This document shows, one piece after another, positions 1-64,000 of a stretch of 64,000 nt of DNA. Each line of letters opens with the position of its first letter. Position 1 is the first letter of the stretch. Position numbers and translations under genes: made by a program. Under the pieces are notes generated by a model. That model was not told the DNA's origin. It was given only the letters and a program-made list of their open reading frames with translations, and made no database searches. The stretch is from Eledone cirrhosa (lineage: Eukaryota), in NCBI GenBank assembly GCA_964016885.1, contig OZ024743.1, positions 17,236,001 through 17,300,000 of the forward strand. The letters run 5' to 3'.

Positions 1-14
1 CTGGAGTAAATATT

Positions 15-370
15 CAATGATATTAAATAACTGGAAACTATATTTATAAAACCATATTTATTCTATTATATATATTTCAAGGGTACCAAACAGCTTTGGT
101 ACGCTTTCATCAGATAACATAGAAAGAGTGTTTTATAAAGGTTGACATAGCCAAAGAAAACCATACCTTATCAGTTGAATAATCCTTGGGTAGTCAAGGA
201 TTATTCAACTGATAAGGTATGATTTTCCATGGCTAAGCCGAAATTTATAAAACACTGTTTGTATTTTATCTGATGAAAGTGTACGAAATTTTTTTGGTAC
301 CCTTGAAATATATATAATAGAATAAATATGGTTTTATGAATATAGTTTCCATTTATTTAATATCATTGAT
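15..370. repeat. Long imperfect palindrome (~175 bp arms, centre ~189-194), probably inverted Penelope pseudo-LTR ends
   Basis: ccttatcagttgaataatccttg-ggtagt-caaggattattcaactgataagg at the centre; pairing extends to both ends. The outer arm (tggaaactatatttataaaaccatatt) recurs next to the Penelope RT fragment at ~50646-50672. Confidence 0.8.
262..324 (+). ncRNA. Minimal type I hammerhead ribozyme motif; mirror copy on the minus strand at ~58-120
   Basis: CTGATGA at 270-276, stem II gtac...gtac, GAAA at 305-308, palindromic tatata, then TA. Stem I is tattttat/atagaata. The minus copy has stem II gtaccaaa-gctg-tttggtac. Confidence 0.55.
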
Positions 371-571
371 TAGTTTGACATACATATAGTTTAATGAATA
401 TAGTTTGAAAAGAATACCATACAATAAAAGGATATAGCAATAAAGGTGATACCAGGGAGATGGTACGAGCAGTGAACGTTTACGTACGTACCTAGAAGCC
501 AAAAGCTATAATTGTAAAATTCATTCAGCATAAGGTATAAGGCATAATGATGTATATATATATATATACAT

Positions 572-635
<64 letters not shown>

Positions 636-818
636 AAATGAAGTAATTCCGTCGGAAAAGTCCAGGAAAAAAGAGTGCTCTATGTAAGCAACAGAGCTTA
701 ATTATTATTATGTAATAAACAACATAAGGCAATTATTCCATTTACCAGTGGTTTATTACATAATAATATATATATATATAATACATGTTTATATATATAT
801 AATACATGTTTATTACAT

Positions 819-876
<58 letters not shown>

Positions 877-2327
877 GTGGGGGCGGTGTATGTGTGTGTG
901 CACGCACGCGTATGCGTGTACATATAAGCTTATATGTGTGTAATGTGTAATCATGTATGCATCTTCATTATAATAATTTTAATTCATATTCCAAGCAAAT
1001 ACATGAAATTGTGTTGCTTCGGTGAGAATTACAAACTGTTCCATACCTTCTTTGGTCTTCTCTTATTATAGGAATTATTTTTGATTTTAATACCGCAATA
1101 AACGAACATGTCAATAATTTGTAAAATACAAAGACGTCAGCGTGGACGATAAGCACTTTTATTACTATAGGAGTGTGTTATAATGGAATGTGCTCTAACA
1201 TTAATATTAAGGTAGAATGGAATTAATGAATTGTAAATCACTTTCAACTATTATTAAAATTTTGTTTAAATTTTCATAATTTTTAAAAACTTACAATTAT
1301 GTATAGAACAATTGTTACAGTGTTGTCAATAACAAAATACTCAATATGATACTTTCTTCTGTGTAGAAGTAATTGATTGTTGTATTGTCCGGTTCTATTT
1401 ATAGGAAAATGTCTGTGTAGTCACTAATTTCGCAAAAGAGCAGATGTGCAGCCGTTTATAATGACGTCATTGATATCTTCTCTAGGAGCTGTTTGAAATT
1501 GTTGAGATGTTGTACGTGAAATACATTAAAGTAATGCCTCTGGTGTGAATCAAGGATAAATCAAATGAAAAAAATTAAATGTATGTCATTACAAAACTTT
1601 GCTGATACCAAGCATAACAAGGATTCATGTATACGTTTAATAATATGTTATTGATTTATTTTTTCTCTATTTATATTAGCAAGGAAGATAATTCTCAACC
1701 CCAACTTTAATTAAACATCAATATTTTCAAATGTGTTAGAAAAAACATTTCCAGGTATTGTGAATAAAAAAGATGTATTAGAAATATTTGCCCTGTATAT
1801 AAAAAGTGCAGTCCTTCGAATGAATATATTCATATTTTATCAAAACCGTACACGCTTGATAAAGCAGCAACTAAATAACAACTATTTAAAGGTAAATTCA
1901 TTTGAATGACGTTTAATTAAATTATATATTTATATATATAAATATATTTAAGGTAAGTAGGATTAAAGTCATTTTAACAGCATATACACCATTGGCATAT
2001 GAAAATCGTTTCAAAAATTGATCAATCATAATGACCGGGGATCGATTTTCCCTCGATATCGTATCAGATAATCGAGTTTGTTTGATCAAAGAGACATCCA
2101 CACTTTGATCATTCTTTGCACATATAAAGTTACATATAATCTCGATAGCTGATGAGATGTCGAGGAAGAGACACACACACATAAATACGCACACACACAT
2201 ATATATTTTTCCTACACCCCATTCCAGTCAAAAGCCATTGACAACCGTGTAATGACTTGCTATATTCAGTAAATTAATTAATAATTATGTAAATCTGAGT
2301 ATTTCGAGTATTAATAATATCATTCGA

Positions 2328-2458
2328 TTCGTTTGGAATTAAGCAAGCAGCTTCTTAAGCCATATGAGTAGAATGATCTTGCTCTTGTTTTGGCATAAGA
2401 ATGACGAGCTCATTCTACTCACATGACTTAAGTGATTGTATGCATTATTGCAAACGAA
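2328..2458. mobile_element. Small foldback / MITE-like inverted repeat
   Basis: ttcgtttggaat...cttaagccatatgagtagaatga pairs with tcattctactcacatgacttaag...attgcaaacgaa. Confidence 0.55.
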
Positions 2459-3719
2459 TTGAATATTGTTTTTACATTTCTTGTATTCAGCCTTGTAGAG
2501 CGATAAAACTATTTGTTACTTAATTAATAATTTGTTTTGGCCTACATGTTTCTATAAATTCGTTCATTGCCCATTAGTTCTTCCTCTGATATTGAGGAAA
2601 AATGGTTAAATTGGCAAAATAAAATGTGATATCTTTGGTGGAAGTGGAACTATTGGAACTTATTGTAAAGTGGTAGTGTAAGTTATAAATGACTACAATG
2701 AAAGGATTTTTATGAAAAAGTATGTACATTTAAGATTAAAATTGGAATTAGAATAAAAGGAAATAGGATACACAGATTATAGAGTATATGAAATAATAGG
2801 AAATATGAAGGTACTGCCGCTACCATTCTTTCCATTGTATTTTCAATCAATTAATCCTTTTCTTCGAGCAAGCCCTCCACTTTAAGGGTTCCATCTGTCC
2901 TCCTTAGTCTCCCCCATCTATGCTGTTTCTACTATTGGATGTTTAGTTCTTTTATGTTGTTCTGTTGAGCAAGCAGTTGAAACTCAAGAATAGCAGGTTT
3001 TAATATTTAACAATATACAAAAGTAAGTATGTGTAAACTATGTATATATCAACTTCTATTTTTGTGTTTGTTTCGATATGATCGACTAACCAGCTGTAAG
3101 GCATCCCTTTGGCTAATCCACCATATATTTACTGATACAAGTGAGTGAATATTAGACTCGAGAAATATGTACTGTATAATATGCTGAGTTAGTCCAGTGT
3201 GGTTGAAACGTGTTCTCTTCATCACTTAAAAATATGTATATTCTATAATTACCTTTCACAACTAGTGCGTTTAATTCGTAATCCATGCGTTTCTCTGATT
3301 AGTCTCTATTAATCGCGGTTGACCTTTCACTATCCACGTTTGAAATCCTAATTAATTACTGTTTGGCTTATAGCTTCATCGAATACACATTAACGTGATT
3401 ATATATAGCCATGCCGTTAACACTTTTACTTAGCTCATATTACTTTAAAATTAATATGTTTTATGTTGATTTAAATTCATTGTTAATAATGAACTACCAA
3501 TCGCATTCTTCATATCAAATTAGCAGCACCTTGGATTATTACAGCAAATAAACACGGTCCTAAATTTGATTTCTCTCTAAATTGTTTAGATCGTGAAGGT
3601 TGTAATACAGCGTGGGTCATAGACAATCTTTTCATGAGTATGCATTTCATATATTAGCTGCAGCTAAATCCGTTTGAGATTTAAGGACTAAACTGTTTAA
3701 AATGCGTAATCTGCCATGG

Positions 3720-4260
3720 CTTTTTTATTTCTAAACTTGCATTAATCTCGAAAAGATATCGAAATTGTACAGAGTGGAATTCAACGGATGTGCATTTTCG
3801 CGACAACATTGTTCATATTGTTTAATATAAAATATACACTTCTAATTTTCATAGGGGATGTATCAAACATTGTTATCCAAAAATGTGCTGTATATTTTAT
3901 GAGAATTCCTGAAAGGATAATGGCGATAAGTCTAATTAATTATTGGTCACAATGGCGAATTCAAATTCATGAGGGGTTCATGATAAACGACTTCAATGAT
4001 TTATAACGGATGATTAATATTTTATATATCCTCCAAACTAGATATCAAGAATATCCATGCAATCGTTTCCTGTTATTAGATGCAGAATTATTACAGGTGA
4101 TAAAGGAAGTTTGTATTCTTGATATTAACGAGATTTAAATTATTCTAAGCATTACTAAGTTAAAGATGGTGTTCATATATATGAGAGGGAAGCCCATTTA
4201 TATTAATCTAGCTTTTATAAATACAATTATGGTCTGGGAATCGAAGAGAACTACTGTATG
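3720..4260 (+). mobile_element. Highly decayed LINE reverse transcriptase remnant (RTE-like)
   Basis: agtggaattcaacggatgtgcattttcgcgacaacattgttc reads, with a frameshift, SGIQ-GCIFATTLF, resembling the RT motif G(V/I)xQGCxL(S/A)PxLF. The rest is full of stops. Confidence 0.3.
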
Positions 4261-5135
4261 GTCACGAAAAAAATAGGACACATATAACGGTCAATGCACT
4301 GTATTGTAACAACTGACATTATTTGAAATATTTACACTATTTAACATATATAAAGTGTTACATTGTTTAAGCTGAATTTGTTAATGAAACAAACATTTGA
4401 CAATTGTTTTGCATTTTGGAGTATATGCTCTCCAGAATAGGTTTAGTATTTAAAATGCAAACTCGTAGATGCAGTTTTCTAATTCAAATTTGATATGCTA
4501 ACGAACATAGGGGTCAGCCTCTCAGAGCGAAATGAGACAAACATTTGACCTACATAGAATACATCAAACCCTTACGTACACATGTACCCATGGCAAAACC
4601 AACGTGGGTTGATGACACACCCTTTCAACGTTCAAGTGCCCTAGATCTAGATGCAACCCAGAAAAATGTTCTTATTTCTAATCACATAATGCTTCCTGCG
4701 TACACCGTATGTCGTTGTGCATTACTGAGAGCTACACGTACATATGTTGCAAAGAAACGCCTTAATCGACCAAAGTCACCCGTTCATCGACATGACTGAT
4801 GCTGCTCAGCTACTCAATCAACATCGCCTTCCTTTCACACGTTGCGCAGTAAGACAGCATGACTTGAACAATCTTCGGACATATATATATCTGGCACCAA
4901 ACATCCTAGCCTACCCGCTAAATGTTTTGGAGGGAGTGGCTGTCCCAGTATCAGCTCCGGAACCGCACTGCAAACATCATCAATTGGCGAAGACAGACTT
5001 TAGCGAGCTGCAGTTGTCATATTAAATATATTCTATATAATAAAGCCAACATTGGTTTATAGTATACTGTACCCTTTATTGTGGCCAAAGAAGAGATTAG
5101 TATAATAGTAATAGTAGCATTAGTATTATTTTATG

Positions 5136-5349
5136 CTGTCGATTGGTACCATTGATAGAGCGTTGAAATATATGATTTATGATATCGAGTTACGGCCGTT
5201 TACATTCTGAGTTCAGATCCTGCCTAGGTTAGCTTTGCCTTTCTTCATTACGGGATCGATAAAATAAAGTAACAATAATAACCTGGGGTCGATTTAATCG
5301 ACTCCCTCTAAAACATTGTTGAACTTTTAACTAAATCAGAAAAAAAATG
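5136..5349 (+). mobile_element. Older, diverged copy of the tRNA-type SINE
   Basis: B-box-like gagttcagatcc and central ctttgcctttcttcattacgggatcgataaaataaagta, matching the other copies. Confidence 0.65.
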
Positions 5350-5372
5350 TTATTACCATCATTATTTTCACG

Positions 5373-5526
5373 TATCAGTAGAGGGTCGGACGCCATGCTT
5401 TGACGCATAGTGTTACGGCCCTCGCCATTCTAAGTTCAAATCCCGTCGATGTAAACTTTGCCTTTCATCCTTACGTATTCGATAATGCACTGGATAATTG
5501 CTGGCCTTGTGCCAAACTTAGAAACA
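5373..5526 (+). mobile_element. tRNA-type SINE with 12-bp TSD
   Basis: B-box agttcaaatcc, core actttgcctttcatccttacg, tail ggccttgtgcc...agaaaca. TSD attattttcacg at 5361-5372 and 5527-5538. Confidence 0.9.
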
Positions 5527-5973
5527 ATTATTTTCACGAGGTAAACTCTCTATATGAATTATACACCTATTAAATCATATAACAGATGTGACGTAATCCC
5601 TAATCGACCGTAACTATTTCCGTAATTTATAGATTGTTCAGGATGTATAAAACATCGAAAGGGGATAAATCCTAAACTCTGATCTAATCCATTATTTTTT
5701 AACAATTTATAAAATGCATTGACAATGAACTTGGTGAAAGCATCATATATATTTTGATCATGTTATAAAGGGTCAGTAAAGCATACACATTTTGAACGCT
5801 GGAGTGTCAAATAATTTTCAGATAGATATAGGAAAAACGGAGATGATATACATATATATATATATATATGTTGTAGCTCTGATTCACATGAATCATCGAG
5901 CGCTTGCCACACATATCGGACGTTGATTTTCGTTAATTCCTGAGCTGAAATACGATTCTCGCTAATTTATATT

Positions 5974-6031
<58 letters not shown>

Positions 6032-6059
6032 TATGTGTGTATCATATGTATATCATATG

Positions 6060-6146
<87 letters not shown>

Positions 6147-7351
6147 ACATCTTCATCACTAGGATAGTTATTCTTTTTTATTGAGCGTTAATGTTTTCGT
6201 TGAAAAAAGAAAATTCCTAAAGTTTCATCATCTCTGAATTTGGATATATTTTCTGTTACCTTTTTGGCATGATCCCATAGAACTTCTTTGGTTTCAATTG
6301 CAATATTTGTGTCCTTTGAACAGATAAACTCCATCAATTTGAAGTCAATATATATAACAAGCTTATATGAAATCCGTATTCTATTATATCACATTTTCTT
6401 TTATGTGTCTGAAAACTGTAGTCTCTTTTATTATATCTGCAGTTCAGGATCGAAGTTGATGTATGTACACTGATTGACCTCTGTATAGCTTTGTTAGTTA
6501 ATAGCTTGCAATTGGTCAGAGATTATTCTTGAAATGTCTAGCAGAAAATTACTCATATTGAACACTCAATCTCCATTCTCATTTACACGCTTCTCATCAT
6601 AGATCCGATCCTCTTTAATATACATCATCAATCTAACGTATATAACTGCAAATGATAACGGTATATTACTTAAAAATAATCCACTTTAGCAACGTATTTG
6701 GTAGTATCTTATTTAAAACCCCTTCTTACTTTTTGCAATATCTCCCCGGTATATGTGTACCTGTGTAGCGTGTCCTTTCTGCTTATAAATTGTTTTTTTC
6801 AAATTTAGTTACTGATACTATTTCGTAGTAAATGTGCTTATACCAAAGCACATTCTTCAAAAGCTGCACCCACGCACCTTAGTATTATAAATCTTCATCG
6901 CAGAGATATGGCTCATAATTTTATATCGATTCATATCTCTAATGTTTTTAGAGTAAATGCTAAAATATTTATGCCTAACTACAAGGTTTCATAACAGTAA
7001 ACATTGTCAAAAAAGAAACTAATTTACTTTTTTTATCGAAATTGAAAATATATTATATACAACACGACGTCATTTTTATCCAAAATTATATCTATGATAT
7101 ACTCAATCTTCTTATCTGAGGACGGGCATTTGTTTTACATTCACATACTCACACCCACATACACACCACTATAAATATATATATATAATATTAAGGATAC
7201 TACCTATGGTTATGTATATAATAAACTTTTTATAGTTATGTATATTTTAAACCTTAAACAGTGAAGGTCAATAATTTATTACTACCTTATTACCAGTAAG
7301 ATAAATAGCTCCATATAATAACATCAGTTGTTCTACAGAGCAGTTATATAG

Positions 7352-7883
7352 AATTCACAAGAATCAAAGCTATGTTCAAAGCATTTATTCACTTACAATT
7401 GTTTCAGCCAAACCTAGGCTTGGTGTCTTCGGAGCATTTTTCAATGTTTGTACATATAATTGACCTCCTTTCCAACGCAAGAGACATACAGATACATATA
7501 TATATATTGATGTACAGTGGAGTGACATATATTATACTATACTATTTTTGTACAGCAATTCAAATTCAAGATAAAAATCAAAATCAAAATAAAAATTAAA
7601 ATAAAAATTAAAATACATTCGGCAGATAACACAGATAATGCAGGAGGATAGTTTGATAGTCAGATCTAGTAGGTAGTGTATGCATTAGTTACACATGGAG
7701 CATGCAAGTGTGTCTCATTTATACGATTAATGGGTGGCAATAACTCTATGTCTCTTGCGTTGGAAAGGAGGTCAATTATATGTACAAACATTACAAAATG
7801 CTCCGAAGACCTCAAACCTAGGTTTGGATGAAACAATTGTAAGTGAATAAATGCTTTGAACATAGCTTTGATTCTTGTGAATT
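7352..7883. repeat. Inverted repeat, ~137 bp arms (7352-7488 / 7747-7883) with ~258 bp spacer
   Basis: Opposite-strand ORFs give nearly the same peptide MFKAFIHLQLF...LLSNARDI. Flanked by (TA)n. Penelope pLTR or MITE origin is inference. Confidence 0.9.
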
Positions 7884-8892
7884 ATATATATATATATATG
7901 AATTCTAAACAGAATCCCATAGTAACTTTAAAGCATTAGATTGGTCGCATTATTTGCGTTAGTGTGTGTGTTGCAATATGCCCGTTCGTGTGTACTTTCC
8001 CTAATTAAGATGTCAAATTTCGAAAATGGCTACAACGAGATTTCCGCTACTTTCAGGTATCTGCTGAAAAACACAAATTGTCTAAATATGCATACCCGCA
8101 TAATGACTATTATACATGAAACAAATACTCTGACAGCACAAATGTATAATAGAAAACATATTCAATACACATATCAAGAAACAATACGTAGTGCTAGTGT
8201 CATGAAATAGTAAGCTAATATTTAAATAACAAATGATTTTTAGATTTATTACGCTTTTTTAAATTAACAACATTGAAATAAGTATGCATGTTTTCAATTA
8301 AGTTTAGATATGTTTTAACAAATGTGTTATTCTCATTGTTTTAGATAAACGTTCACCTAGATAAAGTGTGCAAACACTGTTAACATAAAACAAGGCTTTA
8401 TTTTTCTTTATTTGTGTCGTTACAGATATAGAATGTGTGTTGGTTCTTAATGAAATAATCACCTTATCGACGATTTCTTAAAAACAAGATGTTTCTATAC
8501 AATTAATGTAAGTATAATAATTTACACACATGTACAACACTGTAAATTCAGTAACATAAACTTTTGAGATGTTATGTTCATAAAATAATCCTTATTTCAT
8601 TATTTGTACATTGTGTGATAGTTTATTACTGTACGTTCAAATCCTCTATAGATTTCATCTCTTCCTGTGATAACGCCCTACCTGAAAACACATGTAATCC
8701 TACATGTTACCTTCATGGGTAATGGATCAAGAGAATGATGTCTAATAACAAAGTAATATGCACATGGCGCTGGATATTTCGATATTCTCACGCTTTAATG
8801 TAGCATTAGCCTATAATTAAGAAATCATTTACATAAAGAAAAATGCGAAACAATTTCTTAAATATATACCTCTCCCACCAGCCTTTTTATAC

Positions 8893-9118
8893 CTTTTCGA
8901 AAACAACTTCGTATTCACATAATTTGCTAGGAATAGGCCTTAAATCGTTTGAATATCTGAATAAATACGTTATCATATTTCCGTGTGCAGGGAAACAACA
9001 AGACACAGTACAATGGCGATACCAAGTATAATCTTTACAATTTTCGTCATGTGTAGAAAAAACGTAATTGCCATTACTGATTAAATCAGCTCGAATAACG
9101 TTGAAAGATGTCACACAT
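8893..9118 (-). CDS. Candidate exon encoding part of an F-type lectin / galactose-binding-like domain
   Basis: Open frame (ER)CVTSFNV...CCFPAHGNMITYL...KLCEYEVVFEK resembles the FTP pattern C..P..GR.V.I...LCEVEV. AG at 9119-9120; donor AAG|GTATAA at 8892. Confidence 0.3.
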
Positions 9119-9738
9119 CTTTCAAATTATTATGCGCAAAACAAAAACACGATTTAAGGCAAAACTAATTGATACAGCAAAAATAGTAGTAACAACACGG
9201 AGATATCATTACCAACAAAAACAAGGTAACGTGTGACAAAAACACAATAGAATATGATAATCATAATAACGGTAATAATAAGAAAAAATGTAACCACGAG
9301 TGATTACAAAGAACGCAATTATGACGATGGTAGCAGCGAATTAAACAATTCCAACAAAACAATATCTCCTTGAGACTGGAAAAAAGGAAGCTCATGAAAA
9401 AAGACAGCAACATGCTGATTTAAGTATCTCGGCTGAATCTCTTAAAAAGCAGTACAATAAATTAACCACATGAATATCTCCAGGCCCTGATGGAGATATT
9501 ATGACGTTTCACCACACGATACAGGCGGCTGCTTATATTGTCGAATGAAGAACTGTGGATACGTGCTTTTTTGCTATTGAGTTGTTCAAAGTTAGGTATA
9601 TTACTGTAGATGGGCAATCAGATAGACAGATGGAGTTACATATAGATAGGCAGACAATTAAGTTAGTAGGAACTAGAGAGAGACCTGTAAAAATACAGTC
9701 AGGTAGATAAATACATATATAGATGAATAGATACGCAC

Positions 9739-9788
<50 letters not shown>

Positions 9789-10013
9789 TTCAATAAACAG
9801 GGGAGATAAAGCTGACAGAGCTCTGTTTCGTATTTGTTGGTACTTATCAAAGCTAAGTAATCCACCTGTTTGCTGAAAATGTAAAGTAAATGTGACTGTC
9901 ACTACTCTAAAACAAAGCGCAAGGTCTTCAAAATGCTTTTAATTAAGCATACAGTGTATTGCAAAATACACTATATATACATTCATACATATATCGCTAT
10001 TTCAGAGCACCAA

Positions 10014-10076
<63 letters not shown>

Positions 10077-10276
10077 AGATCAAAAGATGGTTAAAAGAGT
10101 TCCAAGTATTCTATTATGCGTATTTAAAAAAACAAATATCATCATGGGATCAAACAAATATCATATTTGCGATCTCATCAGATAAAATAGGAAGACATGA
10201 TATGAAACTTAAAAAACACTATATATATGGCGGGCCGAACCAGGTTGAGGGTAGCCGGACGGGTCTGAAAACTCCC

Positions 10277-10565
10277 CAGATGGTAAGTCACGGAAAGTGG
10301 ATATTATTGGATTGTCAACAAGGAATTGTATATACGGCTCCTTATCTTGTAGAGCTATTTCTGTTCAGAAGAATTTTGGCTGCTATTTCTAGTTGTCGAA
10401 AACCTTTTCACGCCACTGAAACGAGACCGCTATCTTATGTAGACGCAACACGTGGTAACGGATAGTTGAAGATTTGATCTCGCCCTGTAAGCTCGAATAG
10501 CTGGATTTATTATCAATTCCTTGTTGACAATCCAATAATATCCACTTTCCGTGACTTACCATCTG
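10277..10565. repeat. Perfect 52-bp inverted repeat (10277-10328 / 10514-10565)
   Basis: cagatggtaagtcacggaaagtggatattattggattgtcaacaaggaattg and its exact reverse complement. A degenerate minus-strand hammerhead-like motif lies at ~10105-10190. Confidence 0.9.
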
Positions 10566-11045
10566 ATTAATTGGTGAAATATATTTCTTTAATGGGATAT
10601 ATACAAGGAATGTTAATCACCTTTAAAGGTAAATATTGCCTAAACTAGCTATGCGCGGTTACACGCAAGCTTGAATTATCTCCTGTGATTATTCATGTAT
10701 TTTTATATGTTAATCAATCTCTAGTTATTATAATATGCTCAGATGTATTTATCTTTGAGCTTAATTCTCAGGATTTATTGGCGCATGCTTTTTGTCATGA
10801 CACCCATGATTTCGATTTAGATTAAATTCATTTAATTGATTTATCTTAATTTTGGACTTAGATATATATATATGACAATATATATATATATATGACAATA
10901 TATAAACAACTATCTGGTTGTGGAACCAACCAACCCCAGAAATTAATAAATTTATAAATTTATTATAAATTTATTATAATAAATTGAAGTGAAAGCAACT
11001 GGTGCGTGTGTTTCTTATTGACAACATGACCCTCACAAAGTATAA

Positions 11046-11082
<37 letters not shown>

Positions 11083-11143
11083 TATACACACACATATACA
11101 TATGTACGTATGGGTTATATGTGTGTGTATGTGAGTATATATA

Positions 11144-11220
<77 letters not shown>

Positions 11221-11234
11221 ATATATGTATATAT

Positions 11235-11267
<33 letters not shown>

Positions 11268-11271
<4 letters not shown>

Positions 11272-11753
11272 ACTGGGTGTGACAACATGCTCATGTTACT
11301 GGGAGTCAGTAATAAAATGACCGAGAAGGAAAGAGATGTCGTTGTTCCAATTATGATGCGCGGTTTCAGAGACTTCGCTGAAGAAGCTGGCACTCAGGTA
11401 TCAGGTGGTCAAACGGTTATCAAGCCCTGGTTGACCATTGGTGGAGTGGCAAGTACAGTATGTCAACCAAATGAATGTATTATGCCAGACAATGTTGTAG
11501 TGGGTGATGTACCTGTCTTGACCAAACCCTTGGGTACACAGGTTGCTGTGAATGCGCACCAGTTTTTAGATTAACCTGAACGAATGTCTCGGCTCAAAAT
11601 GGTTGTCAGTGAAGATGATAGTCGAAAGGCTTATCACAGAGCAATGTGTAGCATGTGAAAATTGAACCGTACAGCTGCCAGACTGATGCATAAATATAAT
11701 GCACATGGGAGTACTATGTCACAGGCTTCGGCCTAATGGGTCATGCAAATAGC
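11268..11753 (+). pseudogene. SEPHS: Selenophosphate synthetase (SelD/SEPHS family) intronless pseudogene fragment
   Basis: [33 protein letters not shown]...[46 protein letters not shown]...LNRTAARLMHKYNAHG..(D)VTGFGLMGHA. Stops at 11572-11574 and 11656-11658, frameshift at ~11716, both ends truncated. Confidence 0.93.
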
Positions 11754-11784
11754 TACTGGATCTACCAACTCATAATATTATAAT

Positions 11785-11967
11785 TGTTTCTACTTTAGGC
11801 ACAAGGCCAGCAATTACCCAGTGCATTACTGCTACTTTATTTTATTGACCCCGTAAGGATGAAAGGCAAAGTGAACCTCGGCGGGATTTGAACTCAGATT
11901 GTAAAGGGACGTAGCTATGCTGGAAAGCATGGCGTCCGACCCTCTACCGATACTGCCAATCCACCGC
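11785..11967 (-). mobile_element. tRNA-type SINE, near full length
   Basis: Near-identical to copies at 15813 and 16026. The 3' end abuts ATTAT; no TSD seen on the 5' side. Confidence 0.9.
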
Positions 11968-13832
11968 ATTAAATCATACACATTTTTGAACTGAATGTTG
12001 TGACGCTGAAAATGATTCTCATTAAGTGGGATATGGAATAAATATGTAGTGAAGAGATCATAATATCAAAACACAATGGTAATATGTTTTTAGGAATGTT
12101 TAAATGTATTTCACAGTTTGATTCATTTCAGATGAAACATTAGAGTCAATTAAATATCTCCGAAATAGAATGATTGAAATAACTGATTCTTTAGAAAAGG
12201 TCCTAAAATCATCTAGAGACTACAGGTATGTAGTGTAAAACTGAAAGCCATGAAGTTCTGAGTCATCTCCACGTACAAGGGAACAGCCGGTAGGCCAACA
12301 TTACAACGTAAATCAAATATTAGTCTGAAAGGAAATTATTCGTTCCGCAGTAGACTAACTCTGATACAGTATATTCACTGCATTAATGTTATTAAGATCA
12401 ATTTCCTGTTACCTAACAAAATACAATTTAGACTATCAATTAGTACATAAGTTCAAAGCCATTGTACAATTATGTAATTTATCTGATGTAGAGATAAGAA
12501 ATGAAGTTGAAATATTTCCACTGCTTTTCCCCTTGATTGAATTATGTGGTGATTGTCCATTTTACAGCCTTTCCCAAACTCTCATTATATCTCAGGTGAT
12601 CTCAAAAGGCAGTAGTACTCATTGATGAATGTCTTGCTGATAATTAGAATATATTTGAGCTTCACAGCTAGATAATATTGAGGAGGGCCACCCTCAGTAT
12701 GAAGAGAGCAGTATTATGAAGATTATGCTATATTGTAAAATCATTATAGATACTTCATATGTGGAAGCAGCTATAATTTAGTGTACTTAGTTTACGTAAA
12801 ATAGTGTCTTGATAGGTTCGTTTAAACGTATTATGGCGGAGATTATACGTCGGAATATTACTAAAATCTCTGTGGAAGCATTTATATTCACTTGTTAATA
12901 CATTCATATATATATAACATTTAACATTTACCAATTCCTTATATAGGGTGCATATTCTCATTTAACATCTAAGTATGTGTCTCTATTTCCATAAAGCATT
13001 TATCTGTTAGTGTTCAGTGTTATTCCATTTAACACATCTATGTATGAGTATGCATAACATCAATTTCAATGATGTGCAATATGCAGGGGTGATATGAAAT
13101 GTTGTGGGTTTGCTGTGTATCATAATTTGTGTGTAAGGGCGTGGGCGCAGGCCAGTAGAAATTCGGGCCATCCATTGTATAAAACCTGCCCTGTATGTAT
13201 GTATATATATATATATATATATATTATGTTCGTGTGCATGAATGTGCATAGGATCGAGTGTCTGTTTGTGTGTTTGTTGTATGTGTGTTTGCATGAGCGT
13301 GCATTTTCCCAGTTTGATGCCGTTAGGGCTAGTATTCTCCTTGATGTCTGCCCACCACTAATGTCTAGGTAATTCCCTAATTCTAGATAGGAGACACATT
13401 CTTTAATTTTATAACGTTTTTGTTTTAAGTTTCCATGACATAGCACTTTATTGTATGTGATATCCGAACAGTAATCCAATTACATTTTTAAACAATGACA
13501 TTAATATGAGAATGATACAGATTTCAATTTTACGAAGTGTTATTAACATTCATTGAGTATAGACATATTTTTCTCTAACTGTAAACAAACCCACCTGGCT
13601 GTTTCCTCTCAGAGTAGCAGTAGCAGATGTATGTTGAATGATAGAAAGCGATATAATGTCATATATATAAAAAGTAGTTCCTGAGTGGGGTCAGTGGCAA
13701 ACAGATTTGAATCAGGTTTTCAATACGTCGGTAAAGTATAGGCATCTTTACTATATTTAGATATCATTGCTTCAGGATTTCATTCATTAACAGAGGTGAT
13801 TATATATATTATATGTATATATATATATTTAT

Positions 13833-13834
<2 letters not shown>

Positions 13835-13917
<83 letters not shown>

Positions 13918-13918
13918 A

Positions 13919-14008
<90 letters not shown>
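13835..14008. repeat. (AG)n microsatellite
   Basis: Direct observation. Many (TA)n and (CA)n tracts also occur, e.g. 552-630, 5979-6143, 11048-11270, 44979-45270, 51622-51783. Confidence 0.95.
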
Positions 14009-14011
<3 letters not shown>

Positions 14012-14605
14012 TGATCTAGATGTCCAAACGGCCGGAGCTCAGCCGTTGGGGTCCTGACTATTTTCATATTACCTACTCTATCGCCCTAAGTTTTGAGAAC
14101 TCTGGTGCATTATGGTCCACCTGGTATCATAGCCCACCCTCTTTGTTATATGTATATTTATATGCTGTTATGTCAATCCAGAATGTTATGATAGTCCTTA
14201 TGTTTGCATTCATTATATTTTTCTTTTCAAAACCTCACGGAATATTTGATTGATTTACATTGCTATTCCTTAAAGTTGGAGAAATAAACGAGAACTATAT
14301 GAACGTTAAATGTTCAAAATTAATATTTTTTTTAGATTAATAAGTTAGATATTCCGATAGCATACACACATTTATAAAAGCCAGAAGCACATGGAAAAAA
14401 ATTCAAGTTATCTGTATATTTTGTAGATTGACGTTACATAATTTCCTTGCAATATATTATCGTAGGAATCGGTTAATTATGTAAGCACCAATGATATTAC
14501 GTTAATCTACATCTAACAGAAAGTAATAAATAAAAACTTAACTTAACTCATGTTTCTGTAACTGAGACTGCACCAACGTCTAGAAATGTATACAAATATC
14601 TAATA

Positions 14606-14646
<41 letters not shown>

Positions 14647-15812
14647 GACAGAAATGCTTAAATTTAACAAATTGATTAACGTCGTTAAATGATTTTCGAA
14701 TTATATTAACCTCATCAAAAGATATGTATATCTTCCAATCAACCAAACGAAGACATGTAGTTGATACCAATTCGTTCTTAGTATTATTCTGAAGTGAACG
14801 TACTACTTTCCATATAATTCACGCTCGTTTTGCAAATTAATTGATATAGTATGAGGTGCACTAGCATCCGAAGTGTATGATAAACCGTAGAATTCATACA
14901 AACGATCTTCCTAATGCAAGAATTTTGCTATCGATTCGATGATACACCATGAAATGCGTCTGCAGTTTATCGTCCAACATTCTGTAGGTAGTTAAACTGT
15001 AATTATTTATTTATTATCGTATTAATTTATTCATCTATCTACTAATTAATTTTTATCTCATTTAATTCAATGCAATTAACGGTAATTCTATCCAATATTA
15101 TTTCTATATTAATGTTACTATATTTTGCGAAAGTGATTTTGACAAAATCATAGTGAATGAAATTAAATTATAGTAAGTTTAATTATTCTATTAACAAGTA
15201 ATTAATAAATTAGCATATAAATATTAGATAGCATGTAATATACACTGATTTTTGATTCATCGAATGGTACACATGAGAAAACCTTTAATTGGTGGACCTC
15301 GGTTCTTTGCATCTTAATACAATATGAGTACATATATCCTTTAACCTGTGAAATTATCTAACAATTTAACATATAATTAAACTATAATTCCCTAAACTTT
15401 AGTAGCCTTCTCATATCATATTACCTATTATTGTTTGTATATTATTTGATACTAATTATTGTTTGTATATTATTAGATACTAATCAGCTATTGTTATATA
15501 ACCTCAACAATTACGCTAAATTATCACATAGTTAACAATAGCTCAACAGCTTGCCATCTTGAACATTAATGCCCGAATGAGTCAGAAATGTAATTTCCAT
15601 GCATGGTCTTAGATGAGTACCGTTTCCTTCGAATGAAGAGAGTCCTTAGGCCACCAGACATTTCCCCACCCCTCGCACCTACTGCACCGGTTCGAGTTAG
15701 GATGGATTGAATGTGGATTTCGAGCCTGCATATGATCGAGGTTGGTTTTCGATTTGTTCTGTTTTGGTGTTGCCCTGATAATAATTTAAATAATGTATAT
15801 TTTAAATATAAT

Positions 15813-15997
15813 TGTTTCTACTTAAGGCACAAGGCCAGCAATTAACCAGTGCATTACAGGTACTTTATTTTATCGACCCCGTAAGGATGAAAGGCAAAGT
15901 CAACCTCGGCGGGATTTGAACTCAGATCGTAAAGGGACGTAACTATGCTGGAAAACATGGCGTCCGACTCTCTACCGATACTGCCAATCCACCGCCC
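15813..15997 (-). mobile_element. tRNA-type SINE, full length, 13-bp TSD
   Basis: Element strand starts gggcggtggattggcagtatcggtagag (A-box-like) and has B-box gagttcaaatcc. TSD ttttaaatataat at 15800-15812 and 15998-16010. Confidence 0.93.
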
Positions 15998-16025
15998 TTT
16001 TAAATATAATGATGTTAAATATAAT

Positions 16026-16210
16026 TGTTTCTACTTTAGGCACAAGGCCAGCAAATACCCAGTACATTACTGGTACTTTATTTTATCGACCCCGTAAGGA
16101 TGAAAGGCAAAGTTAACCTGGGCGGGATTTGAACTCAGACTGTAAAGGGACGTAACTATGCTAGAAAACATGGCGTCCAACCCTCTACCGATACTGCCAA
16201 TTCACCGCCC
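16026..16210 (-). mobile_element. tRNA-type SINE, full length, 19-bp TSD
   Basis: Same family. TSD taatgatgttaaatataat at 16007-16025 and 16211-16229. Confidence 0.93.
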
Positions 16211-17037
16211 TAATGATGTTAAATATAATGATGTTCGGATTAATTTAGTCATGGCGTATTGTTTCGTTCCAAAACTCTATTGGTATTTGGATTATAAGCA
16301 TTTCTAAATCTCCAGGTTCATTCCAGAAACATATTGTATTATTTTCTCTTAGATCAGTGTTATCCCATTTTCTGATGTGTATCCGCTACTTTAATGAAGT
16401 CAGAAACATGTCTGCCGACAATCAGATGAATGTCTGCTATATCAAATATGTAATACCTCTATAATTTAGTATGAAGCACATGTAAATTCTACCAACGCAC
16501 TCCATCAAAGCGAAACATGATCATATGTAGGGCTGACAATGATGGTTTAAAAAACATTATCTCAATCACGAAATGAGTTTTAAATAACGAGACAAAAGGT
16601 ACAGAACGAAGCTCGCAGGCCAAAATTAGCACAAAAACGGTACCAACAAGGAATAAACCATTAAATGGAAACTCGAAAAGTAAGTTTTTAAATCTCCATC
16701 ATCCTCTAAAACGTATACTAACATTACATTATGTTAAAATTAACTTTTCCCACTTGCTTGATTAAATTCATATACTAAGTTACCCCACCCCCATCTGATT
16801 TTCCCATTCTACACCAGACAAATATAATCCTGTTACATTACGTTATGAAGGCTCACTCATGTTACTATTCTTAAATTTTAATCTTTAATTATAAAAATAT
16901 TACTATTCTATCTCCCTCCTTCATTAGAATTTCAGTATGTTAATAATTTATTTTATCTCCTCTCACCTCACTAAAATTCTCTCCCCTTTAATTACAAGAC
17001 CTCTTTTGTTCTCAACAGGATGTAGCCATGTTTGTTA

Positions 17038-17096
17038 TAATTAAAAGCCGATGAGTTGAGTGAATCTAGGCAGTGAAACGCGCGTCTTATTAATTA
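17038..17096 (+). ncRNA. Degenerate hammerhead-like motif
   Basis: CCGATGAG (core mutated) ... GAAAC-gcgc-GTC, with stem I taattaaaag/cttattaatta. Stem II is poor. Confidence 0.3.
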
Positions 17097-17335
17097 TGAG
17101 TTATTTGTATTCGTTGTAGAGCTAATTGATTATTGTTGAATACGTTACACACAAAAGCATGATGAAACAGTTCGTCAAATCCCAAATCAACTCTAAAAAA
17201 TTAACATATCTATCTGTATATTAGATGTAATTTGAAACGTATGACCTTCATAAGATTTACTTCTAAATATTACTATTTGTTAGAGGACCATCGACATTTT
17301 GAGAAGAGTAACATAAATCAACATCATTATTTTAC

Positions 17336-17450
17336 AGTTTGAGTTCAAATACCGCCGAGTTTAACTTTGCCTTTCATCCTTACGGGGCGATAAAATAAAT
17401 CATCAGTAATAGACTGTGATAATTGCTGACATTTTGCCAAAGTTGAAACA
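17336..17450 (+). mobile_element. 5'-truncated SINE with 10-bp TSD
   Basis: gagttcaaatacc...ctttgcctttcatccttacgggg...gaaaca. TSD attattttac at 17326-17335 and 17451-17460. Confidence 0.85.
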
Positions 17451-19281
17451 ATTATTTTACGTAACAACGGATATAAATTTACTAACCTAAACTGCCACAC
17501 ATATGCTGGTGAAGCACGGACAATTCAAATGTTTTTTATCTTGTAATTGATAAAATGCAAAATTAATTTCAGTATGATTTAAACTTTTGATTTATACTGA
17601 TGTAACAGTATAATACAATTCATTTTGTCACTTCATTTGGCATTCTACACATTATGGGCAATAATTAGATACCATAACTATATTACTTCAGATATTTCGT
17701 TACACGATAGCTATCTATTCCTTTTATTACTTCATACATTAAACCAAATAATCTTTTGTTTTGTGGTTTGGAATATATATATCCATTCTGCAGTCGGTAT
17801 TACCTAGAATTCCTGAGCAAACGACTTACCCAGTCAACTTAAATCTAACATGTCAGTAGTTAAAGTGAGTTAGATATATTTCTTTAGGAATAAATTTCGG
17901 AATGGTTTACTAAGCAAATCAGAGCTGGTCCATTTAGTGTCTAAATGGCAATCTATTTAACAGAAGTCGACGGACGAGAAATGAGGTTTCAAGTAATATC
18001 ATCAATGGTGTCTGAATGAAAACATTAAAATGCCATCAAAAGATTTATATTTCGTTTCTATTCATATAGATTCATATCTCCTTTTCAATTTACTTTCGGT
18101 GTTACCTTGCTGCTCTTGTTGATATTATGATTATTGATTTTGTTATTTTTGATATTTTGAAGATAGAAAAAGTGACAATGTCAAATTGAATGTATTTGTG
18201 TATGTAGTTCCTACTATGTTGTCTGCCAAACTGTCATGGGGTTGCGTGCTATTTTGGGGCTTGAGAGGATAACCTGATATTTGGTTACGGAAATACTTGA
18301 GACTTTGATATTTTATTTCTATGATTTGGATGTGCAGTACTGCATATTTTTTTATTTAATGCACAAACATGTAACAATTTGTGTTTTCACTAATCGTATA
18401 AGGTATTTCATAAAATTTGAAATGTATTATTTAGGTGATCGTAGCTGACGTTTTTTTTTACATTCTTCGTTTCTTTTTTGCGAAATCTGCTGTCTGGTTA
18501 AATGTATAGTTATATATTAAATTGTTACGCCATCTACAAATTTTCCTCGTCTAGGTTGGTGGCTTAAGCTTATTTTAAAATAAATCTCCGTAAAATACTA
18601 TTTCCTTTTTATGACATCTTTCCTATAAAACGCATGTTATATAATTGTTTTCTGTTTCTAATAGAATGTTGAGCTGTAGAATATATGCAATATGCAATAC
18701 TTCAATATTGGCATTGCGTTTCTAAAGTTCTCTTAAATGTTGGCAATGCAATTGAATGTTGATAGTAAAAGATGACTTGCCGTCATATAGAAAACACAAC
18801 CGATGGTTTCCAAGGCATTTTTCCTTAGTGCGATATCATAAAGCTCGCAATACCTAATCGTCCAAGATATATATTATTCATAGTTTTAACTCTGGCCATA
18901 GTGGATGTCATTATTATTGTTTGTTGCTATTATAAAATCAAGCAAGCAGTAGTGTATTGCGAAAAACGTTTTGTAATTGTTTGATCCGCAAACTTTCCTG
19001 AGTCAGTCAATTGATTTTCTAACTTTTGTTTTTATTTTCATGTTAGTATTTATGAGATTACATAAGAGAGAGTGTGTGTTTGAATGTGTGGGTAAATCAT
19101 TATATGAAGTATAATTCGTGCGTATTGTGAAGCTTTTGTAGTTATTAACCGCTAGATATTCCTCATGGTTTGTCTTCAATTTTCTCATGTCATGCATTCC
19201 TACCTAAAAAAGATACCTTGTGAAGACAACATGTAATACATACATATATATATATATATTCATAATATTGATTTTCAAATT

Positions 19282-19450
19282 ATTCTTCTTCTTCTTCTTC
19301 TTCTTCTTCTTCTTCTTCTTCTTCTTCTTCTTCTTCCTGAGAGGTTTGTGGGAGCAGAGTCCTGAAACACTCCTTCCAGCGGGTCCTGTTCGCAGCAACC
19401 ATCTACAATTGATCAATTTACAGCTCATTAACATACTCGGAGTAGCTATC
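19282..19450 (-). mobile_element. Probable 3' end of an RTE-like LINE with (GAA)n tail
   Basis: Minus frame VAANRTRWKEC resembles the RTE C-terminal AxDRxxWR motif, followed by (GAA)n. A loosely related segment lies at ~20875-21030. Confidence 0.35.
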
Positions 19451-21253
19451 ATACATGCTTCAATTACAACGCAATTTTTCATATAAATTTGTATTTAATA
19501 TCCCCCAAACGGCATTATATGCATTGCATCCAAATGTAGGAAAGCAAGATAGAATCTAGTAAGCAATTTTCTCGTGGATGTATTTTCCTATTGGTGTATT
19601 TGGTGCTAGGAATATAATAGCCATTACAAATATAGGATCGTTCTTTAACAATTTACTTCTGCACCACTGAAGTTCCTGAAAGTATGTGAAATATTGTCCT
19701 AAGATATTGGGCAATTTAAATACATAATTCCTACAAAAAATCACCACATTCTTTAAAATAACACACGTGAAAATGCCAGCACACATGTACACATATGGAC
19801 AAATATGCCTTATAGAATGTATTGCATATGGTTAACCCTTTAGCTCACGTGTTTTCTACGATGTTTAACAACATTTAAATATCAAGTGGCAGAAAAATAG
19901 TAGAATCTTTTGTTAATTCCATGATTTGCTTATAAAAATATATATTATAAACTAACATCCTATGTGTATACTTATCCATGTGTCTAGTGAGATTTAAGGA
20001 GTAAGTATTTGCATCCGGTTTCATGGCATTGGATGAATGCAGGAAATACGGATTGCTATTTAGTACAAGATGGATTGATTGGAGTTACCTTATATTGTTT
20101 GTCATCAATATACGAAAATATAGTTGCGAACAGTGAATGGTACATATATGAATGTTTGCAGAAATAAGAGAAACAACACAAAGTGGTTGTAGCAGGTGTT
20201 GAACGTACAGGTATTACCTAAAAATCTTGTAAGTATATTTTATAGGATTATGTGAGGTTGACATATTCATATGCTAATATCTACGTGGGTAAACATTCAG
20301 ATAACATTATTTACCCTATTTCTGTCAGGATTCGATGTTTGAATCGTAACCAACAACAAATTGAGCCGTGACCCTCATATTGTAGTTGCGTGAGAAATAA
20401 TACACCAGTTTTCTAATCAGGTGCGCTTATATAATACTAGGTATCTCTTTATTTTAACTTTCCCTCTCACTTTGGAAGCAAACAGATTTGATAAAATGCT
20501 GAGTATAAAAATTGTAATTACCCACGAACCGTGATATCTGAACGAAGAGATTATAAAGATTCATCGTAAGTCGAAGGACCAACAGAGAAAGTCTTGTATT
20601 ATATAATATAAGTTCTACTATCGACAGTTTACTTGACGCATGTTGCTTGTAAAGAAAAATATTATAATGCGCATAATTTGGATGTACGAAGTTCCTTTTA
20701 ATCAGCATTTCGTATACATGCAGCCAACAAGGGCATTTTTCTAAAGGAAAGTATTCAGATACAGAAATATGACAGCGTGGAGAATTGAATTTACGACGCA
20801 AATATGAAGTTCATTATTCTTCGAGAAATAATTTATAATACATTGTACTCAACAATAAAACAACTGTGTTTCATGTCTTCTTGTTCTTCACCAATTTATT
20901 CTGGAGAGAGTCATGGGGACAGAAAGTTCAAATACTCCTTCCAGTCAGAAGCAACCGCTTCCAACAGATTTTGCAGGATCTAAAGCAAGACCAGCCTAGC
21001 CTATGGAATAACGATACTCGAAAGTATCGACAGTTCAACCCGCCGCTTCTAAAATTGAGAGATATCAATTTTGATATTAGAGACATATGGTCAGTATATG
21101 TAAGCAAAGAATCGCTAGATAGATTTTACGTGCAAAACCAATTTGTAGAACACCCAGCCGTAAAACCCGAGTAAGATGGTTGGATAAAATCCATGGGATA
21201 GGCTGGAAGAAGAAGAAGGAGGAGGAATACACTGGAGGAGGGGAAGGGGATAC

Positions 21254-21295
<42 letters not shown>

Positions 21296-21615
21296 TTTCA
21301 TTTATTGGCCACAAGGGCCGACATATAGGGGATTATACAAAAGACTGTTACAGTGTGGTTTTACAGAAAAATCGAGTAAACAATATGAATAAACAAAGTA
21401 ACAATAACAAAGTAACAATACAGTAACAATAAAATTACAACAAGAAAACATTCCCCAATAGGGTTCGCTCAGGTACCCCACCAGTCCTGAACGACCCGAC
21501 GTTTCGAGAGCACCCTGGAAGGGCACCCCTCTCCTCTTCAAATTTACCTACCTACAGCCGCATGACCAGAGTAGGCCCACTCACACGGGTCATTCTCGCC
21601 ACATTCACCCACCTT

Positions 21616-24600
21616 TCAGCAAATGTACCGGGGGGCAGCACATTCCCTCTCCACCCTCACCTTCCTTTCCAACTGAAACTTGAAAAAGTTGATGAGGGAT
21701 TGGCCGAAGAGAAAAGTGTCTGTCTTCAGTCCTTTCAACCTCGTCCACCATACAACCTCTTTCGCTACTGCCACCAGACAGAGGAAAATTGCCTGCCCTT
21801 CCTGGCCAAAAGAAGGCGGCGGGTCGATCGTCACTATGGACTCGGCCGATAGCCGGATCCGTTCTACAGGCGACAACAGCTGTTCAACATAACTCCACAA
21901 GTCAATAATGCACGGACACTGAACGAGTGCGTGCAGAACGGTTTCGTCGTACTGCGCGCATCTCGGGCAGGTCCGTCTGACAGTACTTCCGTGCCTGTAG
22001 AGTTTATCTCGAACCGGCAGTGCCCCGCGGTAGCACTGCCAAGCGAGGGATTTTTGGAAATTATCCATCGTCCCCGGCTCGGTACAGACTGGTTAGTTCG
22101 AATTCGTAGACTCCCAGAGCCTCTCTGAGTACGTTGTCGCACTTTCCCACCACTAATCCTCGAGAGTGGAAGTTCCACTGACCGCATTGCTCGCTGGCAG
22201 AGGGCAGTGAGTGCCTGGCAACATTCCAGATGCCAGTCACCCAGTCTCGGTCATTTCTTTACCCAGGACTGCAGCTCAGTCAAAGAAACGAGCTGCGGAA
22301 AAGCCCGTCTGACAAACGGCGACCACACCTGTTCACCGTTTAGGCAGAATATCTGGAGATGCCGGAGCCTCAGCGCGTGCCTGCGCATCATTAGGCACGG
22401 CATGCCCAGTCCTCTAAGTAGAGGGTGCTGGCAGCAGATGGACCGCATCACCAGCGGAACCGGACCCCTCCACAAGAATTTGAAGAGGAGCCGCTCCAAG
22501 ATGGCGAGGCGCGAACAGGGGCAAGGGACGACAGTTAAACGGTAGTAGATGACGAACTCGATGTACGCGTTCGCCACCTCCGCTCGACCTTTCAGTGATA
22601 GCTTCATCCCAACCCATTTCTGGGTGACACTGACTACCCTGACCGTCACCTCGTCCCAATTGTTATCCACCTGGAGGTCTGACCCGAACCAAACACCTAG
22701 AAACTTTACCGGTCCGTCTGTCCAGCGCCTAACGACGCTGTTGGAAAGCATGTACTTGCCACTCCAGGTGCCGAGTTGCAAGCCTACTAACTTTTCCGGC
22801 TTAAGTTTTGCTCCCGTCAACCTTTCATATTCCTCCAATAAGTTGCTGACCACCTCGATTTCTGAGGTGTCCCACACCATCACGGTGATGTCGTCCGCAT
22901 AAGCCGACACAGCCTTTCCGCGTCCCGGTTCGAGCGGGATGCCCTGCAACAGCTCCAGCTTCCGCAGTAAAGGCTCGAGAGTCAATGCGTACAGAAGGGA
23001 GGAGAGAGGGCACCCTGACGGACCGTTGGGGAGACCTGAAACGGTTCCGAGGGGTGGCCATTAATTTTGACCATCAGCAGGTCCCGCTGTGCATTGCAGC
23101 GATCCAGCTTCTGAAGACGGGGCCGAAGCCAGCCGCCTTGAGAACAGCCTCCAGGTACCGATGGTCGACCCTATCGAATGCTTTCGATTGATCTAAATTG
23201 ATCAGAGCCCCACCGAAGCCAGGTTTACACCCTACCCTCTCTATGATGTATCGCATTAGGTGGAGGTTGTCGTGTATGGACCTGGTTGGGATTGCGCAAG
23301 TTTGCGCCTCCCCAACAAATGCCCCACGACAAGCGCCAACTTCTTCGCTAACACCCGGGTCAAAATCTTAAACTCAGTGTTGAGCAGAGTTATGGGCCTG
23401 AAATTGTCTAACGTGTCCCTCTTGTTCTCGTCTTTCCTTATCAGCGTCACTACGCCCCGGCTCACAGAACTGGAAATACTCCCGTTTTACTGCCAGTTGC
23501 AGTAGAGGGCTTCGAGGAGATTGGAGAACAAGTCTGGCATATTTACGTAAAGCTCGTAGGGCAGACCATCCAAACCGGGTGACTTGCGCCTCATGCAGCC
23601 TACAAGGGCATCCTGAATCTCGGCTGATGTAATTGGCCTTTCGCAGTGCCCAGCGTCAGCCGTCGAGAGTTGCGGCAAGCCATCGATGTAGGGACTGAAG
23701 TCCGCCACCATCTCTGACCCGCCACTTCCCCCCAACAACCGAGCAAAATGTTGGCAAAAGGCCTCACACATCCTCTTGGAATCGCTCAGCTCGTGCCGCT
23801 CTCGGTCCGTCAAAGACCGAATCCTGGTTTTATTACCACGCTGCGCCTCTGCCACGCGGGCCCATCGAACAGCTTTGGTTCCCTCGTTTCTCAGGGCACG
23901 CGCCTTAGCTCTGACAATGCAACCTTCGTGTTTCGCATTGAAGAAATGGTCTAATGCCATTCTCGCCGCTAGCACATCAGTTGCAATGCCACTACCAATA
24001 GCCTCGTCTAACTTATCTACCAACTCCTCCTCCTTTCTATTTTTCTCTAATGCTACTTCTTTGCTAAACTCTATCGACATTACTCTAATCTCTCTTTTGA
24101 GTGCCTCCTACCATCTATTGTTGACGATTCCTCCTATCAACTTTTTCTTAACTAAATTGTTGACCTGGTCCCTCTAAGCCTTACGTGCCGGAAATGACAT
24201 GTTTAGCTTCCAGTAACCAGGTCCTAACCTACGCGACTTATCTAGGTCGACCATACAGATCACAAACTTGTGATCTGAATAGGCGACCGGTTCAAAACGG
24301 GATAGCTTACACTATTTCTGTCTATTTTCCTAATGAATATCCTGTCTATATACGATCTAGATGACCCTATACGGTTAACCCAGGTCCACACTGGCGCATT
24401 AGGGAAATCTAGTCGGTACCTGTCAGACAGTTGGAACTGGCTGATCAGGTTCTTGAGGCTTTTACACCCCCTGCTCCTATCGGATAATCCCACACAGTGC
24501 CAGCGTGCGTCTAAGATGCCGTTCAAGTCCCCCGCTAACAGTAAAGGGCGAGACGTACCCTGAAAGACTTCCAGGCGTCTAAAGAAGTCCGGCCGTCCTG

Positions 24601-24948
24601 CCCCAGTAGGAGCATAGACGGCCACCAGTCTAAATGCACCACCTTCATTATTGTTCACGTCCAGGACCACCAACTTCCCGTCCGGGTCCCGGAAGATCGA
24701 CCTTCCTCAAGATCCAGACCTTTCCTAACCAGCACTGCCACCCCGCCTCCCATTCCCGGCCGGTTAACAGATGCAAAGATCTGATAGTCGTCGAAAATGG
24801 GGGCTAGTGCGCGTGTATCGGAAATCCTGGTTTCGCTGACTGCAATTACATCCATTTCTATAGACCTGAGGTCGTTGAGCAGGTGACCCCGCTTCCAGGA
24901 CGATCCCAGGCCTCGAACATTTAAACATCTTGCTCTTAATACGGCCAT
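21616..24948 (-). pseudogene. Copy A ORF2: APE endonuclease + reverse transcriptase + C-terminal zinc finger (frameshifted)
   Basis: LNVRGL, VSET, VYAP, GDLN, YIDRIF, YWKLN, KSPGLDGLP, NFRPITLLN, DQSKAFDRVDH, YADD, LSLKGR, CPRC...HALVQC. Confidence 0.92.
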
Positions 24949-24979
24949 GTTGGCAGGTTAAACAGAGAGAGAGGAAGGT

Positions 24980-26937
24980 CTACTTACTTTCCGGGCTCTT
25001 GTGAAGGTCGGGTTGTTCGACCTCCATAGTTAGTGGGGTTTCTTTTGGGATCCCCTTTAAAAGTCTTGAAGTGGGTTTTAAGTTCGGGGTTCCCACGTCC
25101 CGAGGAAATCTGTCTCGTATTTCTTTGAATATGTTGAGCGACATTCGCACCAGAACCAAATCTTCCGGCCCGCGAAATGTGCTCGATTTAAACATTTCCC
25201 CCTCTTTTTGGATATTTTCCCTTCGTGCGACGAGGGCCATCAGTTCCTTGTTGGCCCTCCTGACGAGCACGAATTTTGTATGTTTTGTTGGTGTGATTTT
25301 ATTTGTTTGTGTGGCTGTGGTGGTGATGGTTGTGGTGTTGTTGTTTCGGTTGTATCTGTGTTTGTTGTGAGTTCAGATGTTTGTGTGTATATTTGTTCTT
25401 GCGTCTGTTTCGGTTGTTTGCGTTTGGGGGATTCCGGTGATAGTGATGGTGGTGTTGATGTTGGTGTTATTGGAGAGATGTCTGCTTGGATGGTGTCTGG
25501 TTTTTTTATTGTGGGTGCTTTTTGTGCTGTGTTGAGTTTTTTTTTCTTTTTGTGTTTCCTTTTTTGTATTTTGGGGGATTTTGGATTTCACTCATTTTCA
25601 CTACTGGTATCTGAGGGGTCTGTGTCTGTAAGTGTGTCTGTATGTATGTTTAAGGTTTTATTGGTATGTGTATTTTTGGGGGGAGTGAGAATTTGACAGC
25701 TTTCCTCGTTTCTCCCCTGGGTGGTCAATGTTGGTGGTGGTCTTTCTATTGGTGTTGTTGTTGCTGGTTTTGCCGGTGCAGGCGTTGGTTGTGGTCTTCG
25801 CCCCGGCGTCGGCAGCAGTCGAGCCTTTCGACCCCTTGCCACTTTCAGCAGTTGAGGGCAGAAGGCTCGCAAATGGGTTTTTACCCCACAAACAAAACAC
25901 TGCGGTCTTTTGGCTTTTGTGAATGACAGTCCCATTCTGAAGGCGGATGTGGTCTGGGATTGTCTTCACATTCTCGGGCCTGATCTGGAGAAGGATCTCC
26001 AGGTCAACCCCGGACCAGTCCTCTCTAGCCGTTCTGGTCACTTCTATAGGGACTGTATCCGTCCCCTCCACAATCACACATCCCAGAAGCCACCACATGT
26101 CAAGTCCTGGTGGTATTCTGGGAATGCGGGGACGGGCGGTTCTTTTTCCCATGTGGGAAGGGTACATTATGACCTTGCTGGTTTTGCAAGGAGTCATAGA
26201 GTGTTTCATAGCGAGGGCTTCTGACTTGAACAACACCGAAATGGTGCCGTACTGTCTGCCCCTCTCTATGTACTGGGTGTCTACTCTGATGCACCTCAGC
26301 GCGACTTCGACGTCTTCTTGTGGGATTAACGCTGCCCTTTTGGTTTGTGCTGAGATGCATTTATAATGCACCGTTTTGCGCTCCACTGCCTCAATAGCTT
26401 CTACCGGGACAGTTAAGCATGAGCTTCCATGCCTGGGCCAACTTTTCATCTTTGTTTGAGAGGTCCATGTTGAAGCATGGCCTCTTTTTTGCTGCTGCCG
26501 AAGCGAGAGTGGTCTTGTTTTCGTTGGGGGTGTTGTTGACGTTGTTCTTGTTGGTGTTGTTGTTAGCACTGTCACTGTTATCATTGTTGTCTTTGTTGCC
26601 ACCGTTGTTCTCGGTGCAGTTGGTATTGTTGCTGTTGGTGTTGTCGCTATTTATTTTCATGTTAGTGGTGTTGATATTGTTGTTGTATTTGTTTGTTTTT
26701 TTTGTTATCTGTATTTTCGTTGTCGCTGTTACTGTCATTTTTTTCAAAATGAGAGTTCTTATTGGTATCATTGGTGTCTTTGTTTACCTTGTTTGTGGTG
26801 GTGTTTGTATTATCAATGTGTTTTAATTTCGCTGTAGCGCTCCTCTCAACTTCTACGTCGTTGTCGCACGACAGCCGACATATCGCTGCGGCGCGTGGCT
26901 CAGCCAAGTTTTTTTTTCTTTGTACATTTTTTAACAT
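24980..26937 (-). pseudogene. Copy A ORF1: gag-like nucleic-acid-binding protein (frameshifted)
   Basis: Asn/Thr-rich N-terminus, RGRQYGTISVLF block, knuckle CFVCGVKTHLRAFC, and a C-terminal domain shared with B and C. Confidence 0.8.
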
Positions 26938-27138
26938 GTAAAAAAAAGTTCAAATATTTGGGCCAAAAGGCCCAAATATTATACTTTCCCCTTCACGGGG
27001 CAAAGTCTAAGGGCTTATATCCCTTACACAACAAGAAATATTTAACAACAAATAATTTAAACAGGCAAATAAAGCGACTTACTGTGAGCTAGCAAAATAC
27101 GTCCGCTTACACCAATAATAAATAATAATAATAATAAT

Positions 27139-27316
27139 TGTTTCTACGTTTGGCACAAGGCCAGTAATTACCCAGAGCATTACTGGTACTTTATTTTATC
27201 GACCCCGAAAGGATTTAAGGCAAAGTTAACCTCGGCGGGATTTGAACTCTGAATGGCAAGGGCCGTAACTCTATACGTCTAACCATGGCATCCGTCCCTC
27301 TACCGATACTACCAAT
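27139..27316 (-). mobile_element. tRNA-type SINE whose (ATT)n 3' flank is interrupted by LINE copy A
   Basis: Family core and tail present. The 3' end runs into (ATT)n and then directly into the 5' end of copy A. Confidence 0.88.
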
Positions 27317-27435
27317 ACTACTAATACATGCCAAACACTCGAGTCAATTTACGTCAACATCTATTTATATTTCAACTTCAACCCCATCACTACAGTACTA
27401 CGATCACATCACCACCACCACTGCCTCATTATCGC

Positions 27436-29792
27436 TTCCTCGGTGGAAGAAACGACTGAATGGTCAAATCAGGGAAATGAGAAATGTCATTGGAAAGCTT
27501 GAGTCCCTACTGAATGAGACACTAAAAAACATAGACGCTAAAAATAGACTGGAAATAAAGTACTAAACTAGGAGGAAAAGGTTAAATGTTATCACAGAGG
27601 AACTGAAGCAACGCATTGTAGCAAAGAGTGCAACATTTAGGCGAACGAGAGCAGAGTCAGTCAGTATAGACAGAACCGCATGTTTGACAACAACCAGAAG
27701 AAGTTATTTGGACAGCCTGAAGGGAAAGAAAGAGGCAACGACTTTATCGCTGAGGCGGAATAACTAAGACATTCTGGAGAGGAATATGGGAGTAGGTTGT
27801 GAAACATAATGATCAGGCAGTGTGGATTGAGACAGTACAAAAGGAGATTAGTGAACAGGCACACCAACAAACTGATTTGAGTATCACAGTTGAAACTCTC
27901 AAGGGGCAGTCCAAAATACTAACCAACTGGAAATCACCAGGCCCAGATGGTGTGCAAGGGTAATGGATTAAAAATGTAACATCCCTCCACCCGAAACTGA
28001 CAAACATGTTCAATGACTGCTTGATGTCAGGTGAGGTACCAGAGTGGTTGACAGAAGGTACCACAGTTCTGGTAATGAAAGACCGAATCAAGGGTAATTA
28101 TGTTACCAACTATAGACCTATCACATGTCTGTCCGTAATGTGGAAACTGTTGACAAGCATTGTGTCTGAGGAGATCTACCATCACCTCCACACAAACAAC
28201 TTGTTACCGGACGAACAGAAAGGATGCCGAAAGAAGTGCCATAGTTCAAAGGAACAGTTACTTATTGATAAGATGTTAATGAGAAATTGCAAGAGGAGAC
28301 ACACAGGTCTTGCCATGGGATGGATAGACTACAAAAAGGCATTTGACATGGTGCCTCATTCTTGGACTACCAAAAGCCTAAAGATCTTCAAGGTGGCAGA
28401 TAACATGAGATAATTGTTGAGCGAAAGTATTAAGTCCTGAAAAACAGAGTTAACATCAGCTGGAGAATCCTTGGGAGGCGTGAAGATCAAGACAGGTATC
28501 TTCCAGGGAGATAATATGTCCCCTCTGTTGTTTGTCCTTGCCCTGATGTCCCTGACCATTATACTGCGAAAAGTGAGAGCAGGATACAAGTTGGGAAAGG
28601 GAGAGCTTACCATCAATCACCTCCTCTTCATGGACGATCTTAAGCTCTTCGGGAAGTGTGAGAAGTAGTTGGATGTGCTTGTTGACACTGTCCGTATTTT
28701 CAGCGATGATATATGAATGGAATTTGGTATTATAAGTGAGAAGTCCTAGTGTTGAAGAGGGGGAAAAATTGAGCAGAAGCAACGGAATCCAGGTACCAAC
28801 ATTTGAGATGATAAAGGAAATTGACACTGAAGAAGGATTCAAATAGTTATGTGTTCTGGAGGCAGATGACATCAAGAACAAACAGATGAGGGAATTGATA
28901 AGATCTGAATACATTAGGAGAGTAAGGAGCGTATTAAAATCACATCTAAATAGTAGGAATGCCACAAGTGCAGTGAATTCCCGAGCTGTGTCTATTATTA
29001 GGTACAGTGCGGGAATTCTGAGATGGAATGTTGCTGAACAAAAAGAAATGGATAGGATGACTAGGAAGCTATTGATTATCTACAACATGTCCCACAAGAA
29101 GAGTGATGTCGGTAGACTCTACTTAAAGAGATCTGAAGGTGGAAGTGATTTATCAGCATAGAGGAATTTGTTCAGATGGAAAAAAACAACCTGCACAAAT
29201 ACGTGACCGACAGTAGGGAGCCAATGCTCAGAATTGTACTGAAGGGTAGAAAATAGAGCAGGAAATAACAACAAAAAGGAAGAGCAACCTTCATTAAAAC
29301 TCCCTTCATAGTAGCTTCTTTGAGAAAATTGAATATAATGATCCACAGACATAGAACTAGTTAAAAAGAGGAGACCTTAAAAAGGCTATAGAGGAATGCT
29401 AACGGCTGCGCAGGTGCAGGCACTCAAAACGAAGTGGGTGAAACACCATATTTACAAGGAGGAGGCTAGCCCACTGTGCAGGATCTGAGGAGAGATAGAG
29501 AGGAGACTGTGGCTCAGATTGTATCAAAGTGTAAACACCTAGCCCAGACTCACTATAAAGGCCGGAGACCTAAAGTCAGAGTCGTCCCGATTGTCATAGG
29601 CGCACTAGGTACTATCTCAAAGAGATTCCAAGGTTGGTAAAAGATATTTAGTCCAGACCAGCTTTTTGGAACACTTCAAAAGGCACGTCCTGAAAGATAC
29701 GTCCTGAATATCAGAGGCTGCAGGTAGCGGCTTGATATTCATTTAAACAAACTTTCCAGTTAAATAACATCAATGGCTGAGACTCAAAGAAC
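27436..29792 (+). mobile_element. R4/Dong-like (RLE-type) non-LTR retrotransposon, 5'-truncated and decayed
   Basis: PRWKKRL, NWKSPGPDGVQG, PEWLTEGTT, NYRPITCL, EQKGC, WIDYKKAFDMVPHSW, GIFQGD.MSPLLF, HLLFMDDLKL, CRI...ETVAQIVSKC, VVPIVIGALG. Ends in (TAA)n. Confidence 0.85.
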
Positions 29793-29823
<31 letters not shown>

Positions 29824-30066
29824 TTTTCTTTATTAACCACAAGGGTTTACATAAAGTAGACATTAAGGACAGTACGGGACAATACAGGACGGTAAAAATG
29901 GGCATTTCTGCGTGTAAAAAAAACAGAGGATGAAATAAAAAAACAAAGAAAAATTCCCCAATAGGGGGGAGACTTCCGAGGGACATTTGTGGAGAAAGCC
30001 CATTAAAAGACCACAGTGGCCCTGACCACCAGGGCAAGTGCCCTCTCCCAGTTTTCCACCTTTAAT

Positions 30067-33000
30067 TTACTGACACATACTCAGAGAAGGCCCATTCATT
30101 CGGGCCATACTTGCTTCTCTCACCCATCTTTCAACAAAATGCTGGGAAGAGAGCACTTCCCTCTCTACCCTGATTTTCCTTTTCAGATGAAATTTGAAAA
30201 AGTTAATCAGGGCATCACCGAAGAAGTAAGTGCTCGTCTTCAGCCCTTTCAAACGTGTCCACCATACTATCTCTTTCGCCCTGGCCACCAGACAGATAAA
30301 AACTGCCTGCCCTTCCTGGCTAAAGGAAGAGGGCGGGGCAATCCTCACAACGGACTCAGCTGATAGCTGGATCCGTCCTACACGTGACAGCAGATGTTCG
30401 ACATAAACCTACAAGTCAGCAATGCTCGGACACTGGACGAGTGCGTGCAGGACGGTTTTGTCGCCCTGTGCGCATCTCGGACATGCCCGGCTGACGGCAC
30501 ATCCATGCCTGTAAAGTTTATCCCGAACTGGCAAAGCACCCCGGTAGCAGTGCCAGGTCAGGGATTTCTGGAAGTTGTCCAGAGGCCCCGGCCCGAAAGT
30601 CCTTCCGAAGAGATTGGCTAGTTGATTTTCGTCGACGCCTAGAGTTTCTCCAAGTACGTCGTCGCTCTTCCCTTCCACTAATCCCCTATAGACCGCCTAG
30701 GTGGAGTTTCCACCGATCACATTGCCAGATTGGTCGAGGGCTGTGAACGCCTGAAGACATTCCAGTCTCCAAGCGCTCCCTCTCGGTCTTCGCTTGACCC
30801 AGGACTGCAGCTCCGTCAAGGAGACGAGCTGGGGAAAAACGTGTCTAGCAAACGGCGACCACACCTGATCACCGTCGAGGAAGAGGTGGAGATATCGTAG
30901 CCTGAGCGCGTGTCTGCGCATCATCAGCCACGGCATGCCCAGCCCTCCACGTAGCGGGTGTTGACAGCAGATGGACCGCCTGACCATAGGCGAAAGAGCA
31001 AACCCTCCAGCGCAGTCAGGTGGGGCTTAGGACAGGGTACGACGGTCAGGCGGTAGTAGATGACGGACGCGATGTACGCGTTAGCCACCTCCGCTCGACC
31101 TTTCAGAGATAGCTTCCTCTCGGACCATTTCTGGGTGAGAGAAGCCACCCTGCTCGTCACCTCGTCCCAGTTTTTGTCCGTCTGGAGGTCTGGACCGAAC
31201 CAGACCCCTAGCAATTTAACCGGTCCGTCTGTCCAGCGCCCAACGACGCTGTTGGACGGCATGGACCTGCCTCTCCAGGTGCCGGGCTGCAGGCCCACTG
31301 ACTTTTCCTGGTTGATCATTGCTCCTGTCACCGCTTCGTATTCTCTTAGTGTAGTGCCGATCGCCCCGATGTGTTTGGCGTTCGACACCACTACGGTGAC
31401 ATCGTCGGCATATGCTGACACGGATCTTCCGCATCCTAGTTCGCGCGGGATCCCCCTCAACGTCTCCAGTTTGTGCAGTAATGGCTCGAGAGTCAATACG
31501 TACAATAGGGACGAGAGGGGACATCCTTGGCGGACCGAGCGCATGATGTTGAACGGTTCCGAAAGGTGACCGTTCACTCTCACTACAGAGCAGATGTTGC
31601 TGTGCATGCAGCGATCCAGCCTGTGAAGACGGGCCCAAAGCCAGCCGCCCTCAGGACTGCCGCTAGATAACGATAGTCGACCCTATCGAAAGCTTTCGAC
31701 TGATCTAAATTAAACAACGACCCACCCGTGCCAGGTTCCCTAGCTACCCTCTCTACGATGTATCTTATTAGGTGGCGGTTGTCGTGGATGGATCTGTCAG
31801 AAATGGCGCATGTCTGAACCTCTCCCACCAGACCACCAACGACAAGCGCCAGCCTCTTTGCTAGCACCTTGGCCAAAATCTTGAACTCTGTGTTTAGCAG
31901 AGTTATGGGCCTGAAATTATCTATGTTATGCCCTTTGTTCGGATCCTTTCTCAGCAGCCCCACCGCTCCTCGGCTCACAGAGCTGGGAATTCTCCCGTTC
32001 TGTTGCCAGTTGCAGTAGACGTCCGCCAAGAGGCCTCCGAACAAGTTTGGCATTTGTACGTAAAGTTCATAGGGCAGACCATCCAAACCAGGCGATTTAC
32101 CCCTTGTGCAACTAGTCATTGCATCCCGTACTTCAGCGGTCGTTATCGGCTTTTCGCAACACTCCGCCTCAGTGGCCGAAAGCCGCGGCAGTCCGTCGAG
32201 GTAGACACTAAAGTGCATCCCTCGATCCGGCACACCACTGCCCCCGAACAGTTGAGCGAAGTGTTGCTGAAAAGTTTCACACATTTGCCCGGGATCGAGT
32301 AGCATGCGCCCGTCGTGGTCCACCAAAGACCGGATCGTGGCTTTGTTGCCACGACGCGCCTCCGCCACTCGGGCCCATTGAACGGCTTTCGTCCCCTCGT
32401 GTCTGAGAGCACGCACCCTAGCTCTGACAACGCAGCCTTCGTGCTTTGCATTGAAGAATTGGTCAAGGGCCAATTTCGCCGCAAGTACGTCGGTCGCGAT
32501 GCCTTTGCTAAGCGCCTCATCTAATTTTCTAACTAGTTCTCCCTCTGCTCTATTTTTCTCTATTGCTAAAGTCTTACTAAACCTAATGGACTCTATTCTA
32601 ATTGCTCTTTTCAGAGCAAACCACCACTTGTTGTTGACGATGGCCCCCGTCAATGCCCGCTTAACTAGTTCGCTAATACGGTCTCTGTAGGCCTTTCGCG
32701 CTGGTAAGGACGCGTTTAGCTTCCAGTAGCCGGGTCCTCGCCTATGAAGCCTATCTAAGTCAAGCACACAGATGACGAATTTGTGGTCCGTGTAGCTGAC
32801 TATCTTGAATTGTGGACAGCCTTTGCTAGACCTATCTATTTCCCTACAAAATACTCTATCTAGATATGATCTGGATGACCCTATGCGATTTGTCCAATCC
32901 ACATTGTTACATTCGGGAAATCCATTCGGTACCTGTCAGAGTGTTCAAAACGTCTGAGCAGGTTGGTGAGACTCTTGCACCCTCCTTCCCTATCCACTAA

Positions 33001-33462
33001 TCCCACACAATCCCAGCGTGCATCTAAGATCCCGTTCCAGTCTCCCACTAACACTAAAGAGCGGGACGTTCCAAGAAAGTTCTCCAGACGCCGGAAGAAA
33101 TAAGGCCGCCCTGCTCCTGTCGGGGCATAGACGGCCACTAACCTGAAAGCTTGCCCGTCTCCGCTGGTCACGTCCAGCACCACCAACTTACCTTCTGGGT
33201 CCAGGAAGATGGCCCGTATGGCAAGATCCAAACCTCTCCGAAAAAGCACAGCAACTCCTCCCCCCGATCCCGGACGGCTGGGAGATGCGTACACATCGTA
33301 GCCGCCGAAGATCGGTGCGAAAGCCTGTGCTTCGGAGATTCTGGTCTCGCTGATGGCCACTACATCTTTGTTTAGTGACCTGAGGTCGTTGAGCAGGTGG
33401 CCCTGCTTCCATGACGACCCCAAGCCACGCGCATTTATGCTGCCTATTCTGAGTGAGGTCAT
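30067..33462 (-). pseudogene. Copy B ORF2: APE + RT + zinc finger (frameshifted)
   Basis: INARGL, ISET, VYAP, GDWN, YLDRVF, TDH, KSPGLDGLP, DQSKAFDRVD, QGCPLSSLLY, YADD, CPRC...HALVQC. Confidence 0.93.
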
Positions 33463-33496
33463 GTTGAAAAGAAGTGGAAAAGATGGGAAAGACCAC

Positions 33497-35475
33497 TTAC
33501 CTTACTTCTCGTAGGGGAAGGACGGTTTTTCCATCCTTTTCACTGCTTGTGGCCTCCTCAGGAAGTATGTCCTTATAAATACTCCTGGAGAGTGCTTGTC
33601 GGAAGTCTCCGATGTCTTTGGGGAATTTTTGTTTTAGTGTCATGTACGTTTTCTGTGTGATGCGAGTGATTTGTATGTGTGGAGGTGGTGTGAATTTTGG
33701 GGTTTTTGTGTAGTCTTTTTCTGTGATGCTGGTGTTGTGTTGGATGTAGTGTAATAATTGCTTGTTGTTCAAATTTAATGCTGTGTAGTGTGTATCGTTT
33801 TGGTTGTTTTGTTTTGTTTGCGTTTGTTGTGGGTTTGTTTCTGTTTCGCATTTTGGTGACTTTTGTGGTGTAGGTGATGGTGGTGTTGGAGTTAATGATG
33901 GTGATGGTGTTGGTGTTTGGGTTGATGGGGTTGGTGATGCTGGTATGGATGGTGGCATATCTGTCCTAACTTTTTTGTTTCTTAGTTTATTTGTTTCCCT
34001 CTGTATTTTGTTTTTGGAGGGGGAAGGAAGAGAATTTTTTCTTTTTTGGTTTCTTTTTTTTTTTCCGGATATCGTTTCCCACTCCTCGTCGTCACAATCT
34101 GTCTCCAGTTGTGATAGGCCGGGGAGTGGAAAATCCTCCACAGGCGTTAGTTTTGGTTGTGGCATGGTGGATGGTGTAGGCGCTGGTGCTAGTTCTGAAG
34201 CGTTGGGTGGTGGTGGTGTTGGTTTTGCTGGTGGTGGTGGTGGTGTTGGTTTTGCTACTGTTGCTGGGGTTGTTGTTGTTATAGTTGCTTATGTTGTTGC
34301 TGCTACAGTTGTTGCTGCCATCTCTGCTACTGGTTGTGTTGATGGTTGTGTCACTGGGGTGGGTAGGAGAGGTGGCCTCAACCTTTTAGCCTGAGGGCAG
34401 AAAGCCCTTAGGTGGGTTCCTTCACCACAAACGGCACACCTAGGTCTTCTGCCCTCGACAATTACCGTGAGGTGGCTGCCGTCAGTGAGGTCTATTACCT
34501 CTGGAATCTCCTCAATGCTTTTTTGGTCTGCTTGGATCAGGAGCTCCATCCCAGATCCGGACCAGTTCTCCTGCTTTTCTTTTGCTATTGCTATTATTTT
34601 TGTGTTGGCTTCGATGCCGGCGAGGACGGCCGCTATTAGCCAGGGAATTTCGATGGCCGGTGGAACGTGGGTCACCCTGATCTTTACGAGTATCTGGCCA
34701 CAATAGCTTGGGACGAGTGTGAAGTCGTCACTTCTTAATGGGGCCATGGAGTGTTCTCTAGCCTCCTCTGGTGTTTCAAAGAACACGTCCACGGTTCCAT
34801 ACTTTTGCCCACGTCTGATGTGGGTTTTTCTTGCCCACACATGTCCCAAAGCTTTTTGGATTTGGGACTCGGATGCCCGCACCACTCGGCGCGATTTTAC
34901 ATTTATTGTTCTATACGACACGGTGCATAGGCGCCGATGCTCCATTTTATTAGGTAGGGGTGGGGGGGGGGGCTGACCCTGTACCCATCTTTCTTTACCA
35001 TTTGTTTGGCATTTTCTAAATCCTCCTGAGTTACCGTAAATGCTTCGAACGGTTTTGCTACTCTGGCGAAACTGAGGGTCGGTTTTATAATGTCATTGTT
35101 GTTGTTGTTGCTATCGTTATTTGTGTTAATATTAATTTTAGTTTCAGTTGTGGTGGTGATGACGTCAGTCAGCTTTGGTGGGGAAGAGTCCATTTTTCTT
35201 GATTTCATTTCGACATCACGAGTTAACTTATTTTTTTCTTCTTTTATTTCTGTTGTCGCGGTGGTGGTGGGGGTGGTGGTGGAGGCTTTAACACCTGCCG
35301 TCATTGGTAATGGCGGGAAATTAATGTCTGCCTGAGACAAATTTAAAATATTGCTAGTGCTTATATTTTTTTTAGTGTTGGCAAACGTAGTAACATATAC
35401 AATGGTGGTATCGGTGTGAGGTGTTAATTTGTGAGAAAGGCTTTCAGCTGCTTCGTGCAGAGGTGAATAAGCCAT
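33497..35475 (-). pseudogene. Copy B ORF1: gag-like protein (frameshifted)
   Basis: RRGQKYGTVDVFF block, knuckle CAVCGEGTHLRAFC, Pro/Thr linker, basic NLS-like stretch, conserved C-terminal domain. Confidence 0.82.
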
Positions 35476-35683
35476 TTTTTTTCAAAGAAATTTTTGATAA
35501 TAATAAAAGTTAAAATGTTGGGCACAAGGCCCCAATCATTTTGGGTGTCCTTTTCGGAAAACAATGTATGTGCGCTTATATATGGTTAATAATAAACATT
35601 TTCCATAAATGGCAATTTTTAACAAACGGAAATAACAAACATTTGCGGAGCTCACGATGATACGATTTACTACGTAGGTCGCC

Positions 35684-35723
<40 letters not shown>

Positions 35724-35966
35724 CTTTCTTTATTAACCACAAGGGTTTACATAAAGTAGACATTAAGGACAGTACAGGGCAATAAAGGACGGTACGAATG
35801 GGCATTTCTGCGTGTAAAAAAAACAGAGGATGTAATACAAAATAACAATGAAAAATTCCCCAATAGGGAGGAGACTTGCGAGGGACATTTGTGGAGAAAG
35901 CCCATTAAAAGGCCACACAACCCTGACCACCAGGGCAAGTGCCCTCTCCCAGTTTCCACCTTTAAT

Positions 35967-38900
35967 TTACAGACACATACTCAGAGTAGGCTAATTCACT
36001 CAGGCCATACTTGCTTCTTTCACCCATCTTTCAACAAAATGCTGGGCAGAGAGCACTTCCCTCTCTACCCTGATTTTCCCTTTCAAATGAAATTTGAAAA
36101 AGTTAATCGGCATCACCGAAGAGGTAAGTGCTCGTCTTCAGACATTTCAAACGTGTCCACCATACTATCTCTTTCGCCATGGCCACCAGACAGGTAAAAA
36201 CTGCCTGCCCTTCCTGGCTAAAGGAAGAGGGCGGGCAATCCTCACGATGGACTCAGCTGATAGCTGGATCCGCCCTACACGTGACAGCAGGTGTTCGACA
36301 TAAACCCACAAGTCAGCAATGCTCGGACATTGGACGAGTTCGTGCAGGACGGATTCGTCGCCCTGCGCGCATCTCGGACATGCCCGGCTGACGGCGCCTC
36401 CATGCCTGTAGAGTTTATGCCGAACTGGCAAGGCTCCTCGGTAGCACTGCCAGACCAGAGATTTCTGGAAGTTGTCCATAGGTCCCGGTCCGAAAGTTCT
36501 ACCGAAGAGATTGTCTAGTTGATTTTCATCGACGCCTAGAATTTCCCCAAGTACGTCGTCGCTCTTCCCCTCCACTAATCATCTATAGAACTCTGAGGTG
36601 GAGTTTCCACCGATCACATTGCCCGATTGGTCGAGGACTGTGAGCGCCTGAAAACATTCCAGTCTCCAGGCGCTCCCTCTCTGTCTTTGCTTGACCCAGG
36701 ACTGCAGCCCCGTCAAGGAAATGAGCTGGGGAAATACGTGTCTAGCAAACGGCGAGCACACCTGATCAGCGTCGAGGAAGAGATGGAGATGTAGTATGAG
36801 CGCGTGTCTGCGCATCATCAGCCACGGCATTCCCAGCCCTCCACGTAGCGGGTGTTGACAGCAGATGGACAGCCTGACCATCGGAGCGCGTCCCTTCCAC
36901 AAAAAGCGAAAGAGCAAACGCTCCAGCGCAGTCAGGCGGGGCTTAGGTACGACGGTCAGGCGGTAGCAGATGACAAACGCGATGTACGCATTCGCCACCT
37001 CCGCTCGACCTTTCGGGGATAGCTTCCTCTCCGCCCATTTCTGGGTGAGACAAGCCACCCTGCTCGTCACCGTGTCCCAGTTTGGAGGTCCGGACCGAAC
37101 CAGACCCCTAGCAATTTAACCGGTCCGTCTGTCCAGCGTCCGACGACGCTTTTGGACGGCATGAACGTGCCTCTCCAGGTGCCGAGCTGCAGGTCCACTG
37201 ACTTTTCCTGGTTGATCATTGCTCCTGTCACCGTTTCGTATTCTCTTAGTGTAGTGCCGATCGCCTCGATGTGTTTGGCTTTCGCCACCACTACGGTGAC
37301 ATCGTCCGCATATGCTGACACGGAACTTCCGCATCCTAGTTCGCGGGGGACGCCCCTCAACGTCTCCAGTTTGTGCAGTAATGGCTCAAGAGTCAATACG
37401 TACAAGAGGGACGAGAGGGGACATCCTTGGCGGACCGAGCGCATGAAGTTGAACGGTTCCGAAAGGTGAACGTTCACTCTCACCACAGAGCAGATGTCGC
37501 TGTGCATGGCAGTGATCCAGCCTCTGAAGACGGGCCCAATGCCAGCCGCCCTCAGGACTGCCGCTAGATAACGATAGTCGACCCTATCGAAAGCTTTCGA
37601 CTGATCTAAATTAAACAACGACCCACCCGTGCCAGGTTCCCTAGCTACCCTCTCTACGATGTATCTTATTAGGTGGCGGTTGTCGTGGATGGATCTGTCA
37701 GAAATGGCGCATGTCTGAACCTCTCCCACCAGCCCACCAACGACAAGCGCCAGCCTCTTTGCTAGCACCTTGGCCAAAATCTTGAACTCTGTGTTTAGCA
37801 GAGTTATGGGCCTGAAATTATCTATGTTATGCCCTTTGTTCGGATCCTTTCTCAGCAGCCCCACCGCTCCTCGGCTCACAGAACTGGGAATTCTCCCGTT
37901 CTGTTGCCAGTCGCAGTATACGTCCACCAAGAGGTCTCCGAACAAGTCTGGCATCTGTACGTAAAGTTCATAGGGCAGACCATCCAAACCAGGCGATTTA
38001 CCACTTGTGCAGCCAGTCATTGCCTCCCATACTTCAGCAGCTGTTATCGGCTTTTCGCAACACTCAGTGGCAGAGAGCCGCGGCAGTCCGTCGAGGTAGA
38101 CACTAAAGTCCATCCCTCGACCCGGCCCACCGCTGCCCCCGAACTGCTGAGCGAAGTGTCGCTGAAAAGCTTCACACATTTGCCCGAGATCGAGTAGCAT
38201 GCGCACGTTGTGAACCACCAAAGACCGGATCGTGGCTTTGTTGCGACGACGCGCCTCCGCCACTCGGGCCCATTGAACGGCTTTCGTCCCCTCGTGTCTG
38301 AGAGCACGCACCCTAGCTCTGACAACGCAGCCTTCGTACTATGCATTGAAGAATTGGTCAAGGGCCAATTTCGCCGCAAGCTCGTCTAATGTTCTAACTA
38401 GTTCTCCCTCTGATCTATTTTTCTCTATCGCTAAAGCCTTACTAAACCTAATGGATTCTATTATAATCGCTCTTTTCAGAGCAAACCACCACTTGTTGTT
38501 GACGATGACCCCCGTCAACGCCCGCTTAGCTAGTTCGCTAATCCGGTATCTGTAGGCCTTGTGCGCTGGTAAGGATGCGTTTAGCTTCCAGTAGCCGGGT
38601 CCTCGTCTATGAAGCCTATCTAAGTCAAGCACACAGATCACGAATTTGTGGTCCGTGTAGCTGACTATCTTGAATTGTGGACAGCCTATGCTAGACCTAT
38701 CTATTTCCCTACAAAATACACTATCTAGATATGATCTGGATGACCCAATGCGATTTGTCCAAGTCCACATTGGCACATTCGGGAAATCCAATCGGTACCT
38801 GTCAGAGAGTTCAAAACGCCTGAGCAGGTTAGTGAGACTCTTGCCCCCTCCACCCCTATCCGCTAATCCCACACAGTCCCACAGCGTGTATCTAAGATCC

Positions 38901-39318
38901 CGTTCCAGTCGCCCACTATCACTAAAGAGCAGGACGTTACAAGAAAGTTCTCCAGACGCCGGAAGAAATCAGGCCGCCCTGCTCCTGTCGGAGCATAGAC
39001 GGCCACTAGCCTTAAAGCTTGCCCGTCTCCGCTGGTAACGTCCAGCACCACCAACTTATCCTCTGGGTCCGTATGGCGAGATCCACACCTCTCCGAAAAA
39101 GCACAGCAACTCCTCCCCCCCGATCCAGGACGGCTGGGAGATGCGTACACATCGTAGCCGCCGAAGATCGGTGCGAAGGCCCGTGCTTCGGAGATTCTGG
39201 TCTCGCTGATGGCCGCTACATCTATGTTTAGAAACCGGAGGTCGTTGAGCAGGTGACCCTGCTTCCATGACGACCCCAAGCCACGCCCATTTATGCTGCC
39301 TATTCTGAGTGAGGTCAT
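35967..39318 (-). pseudogene. Copy C ORF2: APE + RT + zinc finger (frameshifted)
   Basis: Same motifs as copy B, to which it is highly similar at the nucleotide level. Confidence 0.93.
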
Positions 39319-39353
39319 GTTTAACATAGAGTGGAAAAGATGAGAAAGACCTC

Positions 39354-41083
39354 TTACCGTACTTTTCGTAGAGGAAGGATGGTTTTTCCATCCATTTTCA
39401 CTTGATCGTCTGGTGAAGGGACCGTTGAATCGTCCCTTCGGCTGGTCGTCGGCTCTTCTATGGGTATGTCCGAATATACTCTTCGGTTGAGAGTCCCTCC
39501 TAGGTCTCTGAAACCACCAACTGCGTTGGGGAATTTCGTTTTAATGTTTGTATATTGTTTCTGTGCTATTTTTAGCAGTCTTATATTAGTTGGCGTTTTG
39601 ATTGGTGCTGGTATTATGTGGTCGTGCTGTGAAATGTCTGTGTGTTCAATTACGTAAGTCATTAGTTTCTTGTGTGTATTTATTGCCGTGCATTTGTTTT
39701 TATGGGGGTGGGGTGTGGTTCTGCTATTTTCATGTCGTTGTTGCTGGGTGTGTGTGTTTTGTTGTTGTGTTTGCGATGTTGGTGCTTGCGGTGGTGGTGT
39801 TGAAGATGTTGTTGTTGTTGGCGGTGGGGTTGTCGCCGGTGGTGATGGTGGTGCTAGTGTGGGTGGTGATGGTGTTGGTGATGTTGCTGCTGTGAGTCTC
39901 TTTGCCGTAGCCTTTACCCTTTTTTCATTTCTTTCCTCCCTTTTCGAAGGCGACGATGCGCTACTTCTGCGTTTGTGCCTTCTTAAGATTTTTTGCCATA
40001 CCTCTCCCACCTCACACTCCATGCCTGATTCTGTGAAGTCGGGGAGGGGTACCAGCTACACTCTTTCACTTGTTGTTGGTGATGTTTGCACTGGAGTCTC
40101 TGTTGCAGCTGCATTTGGTATTACTGTTGTTGTTGTTAATACTTCCACTGCTGCTGCTGTTTTTGATTTCCGTGGCGTGGGTATGGTTGCCACGGACCTA
40201 TCGTTCCTGGTTGCCGCTTGTCCTGTTGCTGATAGCCGTGGAGTCGGTTTCGGAAGGAGGGGGGTTTCTCCTTTCTCAGGGTCTTCTCGATGCAGAAGGC
40301 CCTGAGGTGAGTCTTCGATCCACAGCGAAAGCATTTCGAGAGTTTGCGCTCAACAATTATGGGCAGTTGAGTCACGTTATCGAAGTCTATCACATCCGGG
40401 ATAGCTTCGATGCACTCCCGGTTGGTTTGATTAACATCTCAATGGAGGTGCCGACCCAATCTTCTCTTACTTTTTTCTGTACTTGCAGTACAGTTGTTTT
40501 GTCCTCGATTCCGACGAGGACAGACGCGGCCAGCCAAGAAGGGGCCATCCTATGGGGCGTGGGTCAGTTTGACCCTCACAATTTTTTGCCCGCAGTAGGA
40601 GGGCACCAACACCATTTCCGCGCTCCTTAGGGTCACTAAGGATTGAGCCTTTGCCTACTGGGTTGTGGCAAAAAGCACGTCTACGGTGGCATATTTCTTG
40701 CCTCGGGTGATGTGCGTTTTCCGCTGCCACACAGACCCTAAGGCTTTTTTGTTTTTGAGCCTCTGTGGCTCTTTCAACCCTACGGGATTTTGTGCTTACT
40801 GTACGGTACGTGACCGTACAGTGCTGTTGGATTTCGAAAAATTTCTCGGCTGCCTTGCAGATTACTCGGTAGTCCGATTTTCGTCATCCTCTTCTTCGCT
40901 TCCTCTAATTCCTCATTTGTTGTGAGGATGGTTTCCAGGTTCTTTGCGATACCTGCAAACGAGATTGGTTTTTCTTTGCTGCTGTTGTTGTTGTTGTTGT
41001 TGTTGTTGTCAGAGCTGCTGTTACTTTTGTTGTTGCTGCAGGTACTACGACTACTGAGGCCGCCGCTGTTGCTGTGGTTGTTG

Positions 41084-41114
<31 letters not shown>

Positions 41115-41488
41115 TGTTGCTAATGCTGTTGGTGTGTTTATGTTGGTGCTGATGCTGTTGCGGCTGCTACTGTTGTTTTCTTGTCACTGTTGCTGCTGCT
41201 GCTGTTATTACGGCTACTACTGCTATTATTCCTGACGTCAGACGAATGAAATGGGTTTTCGTATTTCCCCCACACCTTTTTCGTCGTTGTCGTCGTCGTC
41301 GTGGAGAAATCTTGCACGCTTTGCACGTGATTTTTCTTTTCTGGCGTCGCTTGCGAAAGAGAAGGGATTGAGAGAGACACATTTAGAGAAGGGAGGGAGA
41401 GAGACTATCTTCTCTCTGCTGTAGTGACGATTGAGGAAGAAGACGGAATGAGTGGGAATGACCTATGAAAATTCTTTTTCGTAGCCAT
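39354..41488 (-). pseudogene. Copy C ORF1: gag-like protein (frameshifted; start approximate)
   Basis: KALGSVWQRKTHITRGKKYATVDV block, knuckle CFRCGSKTHLRAFC, (CAG/AAC)n-encoded low-complexity N-terminus. Confidence 0.78.
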
Positions 41489-41703
41489 GTTGTTTTTTTG
41501 TTTAAAATAAATATTGGGCACAAAACCCCAATAAGCGTTTATTTAACCCCGAAGGGCCAAATAACGGGCAGAAAGGCCCATCTCACGAGGAGGAGGGTGT
41601 TTTTGTCTACAAGTTGGCCAAAGTTTTAAACAATTTACAATTGTTATAGCGGTCAAAATTTACAATACCTTACAGAGCCGAGCCTCCGTCAACCATAGCA
41701 TTC

Positions 41704-41753
<50 letters not shown>

Positions 41754-43344
41754 TTCTGTCTGCAAGATGGCTTGCCGGAAATATCCTATTTTTTCATTTA
41801 GATTGGTCATTTATTGCTTTCTTCAATTGATACCATACATCCCTCATACATCCCTAGTGAAAGTTGGGTTGCACTAGGACCAATATTAAAAGATATTATT
41901 AGATTCGTCCTTTTCCTTCATATACTATATATCGTCCATGTTTTGCAGATATGTTGCCAAAATAATTCTACCCGACGTAATCTCTTTTTTAAATACTTAA
42001 AGCACCAACCACAGTTTATTAATTATTTCATCGTCTGATGAAACATATAGAATTGAGTCAGTGATATTTCTTGAAGCGTGGTCTTATCTTTGCATGTGGC
42101 CTTGCAATAATGCATTGCGGTGTTGCGCGGAGGCCTTTTGAAATTTAGGTATGTTTTCATTTCCTCTATTGTAGTAGTGGATATAAGCTGATATTTCAGT
42201 TGCTCTACACGTTTGTTATCGCGGATATGCTATTATAATGACATGGTAGATAAATATGTTTAACATAAGCGCTACCTTCATAGACTTTCTTTTATGCAAG
42301 AGTATATCAACAAATGAATTTCAGTGAACGTGGTTTAGTAAAGTTGCATGTTTTAAGCAGTTATCGCTTAAAGAGTCTATGATTCCTGATATGTTAATGG
42401 AAGGTTAAAGTTGTAATTGGAAATCAAATTTCATTAACCATTGTTATGAATATTGATGTATTTATACACATATTTCTACACGTTTGAGTGAGTTATATTT
42501 AATATAATATATCCCTGAGTATAATTGTAACTGAAATGAGTAAGGTGATTAAGCGTAGTAATAAAATAAAAAGATGTGTATACTAGTTTTATTACTGGCA
42601 CAAAACGTGTTCTTATATTCTTGCTATGCAGTACATAAAATACATAATGGGAGTAAAGATATTATTATATGCAATAAACATACACCAACCTCTCTATTAA
42701 GGAAAAAAATAATGTTTCGTTATGTAAAAGTATGTTTCTGCATGTTTGCCCTGTGTATGTGTTTTTCATTCGATGATGAAAAATTCAGAAATCTTTCCAC
42801 TGATTCTATCGCGGTATGAAAGAGAATTTGGTATGTAAATACCACAACTCAAAAAATTAATCATCGATCTCCACGTGTTTAAGATGTTGGTGAGTGCGCT
42901 ACCTATAATACAGGACAAATTCGGTTGAAAAGGATTGAAGCGTATTGCTTCAAATGTAAACCAAAACAAATTTGAAATTGAAAATATGTGAAACCAAAAT
43001 GATGTATCAATACTATATTTCAATCATTAGAATAAATATTTTAGGAAATCGGATACGATGCACCTTCCAACGAACATAGTTAGCGGAATCGTCATTCACT
43101 TATGGAACGGCAACAAATAACGAAACGTCATTGTTTATGTAACACACTATTTCAACGAATGGGTTAAATAATCGACCCGAGCAAAAGAAGTTTACAGATA
43201 TAGGAATTGAAATACGTTTTCCTACAAGGTATATTCAGGCAAGGAATATGGCAACGGAGATATTAAAGCTAACTAGGTTTAAGAGAGGGGAGGCCGTTGC
43301 GGGTATTTCGGCGTAAAACGAAGTCCTGCTCTATGCCTTAAATC

Positions 43345-43651
43345 AGGAGCTCGTCTTGTTTATTATCTTTAACGAAATGTGTATCTTTGAGAGTTGTAGA
43401 GACTATATTACTGATTTCCTATGTACACAGAAACCAACATCCTCTGATGAAAATGAGGTGCAACTATGAATGAATACTAACCACTCGAAGAAGCTGCTTA
43501 GCAGTGAAATTAAAGCGCTGAACAATGTCCAGGACTATGGGTATGATTAAAGTCATATGATACTAAAAAGGATTTATATCTGGGCTGATTAATGTGTTTT
43601 CGATATTCTAAATCTCTGAAAAGGTGTTAAAGATGAAACAAGACGAGTGCC
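43345..43651. mobile_element. MITE-like element with ~30-bp imperfect terminal inverted repeats
   Basis: aggagctcgtcttgtttattatctttaac pairs with gttaaagatgaaacaagacgagtgcct. Confidence 0.45.
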
Positions 43652-44977
43652 TCCGATTATAGAGTAGTCTGCTCGTATGGCCACGCTGGTAATTTTTAAA
43701 TTGTGTCTGACAGAGTGGTGTAGGGATATAGACAATGCAACCTAGCTTAACTACAGTCTATATTTCAGTCTATATTAACACAGCATTGCCAAGAGGCGTG
43801 TGCACGTTTCGAGGATATCGAAAAGCCATATGACCGTGTACGACGGTAGTGGTGTGAATGAGGCCGTATAATTAATCACACACACAGATGTATATATATA
43901 TATATGTATAAATATATGTATAAATATATATATATATATATATATATGAGTAATAATATTTTCGAATCAGCGAGCGAGTTTGAAATTATTATAAATGTAA
44001 GCTATCGCCGTATTTTGACTAAAGAAATTAAATAAATTATTTAGCGTGATAGTGGGGTTAAGAACCCTCGGAGAAATGGAAAACAAAGATTAGTATTGAC
44101 GTACATGGAACTCTGACACATCTTTGGTTATCCACAGCACTGTGCTACTATTTACACCAACACACCACGCGTATCTTTCCATTCAAATTAGAAGCTATAA
44201 TCTTAGCAACTGTAATGTCAAGTAATACTATTTCGATAACAAATTATCGTTATAGGTAATCCAGTTAATGGTTGGGAGTACTCTGCGTCGTGGATAGATT
44301 CAACGTAAGGCTTTATTTGACTCAACAAGATGCTTGCATAGTTAGGCAGCGAGTTCGCGGGAATTCCTATGTAACATGATTGGCTATATATCTGTGACTT
44401 TGTTTAGTTTGTGCTTATTATTAATAATCTCCTATTAGGTTGAGATGCAATTTGGGCAATATTGAGCTGCGCTTTCTAGCAACCAGCCCACTCGCCGTAA
44501 GCAACCAATCACATTATTTCTAATTTGACCACTGCCACATCACGATTCTTACCCATTTTGAATCTGTTTCTGGCGAGATCGCTTTGGTAAATTACCTGTC
44601 GTATGAGGTTGTTTCCTGACGAGTTCGAAACTCGAGATTTTATCCTTAATAGGATATCTCAGAACGCGAACGAAACCCCAGGGTAGAGACATAATCATGG
44701 TAAGAGTGTACGCATTTCTTCTAACTTTAATTTTATACCTAATGGTGTATGGTGGACGGTATATTTAGTCGATTTCTACATGCTGTTGAAATGTTGGGTA
44801 AATATTCTATTGCGGTCGGACCCGAAGAGGCTGCTGTCGTTTATTTATCAAATATTTCTTCATAGGAGCCTTTATTCGTATAGCCTGGTCTAATTGATTT
44901 TTATTTGGTTAACTATGCTAATTGTGAGAAGAAATGTTGTATATATATATTATCAAATGATTCTAGGTAAATATTTA

Positions 44978-45124
<147 letters not shown>

Positions 45125-45134
45125 TATATATATA

Positions 45135-45198
<64 letters not shown>

Positions 45199-45479
45199 TA
45201 TATATATATATATATACATATATATATACATATATATATATGTATATATGTATATATGTATATATATATATCCCTTGACCTACTGCAAAATCAAAACACG
45301 GTTTTTTGCGAGGAATGAACCATGACATGAACTTACCGCCAAAAACACTTTCCTGGCCATGTTAGGAACACTCTTTTAGTTATTTATGCCCTTGAGAAGC
45401 CCATCCGGGCGAAACACACGCAGGTGCTGTTTTAAATAAACATGAATTAACGGTCTGTTCTCCTATTTCTTATTTTTCC

Positions 45480-45511
<32 letters not shown>

Positions 45512-45516
<5 letters not shown>

Positions 45517-46150
45517 ATTTGATGAAAAAGCAGGATATTAGAATGATGCGCTAAAAAGGCCAGATTATAAAAATAATATAGAATATATAGACAATAATAA
45601 TCTGAGTCTTAATCCTGATAAAAATAATGGCATATATAAACGAAGTTCTAAAAATTCTAATAATTGTAATTCAAACACCTGTACTGTGAATACATCGGGG
45701 AAAAGATCCATAACTAAATCAGTTATATGGTTTGCCCCCCCCCCCCCACCCCCCCGCCCCCCACCCCGCTGATGTAGCAGTAAGAACACCAATAGCTAAT
45801 ATATTTGTTAAAGCTTTAGATAGTTCATTCCCTAGTCAACATAAATACCACTCTATATTTAATAGACACACAATTAAACTGTCTTATTCTAGAACTATGA
45901 ATATGGCCCAAAACATCGCTAAAATAAACAGTATAATTCTAAACCAAAATCAACATAATGCTATTAATAATAGTGTTAATATAAATAATAATAAATCGAA
46001 ATGTAATTGTAGAAATAAACAAGATTGCCCTCTGCAAAATAATTGTCTGGATAGAAATCTGGTGTATAAATGCACCGTAAAAACATATAACAACACATAC
46101 AACTACATAGGAGCAAATTCTTCGACATTTAAATCGAGATCTTATTAATA
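45512..46150 (+). mobile_element. Penelope-like element fragment: post-RT linker, Cys cluster and start of the GIY-YIG endonuclease
   Basis: VIWFAPP, FPSQHKYHSIFNRHTIKLSYS, CNCRNKQDCPLQNNCL, NLVYKC...YIG...FKSR. Confidence 0.85.
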
Positions 46151-46284
46151 ATTACACATTCTTCGACATTTATATCGAGACCCTATTAATAATTACTAAT
46201 TATGAAAACTTAATTAACAAAAAAAGTGAATTATTCTCAAACTGCCTTCATAATGCTTTGTCCATATTCCAAGCCTCGCAAAAA

Positions 46285-46500
46285 GTCAGGAAAAAACAGT
46301 AAACAATCAGGCGTTAATTTTTGACGCCTCTATCAACTGTTGGGCCTAAAAAGTCATAACGGTTTAATAATGCTTTATCTTCTAATCATTTAGTCAGGAA
46401 AAAACAGTAAACAATCAGGTGTTAATTTTTGACGCCTCTTATCAACTGTTGGGGCTAAAAAGTCATAACGGTTTAATAATGCTTTATCTTCTAATCATTT
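46285..46500. repeat. Direct tandem duplication, ~107 bp x2
   Basis: agtcaggaaaaaacagtaaacaatcagg...cttctaatcattt occurs twice with few differences. A smaller ~38 bp duplication lies at ~46118-46197. Confidence 0.9.
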
Positions 46501-48326
46501 GTGATAAAATTAAATTTAGAATGAAGGATACTCTTTTGATAAATTGTTTACTTGTAAATATGCATACCTTATGTTTTTTTGGGGGATATTTATAATTTTG
46601 ATTCTGATCGTTATTTATTTGTTTTAAATAAATAATTTGGATATTTAACTTGTCAATTTACTGATTATAATTGATCTGTGGATCATTCGTGCGTTTGCAT
46701 ATTTTACATATTTAACTCATTTTGAGTATGTTTTTTTGGACTGAGAAAGTTAGATTTGCATTTATTTTTTTATATGTATATAGGTATAAATATAACAAAC
46801 CATAATAGCCGACAAATATTGGTCTATCTCTCCATTGAACTGGAGGTAAAACTACAATTATAGCATTACTAATAATTATTATAATTAATATTTTTTTAAT
46901 TAAATGTATACCGTTTCATTAATACCTATATTAATATCTCTATATAGATGTACAAATATCTTTATCAAGTGTAATAACATAAACGTAGTTACATTTATAA
47001 ATAATTAAACACTCAAATGACTCTATATTGTTATAAGTCTTTGATATTCCCTGGAAGTTCGAACTTATATAATGATTGCTACTTAATATAATATATAATA
47101 ATTAGATTTAACTTATTTTATTTTATTTTAATTAAATTTAGATTATCTTCGGCTTTTTTCAAATATTTAGCTCCTCTTTATATCACATTCGCTAAAATAT
47201 TTTAGATGTATCTTTTGTATACTATATGAAAGCCCTATTACATTTATAATATATTTTTAATATTGGGCATCTTTAAGTTTCGCAAACAATTCATTTTCTT
47301 TTATTTGTATATTTATTTTGTATCTAGCCCCTATCATTTACTTATATGATTATCGTATATATCAACTAAATGAAAATAATTGATATAAAACATTAATTCT
47401 TTAGCAATATTTTTTAACAATATTTTTTAACTATATATATGTTTGAACAATATTTTCAGTAACTTAATTACGATATTGTTTTATTGTATTATTGCATTAT
47501 ATTATATATATATTTGAAAGGTATCACCTCAATTATAAACAAAGACTAAACTATCATCCTTGTATTTTGTTATCAACATATATATATAATTAAAAATTCG
47601 GACTTCTTTAAGTTTAGTTATAAAGCCGGTTGATTCTTTAGGCACTAAAACTATTTAACAATACATTCTTTAATAATTATAACTATAATTATTTTATAAA
47701 TTATATTATATAAACTGTTGTCAATATTATAAATAAGTTTGGTAAAGATTACCTTCGTGAGGGTATAAAAGCATATATTTTCTTTCTCGTATTTCGTAAA
47801 TCCTTTAAATTTGTTTTCATAAAATTTGAATTTTAAAATTTAAACATAATTAGAATATTAATACAAATATCTATTAACTTTTAAAACCTAAAATATTATT
47901 CATTACTCTGAAATAACTTAAATTAAATATTTTGAAAATTAACGGCCATCTATATTAATTTGGGATATGTGTTGCATATATGGTAATCTGTATATAAGCT
48001 TGAACATAATTTACTCCTCTTTGTCTCTCTCTCTCTTTAATCATCTTTCATCTGTTTTTTCAAGCCACCTACTAAATATATTATCACATCAGCTGTTTCT
48101 TCTTCTATGCTACTCTTTCTCCAGAAGTTTTAAAAAAAAATGTATAACTGTTATATTGATGCCATGTATTTTTTAAGCTGTATTACATGCACCCTCTCTA
48201 TTATTTGTATTATATTATCTCATGTTCTCAATATTAGTGTATAAATATTGAATTTTGTCATAAGTTAATCACTACCATGACTGAATCTTAACCATCTACT
48301 ATGTCAGGGTATGTCATGCATCATCT

Positions 48327-48391
48327 TATTTTATCTGATGAGGACGTACTGTTTAATTTAATTCAGTACCTCTGAAATATGTATAATAAAA
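48327..48391 (+). ncRNA. Minimal type I hammerhead ribozyme motif
   Basis: Stem I ttttat/ataaaa, CTGATGA at 48335-48341, stem II gtactg/cagtac, GAAA at 48374-48377, tatgta-TA. Same family as 262-324. Confidence 0.6.
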
Positions 48392-50486
48392 CATAATTGA
48401 TCATAAGAATATCTATTTTGTTAATATTTTGAATTAATAATTATATATATATATATATATACTGATTCAGTTTTTACGACCATTATCCACTTTCGATTCA
48501 TAACCGATAATATGTCGTTCGTCATAGATGCAATTATACCCTATCAATAAATTATCTATATATACCTCCATTTCGTACACATTCACGGGCGTGTTGCATA
48601 TATTAAATTCTGTGACTTCAGGTAGATAGTCAAAATTATAAACGGGAACCACTGAACTTATTAGAAGTTGAGACATAAACTGTATTTCTCAACTAAAACG
48701 TTACCATGAATCTCACACAATATTTTCAGTATCCTAATCATAGACTACTATTCGGGCCTTTTCCATATCAATGCATATACTTACCGAATTATTTTCTCTG
48801 GCGTAACATTTAAATAGTAAATTCTATTGGAAACATACATGCATGATTGTTTAAAGAACTAATTTGTAAATAAACTCGGTTTTTATGTGTTCTCTCAGAG
48901 AAGCTTTTATGCATATCAGATAAGTTTTAATGTTTGGTTTCCTCACTAAGATTAAAACAAATGATAAAAAACATCACGTTTTTCAAAGGATTAAGAGAAA
49001 AAATGCTAAATTTATGAAGTGCATAAGATATTAAATTTATTGAACGTGATATAATTACCCTTTTTATTTATAAAACCTTTACACGCTTATTACTAAAATC
49101 AATAACTTCAGCTACAGTTGAAAAAAACAATTTGTTTTTTTTGTTGTAAATAATGAAAGTTAGGACCAAATCACTAAGAACATCACACAATATTTCTGTT
49201 TACGTTACACAGTAATAGGCAATAGATGCCATATAAAACAGATATAATCTATCAATGAATTATTAATTTAGGTTTAACAACATTCGCCAGAGATTTGACT
49301 TATTTGGGTATGTGCTGATTTGAAATATGAATTTAATTCCAGAAAACTATTCAATTTACTTACAGTGATTAATACTTTAATATTTTAATATGTTCCAAAC
49401 ATTACCAAATATGTAATGCATCACATTTAAATCAGGAGGGAGACCCCTATAACCACTAGCTTATTTATTAAATCTGATATTATAAAAGTCTGGGTATTTG
49501 TGCTCCAAAAAGTATAATTTTAGTTGCGATACACTAAATATATTTAATTTCATATTATCCTGTGTAAAAGTAATACACAATCAATGTGTCGTACACGTTC
49601 GGTTGAATGATAGAACGAAATATAAAGTCAATTGGGTTTTTCAAACAAGAGGAAATCAAATAATATATGGCGAGTAATGCGGTGGAAAATAGTAAAATAA
49701 TTATTGTTTTTATATTTCCCAAAGTAATTAAAAACATTATCGATATAACAGAGATTAGCATCAACTCATGAGAAGTGCTCACAGTAGATCAAACTATAAC
49801 TCTAATGAATAAATGAATTCAGGTCATATTTGGTATCTATGGACAATAAGACAAATGAACGAAACATAAAACGATCATATAATTATGTTGTCACTATATC
49901 TAACTTAGATAAGTTTGTCCGTAAATAAATGATGGTTCTATGTATTTACACTGAAGAAAATGTAACATTAGAAGACAGAGACAAACGAAATATGTAAATT
50001 GTCAGACACACCCGCAACTACATCTATATATATATATTATAAAGAATTAGCATATCTACCAACATATATATACAGATGCATACCTATGCTAGCAAATATA
50101 TAGGTTTTGTCTTAGTAACTTTGTGGTTCAATGCAAGGGGATGCAGAACAATTATATGAAAGACGTAAAATAAGAAAATTATAAAAATTAACTTACTTAC
50201 TAAAATTTCACTCCAACTAATTAGTTTCTGTAAGAGAATAAACATGGTTTTCCAAATGGAAAGCATGGAGAAGCCGTTTCGTCATCAGGGAGTATGTTCT
50301 CAGCTAAGTTACCAGGCGATGCGTGGACACAGGGAAATATATAAAAATAATTCAGTGGTGGAAAAAAGCAAGCGTGGACTAAATTCCAAGACATTGAGAA
50401 AATCATTGCCTACTTGGTCGGTGGCAAATTCAAAAGAATCAATCACGTGACATCGAGGTTAATCAGTGAGGAGTGGAGTGTTATAT

Positions 50487-50573
<87 letters not shown>

Positions 50574-50635
50574 AAACAGACGCACAGGCACAAACACACA
50601 CACACACACATACACATATATATATATATACAATA

Positions 50636-50980
50636 TATTAACAAATGGAAACTATATTTATAAAACCATATTCTTTTCGTCTTTAACTTCAAAAATATTC
50701 TTATTAGCTGAAATTAAAATACGTTGCTGCACAGAGTTTACTATAGTGTTTTTAACGGATCTGGGGTGATTGGAATTAAAATTAACGTAGTTTAAGTTGT
50801 CGTTTATTTTGTGAAATGGATAATAAAGACCTGTGTTAAGGTTTAAAGTTATATCTAGAAAGTTAACTATTTTATAATTACTCTCTATTTCTACATTAAG
50901 ATTAAGGTAATTAAAAAATTGTATAATTTCTTTTCTTTTCCTATTTATTTCAGTTATTATTTTATTGTATCCCAACAAAT
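50636..50980 (-). mobile_element. Penelope-like RT thumb fragment fused to a pLTR end
   Basis: KRKEIIQFF...VNFLDITLNLNTGLYYPFHKINDNLNYVNFNSNHP, then the same terminal sequence as the palindrome at the window start. Confidence 0.82.
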
Positions 50981-51499
50981 TAAATATAACCTCTACATAT
51001 ATATATATTAATTGTTTAATTTATAATCTCTGATATTTGATTTAGGATTTTAATTTTTAATTTTTATTTCCAACTCTCACTCTCAACTTCCAATATAAAA
51101 CCACGATACCTAGAATTAAGTATATTTTCCCTTATGAGTTGATGGTCAGTCTTACTGTCAACGCTTAGTGAAAGGTAGTATTATGACCTATAAAAACTAA
51201 CACCCTGCCACCCCCTCTGGCTTTCGGCTGACTTCCACAGACGTGATGGGTAGCAGTAAACTTTGGTAGGGCATAGGTGGGCCATTGTTTTGGCTGAGAG
51301 GGTGAACTGACTAAGCGAATTTCGTTGAAATCTGCTGTGGCTAATGGTCAACTTCCTTCGGACATGCGCTTGCGCAGACCGGTGGGGGTGAATTGGTACT
51401 CACAAGGGAACGGATGAAAAAACCAAAAGCACGAACTTCATCCGTTCCCATGTCGATTCAATTTGGATTGCCTCGGAAACATAACCTTATTATGTAACA

Positions 51500-51575
51500 A
51501 GCTGTCTGATGATGACACGACACTGGCACACAGAACAGTGTGGCCAGTGTCGTCATTGAAATGTATATCATAGCA
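51500..51575 (+). ncRNA. Hammerhead-like motif with a long stem II
   Basis: gctgt-CTGATGA (51506-51512), acgacactggcacac/gtgtggccagtgtcgt hairpin, GAAA (51558-51561), tgtata-TC-atagc. Confidence 0.5.
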
Positions 51576-51618
51576 TTATTATCAAAGAACTTGAACATCT
51601 GAAACTACTTCCCTTTTC

Positions 51619-51786
<168 letters not shown>

Positions 51787-53995
51787 TATAATGTGCATAC
51801 ACATATATATTCAATAAACACTATTAGGCTGGCAAATATGGCTTATTAATTTTGTATTATATGTTTTATTACACATCATATTTTCTGTCTTCTTAAATGA
51901 TAAAAAGTGAAAACTGGAATGGTTAAATAGTATAGGCTTTATTATGGGCTCAATAAGCTTTGAAGTGTATCAATATGATACAGATAATATTAATTTCAGA
52001 TTGTTTTCTGCAAATTAGGAAGCTTTACAGAACTGTTTTATCTTCATTTATCTTTTAAAGATTTGTTATTTACATGCCACTCCAATACCTTATAATAAAA
52101 TGAAATAACTGTCACTGTGGATCTCACAGCTTTCCTGCCCCATCAAGAACAAAAGACGATGTTCCATGAATGTCAATATGTTCATGTTGCCTATATGCAT
52201 AAATATATTTAACAAAATATGATCGATTTGTTTTATAACTAAAGAGTTATGTATGGAATTATTTTAATGACCCTTTCATGTGGCCATAGGAATTCATATA
52301 TAGAATACTAATGTTTTCTATGTCTATATCCTGGAATATTAATATCAATCATGTATGTTTCAGGGATAGAACGATGAAATAAACCCAACTTATATTAATA
52401 TGTTCAATATAGGTAAAATTATATGTTCACCATCAAGAAATCGTCCTTATTCAGATACTTTAATTTAAAATTTTATGAAAATGTTTAAAATGAAATAAAT
52501 ATATTCAGAAGAACATTAAACAAACGATCGTAATTATTTTCATGAATTGAACATATAAAACATCCAAGTGATTACCTTCAATATTTCTCTAATAAATGCA
52601 TGCAATTTACCTTTGTTCGTGGAAACTATTCTTGGTGAACTTGTGTTTTTATATGTTTTACATTCTTTTATTCGAATTGTCTTTAATTCAAATTATTCTG
52701 TTTTTAGTATTTTGAGTTTTCTAATTTGGTGATTCTTTTCTTTATTACCATTAACTGTATTTATATGTTAGTTTTCGTTTTGCCTGTTTGATCTTTATCC
52801 GTATCACTACAATCTGATTTAAAGTATCAATACCTTGTTAGAGGCAACGATATTTATGTTTTAGTTTGTTAATTAAAGATGAAGAACAACGAATTACGGA
52901 TATCGTTTGCACATTTCTAAATCCGTTAGGCATGATGTTAAACCACTATAATTTCACAAAGTAGACGACTAGTGTGTATTTGTAAAATTATTGGTAGTGT
53001 ATTGTTACGTTCAGAATAACAGATTACGTAATAAAATATGAAACAATAACTTAAGGAAACCCTACACGAGATCATAACACATCAAATGCAAAAAAAAAAA
53101 TTTTTTTATAATCAATATAATTTTTAGTTGAATTTAAAAAGATAAACGCCAGTGGGCTGAAGTATTATAGGGACATATTGTTTTACCAAAAAGACAGAAT
53201 GTATTGTTTTTTGCTCGAATAAAGAAATATCCTAACCTCTTTCTTGTCAAATATGTACTCGTCGTCTTTGGTGTGCGGGTTAATAAGAGTTTGGCTTAAT
53301 GAATAATTATTGTTTGTGTTTTATATTGACATATTTGTGAATTCAAGTTTTTCAATTTATTTCCCTTTTTAGTTTAGTAATTTAAATACTTTCTACATTT
53401 TCTAAAAGATTAATAGATACGAATGATAACATTTCATTTGAATTTATTCAATACAACTCTATTTCTATTGCAATGTTATGTCATTCTTTATCAGCGAATC
53501 TCAACTACATTACGCTAAAACTGTCTTTTGTTATCAATGTCTATAGGAAATGATGTTAATCAGGTATTCAATGAAATAATTATCGCATTTTCCGATTTAT
53601 ATTATGATTTCCAGAAAATAATTAATTGATCATAATCATTAAGTTTATAGAAATGAAGATTTCTAAGAGGATATCTATAATCGTATTGATGATAATGAAG
53701 AACCATGCGGCTACAAATGAAACTACATGTAATACAATAAAATAGATTTACAATAGAGCCTTAATTTAGAGAATATTTGTTAAAAGGAATGGAAAGAGAG
53801 ATCGTACAGTTATGCATACGCATTCGTCAAAATTACTTTACGATCAACTAAATAAAAAAGAAGCAGCACGAAGCAGCATATAATTTAATACAATATTAAG
53901 GGATATAAGTAAATATATTATATTGAGTCAGTAACGGCATTATGCATCTGATTACGATACCTAGAAAATAATAAATTATTTACCTAAAACATTCA

Positions 53996-54035
<40 letters not shown>

Positions 54036-54631
54036 TTGTGTATAATGGTAGCTATGGTGATAACATTTGCTCCGAACGAACTACGCGTGTCTGAAGGAAT
54101 CTGCAGCCGCCGTAGAATCAGCCAGATCCATACAGCGATCATGTCTCGAGCTACCTGCCGGCGAAACAATTGTAACACGCAATAGATTGAGTCCAGATGC
54201 ATCACTGATTTTTCGTTTTCTTTATACTATATACACAACATACACAACAGTCAACTATATATATATATATATATAATACTAAATGTTAATATTTCCATCT
54301 CGCGTAAAGAGTTAGAATCATATGATTCATTGAATACGATGGTGTATTCCATAAGTCATGGAGTATATTTCTTAATTGGATTCAAGTATATGATTCTTAT
54401 GAAAGAAATCTAAACAATAACCACATAGTTGTACATTTCGAAAATAAAAAAATTATGATTTACAAATAATTGTATAATATATTTGTCTGCATCAAATTAA
54501 CACCTCAAATTCATTCATATGTATATCACAAGTTTATCAGAACAATACTAATCACTAAAATTAACTGCGTCACGAATATTGTGTTTTAAAATTTGACATT
54601 TGTTTCATTTATTTCTTTAATATGAAATAAC

Positions 54632-54786
54632 TGTTTCTACTTTAGGCACAAGACCAGTGCATCGACCCCGTAAGGATGAAAGGCAAAGTCAACCTCGGCG
54701 GGATTTGAACTCAGATCGTAAAGGGACGTAACTATGCTGGAAAGCATGGCGTCCGACCCTCTACCGATACTGTCAATCCACCGCCT
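54632..54786 (-). mobile_element. tRNA-type SINE with internal deletions and 16-bp TSD
   Basis: Family sequence. TSD tttaatatgaaataac at 54616-54631 and 54787-54802. Confidence 0.9.
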
Positions 54787-55957
54787 TTTAATATGAAATA
54801 ACATAAATACGTTATGGCTGTAACTAACACTACGATAAACGCATTTATAAATGTGGGGTATGTTATATTTTAATAGGGGATCTCCATCGAATAATTCCTT
54901 CTCACATATTACAACCGTTAGTTTTGAACGTATTTATATGACCCATTAAATATTCAGTCACGTATCGTACATTGTCACTGAATGTATTTACCATATTGCA
55001 TGTTGAAATGGATATCAAATATATTCCACCGAAAGATTGAAATGAATGCATTTACCACGATGATTATATTTGAGTTGGGTGTACTCGTGAGTCATGTTAA
55101 TGTGCGTATCATTGTTTTCAAGGTGAATATACTATCCACTAGCAGATGCCATTACAACGTGTCTCTGTCACATTTAAATTCCACATTCTGAAGTAAGGTG
55201 AGCAGTAGATGTCACACACTCAGACAAAAAGCCATCAGGTGAGGCATTATGTCATCCTAAGTTCGTTCCGTTTCCTGGAGAGAAATCAATATGGCAACAG
55301 GAATCGTCATCTATCAAGCGCTACTATTTTATATAATCTATAAGAGAGAAATCCAGCGCAATGTAGTTTGCATTGGAGGATTATATTTTGACACATCTGC
55401 TTCCTCCATATACCTATTCGGCACGAATGTTTGTTGTGTGCTAGACTATGATGAACGTAGTACATACCTGATTAATTATCCTCACCACATTCTTTTTCAA
55501 TAGGCACCTCCGTTCGTTAAATAACATCATCGACGTAGTCTCAGATTACCGGAATGTCTTACATAAAGAGGTGCATATTTGAAATTATCCATTCTCACCA
55601 TCTATAATTTCAAGCTATATAGAAAAACAATATTTAGGAAATGTATTAGGAAGAATATATTAACCAAGAACATCAATAATGTTAATAGGTTCATTTATTA
55701 AATTATTCGTCACAGCACTGAGTAAGTGATCCTCCAGTAAGTTAAAAATTAATTGTCATGTTATATTACAATTTCTTTCCTTCGATATTGGATATTTTAT
55801 GACATTAAGTGAATGATCGGTCGATATGTCTATTATTCCATCAATCAGGGTGATCATTAAATTAATGATAATTTGTTTATGCATATTCTTTGATCTAATA
55901 TTATATGGATGTTTAAACACATTCGCAGACATACAAGCAATCGTACCTACATATCTG

Positions 55958-56018
<61 letters not shown>

Positions 56019-56045
56019 GCACATACACACACACACGCACACACC

Positions 56046-56093
<48 letters not shown>

Positions 56094-56098
<5 letters not shown>

Positions 56099-56562
56099 GC
56101 ACATTTACCCGGCGTTTCCCGGGATTTGAAATTATGCTAAGAATCTACAGCTAGGAAGTAAATTGAATGGAAAATGCCATAAGGATTTAATTTTTGGGGG
56201 TTTGCTGACACAGGCATGTGACTTAGAAGAAAATTGATGCTCGCTTAAGAACCTTATAGTTCAGAGAATAAACACCTACAATTTGGTCGCGAGTGACACC
56301 AAAAATGTGCAAGCTACAGCTGAAAAGTTGTAGGTCCAAACAGTTTGAATGGAACGTCCCATAAGGATTTTGTTTTGATTGATTTCTACCTTACATCATG
56401 CACTTTAGAACAAATAATGTTGCTATCAATTTTTTATTGCTCAACGTGGGTCGATTTGAAAAATGTTTACGTTGTGACCATCCTAGCGACAGGTGCCACG
56501 TGCACAGCAAATTTGGTCAAATTCGGTTGGGAATTGTAGAAGCCTTAGCTGTCCAAAGTTGT

Positions 56563-56636
<74 letters not shown>

Positions 56637-57704
56637 CCTCGCTTTTATATAGAGAGATTTCGCAGCTCTAGCATCACGCCTTCAGAGTCAGCCAAATAAC
56701 TGTTCAACCCAGATTTGTATACAATACACAATTATTTGTCCTAACTGGCTTCCATAATTTTTTCATCTCCCCACTCCTCTACTTTTTTCTCCTCCCCTTC
56801 AACGTATCTCCCTACCTCGTTCCGCCACTCTTACTTAATCTTTCTGGTATTTTCTCTCTCTCGTTCTCTCTTTTTATATCTTATTTTCCCTATCTGTCTT
56901 TGTTTGTGTCATTTCTAATCTCTTTCTCTTTCTCTTTCTCTCTCTATCTCTATTTCCCTCTCTTTATATTTCATCCCCCCTCTCTCTATTAATGATTGCT
57001 TTCCGCTCTCACTCTTTTGTATTACTCCTCTATTTCTGTCTCTCTTTGTATCATATCTCCTTCTTTCTCTCGCTTTATATCTTAACTCCCTCTCTGTCTC
57101 TTTTTATGCCATATCTCTTCTCTCGCTCTCACGCTCTCTCTCTTTCTATAATATCTCCCCCTTCTCTCTCTCTGTACCATATCTCATCTCGCTCCTCCTC
57201 GCTCTTTCTCTCTTTGTACCATATCTCCTCTCTCTCCTTCTGACTCTCTCTGTACCATATCTCCCCTCTCTCACTTTCTTTATAGCATATCTCCTCTCTC
57301 TCACTTTATACCATATCTCATCTCTCTCTCTCCCTCCTCACCATATCCTATCTCTCCCTCTCTCCCTTACCATATCACCTCTCTCTCTCTCTCTCTCTGT
57401 AACATATCTCATCTTTCTCCATCTGTACTATATCTCCCCCTCTCCCTATCTACCATATATTCTCTCTCTCTCTTTCTCGCTCGCTTTCTCATTCTCTCAG
57501 TCTTTCTTCTACCATGATTCTGACACCCGTGGAATTTCATACTCTGTACACACACATCCTCGCTTTTATATATATAGATAATATTGATATCGATTTGTTA
57601 TTGCTCAACCTGGGTCGATTTGAAAAAATTAGCGACAGGTGTAACGTTACCAGAAAATATGGTCAAATTCGAGAATTGTAAAAGCCTTAGGTGTCCAAAG
57701 CTGT

Positions 57705-57739
<35 letters not shown>

Positions 57740-57760
57740 TGCTTTTATATATATAGATGT
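56094..57760 (+). mobile_element. Non-autonomous Helitron/Helentron (HINE-like) element carrying microsatellites, with repeated 3' modules
   Basis: Head actagc...cccggcgtttcccggg (hairpin). Module (ac)n-cctcgcttttatata...gat ends at ~56658, ~57580 and ~57758. CT-rich interior. A second head, cccggcgttgctcggg, lies at ~63372-63405. Confidence 0.5.
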
Positions 57761-57985
57761 AATCTGACTCTTTCGAATATTAAGAATACTATTCGATTCG
57801 TTTGCTATTATGCAAACAGCCTCTTTTAAGCGATGTCAGTAGAATGAGCCCTTCCTGCTTGCTCCTGTATTGGAATGGGAACAGCGAGTGAGGTCAAGGT
57901 TGAGGGGGAATTGATATTTGCAGAAACATAGAATGAATGTGACCCGAATCTCCTTACACATATATTTGTATGATAATTCCAAGGG

Positions 57986-58075
57986 ATCATTAACTTTGCC
58001 TTTCATCCTTACGGGGTCGATAATATAAAGTACCATTAATACATTGGAATAACTACTGGCTTTGTGCAACAATGC
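57986..58075 (+). mobile_element. SINE 3' fragment
   Basis: aactttgcctttcatccttacggggtcgataatataaagtacc...ggctttgtgc. Confidence 0.75.
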
Positions 58076-58435
58076 AACGACTATATATATTTTTTCAGCA
58101 GCCATAAATGCACACATGAATTCACGTTCACCCTGACACAAAATGCACATGAATAACTAGTAATAATTATGCTATTGAATACACATTTAATAATATTTCG
58201 AAGTTTAGCAACATGCATGACTATATATTGCAACGTTTTTTTAAATATCCACTTCTGCGTTTACAGATTGACTTTGTTAGTTTCAGAAGATCCCGTTAAG
58301 GGTGAAAGCAGCGATTCTTTGCTTAAACTTTAATCTGTTATTTTAATAAATATTTGCTCTACGGTTCTTATATATTTGATATATATTTATCCTTATCGAG
58401 TCCTCTTTGGATTTTAGTCTTCAAATTTATTATTT

Positions 58436-58504
<69 letters not shown>

Positions 58505-59810
58505 CAGGGCGGGGCATAAAAACTGTTACAAAATAAAATGCAAATAGTTCTTGGAAAAAACATATATTTCAAGATCTGACTTCAACAAATAGTAAGTAAT
58601 ATACTATTAAACAACTGCACAAACATTTATTCAAAATGCTTTCCCCTAGCTCTCACTACCGCACGAAGTCTTCTAGGAGAGTCTTCGATGACTGCACGAA
58701 CAGTTTCCATGGGTATTTTCTCCCATACTTTATTCAGTTTTGATTTCAGAGTTTCAATATTTTGGCTAGGAGTAGAGAAGGCTTCACTCTCAAGAACTGA
58801 CCATAAAGAAAAATCGAGAGAGTTGAGATCTGGTGATGTGGGAGGCCACTCTTCCTTACTGATCCATGCAGGACAATGGTCTCTACACCACTATTGCGTT
58901 ACGCGAGGAGTGTGGCTCGTCACTCCATCTTGTTGGAGAGTCCAAAAGTCATCGCCATAAACAGATATGCACCATGGCATCAGTGCTCCTTCCAAAATAT
59001 CCTTTATGTAAAGTTCTTTGTTAATTTTAACTCTTTGAGGCACAAAAATCAGAGGAGACATCCCTCTTTCACAAATGGCTGCCCAAACCATTACTAATGC
59101 TGGTTTCTGTGTTCTGAACACTTTTCCTACACTTGAAGGAATTGATTTGAGACTTTTTGCAAGTACTCGATCATTTTGAGGGTTGTGAGACTTCTGCACA
59201 GTGAATCACTTCTTATCTGTCAAGATGAAGTTTTGCAGCATGCCATCCTTGATACGGTTCAATAACAGTTTACTTCTGGACAGCCTCTTTTCAATTGTGG
59301 CTGCAGAAAGAAACTGTCTCTTTTGGAACTTATAGGGTGACATCCCCAGATCATGTCGACAAATCCTCCGCATAGTTCTCGTCCATGTTTCTGCTTCTTC
59401 TGCCTTTTTTTCTCATGAACCTTCTTGGATTACGCCTTATTTTTTCCTTCACACTTTTAACGAGTGTTGGTGTTCTTGAGGTGCGAGGGCGTCTGGATCG
59501 AGATTTGTCTTTGGTCGAGTAAGTTTCCTTAAATCGATCGATTGTCCTTTTGAACAACACTCTATTGATTTAAAGAATTTTCCCCAGTTTAAATATCTCG
59601 GGTGGAGTCAGGCCTTTTTCATGCTTCTCTATTATGAACTTTCTTTTCAATTCTATGGACATTGCAAATTGTTAATGGAGTAATGTTCTGAAAGATAGTT
59701 AATGTGGTTATAGTGCATGGATTTGATACACATATATGAGTTATATTACCAACATAATGTATTTTTAAAATTGATTTAAAACTTTGTAACAGGAATCATG
59801 CCCAACCCTG
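58505..59810 (-). mobile_element. Tc1/mariner superfamily DD37D (maT) transposon, copy 1; transposase pseudogene 58627-59662
   Basis: Imperfect TIRs CAGGGCGGGGCATAAAAACTGTTACAAA / CAGGGTTGGGCATGATTCCTGTTACAAA in TA context. Motifs RSRRPRT, VMVWAAI, QQD-x37-D (WPPTSPDLNSLD). Internal stops. Confidence 0.9.
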
Positions 59811-59889
<79 letters not shown>

Positions 59890-60153
59890 ACACGTACATA
59901 CATATATGTATACAGACGTACAGTAGTATGTATATATATATACGTACATGCACACATATATGAATCCATACGTACATATATATATATGTGTGCATGTATG
60001 TATATATATATACATACTACTGTACGTCTGTATACATATATGTATGTACCTGTACATACTTATATTTAAGTAACAGCCGTACTAGGAGTGGGAAATGAAA
60101 TTTCGTTTCATCTTTTCCGTTTATATATATATATATATATATATAAATATGTA

Positions 60154-60261
<108 letters not shown>

Positions 60262-61567
60262 CAGGTCGGGGCATAAAAACTGTTACAAAATAAAATGCAA
60301 ATAGTTCTTGGAAAAAACATATATTTCAAGATCTGACTTCAACAAATAGTAAGTAATATACTATTAAACAACTGCACAAACATTTATTCAAAATGCTTTC
60401 CCCTAGCTCTCACTACCGCACGAAGTCTTCTAGGAAAGTCTTCGATGACTGCACGAACAGTTTCCATGGGTATTTTCTCCCATACTTTATTCAGTTTTGA
60501 TTTCAGAGTTTCAATATTTTGGCTAGGAGTAGAGAAGGCTTCACTCTCAAGAACTGACCATAAAGAAAAATCGAGAGGGTTGAGATCTGGTGATGTGGGA
60601 GGCCACTCTTCCTTACTGATCCATGCAGGACAATGGTCTCTACACCACTATTGTGTTACGCGAGGAGTGTGGCTCGTCACTCCATCTTGTTGGAGAGTCC
60701 AAAAGTCATCGCCATAAACAGATATGCACCATGGCATCAGTGCTCCTTCCAAAATATCCTTTATGTAAAGTTCTTTGTTAATTTTAACTCTTTGAGGCAC
60801 AAAAATCAGAGGAGACATCCCTCTTTCACAAATGGCTGCCCAAACCATTACTAATGCTGGTTTCTGTGTTCTGAACACTTTTCCTACACTTGAAGGAATT
60901 GATTTGAGACTTTTTGCAAGTACTCGATCATTTTGAGGGTTGTGAGACTTCTGCACAGTGAATCACTTCTTATCTGTCAAGATGAAGTTTTGCAGCATGC
61001 CATCCTTGATACGGTTCAATAACAGTTTACTTCTGGACAGCCTCTTTTCAATTGTGGCTGCAGAAAGAAACTGTCTCTTTTGGAACTTATAGGGTGACAT
61101 CCCCAGATCATGTCGACAAATCCACCGCATAGTTCTCGTCCATGTTTCTGCTTCTTCTGCCTTTTTTTCTCATGAACCTTCTTGGATTACGCCTTATTTT
61201 TTCCTTCACACTTTTAACGAGTGTTGGTGTTCTTGAGGTGCGAGGGCGTCTGGATCGAGATTTGTCTTTGGTCGAGTAAGTTTCCTTAAATCGATCGATT
61301 GTCCTTTTGAACAACACTCTATTGATTTTAAGAATTTTCCCCAGTTTAAATATCTCGGGTGGAGTCAGGCCTTTTTCATGCTTCTCTATTATGAACTTTC
61401 TTTTCAATTCTATGGACATTGCAAATTGTTAATGGAGTAATGTTCTGAAAGATAGTTAATGTGGTTATAGTGCATGGATTTGATACACATATATGAGTTA
61501 TATTACCAACATAATGTATTTTTAAAATTGATTTAAAACTTTGTAACAGGAATCATGCCCAACCCTG
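60262..61567 (-). mobile_element. DD37D (maT) transposon, copy 2; transposase pseudogene 60384-61419
   Basis: Offset 1757 bp from copy 1, a handful of substitutions, SPDLNPLD, and the same internal stops. Confidence 0.9.
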
Positions 61568-61672
<105 letters not shown>

Positions 61673-61903
61673 ACACGTACATACATATATGTATACAGAC
61701 GTACAGTAGTATGTATATATATATACGTACATGCACACATATATGAATCCATACGTACATATATATATATGTGTGCATGTATGTATATATATATATACAT
61801 ACGACTGTACGTCTGTATACATATATGTATGTACCTGTACATACTTATATTTAAGTAACAGCCGTACTAGGAGTGGGAAATGAAATTTCGTTTCATCTTT
61901 TCC

Positions 61904-61942
<39 letters not shown>

Positions 61943-61946
61943 TGTA

Positions 61947-61980
<34 letters not shown>

Positions 61981-61987
<7 letters not shown>

Positions 61988-63100
61988 GGGGGCTTAGTAA
62001 AATCGAATCTTGGGCGGTGTGCAAGCAAATTCGACCTACTATATGAACGAGTTAGCAAAGCACTCGACAAGGTAGGTCCTTAGAGTAATAACATACGTTT
62101 ATATAGCTTGACAAATTGAACATTGTGGTAGGCAAAATCTAACACACAATACAAAAGTAACGAAAGAACTAACAGTTTGAGAAAAAATACACCTGAACAA
62201 ATCAAACGTTATACGTTTAAAGTGTTTCTATGAATCCGAAATCAAATGTCAGACTTACGTAACTGGCAAGCTCCTGGTATTCATGATCGAACAGAGGATT
62301 CATTTCATCAACAGGTTTTCGTTCTACCAAAGAACAGGGCGACATACTAAATGTTGCAGCTAGAAGCAGCGAATCCGATTTTTAGTTGTCACATGTTATT
62401 TCCAACAACGGAAATAGCCCGCGGTTTTTGGCGGGTCATTCAAAGTGTTAGACAGGAAATATTATAATTTCCGCTAACTTTCAGAATAAGCTCTCGACCG
62501 GATGTTATTAAACAAACACAAATAATTAAATAATGGACAGAATTATCTAATTAAATTAATTAGTTAATTAATAAGTCTAGGAGAAAATAATATAATTGGA
62601 GGCTTAGTAAAATCGAATCATTGGCGGTGTGCAAGCAAATTCGACCTACTATATGAATGAGTTAGCAAAGCATTCGACAATGTAGGTCCTTTGAGTAATA
62701 ACATACGTTTAAATAGCTTGACAAATTGAACATTGTGGTAGATAAAATCTAACACACAATACAAAAGTAACAAAAGAACTGACAGGTTAAGAAAAAATAC
62801 ACCTGGACAAATCAAACGTTATACGTTTAAAGTGTTTCTATAACATCCGAAATTAAATATCAGACTTACGTAACTGGCAAGCTCGTGGTATTCATGATCG
62901 AACAGATGATTCATTTCATCAACAGGATTTCGTTCTTCCAGAGAACAGGGCGACATACTAAATGTTGAGGCTAGCAGCAGTGAATCAGATTTTTAGATGT
63001 CACGTGTTGTTTCCCAAAAGGGAAATAACCCGCGGTTTTTGGTGGGTCATTCAATGTGTTAGACAAAGGAGATATTGTAATTTCCGCTAACTTTCAGAAT
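61981..63100. repeat. Diverged tandem duplication, period ~610 bp
   Basis: tataattggRggcttagtaaaatcgaatc starts at 61981 and 62591. Similarity continues ~510 bp to tttccgctaactttcagaata. Confidence 0.9.
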
Positions 63101-63108
63101 ATATATAT

Positions 63109-63199
63109 AGAAAAAGAGATGAAATCGAAAATGCAACTGGAGTCTTATTTTGTTAAAAAATATGACTCCAGTTGCATTTTCGATTTCATCTCTTTTTCT
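63109..63199. repeat. Perfect 36-bp hairpin (63109-63144 / 63164-63199)
   Basis: agaaaaagagatgaaatcgaaaatgcaactggagtc and its exact reverse complement, 19-nt spacer. Confidence 0.92.
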
Positions 63200-63229
63200 T
63201 TATACTTTCACTCGTGTAGGACACCTCAC

Positions 63230-63321
<92 letters not shown>

Positions 63322-63336
63322 ATATATATATATATT

Positions 63337-63367
<31 letters not shown>

Positions 63368-63399
63368 ATATTACTACCATAATGGCCCGGCGTTGCTCG

Positions 63400-63527
63400 G
63401 GATTTGCTCTAGGATTCTTATATATTTGATATATATTTATCCTTATCGAGCCTCGTGAAACAAATACGTTTGTTTATATGTTGTTATTGTGTATGCAAAA
63501 ATATCTGTACATGAATATATAATTATA

Positions 63528-63558
<31 letters not shown>

Positions 63559-63920
63559 TAAAATAACATAATAAAATTTAAGCAAAGAATCACTGGTTTC
63601 ACACTTAACGGGATCTTCTGAAACTAAAAAAATCAATCTGTGAACGCAGAAAATGAATCGCTGCTCTCTCCCTTAACGGAATCTTCTACCTAAAAGCAGT
63701 ATGAAGTACACTAAGACTAACTGATGTAATCGTTGGCCTAGTTTGTTTATATTTTGTTTTTGTGTATGCAAAAATATCTGTACACGAATATCTATATTAA
63801 AATAATATATTAATGTTTAAGCAAAGAATCGCTGCTTTCAACCTTAACGGGATCTTCTGAAACTAAAAGAATCAATCTGTGAACAATGATGTAAATATAT
63901 CGAAAAACGTTGCAACCGAA
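63400..63920. repeat. Rearranged repeat modules related to 58215-58405
   Basis: ttaagcaaagaatc...ttaacgggatcttctgaaacta occurs at ~63578 and ~63817 and inverted at ~58255-58328. The segment ttcttatatatttgatatatatttatccttatcgag occurs directly at ~58365 and ~63415. Confidence 0.8.
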
Positions 63921-64000
63921 GGAAAACAGGCAGACGATACGTTGGTTCGTGAATACGCTCTTTGGCATAAGAATATATATATATACACACACACAATATA

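Follow-up and report, generated by a model that had tools for sequence, protein, structure and literature searches.

A stack of Tx1-like retrotransposons in Eledone cirrhosa suggests an endonuclease that targets ATT repeats and probably serves a tailless SINE

Overview

Three stacked Tx1-like elements (A, B and C), together with copies of a tailless SINE in the same 64-kb window (the whole stretch of DNA analysed), suggest that a Tx1-like endonuclease nicks the AAT-reading strand at ATY^RTTAT, and that the SINE, which carries the same predicted 3′ hairpin, borrows this enzyme; judged from the sequence, we consider this combined reading likely. Most probably the ATT repeat serves as the target and is more than a tail, because the (ATT)16 upstream of C cannot be a Tx1 tail, because ATT repeats precede each of three unrelated 5′ ends, and because the tailless SINE duplicates targets starting with RTTAT. 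The SINE itself likely uses the Tx1 machinery. The initial annotation had proposed a Tx1 family specific for (ATT)n; ATT as the target stands, but strict specificity for the microsatellite needs refining: the enzyme seems to recognise a degenerate ATY^RTTAT, with (ATT)n as its perfect version. The case comprises one window and three Tx1 copies that were chosen for being stacked.

Organisation of the stack

Junctions and homolog alignment delimit A (21294–27113, − strand, 5820 bp, apparently full length but decayed), B (29823–35683, − strand, 5861 bp, the least decayed) and C (35723–41703, − strand, 5981 bp, decayed). A repeat scan found five (AAT)n blocks of at least four units in the window, all on the + strand and all flanking these elements: (AAT)13 at 21255–21293, the downstream target copy of A; an imperfect tract at 27114–27138 (perfect over the six units at 27121–27138), with a SINE 3′ end on one side and the 5′ end of A on the other; (AAT)10 at 29793–29822, common to the 3′ ends of B and of an R4/Dong-like fragment; (AAT)13 at 35684–35722, separating the 3′ end of C from the 5′ end of B; and (AAT)16 at 41704–41751, upstream of C. 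Five blocks suffice for three elements because the tract at 35684–35722 is common to B and C. A scan of the + strand of the window for (ATT)n blocks of at least four units found none.

The 5′ junctions read ATT|GGTG (A), ATT|GGCG (B) and ATT|GAAT (C), and the 3′ junctions all read C|ATT, without poly(A); ATT is present at six of six Tx1 junctions (both ends of all three copies in the window). These junctions confirm that, as first annotated, each copy has (AAT)n at both ends, in the same orientation, with a G directly after ATT, although little weight attaches to the ATT|G phase that the 5′ ends have in common (agreement in phase alone has a chance of about 1 in 9). On the element strand of C, the unique flank beyond (AAT)16 is ATC|ATTATT.

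The reported placement of the elements was likewise recovered, with A in the repeat behind a SINE copy running from 27322 to 27139, B tail-to-tail with the + strand Dong-like fragment, and C head-to-tail with B. The 20-kb stack had been described as seeded on (AAT)n, which holds as far as ATT seeding is concerned, but there are two separate seeds; they are parted by ~107 bp of unrelated spacer (27323–27428, from the SINE head to the Dong-like fragment) without Dong homology or (TAA)n, so that a single original microsatellite for all 20 kb is not supported. The rough chance of three insertions into such tracts in one orientation is 3e-10 to 7e-9; counting just the two seeds raises it to 4e-7 to 4e-6. 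Both figures apply to a window that was picked for its stack.

A, B and C are separate insertions, because their 5′ halves are unalignable (~40–60% alike, the noise level) and the indels of B and C are not in common. The ORF2 sequences of B and C are 93.9% identical with none of 13 internal indels in common, and their ORF1 regions align at only ~50–60%; on these grounds the idea that one dead element had been duplicated in tandem was rejected. Differences between B and C amount to 5.0, 5.1 and 7.9% by codon position, a pattern that is mostly neutral decay; nucleotide divergence between A and C is ~27%. The branch of B is the shorter (0.027 vs 0.067) and B lies directly behind the 3′ end of C, in agreement with the earlier proposal that each insertion regenerates target for the next. 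Insertion probably proceeded from the Dong-like fragment to C and then to B, with the SINE in place before A. A search of the window outside the stack for further Tx1 3′ or 5′ fragments found none.

Classification of A, B and C

Recognisable parts include, in A, an ORF1 CCHC knuckle at ~25899 and an APE–RT–zinc finger ORF2 from ~24948; in B, an ORF1 ATG at 35475, CCHC at 34438 and ORF2 ATG at 33462; and in C, the same three features at 41488, 40333 and 39318. The ORF2 layout is that of the Tx1 clade (N-terminal APE, RT, C-terminal zinc finger), with Pfam matches to Exo_endo_phos in B, RVT_1 in all three copies and zf-RVT in A, and intact homologs can be aligned across A, B and C. Reverse transcriptase matches scored 202 bits for ‘Transposon TX1’ vs 96 for L1 ORF2p and 74 for R2, the scores being from different databases. 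On a tree of 52 rows (48 of 240 fetched proteins and four from the window), which had a single named Tx1 among its rows and none for L1, A, B, C and the homolog P0001 form one clade (100/100).

The nearest PDB match of the endonuclease is L1 EN, whilst a PDB search with its second half returned nothing useful. A predicted loop, which we take to be the target-recognition loop, is identical at all 15 residues in A and C; among the relatives that cover it, the four closest, including one from Argonauta, have a loop of similar length.

Each ORF1 has one CCHC knuckle. A Pfam search of ORF1 gave no family; Atlas matches (0.90–0.93) were to zf-CCHC and ZCCHC3-type RNA-binding clusters. ORF1 is of the type with an RNA-binding domain and a CCHC knuckle, not Transposase_22, and passages of PMC5203782 tie this type to Tx1.

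A self-cleaving ribozyme or snRNA head behind the G starts was considered and rejected, there being no Rfam match at gathering score in the window; Rfam gave only three matches on 21000–42000, which is the chance level.

A tailless SINE with RTTAT target duplications

The window holds nine copies of a tRNA-type SINE (at most 185 bp), which are non-coding and dispersed, with variable duplications and 5′ truncation. Pol III A/B box-like motifs were seen in its head by eye, against a consensus; ARAGORN and Rfam searches found nothing. Seven of the nine copies end, tailless, in GAAACA, followed by ATTAT in six and GTTAT in one. Exact target duplications of 10–19 bp, starting with ATTAT or GTTAT, bound five of these seven copies with intact 3′ ends, and a duplication of at least 10 bp arose at random sites in 1.1% of 12,545 trials. 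ATC^ATTAT is the site of the copy at 5372–5526 (+ strand, 12 bp duplication), of both copies in a head-to-tail pair at 15813–16209 (− strand, 13 and 19 bp) and of a 5′-truncated copy at 17331–17450 (+ strand, 10 bp), the hairpin loop of which has diverged; the remaining one of the five duplicated sites, at 54632–54785 (− strand, 16 bp), is TAT^GTTAT. Two of the seven copies have no clear duplication; at 11785–11967 (− strand) the SINE is followed by ATTAT, and no target duplication was detected.

ATC thus precedes the duplication at four of five SINE sites, or three of four with the adjacent pair taken as one (background 7/503, P ~1e-5, post hoc). The SINE sites match (ATT)6 at only 10–13 of 18 positions, the upstream 9 nt alone being mostly not significant.

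A predicted 3′ hairpin common to the SINE and Tx1

Both the SINE and the Tx1-like elements carry a predicted hairpin with a CTTGT loop 16–17 nt before the target. It reads GGCC-CTTGT-GGCC in A (21307–21319, − strand, 17 nt from loop to element end, with AATAAA at 21306–21301) and AACC-CTTGT-GGTT in B (29835–29847, − strand); that of C, also located from the sequence, lies at 35735–35747 (− strand). In the SINE copy beside A (27139–27322, − strand, ending GAAACA) the hairpin is TGGC-CTTGT-GCCA (27151–27163). A 3-bp stem with a CTTGT loop occurs at 18 sites, nine of which add GAAA at a fixed spacing (shuffled mean 0.05), the descriptor having been drawn from these same sequences. The nine are exactly the three Tx1 and six SINE ends, each then followed by RTTAT.

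Pairing holds in 29 of 30 stem cells, and two of the three pairs have changed on both sides across three lineages (A, B/C and the SINE). A structured 3′ end in common, with compensatory changes, is what a stringent SINE–LINE pair should have, here in a small stem and three lineages. The hairpin has folding z-scores of −1.14 to 0.44, is missing from the lowest-energy fold in one of the two SINE ends that were folded, and has lost its loop in one of seven SINE ends. Over its last 24 nt the SINE agrees with B and C at 14–15 positions, and the likeness spans only ~25 nt. Dong was rejected as the SINE partner, since its 3′ end has no hairpin and matches at 7–10 of the 24 positions.

Proposed mechanism

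In the mechanism that we propose, ORF2p would bind the 3′ hairpin and so set the start of reverse transcription, whilst the APE domain would nick the bottom strand at 5′-ATAAY^R-3′, a site that (AAT)n presents every 3 nt. Read-through AUU in the RNA may help priming, because just 6 nt separate AATAAA from the Tx1 end. The duplicated target, lengthened later by slippage, would place a fresh C|ATTATT behind each element, and new copies could then stack head-to-tail.

A broader reading is possible, although we doubt that all of it will hold: an octopod Tx1 lineage may have its RNA recognised by a 3′ stem-loop and not by poly(A), may target ATT repeats with its own endonuclease and may drive a tailless SINE present in large numbers. 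Such an element would combine site specificity with stringency in an animal member of the L1 group and would have a true SINE partner, and its target duplications would seed new (ATT)n for more Tx1 and possibly, from the other strand, for Dong.

The Dong-like fragment and alternative explanations

The fragment at 27429–29792 (+ strand), which presumably belongs with Dong, is old and 5′-truncated, and matches aa 283–1001 and 1105–1158 of homolog P0123; its C-terminal nuclease region lacks ~100 codons, including the stretch with the PD motif. Its reverse transcriptase is 63–64% identical to single-ORF homologs showing RT, CCHC and PD-(D/E)xK motifs. Dong elements have a single ORF with a C-terminal restriction-like nuclease. 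A review, in its relevant passages, files Dong under APE types, and reports that Dong families, one of them from a snail, target TAA (PMC3812793).

The initial annotation held that two unrelated endonuclease types share one microsatellite niche. That Tx1, through its APE, and Dong, through its restriction-like nuclease, actively share (TAA/TTA)n in opposite orientations is compatible with our preferred reading, and we judge it nearly an even question, leaning slightly against. The Dong-like 3′ end runs directly into (AAT)n on its own strand, in keeping with the TAA targeting described in those passages, and Tx1 and Dong groups have both been recently active in Octopus vulgaris (PMC13282606). 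However, the 5′ junction of this old, truncated copy shows no TAA repeat and no target duplication (best match 4 nt), the copy is far more decayed than A–C, and with a single Dong-like copy tail and target are indistinguishable. The window does not support the claim for this element, which probably served only as a landing pad.

It is unlikely, in our estimate, that Tx1 targets ATT repeats whilst the SINE is moved by another LINE (RTE, CR1 or L2 type) that resembles Tx1 in its 3′ end and in the sites it prefers. The usual partners of SINEs are CR1 and RTE, passages of two sources counting just three SINEs with L1-clade tails (PMC3747384, PMC3472496); CR1 and RTE have been recently active in O. 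vulgaris (PMC13282606), and the stretch common to SINE and Tx1 is short. Against this, the SINE agrees with B and C in loop, 16-nt spacing, GAAA, target strand and junction, and the Dong-like 3′ end, the sole further one from a LINE in the stack, is a poorer match.

Less likely still is an endonuclease with only a loose AT preference, read-through AUU transcripts priming solely where the nicked strand ends in AAT. With AATAAA 6 nt before the Tx1 end, transcripts would carry downstream ATT units, yet no poly(A) was inserted, and each SINE donor would likewise read through ATTAT. RNA annealing, however, offers no explanation for bases upstream of the SINE duplications, where ATC lies on the unpaired side of the nick at three of four independent sites, vs 7/503 in the background; the endonuclease loop, moreover, is conserved between A and C despite their ~27% nucleotide divergence.

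That (ATT)n is a 3′ tail only, the 5′ blocks being neighbours’ tails brought there by chance, mis-assembly or recombination, is very improbable: the upstream blocks do adjoin or continue other 3′ ends (the SINE for A, C for B, a split Dong-like tail for C), but three unrelated 5′ ends would each have to hit a rare tract exactly (3e-10 to 7e-9), mis-joining via tails would give a tail plus random flank and not an element’s first base, duplication of a dead copy does not account for B and C, and the SINE is tailless.

Relation to known systems

Many Tx1 families are target-specific according to passages of PMC4494074. The teleost Kibi and Koshi and a crocodilian (TTCC)n/(TTTC)n Tx1 group are, like the preferred ATT-targeting Tx1 here, two-ORF APE–RT elements in microsatellites (passages of PMC4494074 and PMC3812793); compared by description only, their targets are the pyrimidine repeats TC, TTC, TTCC and TTTC, whereas here the target would be ATT/AAT, in an octopod. 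The pyrimidine-only target of the Kibi/Koshi subgroup was not found, as (TTC)18 at 19283 and AG/TC arrays in the window have no Tx1. The same trinucleotide, TAA/TTA, is that of Dong (R4 clade; passages of PMC3812793), a Dong-like relic of which is in the stack, although its orientation to the repeat is opposite.

For crocodilian Tx1-Mar and SINEU, passages of PMC4494074 describe a SINE–Tx1 link that was, as here, drawn from the same target preference, with tandem insertions that sandwich a target duplication and some SINE families that are less specific. SINEU has snRNA heads, poly(A) tails and a Mariner target, whereas the present SINE is tailless, with a tRNA-type head and a 3′ hairpin as in Tx1. 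An L1-clade LINE and a SINE with a common 3′ end are also described, in passages of PMC3472496 and PMC3747384, for maize (LINE1-1_ZM/ZmSINE2-3) and an alga (L1-1_CR/SINEX-3_CR); the maize end forms a hairpin in which the loop is conserved and the stem varies with compensating changes, and a conserved motif follows the hairpin. Those pairs are from a plant or alga, with no sequence-specific target described in the passages and, for the alga, a poly(A) end, whereas the present case is animal, tailless and apparently site-directed. A 2012 survey in the same passages confines the three SINEs with L1-clade tails to maize and the alga.

A literature search found no ATT/TTA-targeting Tx1 and no cephalopod Tx1–SINE pair, though Repbase or earlier surveys may already list one. 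From these comparisons ATT would be a new target for Tx1, itself a known clade, and would add an A+T trinucleotide to Tx1 endonuclease targets, the microsatellite targets in the literature passages being pyrimidine repeats. An ATT repeat would be a simple substrate for studying how an APE loop sets specificity, and the 3′ hairpin common to SINE and Tx1 is relevant to the question of stringency in ancestral L1-clade elements. In O. vulgaris, 11.6% of the genome consists of SINEs, and among its 900 SINE families with recent activity 893 are unclassified (PMC13282606); naming a partner LINE could explain part of that expansion. The copies in the stack are dead relics, and host function is not implied. 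One further stretch, in the 5′ UTR of B (35498–35532, − strand), mimics the SINE 3′ end together with its ATT target, with 28 of 35 positions identical in an ungapped alignment.

Arrangement and junctions of the Tx1-like elements

The window is A+T-rich, with a G+C-richer block at ~21–42 kb where three Tx1-like retrotransposon copies lie on the minus strand: A (27113→21294; 5820 bp), B (35683→29823; 5861 bp) and C (41703→35723; 5981 bp). C and B are arranged head-to-tail, B and a plus-strand R4/Dong-like fragment (27429–29792) lie tail to tail, and A is preceded by a copy of a putative tRNA-type SINE (27322→27139, minus strand). All five (AAT)n blocks of at least four units in the whole window are located at the edges of A, B and C. 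Each of the three starts as ATT|G at its 5′ end and finishes as C|ATT at its 3′ end, with no poly(A) at any of the 3′ ends; the outer flank of C reads ATC|ATTATT. The initial annotation described this stack accurately. The stack is real and non-random; as a rough estimate for a window chosen for its stack, the chance that three insertions fall in such tracts with one orientation lies between 3e-10 and 7e-9, and between 4e-7 and 4e-6 when two seeds are counted. The common ATT|G phase of the three copies is, on its own, weak evidence.

A possible 7-bp duplication (ATTAGTA, minus strand; chance level ~3%) surrounds the SINE and A together (27317–27330 and 21247–21260); if it is real, the (ATT)n used by A arose from the target duplication of the SINE.

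Identity and independence of the copies

ORF2 contains APE endonuclease, RT and zf-RVT domains, and intact homologs can be aligned across all three copies. ORF1 has one CCHC knuckle per copy and resembles zf-CCHC and ZCCHC3-type proteins, a type associated with Tx1 in PMC5203782. The RT matches a coral protein named Transposon TX1 at 202 bits, versus 96 for L1 ORF2p and 74 for R2. A, B and C group with the homologous protein P0001 in one clade (support 100/100; 52-row tree). With a single named Tx1 among its rows and none of L1, this tree makes membership of the Tx1 clade no more than likely. The closest named relatives belong to Argonauta hians (matches of 55% across 97% of the query and of 74% across 33%) and to Acanthosepion pharaonis (43%), which makes an octopod host probable. 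Recent activity of both L1-Tx1 and Dong-R4 elements in O. vulgaris is reported in PMC13282606. All three copies carry stops and frameshifts.

A, B and C are three insertions of three subfamilies. Over ORF2, B and C share 93.9% identity, falling to ~50–60% across their 5′ UTR and ORF1, while A shares 67–78% with each of them in ORF2; none of 13 internal indels is common to B and C. The shorter branch of B in the tree (0.027 versus 0.067), together with its fewer breaks, is consistent with B having inserted behind C.

Near-identity of B and C extends over ORF2 and the 3′ UTR, with unrelated DNA in the 5′ UTR and ORF1 (33544–35683; 39402–41703) and a switch point immediately upstream of the ORF2 start, which suggests that they probably differ by a 5′-half swap between subfamilies.

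SINE insertion sites

On the question of whether the ATT repeat is a tail or a target, the SINE, which we take to be a member of a common octopus family, is more decisive than the Tx1 copies. A profile search located nine copies in the window, seven of which keep the GAAACA 3′ end, followed by ATTAT (6/7) or GTTAT (1/7). Exact target duplications of 10, 12, 13, 16 and 19 bp, each beginning at RTTAT, flank five of these seven, none being found for the other two; at random sites, a duplication of 10 bp was reached in 1.1% of 12,545 trials. RTTAT is therefore part of the target, and the SINE is tailless. ATC lies immediately 5′ of the duplication at four of the five sites (7/503 in the background; the fifth has TAT), or at three out of four when the neighbouring pair at 15813–16209 counts as one, and the sites match (ATT)6 at 10–13 of 18 positions (background mean 6.1). 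Taken together, the upstream ATC, the RTTAT start and the partial (ATT)6 match look like a degenerate ATY^RTTAT preference with (ATT)n as its perfect form. The initial annotation had proposed a Tx1 family specific for (ATT)n; a preference of Tx1 for ATT-type sites is very probable.

An older, more diverged SINE copy lies in an ATT/AGT-periodic stretch with a second copy close behind (5138–5534, plus strand), a small-scale stacking that resembles the Tx1 array.

A predicted 3′ hairpin common to SINE and Tx1

Both Tx1 and SINE 3′ ends contain a small stem with a CTTGT loop, the stem arms being GGCC/GGCC for A, AACC/GGTT for both B and C, and TGGC/GCCW for the SINE. From loop to target the distance is 16 nt (17 nt in A). 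A 3-bp stem with this loop occurs at 18 sites in the window; nine have GAAA at a fixed spacing, these being the three Tx1 ends and six SINE ends, and RTTAT follows in all nine. The block-shuffle mean for the stem, loop and GAAA descriptor is 0.05, for a descriptor defined post hoc. In the stem alignment, to which only three lineages contribute, 29 of 30 cells are paired, with both-sided changes in two of three pairs. Weighing against the link, no folding z-score reaches significance, one of the two SINE ends folded lacks the stem in its best structure, and the loop is gone from one SINE copy. The motif was not found at the 3′ end of the Dong-like fragment. We consider it reasonably likely that this Tx1 moved the SINE.

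A similar hairpin is kept in the otherwise unalignable 5′ UTRs of A, B and C: in B (35498–35532, minus strand) 28 of 35 bases match the 3′ end of the SINE together with an ATT target, with related motifs near 26973 and near 41530 (minus strand), and the region folds strongly in A (z −4.4). It may be the captured 3′ end of a neighbour, or a second protein-binding site.

The Dong-like fragment

This fragment supplied a target for insertion. It shows 63–64% identity over the RT to single-ORF RT proteins and begins at about residue 283 of its homolog, with ~100 codons of the nuclease region missing. Its ~14 stops and nine aligned pieces (two overlapping) over 2.3 kb, against two stops and three pieces in B, indicate from sequence decay that it is much older than B. 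Its 5′ junction has neither a TAA repeat nor a duplication, and a spacer of ~107 bp of unrelated sequence lies between the fragment and the SINE. Since TAA targeting by Dong has been published (PMC3812793), the niche sharing between Tx1 and Dong put forward in the initial annotation is still plausible.

A second Dong-like RT fragment, very short and decayed, lies at 9369–9494 (plus strand). The RT region of P0121, an R4-like homolog of 1710 aa, is internally duplicated, probably as an assembly artefact of that record.

Proposed insertion mechanism

Element anatomy, junctions, duplications and the motif common to SINE and Tx1 are read directly from the DNA. In the mechanism we propose, ORF2p would bind the 3′ hairpin and start reverse transcription from a fixed point, and the endonuclease would nick the bottom strand at 5′-ATAAY^R-3′, a pyrimidine–purine step of the kind also nicked by the L1 endonuclease. 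Priming might be aided by read-through AUU, given that AATAAA lies just 6 nt upstream of the Tx1 end. Target duplication would leave C|ATTATT behind each inserted element, and the repeat would then be lengthened by slippage, as suggested by the flanking blocks of the Tx1 copies (25–48 bp), which are longer than the duplications around the SINE. In the predicted recognition loop of the endonuclease, presumably the part that reads the target, A and C share the sequence WTWxNRIGSSRSYxD; the loop is equally long in four close relatives, and most of the sister lineage has 17 residues there. In our judgement, target specificity probably comes mainly from the endonuclease.

Comparison with known elements

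The ATT-type target would add a variant to those of the known Tx1 clade. For Tx1, the accessible text of PMC4494074 lists as microsatellite targets (TC)n, (TTC)n, (TTCC)n and (TTTC)n, in contrast to ATT here. For crocodilian SINEU, the same text infers a Tx1 partner and describes poly(A) tails, whereas the SINE studied here is tailless. As of 2012, no more than three SINEs with an L1-clade tail had been recorded (PMC3472496 and PMC3747384). ATT-targeting Tx1 elements go unmentioned in the available parts of PMC4758252, PMC9115989, PMC8967140, PMC8869645, PMC4640811 and PMC4824008, and no report was found in the literature searched, namely that outside Repbase, Kojima and Fujiwara 2004, and Ohshima and Okada 1994. 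On balance we lean slightly towards their not having been described before.

Other repeats in the window

At 19283–19379 (plus strand), a (TTC)18 tract is followed by a 69-bp stretch ~70% like 20876–20944, and the region 20876–21235 (plus strand) ends in a GAA/GGA-rich run adjoining A; the two regions gave no Pfam match and may be a repeat. Inverted, MITE-like repeats lie at 8–375 (88% arms), 7345–7890 (94% arms) and 10277–10565 (100% arms). Within 58228–63915, a 1.76-kb tandem duplication (58439–60199 and 60196–61984; 97.8% identity) is accompanied by further repeats and hairpin-forming units with (TA)n arrays between them; this may be a repeat family associated with (TA)n, or else a duplication introduced by the assembly.
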